Assembly (NCBI GenBank): GCA_963921275.4
Contig: OZ001293.3
Span: forward strand, 4,608,001-4,672,000
Direction of reading: 5' to 3'
From: an uncultured Hormoscilla sp.
GTDB lineage: Bacteria; Cyanobacteriota; Cyanobacteriia; Cyanobacteriales; Desertifilaceae
Length of the DNA: 64,000 nucleotides
Made by a program: the position numbers and the translations under genes. Of the stretch, positions 1 through 64,000 are shown piece after piece; the stretch's first letter is position 1; each line of letters begins with the position of its first letter. The notes below the pieces were generated by a model. The model saw only the letters and a program-made list of their open reading frames with translations. It was not told where the DNA came from and ran no database searches.

Positions 1-208
1 GGATAAACCAACCCAAGCTCAAACCATTGTTAAGATATTTTGGCATTTTATTTAGGCTATCGCTCCCAAATGCGATCATAATTCGATGAAAAAATATGGA
101 CAATCGTTCCTGTTACTCTTGGCTTAAAGTTGACTGGTTATTATAGCAAATGGACTTGATTTTATCCGGGCGATCGCCCGGGGGGTGGGCCCCAGCCCAC
201 CAGAGAAA

Positions 209-1036
209 TTACAGGATTTTCTCCAAACCGTAAACCAAAGTCTTCAACTGCAATATTTTACGAATTGCGAGCAACACTCCCGGCATATAGCAAGAGCGAT
301 CGCTCGTATCGTGACGCAAGGTATAGATTTGCCCCTGGGCACCAAAAATAACTTCCTGATGGGCAATCAAACCCGGTAACCGGACGCTATGAATGCGAAT
401 CCCTTCATCAGCTAAACTCCCCCGGGCCCCAGCTAACTTTTCCGTTTCTATCACCGAGGGGGGGTTGAAAGTTTTGCCCATTTCTGCTAGCATCAGAGCA
501 GTCTTAACTGCCGTCCCACTGGGGGCGTCGGCTTTTTGATTGTGGTGCAGTTCGATGATTTCCACATGGTCAAAATATTTAGATGCCTGTAGGGCCGCTT
601 GCTGCAACAACACCATGCCAATGGAAAAATTAGGAATAATTAAACATCCCGTGCTAGCTTTATCGGCAAATTCAGCTAACTCGGCAATTTGTTCGAGACT
701 CAAACCCGTAGTACCGACTACAGGCCGGATGCCATAGGCGATCGCCGATCGGACATTATCGTAAACTGAGTCAGGATGGGTAAAATCCACCATCACCCCC
801 AACTGTTTTTCCTGTGCCGCCAAGGCCAAAACTGACTCTAACTGATTGAGGATCGGCACTTCCACAACACCGCATCCCGCCACTTCCCCAACATCCTGGC
901 CATTATATTCTCTGTTGTAGTCAACAGCGCCCAGCAGGGTCATATCCTCTGCTTGCGTCACCGCCTTAATCACCTCGCGTCCCATTTTGCCAGCAGCACC
1001 ATTAACAACTACGGGAATGGGAAGATTACTTGTCAT
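209..1036 (-). CDS. dapB: 4-hydroxy-tetrahydrodipicolinate reductase
   Basis: GAAGKMG Rossmann motif, DFTHP, GTTG and [15 protein letters not shown] motifs; full length 275 aa. Confidence 0.97.
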
Positions 1037-1260
1037 CGGTCAAAAGTCCTTTATCCTCAGTTGATAGTTAACTATTATATCATAGCCCAAGTTGCTACCT
1101 ATAAAAAAATCAACCCTAGGATGGAGTATTTGAGAAAAATAGAGCCTAAAATGAAGAATATAGTCTATATTGACACTGGAAAACGGCAGGGGAGAGCTTC
1201 ATTGTTTTTGTGTAGGTCGTAACTTGAGTTATCATATTCGATAGCTATCATATTGAACTT

Positions 1261-2103
1261 ATGGACAAGCAAACCCTTTATAACCTGGTAGTGGGTGATT
1301 TTTCCTGGATGCGCCTGCTGCGTTTAGCTGCTCTAATCTATGGGACGATCTGCTTGTATGGCGTCTTCTGGTCCGATCGCATAATTTTTAAGCCCCATCC
1401 ATCCAGCTATCGGGACACAGATAAGATTATCAAACTCAACTCAGGCCCTGACGTGCAAATCTCAGCCATTCACCTGCCCAACCCTGCTGCGACCTACACC
1501 ATTCTCTACAGCCACGGGAACGGGGAAGACTTGGGAGACATAGATCCCACCTTGCGAAATTTGCAATCTTTGGGCTTTGCTGTCTTCGCCTACGACTACC
1601 AGGGTTATGGTACTAGCCAGGGAAAACCCTCCGAACGCAACACTTATGCAGATGTTAATGCGGCTTACAACTATCTGACCCAAAGCTTGGGGATTCCTCC
1701 TAGTCAGATTATCGCCTATGGACGTTCTTTAGGTGGAGGTCCGGCCGTTGACTTAGCAGGGCGTCAACCAGTTGCTGGTTTAGTGCTGGAAAACACCTTC
1801 ATCACCACATTTAGAGTCAGAACCCGCATTCCCATTATCCCCTTTGACAAATTTGACAATCTTGGCAAGATTAAAAATGTTCGTTGTCCTGTTCTAGTAA
1901 TTCACGGCACAGCTGACCGAACTATCCCCTTTGCCCATGGACAGAAACTCTATGCAGCTGCTGGGGAACCCAAACGCTTTCTGCGGGTTTTGGGTGCAGG
2001 TCATAACAACCTGCATAGCCTTGCTGGTGAAGATTATGACAAAACAATGCTTGATTTTGCTGGGCTCGTGCGCCAGTCTCATCCTATCGGTGTGACAAAA
2101 TAG
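1261..2103 (+). CDS. alpha/beta hydrolase (ABHD17/BEM46-like)
   Basis: YSHGNGEDL, GRSLGG nucleophile motif, HGTAD, GHNN. Confidence 0.9.
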   Translation: MDKQTLYNLVVGDFSWMRLLRLAALIYGTICLYGVFWSDRIIFKPHPSSYRDTDKIIKLNSGPDVQISAIHLPNPAATYTILYSHGNGEDLGDIDPTLRNLQSLGFAVFAYDYQGYGTSQGKPSERNTYADVNAAYNYLTQSLGIPPSQIIAYGRSLGGGPAVDLAGRQPVAGLVLENTFITTFRVRTRIPIIPFDKFDNLGKIKNVRCPVLVIHGTADRTIPFAHGQKLYAAAGEPKRFLRVLGAGHNNLHSLAGEDYDKTMLDFAGLVRQSHPIGVTK

Positions 2104-2228
2104 AGCCGGAATTGGTTCGATCTGGACGACTTGGGTTCCAGACACCTCAGCCCCGGTCTGGCACCGGTTAGAATGCAATCGGGGTGTGGTGATTACGATC
2201 GCGATCTTCGAGCGCAGAGGTAAAGGAA

Positions 2229-4523
2229 ATGGCTGTGTATCATAAATTGTCATCTTATATCAGTTCGGCCTTGTCTTTCGCCTCTTTTGGAGGTAGGAAC
2301 CTATGGCAGGTCAGATGTAAGCCAGTAATTTTCATTACTGTGGCAGTCACCAGTTTATTACTGGCCTCCCGAGCACTCAAACTCCTAGAAGCACCAGAAT
2401 TGGCCGCTTACGACAAACTGATCCAGCTGCGTCAGTCCGAAGCCCTAGACGATCGCCTGCTGATCGTTGGGGTCACTGAAGCTGATATCAAGGCACAGCA
2501 GCGCTGGCCGCTGTCGGACGCGACCATAAACCGGGTATTGCAGCAATTGGAAAAGTATCAACCCCGGACGATCGGTTTGGATATATATCGAGATATCCCT
2601 CAGGAACCCGGACGTTCCGATTTACTCAAACATCTACAGACAAGTGAGAAGACTATTGCCATCTGCAAATTCGGTGAAGGTGCTGCTGATCTGGGCATCG
2701 GACCCCCGCCAGGTATGCCAGCAAGTAATCTGGGCTTTAGCGATCTGGCGATCGACGAAGATGGCATTATCCGCCGCAGCCTCCTGGTGGGAGATGGGGA
2801 TCCTGACTCGATTTGTAACACCCACGTCTCTTTTGCCCTGCAACTGGCATGGCATTACCTGGATGCATTGGGAATTAAGTCCCACTTGAAAGAAAATGGC
2901 GATATTATACTCGGTGAGACTAGACTACCGCGCTTAGACAGCCATAGCGGAGGCTATCTGGGAGTTGACGCTGGCGGCTACCAAATCCTGCTGAATTACC
3001 GATCGCCCCGTCAGATGATAAAGCAAGTCACCCTGATGGCAGTCCTCAATGACCAAATTGACCCTAGCTTGGTGCGCGATCGCATTGTCCTGATCGGCGC
3101 GATCGCCCCCAGCGCCAAGGACTCTTTTTATACACCCTACAGCGCTGGCAGGCAAGAAAACCACACCATGCCTGGGGTAGTGGTTCACGCCCAGATCGTC
3201 AGTCAAATCCTGAGTGCGGTTGTGGATGGCCGACCCCTGTTTTGGGTCTGGCCAGAATGGGCAGAAGGTCTTTGGATTTGGGTCTGGTCTTTGGTCGGAG
3301 GCGCGATCGCCTGGAAAATAGCACATCCGGGACGACTGGTAGCAGCTGGAGTTGTAGCAACTGGGACTTTATTGGGTGTCAGCTGGTTGATGTTTATCCA
3401 GGCCGGTTGGGTTCCCCTCGTGGCCCCCACCCTGGCCTTGCTGGCCAGTGGTAGCGGCATCTTTGCCTACAAATCCTACCACACTCAGCAAGAACACCAA
3501 CAAATAGCCGATCGGGTCAAAGAACAGAATCGCAACATCGAACTCCTGCAAACCCTGTTAGAACAACAGACTCAGGTTGATAATCGGGATGAAGCTACTG
3601 AACTGCCTCTGGAAATGGCTACCATCGAACTACTAGAAGATCCTACTATTGGCACCCCCGACAACCTGTTGAGAGGACGCTACCAAATCCTGGAAATTCT
3701 CGGTTGCGGTGGCTTTGCACGCACCTATCTGGCAGCAGATACCCAGCGACCTAATCACCCGCAATGTGTAATCAAGCACTTGATGCTAGCTAGATCCGAT
3801 CGGAAGTTTTTGCAGGTAGCCAGACGCCTCTTCCATACGGAAGCCGAAATATTAGAAGTATTGGGCAAACATAATCAGATTCCTCAATTATTAGCATATT
3901 TTGAAGAAAATCAAGAATTCTATTTAGTAGAAGAGTTGATCTGTGGAAATCATCTCAGCAATGAAATGCCAGCAGAAAAGCCGATACCGGAAAAGCAAGT
4001 AATTGATATTCTCGCTCAATTGCTGGAAATTATTGCCTTTATCCACTCTCATAATGTCATTCATCGGGATATTAAACCGAACAACATTATGAGACGCCAA
4101 GCAGATGGTCGCTTGTGCTTAATTGACTTTGGGGCGGTAAAACTTATGCATCCCCAGTTGGAGTCAACTTCCGAGAAATATACCGTAGCGATCGGCACTA
4201 ATGGTTATGCAGCTCCCGAGCAATTGGCAGGTCAACCCAGGCTCAACAGCGATATATACTCTTTAGGAATGATTGGCATTCAAGCTCTGACAGGCTTAAA
4301 CCCGACCCAGTTACGCCAAGACTCGAATACGGGAACGGTGGTATGGCGTCATCTGGCGGGAGTGGGGCCCCAATTAGCTGCGGTTCTAGATAAAATGGTC
4401 TCCTACCACTTTTCTGACAGATATCAGTCCGCCACAGAAGTGCTGCAAGACCTGAAAAAAATATCGCCAGCCTCCAAAAAGCTTCCACATCTGCGATATC
4501 GTGCTGGAAATCCCCCCACCTGA
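2229..4523 (+). CDS. CHASE2-domain membrane Ser/Thr protein kinase
   Basis: CHASE2 motifs (IGLDIYRD, DEDGIIRR, MPGVVVHAQIVSQIL), three TM segments, kinase motifs GCGGFA, HRDIKPNN, DFG, APE. Confidence 0.93.
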   Translation: MAVYHKLSSYISSALSFASFGGRNLWQVRCKPVIFITVAVTSLLLASRALKLLEAPELAAYDKLIQLRQSEALDDRLLIVGVTEADIKAQQRWPLSDATINRVLQQLEKYQPRTIGLDIYRDIPQEPGRSDLLKHLQTSEKTIAICKFGEGAADLGIGPPPGMPASNLGFSDLAIDEDGIIRRSLLVGDGDPDSICNTHVSFALQLAWHYLDALGIKSHLKENGDIILGETRLPRLDSHSGGYLGVDAGGYQILLNYRSPRQMIKQVTLMAVLNDQIDPSLVRDRIVLIGAIAPSAKDSFYTPYSAGRQENHTMPGVVVHAQIVSQILSAVVDGRPLFWVWPEWAEGLWIWVWSLVGGAIAWKIAHPGRLVAAGVVATGTLLGVSWLMFIQAGWVPLVAPTLALLASGSGIFAYKSYHTQQEHQQIADRVKEQNRNIELLQTLLEQQTQVDNRDEATELPLEMATIELLEDPTIGTPDNLLRGRYQILEILGCGGFARTYLAADTQRPNHPQCVIKHLMLARSDRKFLQVARRLFHTEAEILEVLGKHNQIPQLLAYFEENQEFYLVEELICGNHLSNEMPAEKPIPEKQVIDILAQLLEIIAFIHSHNVIHRDIKPNNIMRRQADGRLCLIDFGAVKLMHPQLESTSEKYTVAIGTNGYAAPEQLAGQPRLNSDIYSLGMIGIQALTGLNPTQLRQDSNTGTVVWRHLAGVGPQLAAVLDKMVSYHFSDRYQSATEVLQDLKKISPASKKLPHLRYRAGNPPT

Positions 4524-4634
4524 TATCATTGATGATTGGCTAATGGCCCCCCCTACCCCCACCCTTTAGGGTGGGGCTACATGCACAAAGCCCGCCTGCG
4601 CGGGCTCATCGGTATCGTACAGATCGTGATTATA

Positions 4635-4696
4635 CTGACAACTAACAACTGACAACTGACAACTAACAGCTGACAACTGACAACCGACAACTGACA
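4635..4696. repeat. heptamer short tandem repeat (CTGACAA/CTAACAA, STRR-like)
   Basis: about 9 tandem 7-mers; similar heptamer tracts at ~17461-17489, 27404-27460, 41710-41745, 48670-48725 and 57820-57848. Confidence 0.85.
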
Positions 4697-4707
4697 TAGG
4701 TAATTTT

Positions 4708-5832
4708 GTGGTGAGCCTGATTGCTGATTTAAAGTCCGCGACGGTAGGAACCCTAGCTAGTCCTACTGTAAATTATGCTACGCGCCGTGCAGTTTTTCCC
4801 TTCACTGCTATAGTGGGGCAAGAAGAGATGAAACTGGCGCTGCTGTTGAACGTGATTGACCCCAAGATCGGAGGGGTGATGATTATGGGCGATCGGGGTA
4901 CTGGCAAGTCTACTACCATCCGGGCCCTCGCAGACCTGTTGCCAGAAATAGAAGTGGTCGCCGATGACCCCTTCAACAGCCATCCGGCGGACCCGGAACT
5001 GATGTCTGATGAAGTCAAGCAGCGGATAGAACAACATGAAGAAATTCCCGTGGTCCGTAAAAAGGTGATGATGGTAGACTTGCCTCTCGGGGCGACAGAG
5101 GATAGAGTCTGCGGTACGATCGATATTGAAAAGGCTCTTTCGGAGGGCGTCAAGGCTTTTGAACCGGGACTGCTGGCCAAAGCAAATCGCGGTATTCTTT
5201 ACGTGGATGAGGTCAACCTCCTGGACGATCATTTAGTTGACGTGCTGCTAGACTCCGCCGCTAGTGGTTGGAATACTGTCGAACGGGAGGGAATTTCCGT
5301 GCGTCACCCGGCCAGTTTCGTGTTGGTGGGTTCTGGTAACCCCGAAGAAGGAGAACTGCGCCCTCAATTGCTCGATCGCTTTGGCATGCACGCGGAGATC
5401 CGGACTGTCAAAGATCCTGCTTTACGAGTGGAAATTGTCGAACAACGATCGGCTTTTGACCAAAATCCCCCGGAATTTATGGAAAAACACCGCGACATCC
5501 AAGCAGAACTGCAAAATCAATTGGTAACTGCTCGGAAACAGTTGCGGTCCGTTGAGATAGATTACGACTTGCGGGTGCAAATCTCCCAAGTTTGCTCTCA
5601 ACTGGATGTGGATGGTTTGCGAGGCGATATTGTCACTAATCGTGCGGCCAAGGCTTTGGCAGCTTTTGAAGGACGCACAGAAGTTACAGTTGATGATATC
5701 GGGCGCGTGGTAACTCTCTGCTTGCGCCACCGACTGCGCAAAGACCCTTTGGAATCAATTGATTCTGGATCTAAGGTGCAAAAGGTCTTTTGCCAGGTGT
5801 TCGACCTAGAAATGCAAGAAAACGACAAGTAG
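4708..5832 (+). CDS. chlI: magnesium chelatase ATPase subunit I
   Basis: [46 protein letters not shown]. Confidence 0.97.
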
Positions 5833-5843
5833 TTGGGATCCCC

Positions 5844-5870
5844 TCGTTCCCAGGCTCAGCCTGGGAACGA
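5844..5870. repeat. dispersed hairpin repeat TCGTTCCCAGGCT-C-AGCCTGGGAACGA
   Basis: perfect 13-bp stem; variants at 7499-7525 and 35194-35220. Confidence 0.8.
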
Positions 5871-6008
5871 AAATCTAGAGGCAGAGCCTCCAGAAGGTAT
5901 GGGATAGACGAGTTGGGCTATAGATGTGTTATGATAGGATTGTGCGATTCGTTCTGACGTAAGCTAGAAATAGCGAAAGTCGGGCCTGGTTTCATTTGCC
6001 AGGTAACT

Positions 6009-7466
6009 TTGGCATCATGGGGGTTAAATTACCCTCGCCCAGGTATGGGGTTGACAACGGTACATGGTTTGGATGGACTGATTCAGATCGGAAATACTTT
6101 TTACGATCGCCGGGAAGACTTAATCGGTGGGTGCGATTATGTGATGTCGAACCCTCCGTTTAATGTGGATGCGGTGATTCCCGATCGCATCAAGGATGAC
6201 CCGCGCCTATTTACCCAGAAAAAGATCCCCGGCATTGCCCAAAAAACCGGGGCGGTTAGCAATGCCAACTATCTCTGGATTCAATATTATTACAGCTATC
6301 TGAACGAAAAAGGACGGGCGGGCTTTGTGATGGCCAGTTCCGCTTCTGATGCGGGACATGGTGAAAAGGCAATTCGCCAGGAGATTATTGCTACGGGGGC
6401 GGTGGATGCGATCGTCTCCATTGGCACGAACTTTTTCTATACCCGATCGCTACCTTGTACTCTGTGGTTTTTTGATAAGGGAAAGCCCCAAGACCGCCTG
6501 GATAAAGTGTTGATGATTGATGGGCGGAATATTTACCGGGTCATCAGTCGCAAGCTGCGGGATTTTAGCCCGGAACAGTTGCAAAACCTGACGGCGATCG
6601 CCTGGCTGTATCGGGGGGAAACTGAGAAATATTTAGGCTTGGTGGGATCCTATTTGGAGAAGCTACAGGCTAGCATTGCCCCATTGCCAGCAGCAGTGCA
6701 AGCCATGCAGGAGTCGGTAATGTGGTTGGGGGAAGGGTTGCAGGAGTTCGCGGAGGAGATGGCCCAGCGTCAGAGTCGGGTACAAATTAGTTTATTTGAG
6801 GATGTCCCGGAGGTGGAGATTGACGCCCAGTTGCAAGGGTTGCACTCATTGCTGCAAGAGTTCGCCACGGTGCAAAGTCGATGTCAGACGGACGGGGAAA
6901 CTCTGATGGCTGAGTTGGCAAGGATCTCCATGCCAAGGAAGAAGACTAACGGGGCAATGATTGCCAATGTCCGCAAGTTTGAGCCGTTGATTTCCCGGTT
7001 GAAGGCGTACCGTAAGGAAATCGATGAACTGCACAAGTTACTCACTCGCGGTTTGGAAGTGGTCACCAAGAAGTTAAAGGCAAGTAAGCTGAAAAATTGG
7101 TACAGTCGAGAAATGGGCGATCGGGCCAAACGGCTAGATGGGGAACATGAGGAGGTACGGCATGGGATGAAAACAATCCGCTACTGGTACGACCAGGCCC
7201 ACTGGTTACAGTCGCGGTTCCCAGAGGCGATGTTTGTGGATGTACCGGGATTGTGTAAGGTGGTAACTCGGGGGGAGATTGCCGAACAGGACAGCAGTTT
7301 AACTCCAGGGCGTTATGTGGGGGTTGCACCGGTGATGGATGAGGAGGATGAAGAGGCGTTTGAGGCCCGGATGAAAGCCATTCATCAGGAGTTGGCAGAG
7401 TTGAATGAGGCGGCGGTGGAGTTGGCAGGGGCAATTCAAAGTAATTTTGAGGAGTTAGTGGGATGA
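6009..7466 (+). pseudogene. hsdM: type I R-M methyltransferase subunit, 5'-truncated
   Basis: NPPF catalytic motif, NANYLWIQ, GRAGFVM and SLTPGRYVG are present; the N-terminal domain and SAM-binding GxG motif are absent. Confidence 0.85.
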
Positions 7467-7633
7467 TATACCCTCGTTCCCAGAGGGTGCATCTACCCTC
7501 GTTCCCAGACTCCGGCTGGGAACGAATTACGCGGAGGCAGAGCCTCCGGTTTCTGCAACAGGAGGCAGAGCTGAGAGCAGTCATTGGCAGGTAGAACCTG
7601 CCAACGAGGTAAAATTTTACATAGTTTAGTTGA

Positions 7634-7809
7634 CAATAGTCCGGACATTTTTTAGACCCCAGAACCACGACATAGCAAGGGTTACGGCAAAAGGCGCATC
7701 ATTTTTTTCAAGGTCAGGCCCAGGGCTAACTTGTAAAAAATGGCTCGCTCTCCCAAAGGCTGACGCTGTAAGGCTTACGGCGTCGTTCCCCAAAGTGTCC
7801 GGAGTATTG
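7634..7809. mobile_element. 176-bp MITE
   Basis: terminal IRs CAATA(G/C)TCCGGACA; 5-bp target duplication GTTGA at 7629-7633 and 7810-7814. Confidence 0.85.
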
Positions 7810-7923
7810 GTTGAATTATGCACACCTACTTATGGATGAAAGCTATTCATCAGAAGTTGGTAAAGTTGGATGAGGCGGCGGTGGAATTTGCAAGGACGAA
7901 TATAAGTAATTTCGCGGAGTGCT

Positions 7924-9153
7924 ATGAATTGGGAAACTTCTACATTAGGCTTACTTGGAGATTTTACAAATGGAGTTAATTTTAAGAGTGAGCAAATGGG
8001 ACGAGGTTTACGTATAATTAATGTAAAAGACATTTTTAATAGTGGCATATTTATTGATTTTGAATCCTTAGAGTTGGTTGATTTAGAAAATAGTTCTCGT
8101 ATATCAAATTACTTTGTTAAACAAGGAGATATATTTTTTGTGCGTTCATCTGTTAAACGGGAAGGCATTGGTCTTGTTACAATGGCTCGCCGTTCGGATG
8201 AGCGAACTGTATATTGTGGCTTTGTAATTAGATTTCGACCAAAAAGCAATAATTTAGATTCTTTATTTTTAACCTATCTATTGAGAGCGCCAGAATATAG
8301 AAAAAAGTTGATGAATCTATCGGGTGGTGCTGCAATAACGAACATTTCTCAAACTAATTTAAAAGGATTAGAGGTTCCTTTACCTCCCCTGCCAACGCAA
8401 AAACGAATCGCGGATATCCTCTCAAAATATGACGACTTCATCGACAACAACAACCGCCGCATCGCATTACTAGAGGAGTCTGTACATCTGCTGTATCGAG
8501 AGTGGTTCGTGAGCCTGCGGTTTCCGGGTCACGAGTCCGTGCGCGTTGTGGATGGAGTCCCGGAAGGGTGGGAACAGACAACTATAGGCAATGCTTTTTC
8601 AATTATGGGAGGTGGAACACCATCAAAAAAAGTGTCGGAGTATTGGAGAGACGGAACAATTAATTGGTACTCGCCCACAGATTTAACAAAAACAGGAACA
8701 ATGTTTATGGAAAGGTCATCAATTCAAATAAATGAAACAGGTCTAGCTAAAAGTTCTGCATGTTTATTGCCGCCTTTTTCAGTTATGATGACCAGTCGTG
8801 CGACAATTGGCGTTATTGCAATAAATACAACTAAATGTTGTACGAATCAAGGATTTATAAATTGTATTCCGAACCATCGCATTTCTTTGTATTTTTTATA
8901 TTGCTATCTACATGCTAATGTTGAAAAGACTTTAAGTGTCGCTACTGGTGGTGCTACCTTTAAGGAAATATCAAAAAAAGTATTTAATAAATTTTCAATT
9001 TTGATTCCAGAATTACAAATGAAAAAAAAGTTTGAAGAAAAAGCTAGCATTTTGGGGAATCAAATTCTTAATCTGCAATGTCAAAACCAAAAGCTCAAAG
9101 AAGCCCGCGACTCGCTGTTACCACGCCTAATGAATGGGAGCCTAGAAGTATGA
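7924..9153 (+). CDS. hsdS: type I R-M specificity subunit (allele 1, intact)
   Basis: two TRDs, PLPPLPTQKRIADILS spacer, LKEARDSLLPRLMNG C-terminus. Confidence 0.93.
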   Translation: MNWETSTLGLLGDFTNGVNFKSEQMGRGLRIINVKDIFNSGIFIDFESLELVDLENSSRISNYFVKQGDIFFVRSSVKREGIGLVTMARRSDERTVYCGFVIRFRPKSNNLDSLFLTYLLRAPEYRKKLMNLSGGAAITNISQTNLKGLEVPLPPLPTQKRIADILSKYDDFIDNNNRRIALLEESVHLLYREWFVSLRFPGHESVRVVDGVPEGWEQTTIGNAFSIMGGGTPSKKVSEYWRDGTINWYSPTDLTKTGTMFMERSSIQINETGLAKSSACLLPPFSVMMTSRATIGVIAINTTKCCTNQGFINCIPNHRISLYFLYCYLHANVEKTLSVATGGATFKEISKKVFNKFSILIPELQMKKKFEEKASILGNQILNLQCQNQKLKEARDSLLPRLMNGSLEV

Positions 9154-9325
9154 GCGCCGAATACTCCGATTTTTCCGGAACGGTAGACCAACTCGTACAA
9201 CAAACCACCGCCGATAAATTCCAAGACCTCGGTTGGGAAAGCATTTTTGCCTACAATGAGGAAACCTTGGGCGAAACCGGGGAAGTTCTGCTAAAACGGG
9301 ACCGCCGCCCTAAAAAGCCTCAACT
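9150..9325 (+). pseudogene. hsdR: duplicated 5' fragment of hsdR
   Basis: near-identical to 13651-13835, with a 15-nt insertion and an internal deletion. Confidence 0.85.
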
Positions 9326-9899
9326 TACGGGAGGCTTTACGGTTGTATGAAACTGTCGTACCAGTAGCGTGATGAAAACGATACTCTACTGGTACAGTCG
9401 CGGTTCCCAGAAGCGATGTTTGTGGATGTTCCGGGAAGCATTAATCGAAAAACTGCCGGACAACTTCAACAGTTATTGAGAGCGCTTCTGCTACTTGCTC
9501 GGCGCTTAAACCGAGGGCTAATAATCGGGGAATTGCCTCTCGTTGTGACTGTTCGGCTTTTTGCGCTCGCGCCCGTTCTTGTTCTGCCCGTCGGCGCTCA
9601 ATTTCGGCCTGTTGGCGTTCTTGTTCGGCCTGTTGGCGTTCCAGTTCGGCCCGTTGGCGCTCTAGTTCGGCCCGTTGGCGCTCTAGTTCGGCTCGCTCAT
9701 TCCCTAGGAGTAACAGATTTCCTCGATCGTCCCACCACCGCATCCACGGCTGATTTTGATTCAGATAGACCCCACGCCATACTCCTAGCTCTACTCCTAA
9801 CTCTGGTATGGGATAATGTCCTCGTTCGTTAGGAATTTGTCGCTGGTAACTCCCTCCTTGCAATTGGTAAAATTCCAAGGTGCCATTCTTGATAATATA

Positions 9900-10911
9900 A
9901 CTCAAGTTGCGACCTATAAAAATTGGATACAAAAAGCTATGATAAAGAGAATTATTTTCAACTCTAATCCCTTAGATGTAACAGCATGAATTGACTTGGG
10001 AAACAAATTGGTGATTCGACTAAAACAGGTTTCAACTTGTTTTCTTGTTACTTTTTGTATATATTCAAAACAAGAATATTCTTTTCTTTTTGAGTTCTTT
10101 TTTCGCAAAGGTTTTAACATTATACTTGACGACTCTTTTAGTAAATCCTCTAATTGATAATCATTATAAGCTTTATCTCCATAAACTATTGAATTTGATG
10201 GTAAGTCAAAGCCAAAAGATTGCAAAACTTTAACATCATTATAACTACCAGGATCTAGATAAAATTCTATTGGCTTTCCATTTTTGTTTACCAACATATG
10301 AACTCTTAATCCATAAAAATAACGTTTTTTACTGGCAATATACCCTCGATATTCTTCCTTGTTATAAATTTGGCATCTATCAATCCTAATATTATCACAT
10401 ACTGGCACCGGGAAACTATCAAGAATATATTCTTGACCCGGATTGAGCTCTTTAAATGTTTGAGCTATAACTTGGAAGAAAAACATCCAAATTGGTTCCT
10501 CAATATTGTGTAATCGACGATTGAACCTACTTTTACTTAACAGATTTTTTATATACTTGTGTTGGACCATAAATTGACAAGAGCGATCGTGGTGTCCTCC
10601 GAAAAAATATGCAGCAACTAATCCGACTGTCATCACTTCGGCATTGTTCATTTTTACTTGTGGATCTTCTTTTATATTTAACGCTTTTAGTAGCTCGTCA
10701 CAAAGAACAAAAATTGTTGTAATCATATCTTCCATCATCTACATCCCCCAGCAATTAACTATTATTTTAGTACATTATAACCTATAAACAGCCAACCCGC
10801 CGTGTAGCACAAAAAAAATATAATTTTGTATCAAAAGCTACGAAATATCCCAAATATCTGTAAAGTCTAAGTGGGTAATTCATATTTTTTTTAATAGGTC
10901 GCAACTTAGGT
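9900..10911 (-). mobile_element. IS982-family insertion sequence
   Basis: 18-bp IRs AC(TC/CT)AAGTTGCGACCTAT; 7-bp TSD TAATATA (9893-9899, 10912-10918). Confidence 0.9.
9914..10738 (-). CDS. IS982-family DDE transposase
   Basis: LDSFPVPVC, YFYGLRVH, YGDKAY, RKQVETCFS; apparently intact 274 aa. Confidence 0.9.
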   Translation of the reverse strand: MMEDMITTIFVLCDELLKALNIKEDPQVKMNNAEVMTVGLVAAYFFGGHHDRSCQFMVQHKYIKNLLSKSRFNRRLHNIEEPIWMFFFQVIAQTFKELNPGQEYILDSFPVPVCDNIRIDRCQIYNKEEYRGYIASKKRYFYGLRVHMLVNKNGKPIEFYLDPGSYNDVKVLQSFGFDLPSNSIVYGDKAYNDYQLEDLLKESSSIMLKPLRKKNSKRKEYSCFEYIQKVTRKQVETCFSRITNLFPKSIHAVTSKGLELKIILFIIAFCIQFL

Positions 10912-11643
10912 TAATATATATTCCGTAGTACCGAATGCCGATGATTTGCTCGTAAACCCAGAATTTGCCCGGTTTGATGAAGGTTCCATCTTCTTTGAAC
11001 GACATGGGCGTGTTGTCCCGTTCGGGTTTGCCACTGCCACTGGCAAACTCTAAGGCGACTAGGGGTGTTACATGTTCTTTCCAGAGTACATAAGAACGCC
11101 TCAGCTCTCCTGAGAGTCTAGGAGGCACTCCTGGTACCTAAAACCAGTCCGGTGCTTCGGCACCACCTTCTGGCGGATCCGTTTCTTTCCAGTAGATGCC
11201 GCAGTCTTGTCCGATCGCGTATTGTCCGTCCGGATGCAAACGGTCTAATATTGGCAAAATGGAATCTGTGAGAATTATACTCTGGGGGTGTTCCTGGAAA
11301 TTTTTCACAAATGTTCCATCTGATTCGGGCAGTTGGGTGTGATCCGGGAGTCTGAGCGATTGTACTGCATGATATGTTGTCTGGACCATTTTATTTTACT
11401 CAGGTGCTCTCGTAAGTACTTCCATACTATTCTATTCCATCGGGGGCACCGTTCCGGAAAAATCGACGCGGGCTCTGTATCCGGACCGCATTTGCGCGAT
11501 CGCCTACAGCGTAAGCGTGCGCAGCACGATCGGGTTTTACGGGAGGCTTTGGGGTTGTATGACAGCGCGGGATAATTTGACTAGGACATAGGCGCGATGC
11601 ACGCCGGATGATGATTTGACTTGATGGGTAAGGAGTTGGTAGG

Positions 11644-11934
11644 ATGAGAAGGGCCGAGTTATTAGAGTTGTTGCGGGAATATCGCCCCAAGTTACAGCAA
11701 TACGGGGTAAAATCTCTGGCGGTGTTTGGTTCTGTGGCGCGAGATGAGGTTACGCCGACTTCTGATGTGGATTTGTTGGTGGAGTTTGATGGGGTGGTGA
11801 CCTTCGATCGCTATATGGATTTGAAATTTTTACTGGAGGATGGTTTGGGGCGATCGGTGGATTTGGTCAGTGCTAAGATGTTAAAGCCTCTTATCAGAGA
11901 AACCGTGCTTCAGGAGGCGATCGATGTCTCGTAG
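11644..11934 (+). CDS. minimal nucleotidyltransferase antitoxin (MntA-like)
   Basis: FGSVARDE...SDVDLLVEF motif. Confidence 0.92.
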   Translation: MRRAELLELLREYRPKLQQYGVKSLAVFGSVARDEVTPTSDVDLLVEFDGVVTFDRYMDLKFLLEDGLGRSVDLVSAKMLKPLIRETVLQEAIDVS

Positions 11935-12292
11935 TTTACGCCTGTATTTTGAATATCTTCTCATCGCCGGTGAAAAGGTGATGCGCTACACAGAAGGGAT
12001 GGAATTTGCCGAGTTTTTGGCAGACGATCGCACGTTTGATGCGGTGGTGCGGAATTTACAGATTATTGGAGAGGCGGTTAAACAAATTCCATTAGAAATG
12101 CGAGAACGCTATTCACAGGTAGAATGGCGCAAAATTGCGGGATTACGGGATGTGTTGGCACATGCTTATTTTAGTTTGGAGGATGAGACAATCTGGAATG
12201 CAGTGGAAACTAAGGTGCCAAAGTTACTCGATGAGGTCAGAGAAATTGTCGAGCGAGAGTTTGGTGGAGTTGATAGTATTGATTCGGAGTAA
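11924..12292 (+). CDS. HEPN/DUF86 ribonuclease toxin (HepT-like)
   Basis: IIGEAVK, WRKIAGLRDVLAHAYF (RX4HXY); overlaps the MNT gene. Confidence 0.92.
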   Translation: MSRSLRLYFEYLLIAGEKVMRYTEGMEFAEFLADDRTFDAVVRNLQIIGEAVKQIPLEMRERYSQVEWRKIAGLRDVLAHAYFSLEDETIWNAVETKVPKLLDEVREIVEREFGGVDSIDSE

Positions 12293-12310
12293 TTTGGAGA
12301 AATTGGTGGG

Positions 12311-13654
12311 ATGAAGTGGGAAAGTAAATCAATTGATGAAATCACCGAGGTCATTATTGACCATCGAGGAAAAACCCCTAATAAAAGTGCATCTGGAATA
12401 CCACTAATTACGGCTAAAATAAAAAATGGAGTCCCGTCAGGGTGGGAACTTCGACAATTAGGTGAAATCATTTTAGAAATCATTGATTATCGAGGAAAAA
12501 CTCCCAAGAAATTGGGCGGTGATTGGTCACAGGAAGGAATTCGCGCTTTATCAGCACTCAATGTGAAAAATAATCGGTTGATAAACTTAGAAAAATGTAA
12601 GATGGTTGATGAAAACTTATATCAAAAATGGATGCAATCTGAAATTTAAAAAGGAGATATTTTAATGACATCAGAAGCACCATTAGGAGAGTTATGCTAT
12701 TTAATGTCTGAAGAAATTTTTTGCTTGAGTCAAAGACTTTACTGTATACGAGCAAATCCTGATATTGTTTTATCTTATTTTTTATTTTGTTCGTTACAGT
12801 CACCTTTTTTTCAAGCAGGGTTAAAAGCTAAAGCCACAGGAACAACAGTTTTAGGAATAAGGCAAAGTGATCTAAAAAATGTACTTGTTCTACTTCCCCC
12901 ACTGCCAACGCAAAAACGCATCGCGGATATCCTCTCAAAATATGACGACCTCATCGACAACAACAACCGCCGCATCGCATTACTAGAGGAGTCCGTACAT
13001 CTGCTGTATCGGGAGTGGTTCGTGAGCCTGCGGTTTCCGGGTCACGAGTCCGTGCGCGTTGTGGATGGAGTCCCGGAAGGATGGGAACGAGTAACCGCAG
13101 AGCGGGTGATCTCGTTTAATCCTAAAACATCAGTTCCTAAAGGTGAAAATCGCCCATTCGTACCGATGCAATCTTTATCAACGAACCTAATGACAATTGA
13201 TGATATTGAATATCGACCGGTAAAAGGTGGAGCTAAATTTAAAAACTACGACACTTTACTAGCTAGGATAACACCTTGCCTTGAAAATGGGAAAACAGCT
13301 TTTGTTCAATTTTTAGACGATGATGAATTGGTTGCCACTGGTTCAACTGAGTTGATCGTCATGCGCTCTGAAAAAGTTTCGCCTTACTGGGTTTATTGTT
13401 TATCTCGATCTTATAATTTCCGACAACACGCAATCAATAGTATGTCAGGTTCAGATAATCGCCAACGAGTTCAACCAAAATCTTTAGAGGGATTTGAAAT
13501 ATTGAAGCCGAAAGAGAATATTTTAGAAAAGTTTCATAATCTATCTAGACCGGTTTTTATAAAGATTCATTTATTAAGTGATGCAAACCAAAAACTCAAA
13601 GAAGCCCGCGACTCGCTGTTACCACGTCTAATGAATGGGAGCCTAGAAGTATGA
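12311..13654 (+). pseudogene. hsdS: type I R-M specificity subunit (allele 2), chimeric with in-frame TAA
   Basis: 12311-12649 and 12665-13654 share a frame and are split by TAA at 12647; spacer and C-terminus near-identical to allele 1, TRDs differ. Confidence 0.88.
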
Positions 13655-16600
13655 GCGCCGAATACTCGGAAGACAAACTCGTACAACAAACCACGGCCGA
13701 TAAATTCCAAGACCTCGGTTGGGAAAGCATTTTTGCCTACAATGAGGAAACCTACGGCGAAACCGGAACCCTGGGCCGATCGCACGAGGGGGAAGTTCTG
13801 CTGAAACGGGACCTCCGCGCCGCCCTAAAACGCCTTAACCCCGGACATCCCGAAACCGCCTATAGCGAAGCCATAGAAAAACTCAGCCAAACCAGCAGTT
13901 CTAAAACCCTGCTGCAACATAACCAGGAAAAATATAAACTCATCCGCGACGGGATCCGCGTCAGTTACACCACCGCGAGGAGTGAAAAACGCGAGCCCTC
14001 ACTGCGCTTCATTGACTTTCAGCAACCGGAAAATAACCGCTTTCTCGTCGTTCGCGAACTCTGGATACAAGGTAAACTCTACCGCCGTCGCCCCGATATC
14101 ATCGGCTTTGTGAACGGCATTCCTCTATTATTTATCGAACTGAAAAAAACCAGCCGCGATCTTCGGGTCGCCTATAACTGCAACTTCAGCGACTACCAAG
14201 ACACTATCCCGGAACTATTCCACTACAACGCCATTGTTTTACTCAGTAATGGCATAAACTGTAAAGCTGGAAGCCTCACCAGTCCTTTCGAGTTCTTCCA
14301 CGAATGGAAACGCCTTCAAGAAAACGAAGTGGGGCGAGTTGACTGGGAAACCATGCTGATGGGCATTTGTACCCCTGCCAATTTCCTCGACTTAGTGCAA
14401 AACTTCCTATTTTTCGATGCCGGGGGGAAAAAAGGCACTGTCAAAATTCTCGCCCGGAACCACCAATATCTCGGCGTTAACCAGACCTTTAATATCCTTC
14501 GCAACCGTAACAACAGTCCAGAACCCAATAAAGTCGGGGTATTCTGGCATACCCAAGGTAGCGGTAAATCCTACTCGATGGCCTTCCTCAGCGAAAAAGT
14601 CCATCGCCTGCTTCCCGGTAACTATACATTTTTAATTGTCACCGATCGGGTGGAACTGGACCAGCAAATCTCCAGCACCTTTGCCAACTTGGGTACTTGC
14701 GCTGGCAACACCCAAGCCACCAGCGGCGCATATCTCACCGAACTGCTGAAGCAAAATCACCGCTACGTCTTCACTTTAATTCATAAATTCAACCGACCGG
14801 GCACCATCTACAGTCAGCGGGATAATATTATCGTCATGTGCGACGAAGCCCACCGCACCCAGTACGGTATACTGGCTGACAATATGCGCCACGGACTACC
14901 CAACGCCGCCTTTATCGCCTTTACCGGAACTCCTTTAATGGACTCCCCTGAAGACCAACTCACCCGTCAAACCTTCGGTGATTATGTTTCTACCTACGAC
15001 TTCCAACGGGCGATCGCCGATGGTGCCACGGTTCCCCTCTACTACGACAACCGGGGCGAAAAACTGGTCTTTCAGTGGGAGGGTGAAGAAATTTCCGTGG
15101 CTAACAGCGAGGAACTTAATGAGAAAATCGCTGAGGAACTGAACAAACACGACCTGGACGAAAAAGACGAAGCCGCTATTTGGCGTCGCTTGAAAAAAGA
15201 TTACATGATTCTCACCGCCCCAGACCGCCTCGATCGCATCGCGGAAGACCTGGTATCCCATTACATCCAACGCTGGCCAACAGGCAAAGCCATGCTAGTC
15301 TGTCTGGATAAAATTACCGCTGTTCGGATGCACGGACTCATCGATAAATACTGGAAACAGGCGATCGCCCAACAGCAACAGCGGGTGAAACAAGCAACGG
15401 ACGATCAAGACGCGATCGCACAGCAAAGCTATCTTGACTGGCTGCAAGAAACGGAATATATTGTAGTCATCAGCGAATCCCAGAACGAGGTAAAAACCTT
15501 TCAAGAATGGGAACTGGAAATCAAACCCCACCGAGAAAAGATCAAAAATCGTCCCCTTGACGATGAATTTAAGGACCGAGGCCATCCCTTCCGCCTCGCG
15601 ATCGTCTGCGCCATGTGGTTAACGGGATTTGATGTCAAGTCCCTGGGGACTCTCTACATCTACAAACCCATGCGGGGACACAATCTCATGCAAACGATCG
15701 CCCGGGCCAACCGAGTTGACGAGGGGAAAGATAACGGTTTACTGGTAGATTACAATGGAATTCTCAAAAGCCTGCGAGATGCCTTATCAAAATACGCTTG
15801 CGGGACAACTGAAACTGCCCAAAGTCAGGATGATACCAGCATCACTGAAGATAAAACCCTGTATCCTGACGTAGAAGCAGAACTCCGCAACAAGTATCAA
15901 TACTCAATTCAAGCCTGCATTAACCATATCCACAACTTCGGTTGCGACTTACAGCAACTCATCGATGCCACTGGTTTTGATAAGTCAGCCCTTCTCGACG
16001 GTAAAAATAAGGACTCCATCCTGAATGCGATTTGTACCAATGATGAATCACGGGCGCGGTTTGATGTACTAGCGCGGCAAGTTTTCCAGAAAAAGCGATC
16101 GCTTCAGGGCTATGACGGCATTACCCGCGAATACCAGCAGTATAACGCCATTGATGCCATTTACAAACAACTCCATCAACCCAAAGAACGCAGCCCTGAC
16201 TTAAACGCAGTCCTGCGATCGCTTCAGGAAAATATCGGAGAGGGAATTATCGTGCAAAGGGAACGAGAACCGGGGGCCGAGTCCGGCAATGTCTATGATA
16301 TTAGTCAAATTGACTGGGATTTACTGAAAGCATCCTTTAGAAAGTCATCAACCAAAAACCTCCAGGTACAATCTCTTAAAAATTACGTTCAACAGCAACT
16401 GAACCGGATGTTGGAAAAGAATCAAAGTCAGCGCCGCCTTAGTCTTTACGAACGCTACCACAAAATTGTCAACGACTACAACCGAGAAACTGACCAGGTG
16501 GCGATCGAGCAAACCTTCGAGGCCCTCATGTACCTGGTGCGAGATATCTCCGAAGAAGAAAGCCGCGCTGTCCGGGAAAACTTAAATGCAGAACATCTGG

Positions 16601-16908
16601 CAATTTTCGATTTACTGTGCGAGAATAAAGAAAATCTCAGTCCCCGATCGCGCAATCAAATTAAAGAAGTGGCCCGATCGTTACTTCTTGAAATAAAAGC
16701 CAGTTTATAAACTCTAGAAAGTTGGCAAAATAAAGAATCGACCCAAGCACAAGTACGCCAACTCATTTACAATATTCTTTACGATGAAATCGCGGTTTTA
16801 CCCATCAATGATTATGAGGAAAAGGAAATCGAAGAATATACCAATGTTATCTACCTGCACGTATTTCGCCAATATGGCCGGGCTAGCAGTCAATCCAATG
16901 TCGCTTAA
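13651..16908 (+). pseudogene. hsdR: type I R-M restriction subunit with premature stop
   Basis: RPDIIGFVNGIPL-IELK nuclease, HTQGSGKS, DEAHR, FTGTP, MWLTGFD; TAA at 16708, and the frame continues (TLESWQNKESTQAQV...HVFRQY) to TAA at 16906-16908. Confidence 0.88.
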
Positions 16909-16968
16909 TATAGTAGGGTGGGCAATGCCCACCCTACTTCTGCCTCTTTTGTTGTAGAAAAGATAAAT

Positions 16969-17460
16969 ATGGAAAAGCTTATTCTGGGATTAGACCCGGG
17001 ATTGGCCACTCTGGGGTTTGGGATAATTTGCTGTCAGACTGATGGTAATGGAGACAATAATGGCGTCAAAACTCTTGATTTTGGCGTGATTAAAACTCCA
17101 GCATCAGCCAAGATGGGCGATCGGCTGCGAACGATTTACGAAGATTTACACTTCCTGGTTTCAGAGTGGCAACCAGACTTAGCGGCGGTAGAAAAGCTGT
17201 TTTTTTATCGGATGGGAAATGTGATATTGATAGCTCAGGCGCGGGGAGTGCTAACCTTAGTGTTAGCTCAAAACAATATCCCAATGGTTGAATTTACTCC
17301 CCCGCAAGTGAAGCAGGCATTAACGGGTTACGGCAATGCGGATAAAGAGGAAGTCCAGGAAGCGGTAATGCGGGAGCTAGACTTGGAGTATATTCCTAAA
17401 CCAGATGATGCAGCGGATGCCCTGGGTGTAGCCTTGACCGCTTGGTTTCAATCAGAATAG
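16969..17460 (+). CDS. ruvC: Holliday junction resolvase
   Basis: [30 protein letters not shown]. Confidence 0.96.
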
Positions 17461-18011
17461 TTAATTGTTAATGGTTAATTGTTAATTATGAAACGATAGA
17501 ACACCATGCTTAACCCATTGTCCTGCCTCCTGTCAAATGGGAAGGCGAGAAAAGATGATTTTCTGTTCTGGTGCGGAGCTAGCAGCAGCACCGATGGCAC
17601 CGGTTGCATAATCTAGGACATTTACATCAGCTTCCTGCAACTGCGGTCGATTTCGATCCTCTAGCAGTTGCACTCTCTGGCAAACCACGTGCATTAAAAG
17701 TCAATTTTATCCGTCAAGATTTTAGCGATTAAGTATAATTATTTATTGACGATTAATATGCACCCATGTATAATTGTGTGGTTTGTAGCCAGTCGGATTA
17801 GATTCGGCGATCGGTTGCTTGACAGCAAAAGAAAATTTTCTCTGTTAAAGATTAGGTAATTAACTATAATTACTGTTGACATTATTAAATGTAGCCTGTA
17901 AAGTAGTAAAAAAAGTTGTGATAGACATGGTTGGGCGGCTATAATAAGGGTATGTTAAGTATTGTGGCGATTTCAGCCCCCCAAGAAAGTCTATCATATC
18001 TTGAAAAAATG

Positions 18012-18077
18012 GTATAACAAAAGCTTAAAGCTGACGCGCCAAAGGAAGCAAGCGTGCAGCTTAAGCAACTGAACGGC
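18012..18077 (+). other. degenerate attC-like site
   Basis: GTATAAC, then GCTTAAAGCTGACGC...GCGTGCAGCTTAAGC imperfect stem with bulges; R' GTT missing. Confidence 0.45.
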
Positions 18078-18109
18078 GGACGAATAATTTGATCGACAGG
18101 TTTTTTATT

Positions 18110-19607
18110 ATGAATGCAGAAGTTTTGACATTACAGACGAGAGTGGAAAATACTATTTCGTTGGGGAAAAGTCATTTTCGTGAATATAAGTCTGCTTTTG
18201 AAAACGCACCAGACAAGAAAGTACGAAGAAAGGTTAAACATATCTGTGCTGACATTGCTGAAGCACTGGTGGCATTTGCCAATGCTGACGGTGGTGAATT
18301 GCTTGTTGGGGTTGAGGACAATGGAACAATTACTGGCATTCCTCATGACGAAAAGGAAGTGCAGCAAATGCTGAAAGCTGTTGTGACCCACACCGAAGCG
18401 GATACAAAGCTTCCTTTAATCCATAGCGATCTTCTTAATCTTGATGGCTCAAAAGTATTGTTTTTTGCAGTTATTTGCTAAAGACTCTCGCAATTGGTAT
18501 CCGCACTCTAGTGTCCGAATCCTTAAAGTAAATGGGACAAAATTGAAATCAGGTGAGCAATACAATGTGGTGTCGGATAGAGGAATTTATGGAAACATTT
18601 TTGAACTATTAAGAAAAGCATGGGAGGAATTGCGATTCTTTCTGGCTTATAAGACAGAGTTTGGTTCAGATGCAAAGTTTGAGCAAAAGTATGTCTATCC
18701 TGAAGATGCGTGCAGGGAAGCACTTGTGAACGCAATCGCCCATCGAGATTATGTTGCTCAGTCAGGCATAGAAATATTTATTTTCGACGACCGAATGGAA
18801 ATAAAAAGCCCGGGAGCTTTACTATCCACAATGTCATTGGAAACATTACGTGACTTGAAGGGTGCTCATGAATCCAGAAACTCTACTATTGCAAGAATAT
18901 TGCGAGAAAATCAAATCATGAGAGAACTGGGCGAAAGAATGCAACGAATTTTCAAGGCAATGGAGAAAGGTGAATTGCAAGAACCAGAAATTTCGACTGA
19001 CGATCGTTCATTTTCAATAACTTTGTGGAAGAAATCAGTTTTTTCACCACAGCAGATGCAGTGGCTAAATGTATTCCGTGAGTACGATCTAACTAGACTC
19101 CAAAAGAAGATTCTTGTCTGTTGCATGAATGGGAACCAGATATCACAGCAAGATATTATTGATGCGATGAATGATGATGATAGAAACACTTATGATCGTG
19201 AAGTAACAGGTTTGAGAAAGGCCGGAATTCTGACTACCACAATGAGCAATTCTCAAGCTAACAAATTCGCAAAAAATAATAGTGTTGAGAAAGCGAAAAT
19301 AGCTAGATTTAAAGTAACTGTACCTGCATCAAGTTCTGTAAATCAGCAAGCAAAATTGGGTGTATTTGTACGCAATTTACCTGGAGATATTAATGAATAC
19401 GAGGTGCAAAGAAGATTCGAGAGTTGTGGACGAGTACGGAATGTTCAATTGGCAGCACCAAGAAATGGCTATTATGGAAGCTACAGGTTTGCAACCGTGT
19501 TCTACATATCAAAACAAGCCGTCGATTCAGCTATTGAAGAACTGGATGGCATTGAGGTTCGCTCACGAAGAATTGATGTTCGCAAATACATACCCAAGGC
19601 AACATAA
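18110..19607 (+). pseudogene. Schlafen/AlbA_2 + RecG-C-type (HATPase_c_4) + wHTH + RRM protein, split by an internal deletion or frameshift
   Basis: EYKS...VAFANADGGELLVGVED; REALVNAIAHRDY, EIKSPG, SRNSTIA; C-terminal VFVRNLP...RFATVFY...AIEELDG. Confidence 0.8.
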
Positions 19608-19682
19608 TATATAAGATATTCTACTAACCACAAAACATATCTGGAACCCGTGTGACAAGAGACCCTTGTCTGGTGATACGCC

Positions 19683-19734
19683 GCCTAACAGGGCTTGCAG
19701 CCGACGCGAAGCGCGGCAGAAGCAACCGTTAGCT
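19683..19734 (+). other. attC-like integron cassette recombination site
   Basis: GCCTAAC ... GCTT(G)CAGCCG(A)CGC-GAA-GCGCGGCAGAAGC ... GTTAGCT. Confidence 0.65.
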
Positions 19735-19828
19735 TTAACTTGAGTATTCACTCACGGAAATAACCAAGCACCATCAAATGTATGCAATATAGCGACGATA
19801 AATGTCTATATATTAGGACATTTCTAAA

Positions 19829-19927
19829 CGGGAGCATTTCAATTTTGCACGCTGCTGCCTGACAAAGGCGCGGCACCTTACTCGAAGCCCTTTTGGGCTA
19901 CTGGTTGCATTCATTGAAATGCTCCCG
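19829..19927. mobile_element. 99-bp MITE-like element
   Basis: perfect 15-bp terminal IR CGGGAGCATTTCAAT. Confidence 0.7.
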
Positions 19928-20002
19928 ATCGCAGGTTGATGCTGGTTTTCAATTCCTAACTAGCTATAAGCAAAGCAATTCTTGCAGCAATTAACCTTCT
20001 CC

Positions 20003-20401
20003 TCATTGCAACGGACGGTTAACTCGAATCAGCTTACCCCTTAAACTTTCTTCTCTAGAAACAGCGTCGTTGATTCGACTGGCCAGGGTTTCAAAGTCCG
20101 TGTCCTCCGTGCAAACCACGATACCCGCATGGTCGCTTTGTTGAAGGTGCAGCCGCATGAAATGACACGCTACGCTGATTGCCGGTTAAAACTGCGCGAT
20201 TGTTACTGGCTGCGAAAGCAAGCACCTCTGGAACTGAGGTTTGTAGTGAGGACGAAAGTCCTCACTACAAACCTCAGAAAAATCGGGAATCCCAAGATTG
20301 GCATTCCCGGCTTCTTGGGCAGTGAGGACATCGTGACCCATTGCTCGCAGAAATGCTATAACTGGACGGGGGAAATTTTCATCGATATAAAAACGTGCCA
20401 T
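20003..20401 (-). pseudogene. DUF5615 PIN-like toxin disrupted by a palindromic insertion
   Basis: MARFYIDENF...GHDVLT...IPD, then palindrome GAGGTTTGTAGTGAGGAC-GAAA-GTCCTCACTACAAACCTC, then EVLAFA...RAVLT...HAGIVVC in other frames. Confidence 0.8.
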
Positions 20402-20405
20402 TAAA

Positions 20406-20744
20406 TTAGCCTTCCTGCATCACTTCGTCGTTTTCGCGAATCGCTTGTTCGATTTCCTCTGGATATGCCTCAGCATAAGCCCAGGCATTGACTAAATCAG
20501 CGGCACTCAGATGCGGAAAAGCTTCTAAAATCTGGGCATCGCTCGCACCTATACGACGGTAATTCACTAAAGACCAAACGGGTATGCGGGTTTTGGCAAT
20601 ACAGGCATCGCCACCCACAACCCCAGGAGTTTTGCTAATACCTTGCGAACTGTGGAGAAAGCTTTGGGTTAAAATCTGAATTACTTCCACCTTCTCGGCC
20701 TTGGTCAAGGCTAGGATTTCAGTTTCTAATTGTTTGACAGTCAT
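20406..20744 (-). CDS. DUF433 antitoxin
   Basis: TPGVVGGDACIAKTRIPVW...AFPHLS; lies upstream of the DUF5615 gene. Confidence 0.9.
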   Translation of the reverse strand: MTVKQLETEILALTKAEKVEVIQILTQSFLHSSQGISKTPGVVGGDACIAKTRIPVWSLVNYRRIGASDAQILEAFPHLSAADLVNAWAYAEAYPEEIEQAIRENDEVMQEG

Positions 20745-20875
20745 TTTTTTACCCTCGCTGTGAGGCTCCGATAATATCTACGATTGTATAGCAAGTCTAA
20801 ATCATTAGCAATATCTGAGAAACCGATCCGAATCTCAGTTCAACGGTAAGGTGGGCGGTGCCCACCCTACATTCA

Positions 20876-21138
20876 TTAGCTAACCTTGACCTTGACTACC
20901 TTGTTCTTTTCTTCTTCAGCTTTGGGCAGAGTTAGAGTCAGAATGCCATCTTTATACTCGGCTTGAACGTGAGAATTATTGATGCGACCGGGCAGGGGAA
21001 TGACTCGCTGAAACTTGCCGTAACGAAACTCAGTGCGAGTCATGCCCTTGTCTTCGGTTTTGGTTTCAGATTTGCGATCGCCACTCACAGATACAGCTTC
21101 AAGAGTCGCCTGAATGTCTAGGTCATTAATGTCCATCT
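20876..21138 (-). pseudogene. 3' half of a diverged Hsp20 gene copy
   Basis: similar but not identical to 21772-22033; 5' half missing. Confidence 0.85.
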
Positions 21139-21279
21139 TTGTATTCCGCTTGAATATCAGAATTATTGATGCGACCGGGGGGAGGAATGACTGGGTGTGA
21201 TCAAAAGTAGTTGCAGTAGGAGCCCCCCAAACCCCCTGGTCACATTAGCTATAGCTATTTCAACATGCAGCTTGACAAT

Positions 21280-21420
21280 AAACTATTGTTGGCTTACAAT
21301 AAACTATTGCTGGCTTACAACAAGCTATTGCTGGCTTACAACAAGCTATTGCTGGCTTACAACAAGCTATTGCTGGCTTACAATAAGTTGTTGTAAGCCA
21401 GCAATAAGCTATTGTAAGCC
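21280..21420. repeat. 21-bp tandem repeat CAAGCTATTGCTGGCTTACAA with inverted terminal units
   Basis: about 5 tandem units, then TTGTAAGCCAGCAATA in the opposite orientation. Confidence 0.9.
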
Positions 21421-21562
21421 TATTGTTTGTTACAATTTTCTGACGATTGTCGCCGTGCCGGGCACGGCGACACCATAAGTTCAAATAGGGTGTGGTCATG
21501 CGTTGCAGCACCGATCCCCCCTAACCCCCCCCTTCCGAAAGGGAGGGTTTCGGAAGCCCCCT

Positions 21563-21740
21563 TATCCCAATGGTTGAATTTACTCCCCCGCAAGTGAAGC
21601 AGGCATTAACGGGTTACGGCAATGCGGATAAAGAAGAAGTCCAGGAAGCGGTAATGCGGGAGCTAGACTTGGAGTATATTCCTAAACCAGATGATGCAGC
21701 GGATGCCCGTAGCCTTGACCGCTTGGTTCAATCAGAATAG
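21563..21740 (+). repeat. duplicate of the ruvC 3' end
   Basis: matches 17277-17460 except for small deletions and a substitution. Confidence 0.92.
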
Positions 21741-21771
21741 TAGGGTGGGCAGTGCCCACCCTACATTGAAA

Positions 21772-22212
21772 TTAGCTAACCTTAACCTTGACTACCTTGT
21801 TCTTTTCTTCTTCAGCTTTGGGCAGAGTTAGGGTCAGAATGCCATCCTTATACTCTGCTTGAACGTGAGAATTGTTGATGCGACCGGGCAGGGGAATGAC
21901 ACGCCCGAACTTGCCGTAACGAAACTCAGTGCGCGTCATGTCATTTTCCTCAGTTTCGCTTTTTGATTTGCGATCGCCGCTCACAGATACAGCTTCAGCA
22001 GTCGCCTGAATGTCCAGGTCATTAATGTCCATACCAGGAACTTCCAGTTTCAGGTGATAAGCTGACGCTGTTTCTGACAATTCCGCAGCAGGTGCAAAAG
22101 CAAAAGTTCCGTCGCCCCGACGAGAAGTAGTGAAGAAGTCGTCGAACAGGCGATTCATTTGCCGTTGCATCGTGTCAAGCTCACGAAATGGTTCAAAACG
22201 TACAAGTGCCAT
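21772..22212 (-). CDS. hspA: small heat shock protein Hsp20
   Basis: PFRELDTMQRQMNRLFD, EFRYGKFGRVIPLP, AEYKDGILTLTLPK. Confidence 0.92.
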   Translation of the reverse strand: MALVRFEPFRELDTMQRQMNRLFDDFFTTSRRGDGTFAFAPAAELSETASAYHLKLEVPGMDINDLDIQATAEAVSVSGDRKSKSETEENDMTRTEFRYGKFGRVIPLPGRINNSHVQAEYKDGILTLTLPKAEEEKNKVVKVKVS

Positions 22213-22412
22213 AGTTCTACCTCCTAAATCAATCTCAGGTAAGATAAGATATATGCGAGAGGCTTCTTTCCTCCTTCAGTTCTTATCCTAGATAAACCTC
22301 CACAGGATGGGAAGATCGGCTTTCTGGAAAAATAAGTCGTGATTGCTGCCTACTTGTCGGCTGTAATCCAAAACGCTACCATAGACGGTAGGAGAAGTTA
22401 AGGGAGGACTAT

Positions 22413-22781
22413 ATGGCACTCTACCTTGTTACCTCACTCTTCGATGAAGGTATGTACGAAAGCGACTTCCAGGTAGTGGAAGCACAGTCGCAGATGGAAA
22501 TTGCTCAACATATGCTGGAACATCCCCACCAATGGGAGAATTATCTCTCCCAGGCTTACCCCAGGAACTGGCGAGACCATACATTTAATGTCGGCAGTCT
22601 CTGGGACTGCGTGCATTCCGACCAGATGACTCCCGATCGATTGCTGGAACTGATCGATATGACCAGTGTTGACGGAGATAGTACTTCTCAACTGCGCATC
22701 TTTGAGATCCAGGTGCAGCAGTTATCTGAGGTGGACACCAATCCATTTAAGCGCAAGATAATTCCCATTGTGCGCCTATAA
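22413..22781 (+). CDS. hypothetical protein
   Basis: 122-aa ORF with GGAGG RBS; no family recognised. Confidence 0.65.
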   Translation: MALYLVTSLFDEGMYESDFQVVEAQSQMEIAQHMLEHPHQWENYLSQAYPRNWRDHTFNVGSLWDCVHSDQMTPDRLLELIDMTSVDGDSTSQLRIFEIQVQQLSEVDTNPFKRKIIPIVRL

Positions 22782-22953
22782 AGAACTGGCATCCAGTCGC
22801 GGAAAACTGGAATTGTCTAGTTCGGGAAACTCGCCAAGCAGTTGACGGGAGTTTAACTATGTTTTGGAGATAGGACAGTTATAGCATAACTCGCACCCGA
22901 GTGTTGGGGCGACAAACTTAAACCGTTACAAGTGAAATTAGGAGGCTGACCAG

Positions 22954-23382
22954 ATGATTGTGCGTTGGCAAGCTTTTGATGACACTTTTCAGCGGATGGA
23001 AGCCCTTTCCCATCAGATGAATGAAATCTTTAGTGAGATAACTAGCACTACCTCAACCGCTGAAACGCTCTGGAATCCCCCGATCGAGCTAGTTGATACC
23101 CCTGATAACCTGCTGCAGCCGGGGATCGATCGCCAATTGATTGATATCCAGGTTGCCAGAGATGCGGTGCTAGTTGCGGGGGAACAACCTTATCCTCGCA
23201 AGGACAACTATGATGCTTATCTGCGATCGGAGTTTGCCTATGGTAAGTTCCGTCGGGTTGTGTACCTGCCAGTGGAGATTGAGAACGATCGCGTACAGGC
23301 CAACTTCCAGGATGGAGTGCTGACCTTGATGCTTCCCAAAGTCAAGCAAGCAGCTTGTTTCCAATCGCCTTCTGTAAGATGA
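22954..23382 (+). CDS. second Hsp20 family protein (possibly with a short internal deletion)
   Basis: WNPPIEL, SEFAYGKFRRV, ANFQDGVLTLMLPK; segment before PGID looks shortened. Confidence 0.8.
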   Translation: MIVRWQAFDDTFQRMEALSHQMNEIFSEITSTTSTAETLWNPPIELVDTPDNLLQPGIDRQLIDIQVARDAVLVAGEQPYPRKDNYDAYLRSEFAYGKFRRVVYLPVEIENDRVQANFQDGVLTLMLPKVKQAACFQSPSVR

Positions 23383-23517
23383 CCTAGCCACCAGCAACGG
23401 CGGGTGGCTGATTTTTGCGACTCAGTCCGATGGGAGACTTGGCAGCACTGCTTCGACTATAATAAAGAAGGATACAGATTTTTCCCGAACGGTAGCGTAA
23501 GCGTGTACCTATAGCCG

Positions 23518-26388
23518 ATGACTGAATCACAACCTCCCGACTATGCTGCTATTATCCGCGCTGCTAAGTCAGCCGCCCCTGATACACCGGATTTTTTCGC
23601 ACCAGGCAAAACTGTTCATTCCCCTCACTACGGTACGGGGAAAGTGATTAGAATTCTCGATAACCGCCTGATTGTCAAGTTTCCCGGTTACTCCGTTCCC
23701 GTGCAATTTAAGGATTGGCGGCAAGCAGTGCAGTCGGGAGAGGTACTCCCGGAAACCTCTGCGATAACTGCCTCCACTGTGGAGAAAAAAATTACTGAAA
23801 GCGAAACAGGGATAGATTTTGAAATTATCGGCGTAATTGAGAAGCCTGAGTACCGGGCGATCGCCTCCCAGTTCTCCTCAAGTATCGCGGACATCACGAT
23901 TATACCTGCATCACCGGGAAAGCGCTATTCGATCCCAGCAGATTTACCTCCGACCCTGGTCCAGGGGTTACAGCGGGTGGGCATTACTAGCTTGTACGGA
24001 CATCAGTTGGAAGCGTTAGAACAACTCAGAAGTGGCAAGGACTTATCGATAACCACTCCCACTGCTTCGGGGAAAACTCTCTGCTACAATTTAGCTATTC
24101 TCGAATCTTGTCTCAAGCAACCTCATAACTGCGCCCTTTATATTTTTCCTCTCAAGGCCCTCGCTTTTGACCAGTTGGGGAAACTCCAACGGTTGGTCGC
24201 CACCTTTCCTCTCTCTGATCGGTTGAAAGTCGGCCAAATGACCGGGGATACTTCTAGGGGCGATCGCAAGCAACTGTTTTTCCCCAACCTTCCCCACATC
24301 TTAGCTGTCAGTCCGGACTTGCTGCATTACCAATTAGAAAAGGTGCGGCGGCGGGGAGAATGGCAACCTTGGCGAGAGTTTTTCCGCTGCCTGCGTTGGG
24401 TGGTTATAGACGAGTCTCACATTTATATTGGTGCTTTTGGCGCTCACTTTGCTAACCTGATGCGAAGATTGCGTCGCGCCGTGGATGAAGTGGGCGGAAA
24501 TAGTGAGAAATTGCAGTTTATTTGCTCCTCCGCTACTATTGGCAACCCCGCCGAAATGGCAATGGGTTTCAGCGGGAGAACCCATCAACCCGAGAGACTG
24601 CATCTAATTGAATGCAGCGATGCAACTGCCAGTACGCAAACGATTCTTTCCTTTGCTCCTAGTGACACCGCTAATCCCGATGCCTGTAAGATTATTGTCT
24701 CATTGTTGCAGCAGAATTTGAGGGGACTTGTCTTCTGTAACTCCCGAAGGGCGGTGAAGAAATTGCTCTCCTTAATTCAACGAGAGACAGCAAGGCAAGG
24801 ACTTGGCTATTTAGCCCAGCATGTGGGCATTTTCTACGGTTCCCTGAAGGGCGATCGCCGCCGCAATTTAATTCGCAAGCTAGAGACCGGTTCGCTGAAG
24901 GTCATCATCTCCACTTCGGCCCTAGAAGCTGGCATTGACTTACCAGAATTAGATTTTTGTTTGTTGCGCGGCTATCCCGGTTCGATCATGTCCTTTCGCC
25001 AGCGCCTCGGACGGGTGGGCCGGAAGCATCCGGGGTTGATTATCTTCCTGCCCGTGGCCCAAAATGCCCTAGACAACTATTATGGACAAAACCCCAAACA
25101 GTTACTAGAAGGGGAAGTAGAAAGTGCTGTCTTTAATCCTGATTATCCCACAATTTTGAGCAAGCATCTAGAATGTTGCGGCGCTGAAAGCGGGTTACCA
25201 CTCCAGGATATAGAAAGTAGGTTTGGAGAAAAAGCAGGGGCGATCGCCTCGGCACTGCTGGACCAGGAAAAGCTTGCTCTCTCTGCCAAGGATTATTTGC
25301 AAGCATATGGTTATCCTCACAAAAAGGTTAACATCAGAGGCAATAACTCCCTCAGGGTTGACTTGGTGAACACCGAGACAGGAGAAGAGTTTGAGAATAT
25401 GCCATTAGACATCGCTTACCGAGAGGTTTTTCCGAAAGCAATTTACACTGCTAGCGAGGATGGTAAAAGTCTGATTAGTTATGAGTGTGAAAAGCTAGAT
25501 ATAGAAAAGGGAAAAGCATATCTAAAGCCCTTGAGCGCTCCGCCAAATCTATTTACTAAAGCAGTGAATGATTTACAAGTTAAGCCGTTATCAAAACTTG
25601 AGGAAACCAAGATTATTGATACAGCCTTTACAGAAGGAAGACTGCGACTGCGGCTGTATTGGGGAGAAATCACTTCCCTGGTAACGGGATATGATGTGTT
25701 AAGCGAAGAATATCGCCCTACTTGTACTAATAAAAGATGTCCTAATTATCACCGGCCATTGAAGGGGAAAAGCTGCTCCGCTTGCGGTCGGAAGCTGCAT
25801 TATGCTGAAATAAACGAGGTAAAGGAGGAAATTCAGTTCGAGAAACCCTACGGCACTACCTATCAAGCTCCTTTACTTAAGGTAGAGATTAATCCTGGCC
25901 TGTTAAAGGCGCTCTCCCAGGAGGTCTCGCGCCTCAAAAAGACTGTCAGAGAGCAACATCAAGACAAAATTCCTAATGGACTAGAGTATTTGTGGAGATC
26001 GACTCCAGACTGGTTAGCTTTACACAGCATTGGACATCTGCTGAGTTTCGCCCTGCCTTTAGTCGTGCTCTCCTCCAGTTTAGATGTTAACTACTTTGTC
26101 GAGAAAGAAGGCGATCTCGCCACCGTTGTCGGCTATTTCTTCGATACCTGCGATGACGGCAATGGTGCCGCCGAGGCCATCTTTCAGCACTTCCCCCGTT
26201 TGGCCGCAAAGGCTAAGTCTTTGGCGGCAGCTTGTGATTGTCAATTCGGTTGTCCCAGGTGCCTCACCCAGTCGAGATGTCCCCAACGAAACGTGGGACT
26301 CCATAAGGAAATAGGGCTGTTTCTCCTAAAGGCGATCGCACCGGTTGAGGACTTTAGTCCTCACTACAAACCTGTTTACATAATTTAA
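23518..26388 (+). CDS. DEAD/DEAH-box helicase with C-terminal DUF1998 Zn domain (YprA/MrfA/Hrq1-like)
   Basis: TPTASGKT, PLKALA, DESH, SATIGNP, TSALEAGID, QRLGRVGR, CDCQFGCPRC. Confidence 0.9.
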   Translation: MTESQPPDYAAIIRAAKSAAPDTPDFFAPGKTVHSPHYGTGKVIRILDNRLIVKFPGYSVPVQFKDWRQAVQSGEVLPETSAITASTVEKKITESETGIDFEIIGVIEKPEYRAIASQFSSSIADITIIPASPGKRYSIPADLPPTLVQGLQRVGITSLYGHQLEALEQLRSGKDLSITTPTASGKTLCYNLAILESCLKQPHNCALYIFPLKALAFDQLGKLQRLVATFPLSDRLKVGQMTGDTSRGDRKQLFFPNLPHILAVSPDLLHYQLEKVRRRGEWQPWREFFRCLRWVVIDESHIYIGAFGAHFANLMRRLRRAVDEVGGNSEKLQFICSSATIGNPAEMAMGFSGRTHQPERLHLIECSDATASTQTILSFAPSDTANPDACKIIVSLLQQNLRGLVFCNSRRAVKKLLSLIQRETARQGLGYLAQHVGIFYGSLKGDRRRNLIRKLETGSLKVIISTSALEAGIDLPELDFCLLRGYPGSIMSFRQRLGRVGRKHPGLIIFLPVAQNALDNYYGQNPKQLLEGEVESAVFNPDYPTILSKHLECCGAESGLPLQDIESRFGEKAGAIASALLDQEKLALSAKDYLQAYGYPHKKVNIRGNNSLRVDLVNTETGEEFENMPLDIAYREVFPKAIYTASEDGKSLISYECEKLDIEKGKAYLKPLSAPPNLFTKAVNDLQVKPLSKLEETKIIDTAFTEGRLRLRLYWGEITSLVTGYDVLSEEYRPTCTNKRCPNYHRPLKGKSCSACGRKLHYAEINEVKEEIQFEKPYGTTYQAPLLKVEINPGLLKALSQEVSRLKKTVREQHQDKIPNGLEYLWRSTPDWLALHSIGHLLSFALPLVVLSSSLDVNYFVEKEGDLATVVGYFFDTCDDGNGAAEAIFQHFPRLAAKAKSLAAACDCQFGCPRCLTQSRCPQRNVGLHKEIGLFLLKAIAPVEDFSPHYKPVYII

Positions 26389-26770
26389 CATATTTTTACA
26401 TAATTACCTCTAGAGAGAGTATCATAGAATATAAATATCTCTATACCAGAACAGGACTTACGCAATTCAGTTCCCTTATACCGGTAGGATCTGGTGCATC
26501 GAAGCCAAAATAGTGAAGAAGTATTTGCATAAGTCCTACAGCAGCAAGGGAAAAATACGCTGCCCAGAATCATGTTTCCTTGGACTCAAAAAATTCAACA
26601 ATGGGCCTCGGGAAGTATCTGCAAAACGCTATTCAAAGCCTGAACAACATAGTAGTAGAGAATGGCAGTAGTTTCAATGGCTTGAGGTTGATACCGGGGC
26701 TGAATGGACGTAAGCCCGTAGTTTGCTTAGTTAGCCAGTTTCAAGGAGGCTGCAACAGCAATAACATAAT

Positions 26771-27250
26771 GTGGGTTGTGGCATTGGGGGAAGCAGTCGC
26801 ATTTTGGCACGGGATTATGGATTCGCCGTTACCGGTATCACCATCAGTCCCCAACAAGTCAAACGCGCCCGAGAATTAACTCCCGAAGACCTGGAGCTGA
26901 AGTTTCTGGTGGATGATGCCATGGCAATGTCTTTCCCAGATGCCAGCTTTGACGTAGTTTGGTCGATCGAGGCCGGACCCCACATGCCAGATAAAGCTAT
27001 TTTTGCTCAAGAATTGCTGCGAGTTTTAAAGCCAGGTGGTATTCTGGTAGTTGCGGACTGGAATCAACGGGACGATCCCCAAAACCCGCTCAATTTTTGG
27101 GAACGCCCGCTCATGCGGCAACTTCTGGATCAATGGTTTCATCCAGCATTTGCCAGCATTGAAGAGTTTTCCGAACTTTTGGCAGCAACGGAACTGGTTG
27201 AAGGCAGAAAAATTAACAGAAACACCTGAAGCTGTTGTCACAGCTATTTA
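26771..27250 (+). pseudogene. fragment of a SAM-dependent methyltransferase (MPBQ/MSBQ-like)
   Basis: GCGIGGSSRILA, FDVVWSIEAGPHMPDK; N- and C-termini missing. Confidence 0.8.
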
Positions 27251-27460
27251 GGTAAAATGGGTGAAGCGTCCGGTTAAGATCGCATCTGACATCCGTAAAT
27301 TGACCTTAATACCGTAGGTTAGGTTTCCTTAAGCACGAAACCTAACCTGCGTTGGTCCAGTTGGGTTTCGTGCGGAAACCCAAGCTACAGCAGCATCTGC
27401 AAGTTGCTAATTGTGAATTGCTAATTGTTAATTGCCAGTTAACAATTCACAATTAGCAAT

Positions 27461-28660
27461 TCACAGGTATATTTGAGAATATATATAGCGGGCTAACTGT
27501 AAAGCCAGTAAAGGTGGTACGGCATTTCCAACTTGTGTAAATTGACGCGCAGTTGGACCACAAAAAACGAAATCATCAGGGAATGTTTGTAGCCTCGCTG
27601 ATTCTCTGACAGTTAAAGTCCGAGGATAAATAGGATGCAGATGGGATCTGCCGCCACCCTTCGTACCTCCACTGATTACCGTTTTAGATGGCAGATTAGG
27701 ATCTAATATATCAACTCTTCCCAGTCGATCTCGCTCTCCGTAATTTAGCTCCATATATCTAATCAATGATTCTGCTTTATGCTTTCTGGTTACATGATTT
27801 TCTAAGCCGTTTATTGTTTTTTCAAAAGCTTTATAGCAGGTAACAACCTTTGAGCTTGGTTCAGGAAAGATAAATTTGTTATTGGTACGATGACCAAATA
27901 CAAAGAGGCGATTCCGATTTTGTGGAACACCATAATGCGCAGCATTTGCTATCACCGGTTCAGAGATGTTGTATCCACACCCTCCTAAAAGATTAAGTGC
28001 TTCCGATAACTGAGTGCCGCCGTCAATATCTAGTAATCCTGTAACATTCTCAATCAAGAAAGCTTTTGGTTGAAATTGTTGAACATACCAAACAAAGTCG
28101 AAGAGAAGATTCCCGAAATCAGCATGAGCAAAACCAACTCTCTTAAAGTTATCTCCGTCTTTCGCGAATCTTTGATTAGCGACAATACTGAAAGGTTGAC
28201 AGGGCGGACCTCCTGTAAAAATCCCTTCAAATGGAATTGAAATGCCGACAATTAACTTCAAAATCGTGAAAAATTCTTCTCTATTTCTTACATCTCCACT
28301 GTATTCAGGTGGTCCGATCGCAACCCAATCAGGTCGGTTCAATCTAATTGTTTGACAAAAAATCGGATTGACTTCAATTGAAGCGAGGTGTTGAAAACCT
28401 GCATATTCAAAGCCAATATCTAAGCCACCGGCACCAGAGAAGAAGCTAACTACTGGAACGCCATGATTTTCCAAATCAAAATTATCAGGTGTTAGGAACT
28501 GAGCCGAACTATGAGTTATAGGTGGATTATTTCTGTATCTAAGAGCGTCATATCTCAAGCTCCTCCGCTTCAACTCACTGTGCAGGTCTAGCTTTTTGGC
28601 AATACATCTATTTAAAATGTCTAATTGTTCGTCAATAGTAATACTTGAATAAAACTTCAT
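27461..28660 (-). CDS. DNA (cytosine-5)-methyltransferase
   Basis: FFSGAGGLD, GGPPCQ, ENV, PQNRNR, RLQTFPDDF, QVGNAVPP. Confidence 0.95.
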   Translation of the reverse strand: MKFYSSITIDEQLDILNRCIAKKLDLHSELKRRSLRYDALRYRNNPPITHSSAQFLTPDNFDLENHGVPVVSFFSGAGGLDIGFEYAGFQHLASIEVNPIFCQTIRLNRPDWVAIGPPEYSGDVRNREEFFTILKLIVGISIPFEGIFTGGPPCQPFSIVANQRFAKDGDNFKRVGFAHADFGNLLFDFVWYVQQFQPKAFLIENVTGLLDIDGGTQLSEALNLLGGCGYNISEPVIANAAHYGVPQNRNRLFVFGHRTNNKFIFPEPSSKVVTCYKAFEKTINGLENHVTRKHKAESLIRYMELNYGERDRLGRVDILDPNLPSKTVISGGTKGGGRSHLHPIYPRTLTVRESARLQTFPDDFVFCGPTARQFTQVGNAVPPLLALQLARYIYSQIYL

Positions 28661-29513
28661 AGCCTAATTGCCTCCTTTGCTAATTGATAAACTTCTATCG
28701 CTTCATCTTTAGAGGAGAAATCATCAACTAAATTTCTCTCAAACCATTGCTTGTAATATACATGAACGCTTCGATGACAGTTGGGACATAAGCCAACAAC
28801 ATCTTCTATAGATGTTCCTGCCCCTGTAATAGTAATGGCTGATAAAAGTGGTAGTAAATGATGAACTTCTAAAATGTTGCTAGTCCAAGGATATCTATGG
28901 CGCATATCACAAAAATTAGCATTTCCCGAACTTGCCTCTCTTCGTCGCCAATTGGTAAACGCTCTACCATTTTCAAAGCTCTGTAATGCTCTAGGGGTTC
29001 ACATCCATTACAGTTATTACCTATTATCAAAGAGAAAACTTGTGATAGCTCTATAAGAGCTTCCCCATGCTCCAATAATTGCGCAAATAGATATTTCAAG
29101 ACAGCGCATAGAGGAAAAACGCGATTATCAGAGGGTGTGTAATCTTGGAATGCGGGAGAAGGCAAATAGAATCGTGGAATCCAGAATGAAAAATATTCGT
29201 CTACATCTATCTCAGAGGAGTCAACACTAGCTAGTCTCTGACCAATATCTGTAACTCTTAAGTTTCCGTCTAACTGGGTTGCTATCAAAGCACAGGCGAA
29301 CACACGAGCATAGTTTCTCCACAGGGTGTAAGTAGTTGGGGCAAATGATAAGCCCGTTCGAGATGTGAGAACTTCTCGAATAAAAGGGTCTCCATCTCGA
29401 CCAATATTGCTCCCCTCAAGCTCAACAAGACCTTCACAAATTTTCTTAATATTTTCAAAACGAAAATATGTTGATCTACCTTGATCCCAGCGCCATCTCT
29501 TAACCATAACCAT
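28657..29513 (-). pseudogene. HNH restriction endonuclease with internal deletion and frameshift
   Basis: N-terminus WRWDQGR... and C-terminal LEVHH...LCPNCHRSVH lie in different frames, joined near 28910; stop overlaps the methylase start. Confidence 0.8.
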
Positions 29514-29536
29514 TATTTGTAAGCATAATCTTTTAG

Positions 29537-29975
29537 ACCCCGCACCACCGGTTATGGCAGAGGAGCGATCTCCCAAACTCGGAGATCGCGTTCGCCAGAC
29601 TGCTCGCGACTGCTCGCGCAGCGTGCCACAGCCATACCATTTGGACCGCCAAACCTCCAAGTCAGAACTGTACTACTACATTCTATACTTCCCGAATCTT
29701 ACCTGTCAAGCGATCGCCCCCCAAAACCAGATTTTCTCACTGCGATCGGTCCACCCCGTAGGTCGTACCCCGCACCGCCGGTTATGGCAGAGCCGCGATC
29801 GCCCCAACTCACCTACGCGATCTTCCGATCTGTACTACTACATTCTATACTTCCCGAATCTTGCCTGTCAAGCGATCGCCCCCAAAACTCGATTTTCTCA
29901 CTACGATGGTCCGTAGGTTGTACCTCGCACTGCCGGTTATGGCTTAGACGCGATCTCCCCAACTCGGAGATCGCG
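29537..29975. repeat. tandem ~162-bp repeat units carrying a minus-strand promoter
   Basis: CTGTACTACTACATTCTATACTTCCCGAATCTT(A/G)CCTGTCAAGCGATCGCC at 29668 and 29830. Confidence 0.9.
29680..29709 (-). promoter_or_regulatory. sigma70-type promoter in the repeat unit
   Basis: TTGACA-18 bp-TAGAAT; copies at 29842-29871 and 30928-30957. Confidence 0.65.
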
Positions 29976-30016
29976 TTTGCTCGTCTTGTAGAGTCAAGTA
30001 AAAATCTTTGCTTTGT

Positions 30017-30399
30017 TCATTCCCACACCCGGCTAATTGAATAAGTATCAAATTTTGTATCCGCACTCACCAAAGACAACGATCGATTCATTGCTTGGGC
30101 AACTAAAATGCGATCGAATGGATCGCGATGGTTAGAAGTTAAGGGAAGTGAAGCATAAGTTATTGCATCTTCAAATGTAATAGGTAATTCCTGGATATTT
30201 AATGCCATCATATTAACCCTAATCATTTCTAAAGGCGTTGTCACTGTTAATTTTCCAATATTAACCTTAATAGATATTTCCCAAATTGAAGCAATACTGA
30301 CAAATACTGATCCGTGTTTTCTATCTTTTCTTTAATCAACTTTGGGAGTCTAGGGTTATTATCAAGAAACCAGAGCAATACATGGGTATCTAGCAGCAT
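30017..30399 (-). pseudogene. vapC: VapC PIN toxin, frameshifted
   Basis: MLLDTHVLLWF...SIASIWEISIK...HRDPFDRILVAQA; 383 bp, so the frame is broken. Confidence 0.85.
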
Positions 30400-30414
30400 A
30401 GACTATCTAGTCCA

Positions 30415-30669
30415 TTACATATAGTCTTTGAGGTCTTCAAGGGGTTCATCAAAATCATCTGACATGATAATCATCCCTTTCATCGTTCCGGCAACGCGAT
30501 ACTTTTTAGGAGCCGTTTCTTGTTCCGTAGGCTGGTTTGCAGCCGGGTGGCCTTTAGCCATATATTGTTCGCGGTTTTCAATCAAAGAATCAATATACTG
30601 TAATACTTTCAATTGTAGAGATTCAGGAAGACTCTCTAATTTTTCCAAAATAGCAGGTTGGATCGTCAT
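30415..30669 (-). CDS. DUF2281 antitoxin
   Basis: LPESLQLKVLQYIDSL...GTMKG-I-MSDDFDEPLED. Confidence 0.85.
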   Translation of the reverse strand: MTIQPAILEKLESLPESLQLKVLQYIDSLIENREQYMAKGHPAANQPTEQETAPKKYRVAGTMKGMIIMSDDFDEPLEDLKDYM

Positions 30670-30810
30670 TCTTTCTCCTTTTCAGTTTTAACTAATAACA
30701 TTACAGCAACACCTGAATATCAAAAACATTCCCACTGGTATCGCCCGATCAATCAAATACTGTGTCCAGATCGTATCATAAACCGCGATTTTGTTTTGTG
30801 CCGTTCCCAG

Positions 30811-31062
30811 TCGCTCCCCAAAACTCGATTTTCTCACTGCGATGGTCTACTCCGTAGGTTGTACCTCGCACTGCCGGGTCGCGATCGCCCCAACTCACCC
30901 ACGCGATCTTCCGATCTGTACTACTACATTCTATACTTCCCGAATCTTGCCTGTCAAGCGATCGCCCCCAAAACTCGATTTTCTCACTACGATGGTCCGT
31001 AGGTTGTACCTCGCACTGCCGGTTATGGCTTAGACGCGATCTCCCAAACTCCTCACGCGATC
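30811..31062. repeat. second block of the ~162-bp repeat
   Basis: 30881-31051 is nearly identical to 29795-29965. Confidence 0.9.
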
Positions 31063-31213
31063 GCGGCTGGCGGACAACTGGGAGTTGTGTTAATCTGGAC
31101 GAAGCCGTGAAAGGCTTTCGATGAGGAATGGGCGATCGGGATGATTTTGCCTTCCCTCGCACCAATGACCGAAGCAGTCTAATGCTAGCATCACTGGCGA
31201 CATATAACCTTTG

Positions 31214-32245
31214 CTACTCAATTGGCACATCGATTCTAGACCGTGCCACGCAAACATTATCCTTGATGATATAACATTCCACAAAGTGTGGTCCGTGGAA
31301 ATCACTTGATTCCTTTTTTTGATGATTTCCACAGTCATCTTCAATTTGTCCTCTAATTTGATTTCTTCTTCTTGCTTCCTTTCCAACATTACGAACCTTC
31401 CATTTAACGGCAAATGGTTTGGGGACATCACAATCAGCAATATAAAATGTTAAAATTTTACCTATACGCAACGGCAATCTCTTGGAGAGCATTTCATATA
31501 ACTTTCTAGTCATAAAACCCTTTTGTGAAACCAGGCAATCGATCTTCAAATTATATTGAATCTTGACTGAAAAATAACTCTCAATGAACTCCTCAGTATT
31601 CTCCCACGCGCAGTCCACAACTTTAGTTTCGTCTTCGCTTTTACTGCAAGAAAATCTGTCACCAAAGTGCCTTTGCCAAGCTTTACAGGCATCCCTCTGG
31701 CTTGTTTTCTCATCCAAAGCTTTCTCAGCCGATTTAATTAAATTGTTAAGACGGATGAAAAAATTTTTCTTCTTAGCTTCGCTGTAATCCTCTAACAGGT
31801 TTTCACCAGTCGGGGTTGTCGGACGATAGCATACAAAGTTCCGTTTCAGATTCTTCTGAATTTTGCACAGAGTTTTGTACAAAGCTACGTCATCTCGCTT
31901 ATCAACAAAACAAATATTTTTAGCCGCTAATATCGAGAAAATTAATCCACTCAACAACTTACCTTTATAATCACTCCAGGCTTTTAGGTAAAGCACAATT
32001 CGCTTTAGTTGACCGTCCTTGTCAGCTTTGCCATTAAACCATTGGATGAATTCTCTAGGATCGCTTTTAATCCATCCTTTCTTCTCATGAGCTAGATAGG
32101 GAACCTGCCCTTCAATAATGTAGTAAATTGGCAGATCGAGGTGATATTTTTTAGCATAGACAAGTCTGACACAGGTTTGCTTGTTGATAGGCTTTTGATT
32201 TGTATGATCATTTACAGCTTCACAAATCCAGCGGTGAAAGGTACC
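31214..32245 (-). pseudogene. CBASS CD-NTase (SMODS nucleotidyltransferase) with C-terminal AGS-C domain, 5'-truncated
   Basis: TFHRWICEAV-DHT...KQTCVRLVY...HLDLPIY...WIKSDP...QLKRIVLYLKAW; AGS-C-like KWKVRNVG...RGQI...FHGPHFVECYIIK. Confidence 0.8.
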
Positions 32246-33242
32246 AGATCGCTGAGCAGTCTGATGATAGTAGGTTCTAAGTGGCTTTTGCGATCTAGCA
32301 CAAAGGTATTTTCATCTGAAAATTGTCGGATGGCTTCAGAATTATGGGAGGTGACTAAAATTTGTCCGCCGTTCTTAAATGAGCGTCGCAATGATATGAC
32401 AAAATGTCCCACCTCTGATAGGGAAAGATAGTTATCAGGCTCATCCCAAAAGCACAAGATTGGTCCATATGATTTATTGGCAGCTAAGACAACAGCGCCA
32501 AGAAAAAAACATTTTTCACCATCAGATAAGTCCTTAAAGTAAACGCTCAGCTTGGCACTGTTTTCTTCAAACCTAACAATCATGCTTTTGAAGTCTTTGC
32601 CGATAAGTTCATTCTGAATATCATTAATGTCAGTAACCCAGAAAACCACTCTCCAAAGTTTGAACCATCTCGCTCTGGCTCCAAAGTTTCACCATGGGAT
32701 TCTCCGGTCATTAAGCTGGGGATTGGGGCTACAATAATCATGCGTGCGAGCCAGGTCTTGAAAATATGAAGTGGATCGGTTTCGGAGCGATCTTGAATTA
32801 TTGGAAGGGCCACAAGATGCCAATCTACCAGAAATTGAGCTTCAGGATTTCGCGAACTTGTATGAAGAGTGACTTGGGATTCTTTGCGAGAGTAAATTGG
32901 ATTTCCCTTGACTAGAAGTTGCTCTTCAAAAACTCGCAGTTCTCTGAAATTTTCTGGTAACTCAAAGGCAATGACATATTTGTAGAGTTTCTCATCAAGC
33001 AATACTTCTATTTCAAAGTGGATTGGCACATCATCCCTGTCATGAGCGAAATCCTTTGATTGGACAAGTTTTCCAACTCTATTTATGCCTCGACCGATAC
33101 TCTGAAGCACTTCTAAGGCACTGGCAATGGTTGATTTACCTGCACCATTTTTCCCGAGCAAAAGAGCAGATGACATCTCTTTGAGAGTCAGTTCAAAGTT
33201 TTCCAGACATCTGAAGTTGTGTAAATATATTCTTTGCAGCAT
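32212..33242 (-). pseudogene. AAA_21/ABC-type ATPase, frameshifted
   Basis: HNFRCLENF, GKNGAGKST, LSDGEK, WDEPDNYL, TSHN spread over two frames. Confidence 0.85.
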
Positions 33243-33275
33243 AGCCTTCAGTAATTAAAGTAGAGCGCGACTTCG

Positions 33276-33593
33276 CTAACTATTATCGCAGGATCCTGTT
33301 CCCTTGGAAGCTATCTGTACTCCCGATCGCGCGGATGACCGTTCGCCATCTGGGACTTGTTCTTTCTGGATAAAATTACCCAGGTAGAGTCTGACAAATT
33401 CATCCGTTGCTGCTGGGTTTATATGATAAAGCCCTTCAGCAATTTCAGCAACAGTTTCCGCTGTCGGGTCCCTAATTTCGTGTACCCATCGGTAAACGTT
33501 GCCACGTTCAATCTTCAGCATCACTGCTAACTTATTCTGGCTGAGACCGTAATTATTTAATACTTGTTTGAGCGCTTTACCTGCTTTTCCCAT
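33276..33593 (-). CDS. XRE-family HTH regulator
   Basis: LSQNKLAVMLKIERGNVYRWVHEIRDP. Confidence 0.85.
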   Translation of the reverse strand: MGKAGKALKQVLNNYGLSQNKLAVMLKIERGNVYRWVHEIRDPTAETVAEIAEGLYHINPAATDEFVRLYLGNFIQKEQVPDGERSSARSGVQIASKGTGSCDNS

Positions 33594-33715
33594 GCTTGTG
33601 CGATCAGATCGAAGAATCAGGAGTTATCTTTATGGTTTACGATTATAGCCTAGAAACCCGGTTTTTTATCAAAACCGGGTTTCTTGATGCTTGCATTGAG
33701 ATGGGACTGGCTAGA

Positions 33716-34987
33716 CTAGGACAATGCCCGATCGACTGCTGCCAGTGCCATGTCTACTTCGGACCCGGAGACGATCAGGGGTGGCACAAACCGGACCACC
33801 TTGGGACCAGCAGGAACCAGGAGCAAGCCTTCCGCCATCGCCCCCTTAACGACATCAGCAGATGTCAGTTCCATGTCAGCCGCAAGTTCCAGACCGTTAA
33901 TTAAACCCCAACCGCGCACCTCAGCGATCTTGTCGGGATATTTAGCGGCGATCGCCCTCAACCCCTGGCGCAGTTGTTCACCCCGTTCCCGGACATTTTG
34001 GAGAATCTGCTCATTTTCCAGAGTTTGGCAGACAGTCAAAGCCGCTGCACAAGCAAAGGGATTGCCCCCAAAGGTGCTAGCATGATTTCCGGGCTCAAAC
34101 AGATCGCAAAACTGCTTGCACATCAGGGCCCCAATGGGGATCCCGCCCCCTAAAGCCTTAGCAGAAGTAAAGATATCCGGTTCAATGCCGAGATTTTCAT
34201 AACCCCAAAGCTTGCCAGTCCGCCCCATGCCCACCTGGACTTCATCTAAGATCAGCAGAATGCCCTTTCGATCGCATAATTGCCGCAGGCGCACAAAGTA
34301 ATCCACATCCCCCGGACGCACCCCCCCTTCTCCTTGTAAGGGTTCTAGGAGTATTGCCGCTACCCGACGTTTGTTTGTATTTAGAGAGGCGATCGCCTCT
34401 GTTACTGCCTCAAAATCATTATAAGGCACGTAATGAAACCCAGGCATTAATGGGCTAAAATTCTTTTGGTACTTGGGTTGACCTGTAGCGGTAATCGTTG
34501 CCAGGGTGCGTCCGTGGAAGCTGGCATGAGCCGTCAAGATCACCGGTTCGTCAATATTTAACTTTATGTGGGCGTATTTCCGCGCCAGTTTGATCGCGCC
34601 TTCATTCGCCTCCGACCCAGAGTTACAGAAAAACACCTTGTCAGCACAAGAATGAGACACTAGCCACTTCGCCAGTTCCCCCTGCACCGGAATATAATAA
34701 AGATTAGAAACATGATGCAGGGTCTGGATTTGACGGGTCACCGTTTCCACCAGTGCTGGGTGAGCGTGTCCGAGGGCGCAAGTAGCAATGCCTGCTACAA
34801 AGTCCAGATATTCGCGTCCTTCCGTATCCCAAACGCGGCATTTTTCACCCCGTGTCAGGGCGATCGGAAAGCGCCCGTAGGTGGACATCAGATAATTATC
34901 AAACTCTGCTTCATTGAAAGCGCTTGACTGGACCGGAGTTGACTCTGTAGTAATGGGCGGGTTTAACGTAGCGGTCATCTGACTCAC
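33716..34987 (-). CDS. argD: acetylornithine aminotransferase
   Basis: YLDFVAGIA, NSGSEANEGA, FHGRT, EPLQGEGG, DEVQVGMGRTG, AKALGGG. Confidence 0.93.
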   Translation of the reverse strand: MSQMTATLNPPITTESTPVQSSAFNEAEFDNYLMSTYGRFPIALTRGEKCRVWDTEGREYLDFVAGIATCALGHAHPALVETVTRQIQTLHHVSNLYYIPVQGELAKWLVSHSCADKVFFCNSGSEANEGAIKLARKYAHIKLNIDEPVILTAHASFHGRTLATITATGQPKYQKNFSPLMPGFHYVPYNDFEAVTEAIASLNTNKRRVAAILLEPLQGEGGVRPGDVDYFVRLRQLCDRKGILLILDEVQVGMGRTGKLWGYENLGIEPDIFTSAKALGGGIPIGALMCKQFCDLFEPGNHASTFGGNPFACAAALTVCQTLENEQILQNVRERGEQLRQGLRAIAAKYPDKIAEVRGWGLINGLELAADMELTSADVVKGAMAEGLLLVPAGPKVVRFVPPLIVSGSEVDMALAAVDRALS

Positions 34988-35244
34988 TGGCTTATCCTTT
35001 TGCTTAACGGCTTACAGAAAACATTTTAGGTCAGCAGATCGCGTAGCGTGCGCGCAGCGCAATCGCCTGGCGACTGAGCCTGAGTTTACAATTATCCTCA
35101 AAATCTTGTCAAGTAGATTTTATGTCAGTAGATCGTAACAATTTCCCAGGCAGTGTGGATCTTCAACAATACTGTTGCATTACTCGATTTGCCTCGTTCC
35201 CTGGCTCCCGCCTGGGAACGTCTATTTACAATTGGTGACTAGCA

Positions 35245-36273
35245 TTGTACTCGACTTTCAAGCAGAAATATCGCCGCCTCCAAACCCAAATAATTGCTGG
35301 TGGCCTATCCCTAGCTGGGGTATTGGCGATCGGCACCTTATGGTATGCGCTGGTTGAGGGCTGGTCCTGGTCAGATGCGGCTTACATGACCGTAATTACC
35401 CTGGCGACAGTAGGTTATGGGGAAATCCATCCAATGGGCGATCGGGGGCGGTTGTTCACGATCGCCCTGATTTTTATGGGGGTGATCGGCATCGGTTACA
35501 TTGTCAATCGCTTGACAGAAGCTCTGATTGAGGGCTACTTTCAAGAAGACATCAAAAGGAGGCAGTTTCATCGCTTGCTAGATTCTCTGAACTCACATTA
35601 CATCCTCTGTGGATTTGGTCGCACCGGGCGGCAAATTGCCTTATAATTTGAGGCAGAAGGCATCTCTTTTGTAGTCATAGATTCGGATCCCGACTCCATC
35701 AAGGAGGCCCAGGATCTAAATTGTGTGGTGGTCCAGGGAGATGCCACTCTGGATGAAATTTTGCTGACCGCCAAGATCGAACAGGCGGTTTGTTTAGTCG
35801 CAGCTTTGCCCTCGGATGCCGAAAACCTGTATACTGTACTTTCTGCTAAGACACTCAATCCCCACATTCGGGCGATCGCCCGTGCTAGTTCTGAAGAAGC
35901 CATCCAAAAACTGCAACGGGGGGGCGCAGATGCCGTTGTCTCGCCCTATATTACCGGCGGACGGCGGATGGCGACCGCTGCCCTCAGACCCGAGGTGATG
36001 CATTTTGTCGATGGGATGATTACAGGTAAGAATCGCTCATTCTACATGGAAGAATTCCTGATTGACCCCCAAATCTGTCCCTTCGTCGGCCAATCCCTGA
36101 GAGAAACTAATTTGCGATCGCAAACCGGGGCTTTGGTTTTAGCCATTCGCCGCTATGACGGCACCCTGCTGGGCGGTCCTACGGGGGACACTCTCTTACA
36201 AGCTGGCGATTTATTGATCTGTATGGGCACCGCCGAGCAACTGCGACGCCTCCATCATATCCTCGGCTATTGA
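35245..36273 (+). pseudogene. TrkA-domain potassium channel with a nonsense codon
   Basis: TVGYG selectivity filter, CGFGRTG, RCK domains; in-frame TAA at 35644. Confidence 0.88.
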
Positions 36274-36501
36274 CGATCGTCTTCCCCTTTTATTTTACCA
36301 TTTACTAATTACTATCAAAACCGATTGTGACCGGGATCACTGCTAAAGATACCCCGGTTTTGACCCTTGCGCATGGCGTAGGGTCTGGACTAAATGGGAC
36401 AGGAGATCGACCTTAAAACTATTTATGTGCTACGATACAAGAGAGATATAAACCGCCAACAACTGTATGCTTGGCAGAGGTGATATAATATTTTCTCTCT
36501 C

Positions 36502-37240
36502 ATGTCAAGCTTCCATTTGCGGAATATCTTAGCTAGAGGCGATCTCATGGGAGCATGTCAACTTTATAAAGAAGAGCGATTTCGCAACCTGGTGGAAACT
36601 ACCAGTGATTGGGTGTGGGAAATTGATGAAAACGCCGTCTACACCTACGTCAGTCCTAAAGTGCGGGACATCTTGGGCTATGAACCGCCAGAAATGCTAG
36701 GGAAAACTCCCTTCAACTTCATGTCTTGGTCAGAAGCTGCTCGCGTCGCCAAGATTTTTGCCGAAATTGCCTTGTCCCAGTTGCCATTGAGCTGTCTGGA
36801 ACATAGCCAGCGCCATCAAAACGGTCGGGACGTTATCCTAGAAACTAGCGGCGTTCCCTTCTTTGACTTGAATGGCACCTTTCGCGGATATCGCGGCATC
36901 GCGAGGGACATCACCGAACGCAAACGGGCAGCAGCAGCTCTACAACAAGCTCATCAACGCTTAACTTTCCATGTAGAAAACTCTCCCCTGGCAGTGGTGG
37001 AATGGGACGAGATGTTTCGCATCCAGCGTTGGTCCGGTCAGGCAGAGAAAATCTTTGGTTGGAACGATCGAGAGGTCCTCGGCAAGCATTTTAGCGAGTG
37101 GCCGTTCGTCTACGACGCCGATCTGAAAGCCTTCACTCAGGTGATGGCGCGGTTAATAGATGGCAGTCAGCCCCGCAATATCAGTCGCAACCGCAACTTG
37201 ACTTCCACTGGTGCTGTGGTTCATTACGAGTGGTTTCAGT
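36502..37240 (+). pseudogene. PAS/PAC sensor protein fragment
   Basis: two PAS domains (DWVWE, GYRGIARDITERK); no output domain, and the ORF runs antisense into the GNAT gene. Confidence 0.75.
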
Positions 37241-37258
37241 TGACTGAAAATCAACAAT

Positions 37259-37750
37259 TCACGCAAATCGAGATAATTCTTCGTCAGTCAGACGGCAAAT
37301 TCGCCAGTCTGGGAGAATCTCGGCACCGAGATCGCGATAAAATGCGATCGCCGGTTTGTTCCAGTCTAACACTGCCCACTCCATCCGCCCGCAGTTGCGC
37401 TGAACTGCCAGTTTGGCCAGATAAGTAATCAGGGCTTTACCGATACCTTGACGCCGATATTCGGGCAACACAAATATATCCTCTAGATGAATTCCTGCTT
37501 GGGTTAAAAATGTGGAATAATTCTGAAAAAATAGGGCAAACCCAACAGCTTTTCTGTCCTCTACTTCAGCTAAGATAGCTTCCACTAAGGGTCGATCGCC
37601 TTCTAGATGTTCTTTCAAGGCATCTACGTTGCCCACAACTTGATGGGATAGATTTTCATACTCTGCTAACGCTTTAATCAGTTCAAACAGTATTGGCGCA
37701 TCATCTGGGGTAGCTGAACGCAAAATTAGGTTCTCGGTTTTTTCTGACAT
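37259..37750 (-). CDS. GNAT N-acetyltransferase (diamine acetyltransferase-like)
   Basis: NYSTF, LEDIFVLPEYRRQGIGK, RMEWAVLDWN-PAIAFY. Confidence 0.9.
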   Translation of the reverse strand: MSEKTENLILRSATPDDAPILFELIKALAEYENLSHQVVGNVDALKEHLEGDRPLVEAILAEVEDRKAVGFALFFQNYSTFLTQAGIHLEDIFVLPEYRRQGIGKALITYLAKLAVQRNCGRMEWAVLDWNKPAIAFYRDLGAEILPDWRICRLTDEELSRFA

Positions 37751-37787
37751 AAGATATTTTTGCAGTAATGTCGTCATCCGGTTCGCT

Positions 37788-38207
37788 TCAACTGCTGGGC
37801 TCAAACCAATTCTCGATCGCCAAGCCATCAAAATATTGAAAATCGCGAAGGTTATTGGTCATCAGAATTAATTCTCTTGTGGCAGCGATCGTGGCAATTT
37901 GTCCGGCAGCAAACGCAGGCATTAGCTCGATCTGGCTTAACCGCGATCGTTCGCTCGCGTGCCAAGTAGCAACTCGTTCGTCATAGGGTTAAATTGGCAT
38001 CGTCGCGCGAATATAGTCGAGTTGAGCAAAAACGGCGCGGCGCTTTCGGGACTCAGGTAAGCGTAGCGCACCGTAGAGAATTTCATGCAGTGAAACACTT
38101 GCCAGGACCAAATCGTCGGCGAATCGATCGATATTTGCACGAACGAAAGGATTAGGCACTCGACGAGTTAATTCAGATAGAACGTTCGTATCTAGTAAAA
38201 AGCGCAT
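37788..38207 (-). pseudogene. vapC: VapC PIN toxin with a single nonsense codon
   Basis: MRFLLDTNVLSE; TAA at 37989; same frame continues to ...TNNLRDF...IENW. Confidence 0.85.
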
Positions 38208-38452
38208 CAGTTATCCCAGCTAAAATCACGACCTCCATCAGGGGAACGATCGCGAACGTCTCCCCAAATCTCATCCGGATCGATATCCAGTTCTTCGACC
38301 CCATATTCTTCACGCCACTTCAGCATGGCCTCCCAGAAATTCCCCGGTTTCTGCTGCGGGAGCACCTCAACTGTCACCTTTTCACCGTCGGCAATATCCA
38401 GATCCCAGAGCAACTCGATCGTGCGTCCCCGTTTGATACCTTGAATCACCAT
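38207..38452 (-). CDS. putative antitoxin
   Basis: small acidic ORF (GIKRGRTIEL...VRDRSPDGGR) coupled to vapC. Confidence 0.75.
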   Translation of the reverse strand: MVIQGIKRGRTIELLWDLDIADGEKVTVEVLPQQKPGNFWEAMLKWREEYGVEELDIDPDEIWGDVRDRSPDGGRDFSWDN

Positions 38453-38725
38453 AGGCTAATAACAATGAACATCTTGCTCCATCTTAACACAGAGGTTGCC
38501 TTTTCTCGGGAAGACGCGATCTCCATTGGCCCATCCCCTACCGCAGCCAATTTTTCAAGTTTTGTTATCCTAACGCAAGGCAGTCGGGGACCAGACAAGA
38601 AACCCGGTTTCTGGAGATCTTTTTGGCGAATTAACCAAATTTGGTAAAAGAAACCCGGTTTCACCGCCCCCGCGCACCAGAAAAGAAACCTGGTTTGGGG
38701 CGATCGGGCGAATCAACCAGATTTT

Positions 38726-39427
38726 TTAGAGCGCATCATCGGAGAGCTTTTCAAGTTTATCTAACCACTCAGAAAAGTGGTGGCACTTTTTTTTAAGAAA
38801 ATCAATGCCATTTATTCCCGCAATACTCGCTCCAACATTCACTTTGTCATATTCATGGATAACCTTTAATATTCTTTTTGACGGGGCTGTTGTAGGATTA
38901 TCGTTAATCAGCTCGGTATTTCCCCCAACCTCATCTAAAACATTTTGCAAGCGTCCTTTAATTGCCTCTTTATGTTCAAAATATTCGGCTTCCAGATTTG
39001 CCGGGTTTGCCAGAACCAGAGCTTCAAATTCATGCAGTTGAATATATGGTATAAACCGCTCATTCTCTATATTCTTCTTAAATGCTTCTTCCAAAACTCT
39101 AATTCGTTCATAAGGATCGCGGATCGCTTTTGACTCTTCATAAGCAGGAAAATCATCTGGTAGAGCATAAAGGTCGAACATAGTTGTAAAATATGATTCT
39201 GGATGTTTATCTTCCTTCAACCAAGTTTCAATATCTTTTTTAGCTTTTTCATAATTGACGAGCCCGCCACGATTATATTGATTTTATCGTCGATCCTTAC
39301 CGGTCACAACTCTTCTAATATCAGTCGTGATTTGAAACAACCCAAGATGCATTGCCAAGGTATCTTTAACAAATCTTTCCTCTGTCTGACCTTCACCTGT
39401 GATATGTAATCTAATCAACCTTTTCAC
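38726..39427 (-). pseudogene. DUF4276 (TOPRIM-like) protein, frameshifted
   Basis: EGQTEERFV, TTMFDLYALP, PYIQLHEFEA, TAPSKRI; frame break near 39285. Confidence 0.82.
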
Positions 39428-40563
39428 GGTTGTCCTCCGATGACGTTTTTCTCCCAGAGTTCACTCAGGCTGTATCGTTCGAGCCACTCAGTTAACTTTT
39501 GTGAATCTAAGGATTTAAATTCACTGCAACTATTATTGCCATTTCTTTCCACAATGAGGATATTTTCTGGCTCGAACTCATCGACTAATCGAGGAGACTG
39601 GGTTGCCATAACGATTTGGCAATTTATACTCGCAGTTCTTGCCATTCCAGCAAGTACAGCAATTGCTGAAGGATGTAATCCTAACTCTGGCTCATCGAGA
39701 ACAATTACCGCCGGTAATGTTTCTGGGGGTTGCAGAAGTAAGGTAGCAATTGCCATGAAGCGCAAGCAGCCGTCGGAAATCTGATGGGGGCCAAATAGGT
39801 AATCGGCCCCTTTCTCTTGCCAGTTTAGCATAATGTAGTTTTCGTTAAGGCGGGAAGGTTTTAATTCAAAATCTCCAAATTGAGGCATTATCTGTTGAAT
39901 ATATCTAACTATTCGTTGATAATATTTCTCAGTTTCATCCCTGTTTTGCATGGCATAGAGAAATGCTGCTAAATTACCAGCATTACTTCTCAGAAATCTA
40001 TTATCGTCGATATATCCTTTATTTCTGATCTTTGCTTCTCTTGATGTATCGTGAAATTGAAAAACCTGGCAGCTCCTTAAAAGCTCAAATACAACTCGCT
40101 CTGTTTTGTTGTTACGATCTTTGGCTCTCTCTGGCAATCCCGACTCCTTCCGACCGGGCTCGAATGTAAATGTATATGGATTTTCTCTATCTTGCTGCTG
40201 ATAACTAATTGTTTCTTCAGTAAAGATGACTGTATCCCCTGCTGCATGAGACAAAGAAAATTTATAAATGTCTTTAGCTTCCGGATTGGTAAATTCCATT
40301 TCCGCGCTAACACGATTAGTTTTCTTGGCACCATAATATAAAAGCGTTTCCGCTCCACCATTTTCCCCAATATAGATTTGGAGAGCCTCAGTCATCATAT
40401 AGTTAAGCATGCTAAAAAATGACACCAAGTTACTCTTTCCCGACCCATTTGCCCCCAGTAACACAGTAATATCCTTAAAATCTATAGTCTGCCCTTCTGG
40501 ATCTATAGATTTGAAACCCTTAACTTTAATATAGCTCAGTTTAAGTCGCTTTTCTTGATTCAT
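39424..40563 (-). CDS. AAA_21 ATPase paired with DUF4276
   Basis: KGFKSI, GANGSGKSN, ISDG, DEPELGLHP, TQSP, LWEKNVIGGQP. Confidence 0.9.
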   Translation of the reverse strand: MNQEKRLKLSYIKVKGFKSIDPEGQTIDFKDITVLLGANGSGKSNLVSFFSMLNYMMTEALQIYIGENGGAETLLYYGAKKTNRVSAEMEFTNPEAKDIYKFSLSHAAGDTVIFTEETISYQQQDRENPYTFTFEPGRKESGLPERAKDRNNKTERVVFELLRSCQVFQFHDTSREAKIRNKGYIDDNRFLRSNAGNLAAFLYAMQNRDETEKYYQRIVRYIQQIMPQFGDFELKPSRLNENYIMLNWQEKGADYLFGPHQISDGCLRFMAIATLLLQPPETLPAVIVLDEPELGLHPSAIAVLAGMARTASINCQIVMATQSPRLVDEFEPENILIVERNGNNSCSEFKSLDSQKLTEWLERYSLSELWEKNVIGGQP

Positions 40564-40949
40564 AATTTTTCTGTTTTGAGAGTTTCCGATCCAATTTACT
40601 TTCTTCAGTATGGCCGCGATCGCCCGTCGTGCCATGGGGAAGCGATCGCCTGTGTCTCGGTAAGCTTTGAAGTTTCGGTGTCAATTACCCAGTCTTTTGT
40701 TATCCTAACCCATTGGAGAGCCCCCTGTCAAGTGTTGCTCAAAAATTTTTTCCTAATTTAAGCTTTCGATGTAGGAGGCAAGTTGCCTTTGTAGTTTTGA
40801 GGGAGGCACCCATATTTTAGCTCGTGCCAGGTGGCCGCCGCGATCGCACTTCCCATTCGATGTTCTTGCAGGCGAGTACGTCGGCATACGGCTTGCGCCG
40901 CGCTGCGCGCAAGCTACGCGAACGGAAATTGACGACTAGGTTCTGACAG

Positions 40950-41010
40950 AATGTTAGTATCTAGTAAAAAGCGCATCAGTCATCCCAGCTAAACTCACGG
41001 CCCCCGCCTG
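40950..41010 (-). pseudogene. remnant of an antitoxin-vapC junction
   Basis: GTATCTAGTAAAAAGCGCATCAGT-ATCCCAGCTAAA matches 38188-38224. Confidence 0.7.
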
Positions 41011-41249
41011 GAGGCCGACCCAAGGGAGATCCTGCAGCTGTAGCCATGTGGCGATCGCCATCAACAGGAGCAAGTCACTTTTGTATTAGTACAGTTTTCT
41101 GTTGGCGCGGGGGAGCATATATGCTAACATTAGCTTCCGAGCCTCGTTAAGAGCCTGGTAACGCCATTCATCATTCGCTATTCACCATTCGCCATGCACC
41201 AATAGCCTACCGCAGCCAGTTTTTCCAGCCTTGGGCCACTTGAGGGCTA

Positions 41250-41359
41250 CGGAGTTTACGCATAGCTCTGGTTTGCGTCTGACGAACGCTCTCCCGGGAC
41301 AGGTTTAACAGGGAAGCTACTTCTTCTAAAGTGTGTTATCTTTGTGCAGTAAACTCCCG
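41250..41359. mobile_element. ~110-bp MITE-like element
   Basis: IR GGAGTTTAC...GTAAACTCC; right end reads CTCCCGATCGC, as in the 19829 element. Confidence 0.5.
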
Positions 41360-41801
41360 ATCGCTTTTGACTTTGACTTCCTCTCTCGAACAGCAACATA
41401 TTTTTCTTCTGGCAGCGAACTGCCGACTAAGTCTGCTTTAGCTTCCGCATCTATCTTTTTGATATCCGATCGCTACTTTTTTCTAGTGATTACAGCTACT
41501 TATGCTAACTATTTCTTCTCCTTATCTGGACCCCTTAAACTGAGCTATTTTTTAGTCGATGCTACCTTTGGTAGTTGTCAGTTGAGATCGAAAGTATTAG
41601 ATGATACAAGTATTAGGTGTTAGCCAGGAAGAAAAAGTGGGTGCAAAACAATCAAAGCATTTTCCGATCGTTCCGGCGTTGCACATTTTGGGGATGATGG
41701 TGGCTCTCTGGTTAGTCAGTTGTCAGTTGTTAGTTGTCAGTTATCATTTGTAACAAGTCATTAGAACTGATACCTGGTCGCTAGAAGCTCCCTGGGAGTG
41801 G

Positions 41802-42290
41802 TCACAAATCATCCCGTCGTTGTGCAACGCCGACCTCCCATCCGGGAATGCGCAAATGTTCGTCCAACACTGGCAATCCATTGATGATTTTGGGAGGAGA
41901 GGCGGCAAAAATATCTGAGATTAGGGGGTTTTGAGTCGCGTCAAACTTAGTTCCCGTCGCCAACCAAATCCGTTGCACTGACAAGACCGAGCCATCATTA
42001 CAACGCACCTGCCATTCTTCCTTGTCCCAATTGGCTTCTGTAACTTCACAGAATTCCTGGAGAATCACTCGTCTCTCTCAGACTAATCTGCGGAGCTTCA
42101 AGACCACTTTTGGAGTCATGGATCCACCATTTCGCGCCTGCTGAATCAACTGCCAACGAGATTGCCAGTCTGACTCTGCCTGAAAAGCCTTGAGATATTT
42201 TGCCCCCAACCAACCGGGCTCGGTATCGAATAATTTTTCCACGAGACATCGTACTTGCACTACCCACGAGACATCGCCTGATGATACGGG
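41802..42290 (-). pseudogene. fragments of an FAD/NAD(P)-binding oxidoreductase (lysine N6-hydroxylase-like)
   Basis: FDTEPGWLGAK, ARNGGSMTP, IWLATGT, GLPVLDEHLR. Confidence 0.7.
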
Positions 42291-42331
42291 AAACGGTTTT
42301 GGGAGTCGATGACTCCACCCTAGGCAATCTA

Positions 42332-42535
42332 TCAGTCTCGGTTCTTCTCTGTCAGTCCCAGACCAGCTACTTCCATCAACAGGGCCACGCCAGCAAATCC
42401 CGGCGGTAGGCTATCTAATGCCAATATACCGGCGAACGCGCAGCCACCGCCCCCAATAAACAAAACTGCTCCTGCGATCGCCAACATTAGTCCCACTTTT
42501 GCTTGTACGTCTCGGTCCACCGTCGATTCCTCCAT
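42332..42535 (-). CDS. small hypothetical membrane protein
   Basis: two hydrophobic segments. Confidence 0.35.
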   Translation of the reverse strand: MEESTVDRDVQAKVGLMLAIAGAVLFIGGGGCAFAGILALDSLPPGFAGVALLMEVAGLGLTEKNRD

Positions 42536-43159
42536 CTAGCTAACTTTGGGTCGGTATCCCCTCTTTTGTGCGACTAGAGCTCCCAGGGGATACCGAATGT
42601 TAAGCAATATAACGTCTTTTTAAGTTTTTGTCACATATTTTCAGAGAAACGCTAAAAATTTGCACCTATTAGAGAATAGTTGATTTCTGCTCGCTGCGGC
42701 TGAACCTCTCTGTGATGTCTCCGTATCGGTGCTCTACGTAGTGCTTCTAGCGCGCGCAGAGCACATCGGAGTAGTGCGATTACGATGTCCCCGGGGACAT
42801 CGAGCTCTCCGGAGAGATGGATTCAAACCTCTTTGGTCGCTTCCAGATAGGACTCGATCTTAAAAAAATATGCTCATGGCGAGTCATCTAACTGGATGAG
42901 TATAGTTAATCAGACCTGGCGGTTTGTCTTAAAGTTTCTTAAGGTTAATTGCGGTTTTCCGAGGAATTGATAAGAAATTCCACTAAGCCTGCCAGTGCTG
43001 AGGCGATCGCACCGGTTCATGGGTGGGAGATGTAATCGATGGTTGGTGGGAGTAGCTAGCACGATTGTAATAAATGTTGCTAGCGTAATTGTAGGGTGGG
43101 CACCGCCCACCAGGACGATCGCTTGACTGACTGGAAAAAAAGTTATAATAAAAAAATCT

Positions 43160-43679
43160 GAACAGAGGAGACGAGGGTCTGAATAATTCATATTTTGAGG
43201 GCGACTGGCCCACAGAAACTATTAACATAGGCGTGAATGCCAAGGGTTGGGAGATTTATGTCACTTCCCCCGTTGATATCAATGAGGCAATTGAAAATGC
43301 TACGGCGTCGCCGGATTCCGATAAGCAGTTAGAAGCAACAGTTGCCAGATATGTACAACAAGAGTGATTTACAGTGATAAAGTTTAACACCTTGTTTTAC
43401 AGTATCAATCCTAATACAGGTGGTCAAAATTATATTGGCGAGATTGATATAGAAGTAGCAGAGGCGATTATTGAGGTGACAAATCAGCCCAGAAAAAAGG
43501 CAGGCCAAATTGGAAAATTGATAACTAACCCTAATATGAGCCCAACGGGTAAGCAGGTTATACTATATGCACCAAACTTCACCTTGGGTGCCGGGGAGGC
43601 AGTTATCAGAGTCGGCGAAGTTATGGTGCGAACTCAATTAGAGTTGAATCGCGAACTACATCAAATCAGGAGTAATTAA
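43160..43679 (+). pseudogene. putative restriction-endonuclease-fold toxin tip
   Basis: GEIDIEV...IIEVT...KAGQIGKL; the frame extends upstream past a TGA at 43365. Confidence 0.5.
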
Positions 43680-44147
43680 ATGCTTAAAACAATTGTTTTA
43701 GTTTCCAGTGTCACCATTGTTAAATCTGAATTTATGCAATTTATCCAAACTCTCGACAACTACAGTGAAGACCCAGATAAGATATATGATGGACAGCTAG
43801 ACAATAATAATGGGTATTTCTGGGTAAGGTATGACCCAGAAGAAGAGTTGTCAGGTTCGGAACTAGAAGCGAAAATAAAAAACATTATCTCGAAACTGGA
43901 AAGTTCGCCCCAGACAGAAATTCTCCTGGATATCGGGAAAAATGTCCAAAGTGAGATGTTGGCAGCGGAATTTGTCAAGCATTTTGACAAGATATGGCCC
44001 TGTGTGGTGGATACTTTATCGACTGTATACTCTGTGCCAGAGTTTCTGGAATTATACTCGCCCCAAAAGAGTAGGACAAGCCGATCGCGCTGCGCGATCG
44101 GCCGTCCCGTAACACCTCGAAGGGCAAGGACAAACCTTAAGAAATAG
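43680..44147 (+). CDS. hypothetical protein, candidate immunity protein
   Basis: acidic ORF beginning immediately after the toxin-like ORF stop. Confidence 0.5.
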   Translation: MLKTIVLVSSVTIVKSEFMQFIQTLDNYSEDPDKIYDGQLDNNNGYFWVRYDPEEELSGSELEAKIKNIISKLESSPQTEILLDIGKNVQSEMLAAEFVKHFDKIWPCVVDTLSTVYSVPEFLELYSPQKSRTSRSRCAIGRPVTPRRARTNLKK

Positions 44148-44223
44148 TAGAAATCCGACAAAAAACTAAAGCTACAAAATAATCACTCTGGGATCTGATA
44201 CCCTACAAAAGCTGCTTAGCTAG

Positions 44224-45117
44224 GGCGTGTCATCAGTTAAGCCAAACAACAGTAGCAGCCAGGTAGATAGCACTCAAGAAATTCTGAGCCCTCTTATCGT
44301 AACGGGTGGCAATGGCTCGATATTGCTTGAGTTTGGCAAAAAAATTCTCAATCAAATGGTGTGCTTTGTATAGATATTTGTCATAACGGCGTTGTTCTTT
44401 TCGATTGGATTTAGGCGGAATCACAGGTTCGCATTGCTGGGCTTCAAGACGTTTCAAAACCCGTTCGTCAGCATCAGAAGCTTTGTCTGCGAGTAACGCA
44501 TCAGCCTTAATATTATCAAGTAACACATCAGCCCCTTCCAAATCGTGAGCTTGACCGGCTGTTAAATGAAAACCCGTTGGGTTCCCCAATGCGTCACAGG
44601 TCGCGTGAATTTTGGTACTCAAACCCCCTTTACGGCGTCCGATGGCTTGGTCGCAATCTTTTTTTTTGAGCACCTGCACTATGTTGATGAGCCCTTTATA
44701 TCGTGGCATCAATCATCGCATATTCGTTATCGGCATCGGACGCAAGTACCTTGAATACTCTTTCCCATACCCCGGATTTTGACCACCTACTATGGCGCGT
44801 ATGAATTACCCTCAAGTCCCCAAATCGCTCGGGTAAGTCCCGCCAAGGTATCCCAGCTCTATATCGATACAAGACAGCATAGACAAATAAGCGGTTATCC
44901 TTAGCTGTCCCCCCCACATAACCCTCCCGACCTGGCAATAGGTCCCTGATTCTCTCCCACTGGTCATCTCTTAAAGCATAGCGACGCATTTCTCAAATTC
45001 TCCTGCTCTAACCTTTACCCTCTTAGATCACACCAATATATCCTGGTTGTCAACTCAATCATCTGGTTATATATTTTTGGTGGGGACCCATATCGTTAAT
45101 CTAACTGATGACACGCC
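44224..45117 (-). mobile_element. IS5-family (IS427-like, two-ORF) element, transposase inactivated
   Basis: 16-bp IR GGCGTGTCATCAGTTA flanked by CTAG; GIPWRDLPERFG, GGLSTKIH, IENFFAKLKQYR; A-run frameshift site and TAA at 44696. Confidence 0.9.
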
Positions 45118-45634
45118 CTAGAATCTCTCGGCATTAATATTATTACCACAGAGTCAGAAGTTAACCGCAAAGATGTCCTGCAACTGCTACGGGAAATACA
45201 ATATTACCAGCGCAGTCGCCGCATTCGTCAAGGACATGCCCGCAACCGCCTGCAAGGTAAACCGCCACCGGGTAAAGTACCCTACGGATACAAGCGGGGT
45301 AAAAATAGCTATGCGATCGATTGGGCGGCGGCGCCAGTAGTGAAGGATTTTTTTGCACAATTTCTGCTGTATGGTTCTTTGCGGGGTGCGGTGCGCTATT
45401 TGGAGAAGAGATATGGCAAGAAGATATCGGTTTCTACAGGACGGCGGTGGCTGACTAACCCCGTGTATCGGGGGATACGGCTTTCCGAGATGGTGAGATT
45501 ATCTCGGATACCCATGTAGCAATTATTTTACGAGAAGAGGCGGCCCAGGTAGACAGAATCTTGCGTCGCAACCGCCTCCTGCCACCTCGGACTGCTAGTG
45601 TACCCCGTTCTTTGGCGGGTTTGGTGGTCTGCGG
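45118..45634 (+). pseudogene. cyanobacterial serine-recombinase family fragment
   Basis: RSRRIRQGHARNRL..PPPGKVPYGY...FLLYGSLRGAVRYL...WLTNPVYRG. Confidence 0.75.
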
Positions 45635-45760
45635 GACGATATCTACACTACTGGTACTACTGTAGGCGAAGCCGCTCGTGTCTTGCGCCGTCAGGGAATT
45701 TCCGTCTATGGCGTAGTCGCGATCGCCACCACCAAGAAATCTCCCGGTAGTGGGTCATAA
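45635..45760 (+). pseudogene. comF: C-terminal remnant of a ComF phosphoribosyltransferase-like protein
   Basis: DDIYTTGTTVGEAARVLRRQG. Confidence 0.7.
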
Positions 45761-46163
45761 GTAGTGATTTTAGCCTCTGGAGCCTAGAGAGGGCGGACTC
45801 AAGAGAGCATCCGATCGCGTAGGCGTAGCCGTGTGTGCGCAGCGCAATCGTCCATTTGGTCGAATTGGCACCTGCCGGGAAGATCGGGCTAGACCCAACA
45901 GCGATGTCTGAGAGGTTTTTGCGATTTATGCGCTACGCGCACGCTACGCAGACGCTCGCGTAGCATCCCGATTTTTCCGGAACGGCAGACATCGAAAGCT
46001 AAATTAGCTACCAATTATTATCTCCCCACTCCTCGGGGTTGAGGGTTGGGGGTTGATGATATGAGTGATTCCCGAATCGAAGTAAATTAGGGGGGGCCGA
46101 GCTGCGGGAACCGCAAGATTTGACGGCCACAAAGAGTCCCCTGCAATGCTGCGGTGCTGAGCT

Positions 46164-47993
46164 CTAGGTCGGTAGGAGAGGAGTGCTATTCTGATCGCTC
46201 ACGTAAATCTTTGAAATCCCCTGCAGGGTAGCCAGGGTTTCCCCTTCAAAGTTAATCCAGGTATCGAGGCCCTGAGAACCTCCTGCTAGCGCATTCGCAT
46301 CCATATAATCTTCAAAGTCTATGATAGTACCCATCATGTCCGACTCCAGAACAAAAATATTGGCCTCTGATCCTTCGTAGAGACGATCGCTTCCATGGTT
46401 TCCGTAGACGCGATCTCTTCCCTCCCCGCCGATCAGAGTGTCCTCCTCCTCCTTCTCAAAGAGTGATAAAGTTAGGGGTTGGGGGTTGAAAGTTAGGGGT
46501 TGACGAGTATTGCTGAAGTTAAGGTCAGTAGGAGACTCGGCAACATTGTTCACATTAATAATCAAAGCCTCCGAGTAACTGGCCCCAGTAACGTCAATAG
46601 TCTGAACGCGGATACTGTAACTCGACCTCATCTCCAAAGCCGGAGAACTATTAATTAGCAATTGGTCCCCTACTATAGTGAAAGCAGCGTTATCATCGTC
46701 ATTAAAACCCGAGATTAACCGGTAGGTAAAAGTATTTCCCCCGTCCGGATCGCTAGTTCCGAAAGTCCCCACGATCGCACCCACACGGGAATTAGAATTA
46801 ATGCTGCCATTACTAAGAACTATATCAGTAGGAGACTCGGCAACATTGTTCACATTAATAATCAAAGCCTCCAAGTAACTAGCCCCAGTAGAGTCAGTAG
46901 TCTGGACTAATATCCTGTAACTCGACTGAATCTCAAAGTCCGGAACATCATTAATTCGCAGTTGGTCCCCCACTATAGTGAAAGCAGCATTATCATCGTC
47001 ATTAAAACCCGAGACTAACTGGTAAGTAAAAGTATCTCCATTATCGGGATCGCTAGTAGACAAAGTCCCCACAACTGCACCCTCAGGGGAATCTTCATTG
47101 ATGCTGCTGCTGCTAAGGACTAGGTCGGTAGGAGACTCGCCGACATCGTTGACGTTAATAATCAAGACCTCCGAGTAACTGGCCCCAGTTGAGTCAGTAG
47201 TCTGGACTAATATCCTGTAACTCGACTGAATCTCAAAGTCCGGAACACCATTAATTCGCAGTTGGTCCCCCACTATAGTGAAAGCAGCATTATCATCGTC
47301 ACCGTCGCCCGAGACTAACTGGTAAGTAAAAGTATCTCCATTATCGGGATCGCTAGTAGACAAAGTCCCCACAACTGCACCCTCAGGGGAATCTTCATTG
47401 ATGCTGCTGCTGCTAAGGACTAGGTCGGTAGGAGACTCGCCGACATCGTTGACGTTAATAATCAAGACCTCCGAGTAACTGGCCCCAGTTGAGTCAGTAG
47501 TCTGGACGCGGAGGCTGTAACTGGACTGAGTCTCAAAGTCAGGGGAACTGTTAATTCGCAGTTGGTTCCCTACTATGGTGAAGGCATTGTTGCCCGAGAC
47601 AAGCATGTAGGTAAAGCTATCTCCCTCGTCGGGGTCAGTAGTTCCGAAAGTCACCACGACAGTATTGGCTGGGGAGTTTTCGTTGATATTGATGCTGCTG
47701 CTAAGAATTATATCAGTAGGAGAAGAATTCTCTGCTTCATCAATAACATTAATAGTCAAGACCTCCTCAAAACTATTACCAGCAGAGTCAGTAGTCTGGA
47801 CGCGGAGGCTGTAACTGGACTGAGTCTCAAAGTCCAAAGAACTGTTAGTTAGCAGTTGGTCCCCTACTATAGTAAAGGCATTGTTGCCCGAGACAAGCAT
47901 GTAGGTAAAGCTATCTCCCTCGTCAGGGTCGGTAGTAGACAAAGTCCCTACGACTGCACCCAATGGAGAATTTTCGTTGATGCTGCTGCTGCT
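46164..47993 (-). pseudogene. cadherin-repeat surface protein with RTX-like tail, 5'-truncated
   Basis: ~300-bp repeats (SPTDL-LS...TSDPD-GDTFTY...PDFE-QSSY); DTLIGGEGRD; ORF begins mid-repeat. Confidence 0.82.
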
Positions 47994-48072
47994 CGCCTGG
48001 GTCGAGGGAGACCAGCTCGACCTAAAAGTGGCTCTGTGAAAGGGTTTGATGCCATTTTACGCCTATTTTTTC

Positions 48073-48669
48073 TCAAAGTCCCGCTATTACCTCGTGAGCA
48101 AAACTTGCCCAGCGGACAAACTCAAATGGTCCGGCTATCGAACCCCACAGCCGTTCGTTTGTTTTCGGGTCGCGCCCCCTGTCCAGACTGATAAGTTTCT
48201 GTTCGTCAACTTCAAATTCACTGTCGAGATAGCTAGTTTTACCTTCGCGAACCACGATGCAAGCTTTTCCTGGTTCTACCTGGGCTTTGAAACTTTGACC
48301 TGTCCATTCTACCAAGAAGTTACAGCCCGAGAGTTTCTCTAGTTGGTTGGCGGTTAGGGCTGACAGGCTATCGCGATCGCGGCAAGCCCCGTAAAACTTC
48401 TTTTCCTCTTTAATCTTATAGTTTTCCAGTTCAATGCTTTCTCCTGTATTGACGAATTTCAACACTCGGGTCCGATAGGGTTGTTTGAGCATGATATCAT
48501 AGGCTTGTTCTAGATACAAACTCACTCCGTCTAACAATTCTAGGGGCAAAGGACGCATGCAAACGCGAATGTGGGCAAACAATGGAGGATTTTCAAAGGC
48601 TTGCTCTTGGTTGCTGAAGTCGGCTGCCATCCAGCGAGCTAGGGTGGTAATATCGGTAGAATGAGTCAT
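48073..48669 (-). CDS. cpcT: CpcT/CpeT phycobilin lyase
   Basis: MTHSTDITTLARWMAADFSNQEQAFENPPLFAHIRVCMRPLP, SLDRGRDP, WGS. Confidence 0.92.
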   Translation of the reverse strand: MTHSTDITTLARWMAADFSNQEQAFENPPLFAHIRVCMRPLPLELLDGVSLYLEQAYDIMLKQPYRTRVLKFVNTGESIELENYKIKEEKKFYGACRDRDSLSALTANQLEKLSGCNFLVEWTGQSFKAQVEPGKACIVVREGKTSYLDSEFEVDEQKLISLDRGRDPKTNERLWGSIAGPFEFVRWASFAHEVIAGL

Positions 48670-48725
48670 GTCAGTTATGAATTGTAAATTGTCAGTTGTA
48701 AATTGTAAATTGTCAGTTGTAAATT

Positions 48726-48920
48726 ATGAATGATATTGAACGCATGCAGTTTTCTTTGACGAGGCTTTCCGTTGGAGATGCATTTGGGGAAACGCTTTCT
48801 CGGCTTTCGTCGCTTTTATGGAGACTGGAACTCCGCGAGGCTCCTCTACCGCCTTGGCATTATACTGATGATACGGAAATGTCTCTCTCGATCGTGGAAG
48901 CTCTTTGCCGTTGCTCTCAG
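48726..48920 (+). pseudogene. ADP-ribosylglycohydrolase N-terminal fragment, cut by an IS
   Basis: LSVGDAFG, WHYTDDTEM. Confidence 0.75.
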
Positions 48921-50489
48921 GGCTACCAACTTAAGTCGGGAGCACGGCGCTCGGTTTGAGCATTCAAGCCACGTGAGGTATGATGGAGACCAGATAAATA
49001 ACCATTGCGCCCTTCCACCCCTGAAGAGGTGGGTTGATATTTTGAACAGATCCATTGTGCCCACTCTACCCACAGAAGAGCGTGCTGCCGCCTCCAGTTG
49101 TTGAGTGAGGGGATGGGCTTCCGCACTTGCTTGGGATGCAGCCTCCTGATAGCCTGAGAAGAGTTCGCAATGTTTAGTTTTATCTGCCTGTTGATGCCAA
49201 TAGACCCAGGGTAACAGGCATCTCTTAACCCACTGTTGCAACTTGATCTCGTCAGTTTTGGCATTAAGTGCTTGGTTGACCCAGGGCCACCAACCATGAA
49301 GGCCGAAGGCATTGGAGAAAATTTCCTGAGGGAAGGTGTCAATCGCGGTTTGGGCCTTTTGGAGGCCGAAGCACGCTCGCCAGGGAACGTCGCTGTTCGG
49401 TGGGGAGAGTGCAGACTTTTTGATAGATCCTGCCATAATTGCCAGTCTTCAGTAGTGATGTTGAACAGATGAATCCCCTGAGTGATGGCATGAAGAGCTT
49501 GATGGTACGTCGAAAGGTACTCCCTTTATAGTTGCTGCTGTATAGTTAGCTGCTCCAGCTCCCTCTGAAGTTTGGCACCCTTAAGTTGTTCCCTCGTCTT
49601 CGCCAATTGTTCAGTCAGTTGGGAATATTGTTTTTTCCGTTGACTGGACTGACGACCAATGGCACGGCCCAGAGGTTGACCTAAGGCTCCCAGGGCATGA
49701 AACAGGTCAGCTACACTGGCACAACTCAAGCCTTCTAGAGCCAGTTTGATGAGTGCTTTGGCTCCATCACCGACCATGAAGTGACAGTGCCATCCCCCTT
49801 GTGTCCAGCATGATTGAATCTGCTCACTCCAGCTATTGTCGGTGCGCTCGCTGCATTCAACCTCTGTGAAAATGTAGCCACGCCCTCAATTCCATCATTA
49901 CCAAAATGGGTACACATGAGAATGTTTTGTCTCCCCCCACACAGATGCCTTGACCCTCAGACGGCTGACACTTGGAGGCTTGGGCATTCCCGTAAGCAAT
50001 AATTCTCTCCCTCATCTGTTTCTCCAGGCTGGGCAAGGTAGTTGGGGAACAGGCCACAGGACGCGACAACGGAAGGGCAAATAAAAATTCCCATAGACAG
50101 GAGCGCCCCAATCCCTTGTTTGATGCCAAAATAATAGATCACCCCATAGACAAATAGCTTTAACCAGGCCCCTCCCACCTCAGTATTCCACCAGGATGAT
50201 TCACCGATGTTGATCTCGACGGGCAATGGCTTGTTTATGCCGCCAGACGCTGCTTTTAGATAGACCGGTTAACGAGCGCAATCCCTAGTCAAGCTTTTGA
50301 CAGTCTCTCTCTGGATAGATTAAAAGACAGCTGTCCAGGGTTGTCCTATAGTAAGACTCATCGTTCCCGAGAAGAATATCTACAAGGGATAGGATACCAA
50401 ACCCTGTGACCTGTCCCAGGGTTCTTGGCAATTGTGCTTTTTTCTACCCTCTCCTGACTTAATTTATGTCCCGCTTTACGCTGATAGCC
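48921..50489 (-). mobile_element. degenerate IS with DUF6399-like transposase
   Basis: IRs GGCTACCAACTTAAGTCGGGA / GGCTATCAGCGTAAAGCGGGA; fragments SSGVEGRNGYLS, DGAKALIKLA, DLFHAL. Confidence 0.7.
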
Positions 50490-50492
50490 GGC

Positions 50493-51977
50493 GGGTATCA
50501 ACTTAAGCCGGGAAAACTAGAGTAGATAAGGCTTGTGGCTGATGTGCTTTTTTTGACTATTAAATTTAATGGAGATCATTCATGCTCGCCACAAGCCAAT
50601 CAAACACCAAGGGAAAAGATTGCTCAAAGAGACGTTCCGCAGCAGTGGAACCATCCGCGGGTCGTAAGTCGAAATTGTGAATAATAGTCAGAGGGGCTAA
50701 AAGACATCTCCAAAAATAAAACCCTTGTCAGCTCTGGGTTTTAAGCTCTACCTCCCATGCTCACATATGTTACTCAAACGGCAGAATCTGGGTTTGATAG
50801 ATTTCCTGTTAATAAAGAGATCCAAAGGTGGTACTGGTTAATCTCGAGTTTTTCAGAGCTATCAACAGATTCTAATACTTCTAAAATTCGCGCAATCTAA
50901 CCAATCCAACTTTTGTCGAAATTACCGATTCATATTTATCAATATTTAACCGAAATCGCTCGCTGGCAACCCGGAAAATTTTTACCAATCTTATGACGTG
51001 TTCAACGAAAACGGGAAGAAAAATCTCTATTTTCTTCTTTTTGTTTAGCTGTTAATTACTGTTTTTTCGGTTTGAGGAGTTTTGAGGTTCTCCAATGTAG
51101 GCTTTATCCCCTGCAAAAATTTGATCTGGATCGAAAACGACGCTCGCAAGATTTATATCGCTTGCTGGGCCTCTTTCTCCAGATACAACATCGACAAGAT
51201 CTGCACGCTTCGCTACCAGGTAAAACATTGATTTTTCAAAGTATTTCTTCTTACCTGAGTAAAACTTTTTCTGCTCTTCATAGTCTTTAAGTCTTGGTAT
51301 GGCTTGCGCTATCGACTATCAACTCATATTCTGTGTTTGGATAAATATTCTTCATCTTCTCCATTTTTTTTGTTCAAGTAAACGGCAAAGCGGAAAAGAT
51401 CTTGCCAATAATTAAAAATATCATTAGCTTTCACCCAAAAAGTATACCTAATACTTGGAATGTTAATCCTTGACACATCAAATTTAAAATAATTTGCTCT
51501 TCTACTAATAATTTAGGTTTCGCCCCCACGACATATCAATCTAGTTTTGTGTTCTCCCACCTTTTCTTTATGATTTTTATCCAAATTTTTAGTAATTGCA
51601 ATAAGTTGTATTAAGTTTTCATAGCTGATACCGATGAGCCGTTTTGCTTCTTTAGGCTTGGCTTGCAAATATGTCCAGGTAATACTCGTCACAAAATTAA
51701 ATTTTCAAATCTTATTATAGCATAAATTTCTATTTTGGAGATGTCTAATGGAATTGACCGGTAGCTTCGGCAAGTCAAGCTTTTGACACCCTCTTGGAGT
51801 CGGCATTTGGCTACTAATAAACAGCTTTCCGGTATAGTAAGACTCATGGTTCCTGATTTGAAGATTTACTTCGGATACGATACCAATCCCTGTGACTTGT
51901 TGCAGGGATTTTTTTGAGAGAGGATTTTTTTATACATTTAATCTCCGGAGTTTTTGTCCCGCTTTACGCTGATAGCC
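50493..51977 (-). mobile_element. second, internally deleted copy of the DUF6399-like element
   Basis: same IR pair; FDLRPADGSTAAERLF fragment; hosts a nested IS; another end at 61506. Confidence 0.65.
50702..51746 (-). mobile_element. degenerate IS5-family (ISL2-like) element
   Basis: 14-bp IR AGACATCTCCAAAA; fragments such as AKRLIGISYE in broken frames. Confidence 0.7.
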
Positions 51978-52200
51978 ATTTTGACTTGTGGATGATCTGC
52001 TGATATTTAAAGCTTTTAGGAGCTCGTCACAAAGAACAAAAATTGTTGTTATCATATCTTCCATAATTTACCTTCGAGGGCAATTAACTATTATTTTAAT
52101 ACATTATAACCTATAAACAACCAACTCCCCGTATAGCATAAAAAAAATATTTTCTGTATCAGAGACTACAAAAACCATAAATATCCGTTCAACGAAACTA
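51978..52200 (-). mobile_element. IS982 5' remnant
   Basis: similar to 10650-10860. Confidence 0.75.
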
Positions 52201-52496
52201 ATACCGGTAATTTTACTCCTTATAGTCTGTCAAAAACAACACAACAACATTAATGACCAAGGCATCTACAAAAGGATTATAACTGACCAGATACAGGGAT
52301 TGCCTTACGCCAGTGGGGGATTACTTGTAGAGTATAAAACTCACCTAAATTTCTAAAGCTAGCAACCTAGAAAAGCAATTGCAATGGTCATCACTTTCCT
52401 CAAACTCATTCTTGAACGGCATAATTTTTCACCGAGCCTGGTTATTGAAGTCAACAGCGGTTGCTGCTGCCAGTAGTATTCTCTCATTTTGGCACT

Positions 52497-52624
52497 CACC
52501 TGCTTACATGCATGGATTGTGAACCAAAGTTCTCCTTAGTAAAAGAGAATGATAATGATTATCATAATTGACCCAAGGGGACAGCTTTTCTCCTCTACTC
52601 TATCAACTACTTTTGACCACACCC
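52497..52624. repeat. 128-bp inverted duplicate (probable IS end) containing a Fur-box-like motif
   Basis: reverse complement of 59556-59683 with 2 mismatches. Confidence 0.9.
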
Positions 52625-53146
52625 GTTCCCTTGTTCGTATTTCTAATGGCATACATCGAAAGAACTTCCCACTGTCCAGTTAAGGATCTGGACAGTGGGA
52701 AGTTCTTTGGGGAACTGCTCAAGCATGGAAGCGGGTTTGGGCCCGATGGACCAACCATGAGCAATTCGCGGGCTCCTAAAGGCTGTAAGCCTTTAGGAGC
52801 CCGGGGTTCAGCTTTAGAATAGGTCCTATTTCAGAGAACTTCGCATTCTCCAGTAAGGATATTAAGAGTTAATAATGATTGGCAATCCTATTGGTTAAAT
52901 TTGAGCCAAGAAAATTCGTCCCTTACCCAAGCCGTCTAACAATTATTGAGAGACTCTCACCTTCTCGACATCAGTTTTCTGCCATTATAGCGCTCTGAAC
53001 ATATATAAATCTCGGGCGTCAATATTGCCAGATGTTCACCGGCGATATTGAGGCTCTGTCCTACCAACTACTTTTGACCATATCACCGGCTCCTGATTAA
53101 CTGTCACTGATCATTACACCCACTGCTGACGGCATTACTAGTATTT

Positions 53147-54316
53147 TTACCCTTGCATAAATTTAGCGATTTTCTCCACAGCCGCTTCTAAAATTGATGG
53201 TTCATGCACCAAGGCAAAACGCACATACCCTTCCCCCGCCTTGCCAAAACCTGCACCTGGGGCGGCCGCCACTCCTGTTGCCGCCACTAGCTGAGTGCAG
53301 AATTTGATAGAATCTTCCGTCCAAGGAGCGGGCAGTGGAGCCCACACATACATTGTCGCGGCTGGGATAGGCACATCCCAGCCGATGCCGTGCATTCCCT
53401 GCACAAAGGCATCTCTACGCCTGCGGAAATTTTCTACAGTTACCCGTACTGCATCTTGGGGGCCACTCAAAGCTGCGATCGCCCCATTTAATATCCCCCG
53501 ATACTGGTTAAAATCTATTACAGCCTTCACTTGTCTCAAGGCCCGTATTAACCAAGCATTCCCGATCGCATAGCCAATTCTAAAGCCCCCCATGCTATAG
53601 GACTTAGACATGCTAAAAAACTCGATCGAAATGCTTTTATCCCGGTCTGCTTGTAAAATCGATGGATGCAAACTGCCATCAAATACCAGATCGCCATAGG
53701 GGAAATCATGTACCAGGACCAGGTCATGACGGCGACAGAAATCCACAGCTGATTGAAAGAAAGACAAAGGCGCAGTTGCCGCAGTCGGATTATGAGGATA
53801 GCTGAGTACCATCATCCGCGACTGGGCCAAAACCAATGGCGGGATCTCGGCAAACATGGGCAAAAAATCATTTTCTGCCCGTAGCGGCATCGGGTAAACT
53901 TGTCCGCTAGCCAGGTAGACACCTCCTGCATGGGAAGGGTAACCTGGGTCTTGTAGCAGGGCAAAATCTCCCGGATTGAGTATTGCTAAAGGTAAATGGC
54001 CTGTCCCTTCCTGGGAGCCGATCAGCGTCAGTACCTCTGCTTCTGGGTCTACCGGAATGCCGAATTTCCGAGTATACCAGAACGCTGCCGCTTGACGGAA
54101 TAACTTTGTCCTCTGAAATAGCAGATATCCGTGGGTACTGGCGTCAGATAGAGCAGATGCGATCGGGGCGATCGCATCTGCTGGCGCTGGTAAGTCAGAA
54201 GAGCCTAGAGATAAATCTATCACCTGCCTGCCAGCTGCTGCTGCTGTTGCCTTTGCCGAGTCCATATCCGCAAATACGTTAGCTTTTAGGGGTTGTAAAC
54301 GTTCTGCAAATTGCAT
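53147..54316 (-). CDS. PLP-dependent class I/II aminotransferase (LL-DAP aminotransferase-like)
   Basis: GSQEG, YPHNPT, HDFPY, FSMSKSYSMGGFRIG, GEGYVRFAL. Confidence 0.88.
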   Translation of the reverse strand: MQFAERLQPLKANVFADMDSAKATAAAAGRQVIDLSLGSSDLPAPADAIAPIASALSDASTHGYLLFQRTKLFRQAAAFWYTRKFGIPVDPEAEVLTLIGSQEGTGHLPLAILNPGDFALLQDPGYPSHAGGVYLASGQVYPMPLRAENDFLPMFAEIPPLVLAQSRMMVLSYPHNPTAATAPLSFFQSAVDFCRRHDLVLVHDFPYGDLVFDGSLHPSILQADRDKSISIEFFSMSKSYSMGGFRIGYAIGNAWLIRALRQVKAVIDFNQYRGILNGAIAALSGPQDAVRVTVENFRRRRDAFVQGMHGIGWDVPIPAATMYVWAPLPAPWTEDSIKFCTQLVAATGVAAAPGAGFGKAGEGYVRFALVHEPSILEAAVEKIAKFMQG

Positions 54317-54348
54317 TATTTTTCCCTTGCTAATAGCTCATTCCATTC

Positions 54349-54681
54349 TCACTCATTTACCAGATGCCTTTCCAGAAAGTCCATTAGTTTCTGTTTGGTA
54401 ATAGCACCCTCATGCTCAGCTATCACCCGACCATTCTGAAATAATCTCAGACCCGGAACCCCTTCTACTTTATACTTCTTTACGGATGTCCGATTAGCAT
54501 CCACTTCCATCTTCACTACCTTGAGGCGCGAGTCGTAATGGCTAGCTGCCCAGTCTATCGATGGAGACACCAAGCGACAAGGTCCGCACCAAGTAGCCCA
54601 AAAGTACACTAATACTGGTGCAGTTGCTTTGATAACCTCAGTTTCAAACTTACTATCGGAAATTGCTTTGACGCCGATCAT
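54349..54681 (-). CDS. thioredoxin
   Basis: WCGPC active site. Confidence 0.93.
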   Translation of the reverse strand: MIGVKAISDSKFETEVIKATAPVLVYFWATWCGPCRLVSPSIDWAASHYDSRLKVVKMEVDANRTSVKKYKVEGVPGLRLFQNGRVIAEHEGAITKQKLMDFLERHLVNE

Positions 54682-54849
54682 CAGACCCAATCATCATTAA
54701 TTAGCCATTACTAGTTTAACCTGCTTTAAGCGCAATCTTAATAATCTGGTTTGTCTCTCGTACCCATCACCGTAAATAGGCATTTTTCCCCACCCGGGCC
54801 GGATTGGGAGGGGAAAGGAGGCTGCCAAAGGGTTGAACTGCATAGGTAT

Positions 54850-55608
54850 TTACATTTTATCCAGTTCCCGACGCAGCTGCGACAACTCATCAGCATCATC
54901 GCTGGGGGAGGATGACGCCTCAGCAGCTAGCAGCTGTCCTGAGGATAGGGAAGGGCTGCCTATCTGAGCTTTCATCTGAGCCAATTCCTCATCGACATCG
55001 CTGCCTCCGAGAGCGGCAAATTTGCTCTCCAGCTGAGAGCCAGCTAGTTCCCCTGTCGCCCCAGCACGAGCTTCTATTTGCAAGACCTTTTCTTCCATGC
55101 GATCGAAGGCAGCTGCGGCGCTGGACGTGCCGATCTTACCCACCGTTTCTTGCAGTTGCTCTTGAGCCTTGGCAGCTTGCAGCCGGGCTTTGAGCATGTC
55201 TTTTTTGGTCTTGGCTTCCGATATCTTAGCTTCTAGGGCCAGCAGGTTGCGCTTGAGATTGTCTACATGCTGATTTTGTTGTTTCAACTGCCCTTTGAGG
55301 GTAGTGGCTGTCTCTACATGAGTCTTTTTGCGTTGCAGCGCTTCCCGAGCCAGATTTTCATCACCTTTTTGTAGAGCTAGCTGAGCCCGCTGATGCCAGG
55401 TGTTGACTTGCTCTTGAGCCTGCGAGTATTGTTGCCCAAAGCGTTTTTGGCTGGCGATCGCACTGGCCACGGCCTGACGCAGCTGCACTAGCTCTTCCTG
55501 CATTTCCAGTAGAGACTGTTCTAGCAACTTTTCGGGATCTTCAGCTTTGCTGACCAGATCGTTGATATTTGCCTTGATTACTCGGCTAAGGCGGTCGAAT
55601 AATCCCAT
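54850..55608 (-). CDS. vipp1: PspA/IM30 protein Vipp1
   Basis: MGLFDRLSRVIKANINDLVSKAEDPEK plus the Vipp1-type C-terminal extension. Confidence 0.92.
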   Translation of the reverse strand: MGLFDRLSRVIKANINDLVSKAEDPEKLLEQSLLEMQEELVQLRQAVASAIASQKRFGQQYSQAQEQVNTWHQRAQLALQKGDENLAREALQRKKTHVETATTLKGQLKQQNQHVDNLKRNLLALEAKISEAKTKKDMLKARLQAAKAQEQLQETVGKIGTSSAAAAFDRMEEKVLQIEARAGATGELAGSQLESKFAALGGSDVDEELAQMKAQIGSPSLSSGQLLAAEASSSPSDDADELSQLRRELDKM

Positions 55609-55830
55609 AGTTCTGTTTTTCCTTTCGGTTGTAGTATAAATTATCAGCTTGGCTTGAGCATAGGGAGGCCCGATTTTTCCGGAACGGTGCGCCCCGCCTG
55701 CTATGTGAAATCAGATTGATATCTCTGCTTTATTCTTAGCACATTAGGAAGGTTCAGCACCTGAGATTGATTGTCCACTTGCTATTTTCTCCCTCTCAGC
55801 GGGTTCCGTCCATGCCCAACACTTGAGCTT

Positions 55831-56430
55831 TCAGGGACATTCCCGGTCTACATCACTACTGGCTCCCAGGGCAGTTCCCATACCCGTCCTTAGTTCGGCC
55901 CTAGCTTCCGACTGGTGGACTTGCTCTTCCATCCGTTCCCAGAGCGACCTGGAAGCACTAGAATTAAGATTGCCCATGATTTCATGGATTTGCAAAGAGG
56001 CTTTGGCAGAGCGAGCCCGGGCAATATACAAATCCTTTTTGGCTTGCACCCGATCGCGCTGCGTGGCGCAGCCATGCAATTTTCTGTTCCAAGGCTTGCA
56101 AGCCCTGCCTCAGCTTACCGACTACTGTAGTTTGCTCTCCCATTTGCTGGCCCAGCGCCCGTGCTGTTTCACTGTAGGGTTGCCATCGCGCCCAAGCTTG
56201 ACGAGCAAGCATTTCATCCCCTTGCACTAGGGCTGCCTGGGCCCTCACACGGTCAGCAGTAGTTTCCCCTTGCAAGCATTTTCTTTCTACACCCTTTTGG
56301 GTGGCGATCGCCTGAGCCACGGCCTGCCGCAGAAGAATCAAAAATTTTTGCATATTCATCACCATCTGGGACAGTACCTTTCTGGTTCTTGGGCCTCTGC
56401 CACCAGACCATTAAAATTGGCACTTATCCC
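55831..56430 (-). pseudogene. pspA: second PspA/IM30 paralog, frameshifted
   Basis: LRQAVAQAIATQK and KKDLYIARARSAKAS in different frames; GC-rich insert near 56051-56078. Confidence 0.8.
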
Positions 56431-56631
56431 TCGCCAGATGCAGTCAATCAATCCCATCGCACTGAGTCCTAGATCGCCACCATTCTATTGTACCTCGCGA
56501 CCTGATGTCCTAGAACGCCGGTACTAATAACCAGATTTCTCTCGTCAGAGTATTGATATTTCCTCCCTTCCCGCCCCGCACTCTTATTCCCGATTTCACC
56601 CTTGCCACTTGACCGATGTCCTAGGTCGGTG

Positions 56632-57690
56632 TTAATAGGGAAAGTTGTATATCTGGGCAGAAATTCCCGGTCAGCGAGAGCACCAACCAGTGATTTAGCC
56701 CTTAACTCCTCCCGAAAGACACCCAACTGAATTTTCCTTCCTTAAGGAAAGTCTTGCACCGTCACATCGGGAATAACTTTTCCGATCCGCTCTAGGCTGT
56801 CCAGTCCCCCTAGGTCCATCACCACATAATAGTATAGCAAAGAAGCAGCATCCCGACCTGGGACTCTTGGCATCGGTATTACCACCGGAATCTCCACTGA
56901 TGGTTGTAGTGTTGCCGGATTATTTTTGGGCAGCAGTAGTTCTACCGGTGAGGAAACTGGTTTCCCACTAGTCCCAGATCTAGTCAGCAATGCACTAAGG
57001 CAGTCCAAACTCAAACCTACCGCCTTAAGTAGTTTTGATAGCTTGTTTGGGGTTGCACTGGACCAGTTTCAGGTTATCATCCCTCAGATGACCGACGAGG
57101 GAAGAGTGCATCCCCACAAACCACAGGGTTCCGCCAGTCATCAACAGTAGCAGCATAGAGCCAATACCCAAAGTAATCAGCAACTTGCTTCTCTATGAAT
57201 TCTCAGGGTTTGTCGAATTCTCTTCCAGCAACACCGTTCCATCTGCTGTAGATGCCAGACCCTTGATTAGTTCTGCGGAAGATTCTAGATAGTCATCTGG
57301 TACTGTCTCTAGTTCCGCGATCGCCTCATCTTCGTCCAGTGTCGAACCTGCTGCCGATGTGAGGGCGATACTAGCGCCACCTCCGGGCAGTTTCCCTAAG
57401 GAACAGCTTCGCATCTGGCCTCCCCCTGGCCTATTGCGATCCTCGGTAGATGTTGCCGTTGGCAGCCTGGGGTTCTGTAAAGCTGGCGATCGAGCCATGA
57501 CTGCGATCGCTTCGGGGGCTTTGCCATTTTTGTAACTAGCAGTCAGGCTGTGTGCTAGGGGTGGTTCTCCTGCTTTGTAGCGTCGGTATCGTTTTAATTC
57601 TGCTTTCAGGTTAACATCTAAACTCCTCAGAGCACCCTGTAGTACTGGATGCAAGGTGGGAGTTGATAGCCCCAAGACCCCTTTACTCAT
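56632..57690 (-). pseudogene. conserved cyanobacterial membrane protein with SPOR-like C-terminus, fragmented
   Basis: LHPVLQGALRSLDVNLKAELKRYRR; YYYVV...LGVFREELRA; several stops and frameshifts. Confidence 0.6.
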
Positions 57691-58215
57691 AGTCCAACAC
57701 CTCTAGTTATGTTTATGAGTTTCCCTACTGACGGCTCTTTTCGACTTTCACCACAGGAGCACCATAACCTCCTGCTGCCGACATTTTACTTTTTTACCGA
57801 CTGATAGTCAATTACTGGGTTGTTAGTTGCCAGTTGTCAATTGCCAGTATACCCTATAGCAGGGGATTACCTCTGAAGGCAAAATCCTTTCCGAACTTAT
57901 CTGGATCTGCTCCCTTCCACCCTGTTTTCAAACCCAACAACCCATACCCCTCTTTGGCCTTTTTCTCCATCCCTGGCAGTTTTAGCATCAAGTAATCTCC
58001 CTGCTTAGCAATGGCATGAGCACTTGCGATCCTCAATGTTTTTAAATATAACAGAAATATAAGGAAATTCTAAAGATTCTGATTTACTCCGGGATCCCTA
58101 GAACCTAGACAGGATAATCGTTAGCTCCCTTGCTGGAGATCGGAGCAGAGATCAAGAGCACGGCAAAATTGTAGAAGAAAGGAAAAGAAAAAATTATCAC
58201 CGAGAGGACGTTCAG

Positions 58216-58542
58216 ATGAAAACCAACAATTTTCCAGCATTAATCTGCCAGCATTGTCGTTATTGTCGTCATTTCGTGCCAGAGGGACGTCGAGGCGGCA
58301 ACTGCGAGCAGCTCGGGGTGCTGGTTCGTGGAGGCTGGAAGGCCTGTTCTTTAGCGATCCCCGCCTTCGCACCTTCCTGGGAAGTTATTGAGAGGATAGA
58401 AATGTGCCAGGGAGAAACCCTGATGAGGGTCTCGGAGATAGGGTCGGAGACGAGTTGGCCTGAGATTGCTACTGTTGGCGCTCCTACTGAAAATAGGATA
58501 TCCCAGGGTGAAGTCCTCGCAGAAGAACTGGCAGTAGCCTAG
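58216..58542 (+). CDS. Cys-rich hypothetical protein
   Basis: CRYCRHF-PEGRRGG-CEQL-V-VRG-WKACSLA-PAFAPSWE. Confidence 0.75.
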   Translation: MKTNNFPALICQHCRYCRHFVPEGRRGGNCEQLGVLVRGGWKACSLAIPAFAPSWEVIERIEMCQGETLMRVSEIGSETSWPEIATVGAPTENRISQGEVLAEELAVA

Positions 58543-58674
58543 ACATTGGACAAAAATCCGTTGAAAGAAAACTATAAAATCAGAAAGTTAATTTTACTAT
58601 CAGGGAGTTAGCGATCGCACCTTTGTTTATCGGAGGTGCGATTTTTTCAGAGGAGGGAGAGGGTCGAAAGCAGT

Positions 58675-59508
58675 TCAGGGCAACCAGGGATATTGGCGAA
58701 AATCTGGTTGACGTTTTTCCAGAAAGGCCTGCTTGCCTTCGGCTCCTTCCGCAGTCATATAATAGAGTAAGGTGGCATTGCCTGCCAGTTCTTGCAGTCC
58801 AGCTTGACCGTCACAGTCGGCGTTAAAGGCAGCTTTTAAGCAGCGAATAGCGATCGGGCTTTTCTCTAAAATCTCGTTAGCCCACTGGATACCTTCTGCT
58901 TCCAACCGTGCTACTGGCACGACACAGTTGACTAAACCCATGTCTAGGGCCTGCTGGGCATTGTATTGGCGGCAGAGAAACCAAATTTCCCGGGCTTTTT
59001 TTTGACCGACAATGCGGGCTAGGTAGCTGGCACCGAAACCGCCGTCAAAACTGCCGACTTTGGGACCAGCTTGACCAAAGATAGCGTTGTCGGCGGCGAT
59101 AGTCAGGTCGCAAATCAGGTGCAGGACATGCCCCCCCCCGATGGCGTAGCCAGCTACCAGGGCGACGATCACCTTGGGCATGGAACGGATCAGACGTTGC
59201 AGATCTAGGACATTGAGGCGGGGTACCCCAGCATCATCTAGATAGCCAGCTTGGCCTCGGACAGTTTGATCGCCACCAGCACAGAAAGCATACTTACCAT
59301 CGGTGTAGGGGCCTGCGCCAGTCAGGAGGACGACGCCGATGTTACTGTCCTCCCTGGCGTCGCCAAAGGCGTCGTAAAGTTCAAATACTGTTTGGGGCCG
59401 GAAGGCATTGCGCTTGTGGGGACGGTTAATGGTGACTTTGGCAATGCCATCGGTTTTGTGATAGAGTATGTCTTCGTAGGTTTTAGCTGTTTCCCAGTTG
59501 GTTTGCAT
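58675..59508 (-). CDS. menB: 1,4-dihydroxy-2-naphthoyl-CoA synthase
   Basis: [36 protein letters not shown]. Confidence 0.97.
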
Positions 59509-59555
59509 ACAGAGCTCGTTCGCGACTCACTCAGATATTTTAACCTGTCGGGAAT

Positions 59556-59683
59556 GGGTGTGGTCAAAAGTAATTGATAGAGTAGAGGAGAAAAGCTGTC
59601 CCCTTGGGTCAATTATGATAATCATTATCATTCTCTTTTACCAAGGAGAACTTTGGTTCACAATCCATGCATGTAAGCAGGTG
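59556..59683. repeat. second copy of the 128-bp inverted duplicate
   Basis: reverse complement of 52497-52624. Confidence 0.9.
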
Positions 59684-60296
59684 GGCGTAAATCAACTGGC
59701 CTCTGTTAAGAAATGTCTTATCGCGTCCATCTACTTCTGGAAGAGGCTTGAGCGCCAACTTAACAAAACTTTACTGCCGTTGAGTTGACTTATGGACACC
59801 TACTTATCAATAGTATATAATGTGATCTTGTGGAATTTTTTTGTAATATCCGTACAAGCATTCTGGGCAATTTATAACCTATAAGTTGCTAGGGCCTGCA
59901 CGTGGCGAATGCGCTCGTGGGGCTCCGGACGACTGCATGGCGACTACCCCTTGAGCTGCACTGGCCCTTACTGCGCTGGGATCTTCTGTACTCTTAAATA
60001 ATCACACTCTAGCAGCATATTTCAAGCGAAGTCGTAGTCTTGAAGCAGTCAAACTTCTTAACAGGAAGGTATGGTTATTACTACCCTGGTATTTTTGCTC
60101 GGAGGGTCTCAAGTTGCTAAAAATCCGACCACCGATTATTAGCTTGTAGAATAAGTAGCCCTAACATCGGATTAATATTATCAGGATGCCAAGTCGCCGG
60201 GAATCTTTAACCTTTTTTGGGGTATATAGCGATGAGCACTTTCAATTTCTCCTGAACCGATGGGTAAACCTAAGGAGAGCAACCAGTGATAAGGCT

Positions 60297-61500
60297 CTGG
60301 GGGGGCGACATGCCTGCTGAAAGCCTTACAGGATAAGGGATTGAGACAAACTTGACATCAAAAGATGTACCTGCTATCATAGTCAAGTCCATCATAGATG
60401 AAAATTATGAAATTATTACCTGAATTATACCAAGAGCACCTCAAAAAACACTTCACAGGCTCTCAATATTACCTGCATGATAATTTTAATTTCTCTGCTC
60501 GCCGAGCATCGTTGGATACGATTGGAAGAACTTGCCAATTTATTTCCGCAGCCAATTAAATTTGAAAGTCGCCGTAAAAAGCTTCAAGGGTTTATTTCAT
60601 TGCCTTCTTTGAAGATAGAAACTGTCTGGTTTCCAATTTTGATTAAATGGCTACAGTTATTTTTAGTTAATAAAGATGTTGTTGAAGTCATCATTTATCG
60701 GACGAGGGCTGTATAAATTTATTAATGGTGAGCTTTCATTATAATAATCGAGCAATCCCAATTTACTTTGAGATATTGAACAAGAAGGAAGTAGTAATTT
60801 ATCAGAGCAAAAACAAGTAATCTCTAAAATTTTAGATTTACTTAGTAACTATAAAGTAGTGGTGAGACCGAGAGTTTTGTAATGTTGACTTGGCTTCTTG
60901 GCTCAACAGTCGGGTACTTCGCACTCCGCTTGAAAAAGAACGAATATATCTCGATAGAAGCCTCGGTAAAAACTACAAGATTTAGGATTAGCTCCGGGAA
61001 TGTCCTTATATTTTAAGGGAGTAAAAGTTACCAAAACTAAAGGATTTCAAGGGCTAACGGCAAATGGAAAAGAAAATATCGAGGATGGCAGCCTGAAGAA
61101 GGCTGGTTTATTCTCAGTAACTTGGGGAGTTTAGAGTTAGCATCTACTTGCCTATGAAAAAGGCTTTGGAATCGAATAAATATTTAGAGACGAGCGCTTA
61201 ATGGTTTTGATTCTCTTAATTACTCTTGCTTACAGTAGCGCAATTATCATGGGAGAACAAATTAATTCATCTGGTGTTGCTTGTTACGTTGGTCGCGTAA
61301 AAGAAGCAAAACGAAAGACGACACAGCACATTTTATATAGGTTCCAGAGGCAATGATTGGCTTGAATCGGTAGATTTTTATGCCGATATTGTAGATGAAT
61401 TAATGAAGTTAAGTCTAGAAAAGAAGCTTGATTATGCACGAGGCCAGAAGGCTGTAAGCCTTATCAGGTCTGCATCCTAGCCTTCATGTCGCCCCCCCAG
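60297..61500 (+). mobile_element. degenerate IS4-family element
   Basis: 16-bp IR CTGGGGGGGCGACATG; 9-bp TSD GATAAGGCT; fragment PIKFESRRKKLQ. Confidence 0.88.
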
Positions 61501-61612
61501 GATAAGGCTACCAACTTAAGCCGGGACAGTCAGTCTGGGTAAGGGATTGAACAATTGTGCTTTTGATGACTGTCGTGGCACTGGGATATCACCCATATGG
61601 TCTACAACCCAC

Positions 61613-62473
61613 TCACATAAGTTTACTCAAGTTGCTACCTAAAAAAATTGAATACAAAAAGCGATGATAAAAAGCATCAGCTCCCACTGACAACTGACCG
61701 CTAACCACTAACAAAATACAAATAAAGAGTGATTGTAATAAGGATCGCCAAGCAAATTGGGGTAGAGCCAACATGCGCCGCCAGCGACTTGGTTCGGTGT
61801 AAAGTCGGTAAACCCATTCTAGATGGCGATCGCGTAACCAGATTGGCGCTCTTTGTTTGCGACCTGCCCAGATATCTAAACTACCGCCAACTCCAATCCA
61901 AATCCCTTGCGGACATAAATAGCGATGTTTAGCAATCCAAATTTCTTGGCGCGGTACGCCTAAACCTACGTAAATCAGGCGAGGTTGTTGCTGTTGGAGG
62001 GTAAGTCGTAATTTCTGTTCCTCTGCCGGTGAAAGATAACCGTGCTCAGTACCGGCGATCGCCAATTCAGGCAGCCGCCGCTGCCACATTGCAGCTGCGG
62101 CGGCAGCTACCCCAGGTACGCCCCCATAGAAAAAAACCGACCAGGGGCTCGCGTCGGCATCTTGTTTACCACATGCTACAGATTGGTGCAACAGGGACTC
62201 GGCTAATTCAATTCCCGGACAACGCCGAGCATATTTCCCCTGAAGCAGCAAATAGAGTATAATGCCAGAACCATCGGGAATCACTAAATTCGCTTGCTCG
62301 ACGATCTTGGCTAAAGCCGGATTACGTTCTGCCTGTATGGTCATTTCTGCATTCAATGTCACCACATGAGCGCCAATGTTGTGGCGCATATAGGATACTA
62401 ACCAACTTGAATAGTCTGCCAACAAGTGCACTGGCAGACCGAAAACCGAAACTTTTTGGGGAATCTCACACAT
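61613..62473 (-). CDS. WecB/TagA/CpsF glycosyltransferase
   Basis: HVVTLNAEM, IPDGSG, GLGVPRQE, GVGGSLD, RAP, LEWVYRL; start and stop uncertain. Confidence 0.88.
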   Translation of the reverse strand: MCEIPQKVSVFGLPVHLLADYSSWLVSYMRHNIGAHVVTLNAEMTIQAERNPALAKIVEQANLVIPDGSGIILYLLLQGKYARRCPGIELAESLLHQSVACGKQDADASPWSVFFYGGVPGVAAAAAAMWQRRLPELAIAGTEHGYLSPAEEQKLRLTLQQQQPRLIYVGLGVPRQEIWIAKHRYLCPQGIWIGVGGSLDIWAGRKQRAPIWLRDRHLEWVYRLYTEPSRWRRMLALPQFAWRSLLQSLFICILLVVSGQLSVGADAFYHRFLYSIFLGSNLSKLM

Positions 62474-63039
62474 AACCCAGTTGTTACACAACCTCACACT
62501 GTCCTCTATTGTCACCGAGTCAGGTTGATTGTTCATCGTTAATCGTTGATTGGAATTAGCCTTTGGCACCACCAGATGTTTCAAACCACCCGTTGATGTC
62601 TCCTAGGTAGTGCGAGTTCGGTGTCCCCCGAGCAGTGCAAGTAGCGCTCCCGAGGGACACCGAAAGCTCCCAGGAGACATCAAAGCCGTTTAGCCCTCTG
62701 GTATGCTGCTGTGACAGCGGTGTTGTTGCTGCTATTTACTACAGGTGTTTACTTATACGGTCCGGATCTCATTGAGCGGATTGACGAGCATAGACTAGAT
62801 AGCAAAAATATTAAGTATTGTTAAACTCGGTTGACAAAACCCATGATGGGTTTGTTACAATCAAAACCGTCAAGGAAGACCTCGGGCTTCTTAGACCTGT
62901 TACCTTACCGGTCGCGGTGACCGGCTATCTCTGATTGGCGAGACTCAAAAAAATGAGAATTTCCCCTCCTTCTGTTTGACATTGGCAAAAGTTGTGCTAA
63001 ATTAGTTGAAGATGACTCTTCGGAGTAAATGCAACCAAT

Positions 63040-63110
63040 GCGGGTATAGTTTAGTGGTAAAATCATAGCCTTCCAAGCTATTGATGCGGGTTCGATTCCC
63101 GCTACCCGCT
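63040..63110 (+). tRNA. tRNA-Gly(TCC)
   Basis: acceptor GCGGGTA/TACCCGC, anticodon arm ATAGC-CTTCCAA-GCTAT, T-loop GGTTCGATTCC; TTGACA upstream at 62976. Confidence 0.96.
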
Positions 63111-63629
63111 TTTCCAATAGTAAACGGCTCGCTGGATGATCCAGTAGGGCGGCTCTTTTTTGAGCGCGATGCTGTGTCTCCTGTCCAGGGGAGCGCTCGC
63201 CCTTATAAATAGTATAATCGGTGATTGGCTAGATTGTGGGGCTCAACAACAAAATAAGTTAAAAAATTATTTTCAAACAGAAGGGCGTTGCTGTGAGGAG
63301 TAAAAGCTGTGATAGACAAAATGATTAATTCAGGCGATCGAACAAATCCCCTGCTACCTTGGACTCCACTGGTCGAGGATCCGTTGGCCCCTGAAAAATA
63401 TGACGGTCGGCCAGGGGGGCAAGCATGGAATTAAATCGCATCACCAGCAGAGAAGATGACTGTTGTCCGATGGCGCTGCGCGCGCAGCGCCATCTTACCT
63501 GAAACAACAGAACCAGAACTGACACTGACTGCAGAAAGGGCGATCGATCTCTGGACTGGTGTACGAGACGACTCGGAGACAGGGGTAGCCGTGTCGCCGC
63601 AACTACTTACCTCACCGACCACCGTTCCG

Positions 63630-64000
63630 GAAAAATCGGAAATTGTCTTTATTGATGGGGCGGTTTATGACCTTGCTCACCTGGTCGCCAGTGTATCCCC
63701 AGGGGCGGAGGTGGTAGTCCTAGACAGGAACAGAGATGGGGTGAAGCAAATCACTCAAGTGCTAGCGAGACGGACTAGAATCAAGAGCGTCCATATCGTC
63801 TCATTCGGCGAACCGGGAAGTTTGCAGCTGGGCAAGGCAAAGCTGAATTCCCAAACATTGCCAACCTATGCTGGCACCCTGCAAACCTGGGGAAACGCTC
63901 TGACGCCCGATGCTGATATCCTCCTATACGGGTGTAATGCGGCAGCCGGTACTCAGGGGAAGGAGTTTGTTGAGCATCTGAAGAGACTAACAAGTGTTGA
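63630..64000 (+). CDS. DUF4347-domain protein (partial, runs off the window; 5' part uncertain)
   Basis: IVFIDGAV...VLDRNRDGVKQI...HIVSFGEPGSLQLG...DILLYGC. Confidence 0.75.

Follow-up and report, generated by a model that had tools for sequence, protein, structure and literature searches.

The question raised by this locus is what gene occupied positions 18110-19607 of the window (the whole 64,000-nucleotide stretch of DNA from an uncultured Hormoscilla sp. that was analysed here), and what has remained of it. The original prediction was a Schlafen-type (AlbA_2) protein with a HATPase_c_4 region, a likely winged helix-turn-helix (wHTH) and a C-terminal RRM, broken near 18470-18480. We find that the segment is what is left, after decay, of one gene, whose intact version is a protein of approximately 600 aa, which belongs to the prokaryotic Schlafen-GHKL ATPase class ("Schlatpase", pSlfn HisKinase-HTH) and carries a canonical RRM at its C-terminus. 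Taken as one explanation, a decayed Schlatpase-RRM gene together with the mechanism proposed below for its intact relatives is, in our judgement, the probable account of these observations.

The domains follow each other in the order SLFN_AlbA_2, linker, HATPase_c_4 (GHKL ATPase), helical/wHTH region and RRM, and the matches to SLFN_AlbA_2, HATPase_c_4 and RRM_1 all exceed the Pfam cut-offs (Table 1). The AlbA_2 motifs seen originally lie in a PF04326 match of frame A (E 4.3e-14, 53.5 bits, cut-off 25.3), which extends over profile positions 2-88 of 118 only; the intact homologues cover positions 1-117, thus the domain of the window copy is truncated, nevertheless its assignment to the family is sound. 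The HATPase_c_4 region was found as foreseen. In the 388-aa ORF of frame B, residues 308-378 match RRM_1 (PF00076, E 2.2e-9, 37.5 bits, cut-off 20.7), and the last 95 aa by themselves give E 1.8e-10 and 41.0 bits against the same cut-off. The motifs that had suggested an RRM in the last ~80 aa, VFVRNL (19362-19379) and RFATVFY (19485-19505), occupy the RNP2 and RNP1 positions. The wHTH is putative: Pfam gave no wHTH match in the window protein, and the presumed assignment comes from a helical region in the structural model of P0002, the closest intact homologue (residues 414-503), and from a full-length fold match to PDB 3lmm. NCBIfam contains no family for the core, and PADLOC no dedicated model, its matches being limited to two Aga_SIR2 models and to a pAgo model, of which only the Schlatpase part was hit.

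Table 1. Features of the decayed gene (coordinates refer to the window)
Feature	Position	Strand	Details and evidence
Frame A ORF	18110-18481	+	123 aa
N-terminal remnant (residues 1-121), SLFN_AlbA_2 nuclease domain without its last quarter	18110..18472	+	Pfam PF04326; intact homologues align to it over their residues 1-122
Codon 20, AAA (Lys), at the first Glu position of the catalytic Ex4ExK; GKSHFREYK	18167..18169	+	sequence; Glu in 92/92 homologues
Deletion junction, 2-nt overlap 'gt'	18470..18471	.	alignments; run X5 contigs
TAA stop closing frame A just past the junction	18479..18481	+	ORF list, sequence
Frame B remainder: linker end, GHKL ATPase, helical/wHTH region, RRM	18471..19607	+	alignment; P0002 residues 222-596
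GHKL N-box EALVNAIAHRDY, Mg-ATP-binding Glu and Asn kept	18717..18752	+	sequence; E304/N308 in 92/92
HATPase_c_4 (GHKL-type ATPase) domain	18765..19025	+	PF13749, E 8.5e-22, residues 109-195 of the 388-aa ORF
AGA (Arg) in ELGERM	18936..18938	+	sequence, alignment; Gly (ELGEGM) in 92/92 homologues
Helical region, presumed wHTH, ending in the conserved RFKV hinge	19047..19316	+	mapped from P0002 model 414-503
RRM_1 domain	19362..19574	+	PF00076, PDB sequence profile search, fold, column statistics

The break was located correctly in the original prediction, but it is more than a frameshift. Comparison with the intact homologues of ~600 aa shows that approximately 300 nt (~100 codons) were lost at the junction; the number of nucleotides lost is 2 mod 3, hence the two sides are out of frame. 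In the alignment the window pieces stop at residue 122 of P0002 and resume at 223, the missing part (residues 123-222) being the linker together with the nuclease domain's final quarter. Agreement with the homologues holds in frame A through a Val codon (18470-18472) and in frame B from Leu-Phe-Ala-Lys-Asp (18471 onwards). A simple homopolymer frameshift was rejected: the frame changes past the T6 run, and 100 residues are gone as well. We also rejected a split of the gene by rearrangement, because the missing segment did not turn up elsewhere in the genome: a search for the missing 100 aa in the 7.03-Mb assembly did not find them, the best match (E 0.74) was in a distant paralogue.

A relative approximately 96% identical in DNA (run X5), whose contigs are fragments, retains the missing segment. 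These contigs agree with the window as far as 18471 on one side and from 18470 onwards on the other; beyond the junction they diverge for 70 and 239 letters, respectively. The 30 run X5 letters preceding 18470, translated by eye in the frame of the gene, read G-I-R-L-R-T-A-A-L-L, in agreement with the homologues just before LFAKD. Since so close a relative still has the segment, the loss must be recent. Protein pieces of this relative were not found in the database, where the best non-self match was 61% identical.

It is extremely improbable that the junction arose through an error of assembly or sequencing and that the gene is whole in the organism. The only difference-free contig across the junction came from run X1, possibly the very data from which the assembly was built; against this, runs X1-X4 (three samples of one study) contain all sampled words of the stretch, a loss of ~300 nt is unlike a homopolymer-type error, the junction, which follows the T6 run, lies within codons that match the homologues on either side, and the missing segment is absent from the rest of the assembly.

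The remaining parts of the gene also carry substitutions. The catalytic E-x4-(E/D)-x-K motif, as defined in PMC13056530, is broken, it reads K-SHFR-E-Y-K at 18167-18190. Five of the 83 columns that are invariant among 27 homologues are altered in the window (E20K, F26Y, G32N, G377R and G439C), a number at the top of the leave-one-out range (0-5) and not outside it, and so are four of the 63 near-invariant columns; E20, F26 and G377 are present in all of 92 homologues. In the window the SLFN and GHKL domains lie in separate frames with the linker between them deleted, whereas in the homologues they share one chain, which is the arrangement that defines a Schlatpase. The window copy is a pseudogene, and it cannot be a working nuclease.

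Frame B was called as a separate ORF of 387-388 aa, which starts at 18441/18444 and ends at 19607 (protein P0001). One could suppose that this product (GHKL ATPase, wHTH and RRM without the nuclease) is still expressed, and that it acts as an RNA-binding ATPase or modulates other Schlatpases in the cell. The frame is open over 388 codons, it retains the Glu and Asn of the GHKL N-box and the RRM, the same genome has a distant paralogue, and in RzAgo removing just the SLFN domain had, according to the main text of the preprint, little effect on tetramer formation (bioRxiv 10.64898/2026.05.29.728809). We nevertheless consider an expressed product very unlikely. The ORF has Arg instead of the Gly of ELGEGM and Cys instead of Gly at another invariant column, it lacks the linker preceding the ATPase, and upstream of 18471 it consists of out-of-frame nuclease sequence. 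With so recent a deletion, chance would be expected to leave such a frame open. RNA data sets holding the stretch were not listed. The window copy matters only as a further example of the frequent inactivation of such genes.

Some observations were made on the surroundings of the gene. The hairpin between RuvC and Hsp20 is a dispersed repeat. The idea that RuvC-hairpin-Hsp20 was an ancestral junction entered by a 3.4-kb island was found unsupported, the RuvC end and Hsp20 match different places in four genomes of the same genus. The only tandem repeats near the gene were one of 7 nt at 17456-17487 and one of 11 nt within the gene. Rfam gave no match between 16500 and 22500, and a promoter/terminator scan, with 11 promoter-like sites vs. 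6.7 expected, was uninformative.

The original prediction called for intact homologues with the same fusion, and these are numerous. The RRM fusion was found in 100 of the 120 best protein clusters, at 20 of 80 genome loci and in 46 of the best 150 representatives at 50% identity, and its carriers belong to approximately ten bacterial phyla and include one archaeon. The SLFN-ATPase-RRM fusion is thus real and widespread. The Pfam domain check was run on the window, five homologues and 21 RRM-bearing loci; at 20 of the 21 loci, which were also scanned for neighbours, all three domains are in one ORF, and at one (L038) they are split over two ORFs. RRM_1 scored 42-76 bits in 15 of 16 single-ORF homologues and loci, the exception being P0036 (27.8 bits). 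All catalytic and ATP-binding residues are kept in the intact proteins: among 92 full-length RRM-bearing homologues E20, E25, K27, D60, E69, E304 and N308 are each present in every one, and D70 in 91.

The C-terminus does fold as an RRM, as far as can be judged from the AF2 model of P0002, the protein on which the fold was examined in place of the window protein. Residues 518-590 form a beta-alpha-beta-beta-alpha-beta arrangement (pLDDT ~85-91), and Foldseek aligned this tail with RRM structures at TM 0.90 (5lxy_B, rmsd 1.1 A over 77 columns) and TM 0.84 (5iqq_E). In a PDB sequence profile search PABP, hnRNP A1 and others were matched over profile positions 504-597. RRMs typically have aromatic residues at position 2 of RNP2 and at positions 3 and 5 of RNP1. 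Phe or Tyr occupies these positions in 73, 86 and 80 of the 92 homologues, respectively; the window has F, F and T, the Thr, which replaces the aromatic residue at RNP1 position 5 in the clade of the window, occurring in 6 of 92.

The RRM is an optional module behind a fixed RFKV hinge, and on a core tree of 116 proteins its presence switches at least 9-11 times. At the same position sister proteins carry a cold-shock domain (CSD; P0141 and P0148) or three OST-HTH/LOTUS domains (P0137 and P0146); the cores of these sisters are 42-48% identical with that of P0002, as compared to 31-33% for generic Schlatpases. Because cold-shock or LOTUS domains stand in the place of the RRM in the sisters, the exchange suggests that the RRM tail binds RNA. 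A search for RRM remnants downstream of RRM-less genes, which bears on loss vs. gain of the module, yielded none at E <= 0.01 in 80 loci.

Whether the intact proteins serve defence is a separate question. The original prediction saw in the gene a single-gene defence nuclease; the absence of a conserved partner gene at the 21 RRM-bearing loci scanned fits a single-gene unit, but the defence part is inferred. Defence, toxin-antitoxin or transposase genes occur within 5 kb at 6 of the 21 loci (L026, L032, L033, L038, L041 and L048), a raw count, and PADLOC-specific matches were obtained at 4 of the 15 loci scanned with PADLOC. A literature search found no experiment on any RRM-bearing member, phage protection included. 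In the text of PMC13056530, Slfn-HisKinase is one of four architectures chosen for tests, and only the DUF262 and Ig-like fusions are reported as protective. A defence role for the RRM-bearing subfamily is thus plausible but weakly supported.

The opposite view would be that the family has no role in immunity and serves housekeeping or the stress response, as an RNA-processing enzyme or a regulator; its wHTH would sit on DNA, and its RRM would hold a cellular RNA that is trimmed by the SLFN domain. At 15 of the 21 loci the 5 kb searched around the gene hold no defence, toxin-antitoxin or transposase gene, and the neighbours are ordinary metabolic, transport or regulatory genes. A pair of cyanobacterial copies shows synteny, the gene lying between those for a MoxR ATPase and a dihaem cytochrome; the synteny of L004 and L005, which belong to two genera of the same family, suggests vertical inheritance. 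In addition, 30.4% of the pSlfn genes are, according to the text of PMC13056530, away from defence genes and may be non-immune, as against the 69.6% reported for the defence association of pSlfn overall. We think that a housekeeping role is unlikely. The distribution is patchy (none of 4 same-genus genomes, none of 13 from the same family, and 4 of 401 genomes in a sample of the phylum, including the window's own), disrupted copies are frequent (the core is split at 7 of 80 loci), the window copy adjoins a type I R-M operon and toxin-antitoxin genes, the L038 copy sits inside a CBASS locus, and tail swapping and horizontal spread are typical for defence genes.

A mechanism for the intact members can be drawn up by analogy with RzAgo and RorSlfn5, as these are described in the main text of bioRxiv 10.64898/2026.05.29.728809 and in section 6 of PMC13056530. 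The RRM tail would bind single-stranded RNA, and its role could be either sensing of a trigger, e.g. phage RNA, or holding of the substrate. Assembly would bring the SLFN domains into pairs, which would be the active RNase, and this might cleave tRNA (or other RNA) and halt translation. It is a possible, although doubtful, extension of this scheme that in one Schlatpase clade RRM, cold-shock or LOTUS modules, which are interchangeable, took the place of the DNA-binding tail or were added to it, and that the members of this clade are single-protein, RNA-triggered immune effectors, in which the tail, on binding a foreign or aberrant single-stranded RNA, licenses ATP-driven assembly and tRNA cleavage. 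If true, bacteria would have their own equivalent of RNA-sensing innate immunity, based on the Schlafen nuclease that is also used by mammals. The switch-on mechanisms in print are limited to fusions with an Ig-like sensor, Argonaute or a cA4 sensor, and none concerns the stand-alone Schlafen-ATPase proteins, the commonest prokaryotic Schlafens. The recognisable optional tails of the subfamily (RRM, CSD and LOTUS) are all RNA or single-strand binders, therefore RNA as the ligand is a testable idea, and natural controls are at hand because near relatives with and without the RRM exist.

It is instructive to compare these proteins with known systems. The architecture had been thought undescribed, which holds for the RRM tail but not for the core. 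AlbA_2 followed by HATPase_c_4 and HTH is, in the published texts, the commonest prokaryotic Schlafen class (pSlfn1/pSlfn2, PMC13056530; Schlatpase, bioRxiv 10.64898/2026.05.29.728809), and some Schlafens of this class are described there as tRNases activated by phage. Neither of these two 2026 catalogues, as given in Supplementary Table 2 of PMC13056530 and in the main text of the preprint, contains the RRM tail; the novel part is limited to this tail. In the pSlfn catalogue (Perez Taboada et al., Nat Microbiol 2026, PMC13056530), pSlfn1 and pSlfn2 (Slfn-HisKinase and Slfn-HisKinase-HTH) have the same core as our proteins and head the list of 55 compositions reported there, with 34.0% and 19.2% of 5,930 proteins. 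No composition in its Supplementary Table 2, where the term RRM occurs 0 times, has an RRM; a variant listed under pSlfn2, pSlfn.His_Kinase_A.OB, may correspond to the CSD-tailed sisters.

The Schlatpase RzAgo of Runella zeae, which is described in the main text of bioRxiv 10.64898/2026.05.29.728809, has the same two N-terminal domains (SLFN_AlbA_2 and PF13749) in the same order. Its nuclease motif, E(x)4(D/E)xK, is found in the RRM family too, and so is the Glu/Asn pair of its GHKL domain, the Mg-ATP-binding E314/N318 of RzAgo corresponding to E304/N308 of the RRM family. The PADLOC pAgo model PDLC02394 matches P0002 over residues 25-431 (E 5.8e-32). Unlike RzAgo, the RRM family has a tail of wHTH and RRM, no Argonaute core and nothing that would point to guide-dependent sensing. 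According to the same main text, in which the term RRM does not occur, an HTH terminates more than 90% of Schlatpase proteins.

The best fold match of the whole core is DIP2311 of Corynebacterium diphtheriae (PDB 3lmm, a structural-genomics entry; Foldseek E 9.9e-20, 16-18% identity), whereas the fold matches of the RRM come from other PDB chains. To our knowledge, no function has been published for 3lmm.

The N-terminal RNase domain of the mammalian SLFN11/13/14 belongs to the same Pfam family and has the same Ex4ExK motif. The mammalian enzymes, which are described in PMC13056530 and in the main text of bioRxiv 10.64898/2026.05.29.728809 as cutting tRNA or rRNA and thereby blocking translation, have two lobes per chain and an SF1 helicase-type ATPase, in contrast to the one lobe and GHKL ATPase of the bacterial proteins (bioRxiv 10.64898/2026.05.29.728809), and they lack an RRM.

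Finally, the tail is the same domain as in the small stand-alone bacterial RRM proteins, e.g. the cyanobacterial Rbp proteins (NCBIfam NF058537, Rbp_regulator). This NCBIfam model matches residues 308-386 of the window ORF with E 6.6e-6 and 26.3 bits, below its cut-off of 100, hence the ORF falls outside that equivalog; unlike in the stand-alone Rbp proteins, the RRM is here the final module of a 600-aa enzyme.

Two overlapping open reading frames make up the Schlatpase gene, and Pfam recognizes SLFN_AlbA_2 on the first, frame A (E 4.3e-14, profile positions 2-88 of 118 only), and both HATPase_c_4 (E 8.5e-22) and RRM_1 (E 2.2e-9, 37.5 bits against a cut-off of 20.7) on the second, frame B. Because these matches fall on the two ORFs as described, the original prediction of an AlbA_2, a HATPase_c_4 and a C-terminal RRM domain was correct as written. 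No family for the core was found in NCBIfam, where the RRM-type matches were all below threshold.

Features in and around the Schlatpase gene of the window
Feature	Position	Strand	Remark
hsdM	6009-7466		type I R-M operon
hsdS	7924-9153		type I R-M operon
IS, DDE transposase	9914-10738	-	interrupts type I R-M operon
MNT/HEPN toxin-antitoxin pair	11644-12292		interrupts type I R-M operon
second, partial hsdS	12665-13654		interrupts type I R-M operon
hsdR	13651-16710		type I R-M operon
ruvC	16918-17460		after R-M operon, upstream of Schlatpase gene
ORF frame A	18089/18110-18481	+	123 aa counted from ATG at 18110
ORF frame B	18441-19607	+	388 aa, overlaps frame A ORF
DUF433 gene, then DUF5615 (PIN-like) gene split into two ORFs	20003-20744	-	downstream of Schlatpase gene
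ruvC 3' end, duplicated	17277-17422; 21563-21708		second copy 4.3 kb downstream, 99% identical
hsp20 3' part, two copies	20875-21136; 21771-22032		91% identical
25-28-nt palindrome GTAGGGTGGGCAATGCCCACCCTAC	16910; 20843; 21737		marks the borders
repeat, seven register-shifted copies	21245-21433		21-nt spacing (63-nt unit), inverted arm; gives long artefactual ORFs on both strands
DEAD/Helicase_C protein with MrfA zinc-binding domain, then C-5 cytosine methylase, then small HNH protein	23518-26388 and 27461-28905		

Intact homologues are 595-610 aa long, and the two closest, P0002 (74% identity) and P0003 (73%), each carry all three domains. When aligned to them, frame A ends in VLFFAV and frame B restarts at LFAKDS, leaving residues 123-222 of P0002, which make up the last part of the nuclease domain and the helical linker, without counterpart in the window. 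The two frames meet at 18470/18471, where a break near 18470-18480 had been predicted and where homologues are longer by about 100 residues; judged from the codon phases the length lost is 2 mod 3, so about 300 nt have been deleted out of frame. Slippage in the T6 run close by, considered as the cause of the break, is ruled out by the codon phases and the missing length. In the 7.03-Mb assembly, searched as a whole, no other site encodes the missing 100 residues. Contigs of the public sequencing run X5, derived from a related organism, match the window piece by piece with 96-99% identity, one as far as 18471 and a second from 18470 onwards, and continue beyond the junction for 70 and 239 letters absent from the window. 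The 30 letters preceding 18470, translated by eye, read GIRLRTAALL in frame B, the sequence that precedes LFAKD in the homologues, thus the relative retains the segment and the deletion is recent. Another run, X1, which is possibly the assembly's own source, crosses the junction without difference.

Compared with 27 RRM-bearing homologues, the window copy deviates at five of the 83 covered invariant columns (E20K, F26Y, G32N, G377R and G439C), a count at the top of, not outside, the range of 0-5 broken columns obtained when each of the 27 was left out in turn; it also deviates at four of 63 near-invariant columns. E20, F26 and G377 are each present in 92/92 proteins of a wider set of full-length RRM-bearing members, and the catalytic Ex4(E/D)xK motif, described in the main text of PMC13056530, has E20 as its first Glu. 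The deletion and the changes at invariant columns together make the window copy a recently inactivated pseudogene, whose 388-aa ORF may still be translated.

The neighbouring DUF5615 gene lies in two ORFs and is therefore a second pseudogene adjoining the first. Since ruvC and hsp20 are non-adjacent in same-genus genomes, the ruvC-hsp20 region is a lineage-specific mosaic; the palindrome found at its borders is dispersed in this genome and its relatives. The helicase, methylase and HNH genes are further defence-type or repair-type genes nearby. A second, distant Schlatpase-like gene is located outside the window in the same genome (G000:C1:4703403-4703954); it has 23% identity over query residues 16-204 and one in-frame TGA.

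The search for intact homologues found the fusion to be common: the profile built from the family detects an RRM in 100 of the best 120 clusters at 90% identity (the window's own ORF included), core and RRM occur together in 46 of the best 150 representatives at 50% identity, and an RRM directly follows the core in 20 of the 80 loci taken from genomes of species representatives. Record titles place the fusion in Paenibacillus, Clostridiaceae, Acidobacteriota, Nitrospirae, Bacteroidota, Verrucomicrobiota, Chloroflexota, Actinomycetota (Acrocarpospora, Labedella, Rubrobacteraceae), Alpha-, Beta- and Gammaproteobacteria, a cyanobacterium and Methanoregula. The fusion is annotated in databases; a Tumebacillus protein is labelled 'RRM domain-containing protein' in UniRef. 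Around the window's own genome the family is rare and patchy, with members in none of four same-genus and none of 13 same-family genomes, and in four of the 401 genomes sampled from the phylum (the window's own counted), only two of these being other full-length RRM-bearing copies. At 7/80 loci, some of which are MAGs with possible assembly errors, the core is split into at least two pieces.

The C-terminus had been predicted to fold as an RRM, and the AF2 model of P0002 (mean pLDDT 78.6, pTM 0.44, separate domains well predicted) bears this out, with residues 518-590 forming a beta-alpha-beta-beta-alpha-beta unit. The top Foldseek match was DIP2311 (3lmm), a structural-genomics protein that aligns with the whole core at E 1e-19; it was followed by RRM structures such as 5lxy_B (TM 0.90, rmsd 1.1 A, 77 columns). 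Against PDB sequences, the family profile matched PABP, nucleolin, hnRNP A1 and plastid cS22 at profile positions ~504-597. E20, E25, K27, D60 and E69 of the nuclease never vary among the 92 proteins (D70 is kept in 91/92), nor do GHKL E304, N308 and the motifs HESRN and ELGEG. At the RNP aromatic positions 73/92, 86/92 and 80/92 proteins have F/Y, so most members probably possess an RRM that functions in nucleic-acid binding; one of these positions is Thr in the window's clade.

A FastTree built from the core alone, with 116 proteins and the fragment of the window, requires no fewer than 9-11 changes in RRM presence and has close sisters that differ in it; the RRM is therefore an optional module placed after the conserved RFKV hinge, and the changes of state may be gains or losses. 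At the 80 loci, RRM-less genes are not followed by any RRM remnant. On the core profile 27 whole-core representatives score at least 478 bits, clearly apart from generic Schlatpases (at most 329 bits). With the fragment P0145 left out, the tails of 26 were classified. Fifteen have an RRM by the family profile, P0138 a weak one (Pfam RRM_1, 22.6 bits), and P0123 an RRM-like tail without aromatic residues, as judged by eye. Pfam finds a cold-shock domain in P0141 (33 bits) and P0148 (20.5 bits, below cut-off) and three OST-HTH/LOTUS domains in P0137 and P0146; P0133, P0142, P0143, P0149 and P0153 (the last by eye only) have tails without Pfam match. These five and the two cold-shock forms share a helical stretch of ~70 aa with a conserved S-P-Y / S-N-P-F motif and no Pfam match, which in P0141 and P0148 lies between core and cold-shock domain. 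Core identity to P0002 is 42-48% for the cold-shock and LOTUS forms, as against 31-33% for generic Schlatpases.

The original prediction proposed a defence nuclease. No neighbour gene is conserved across the 21 RRM-bearing loci that were scanned, out of 22 known (L035 was left out). In six of them (L026, L032, L033, L038, L041, L048) a defence, toxin-antitoxin or transposase gene lies no more than 5 kb away; the others have housekeeping-like surroundings, and gene context hints at a defence role only weakly. At L038:9911-11889, in a Bacteroidetes MAG, the gene is in two ORFs, split after ~85 residues, and is flanked by a CBASS cyclase and a TIR-STING effector on one side and a TIR protein on the other. 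A DUF5615 or DUF433 gene lies directly downstream in two unrelated loci (L026:12462-12797, L048:12016-12393), thus beside the gene in 3/22 loci with the window counted, which may be due to chance as such pairs are abundant. At L032:14474-16513 (Acrocarpospora) a 'Schlafen group 3 helicase' domain gene (PF09848) is found 2.4 kb downstream, past an IS4 transposase; in mammalian SLFN protein the Schlafen nuclease and group 3 helicase modules are fused in one chain.

The architecture had also been thought to be undescribed, which in the literature searched holds for the tail but not for the core. The main text of PMC13056530 distinguishes 55 compositions among 5,930 prokaryotic Schlafens, most commonly Slfn-HisKinase (34.0%) and Slfn-HisKinase-HTH (19.2%), and the main text of bioRxiv 10.64898/2026.05.29.728809 terms SLFN plus PF13749 the 'Schlatpase' supradomain, its tails being HTH in >90%, then TPR and Ig-like. 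The word 'RRM' is absent from both main texts and from Supplementary Table 2 of the former, and titles and abstract openings of the papers listed in the literature searches contain no description of a Schlafen/AlbA_2-RRM fusion. AlbA_2-wHTH proteins near CRISPR loci are mentioned in bioRxiv 10.1101/2025.09.30.679098. For RzAgo, the main text of bioRxiv 10.64898/2026.05.29.728809 shows that ATP drives tetramerisation, that SLFN domains pair and that tRNA cleavage is licensed by the target. By analogy, intact members of our family would most likely be Schlafen RNases assembled by ATP, with an RNA-binding tail that senses or holds RNA. The family is a member of the known Schlatpase / pSlfn2 kind, and the RRM tail is a variant of it.
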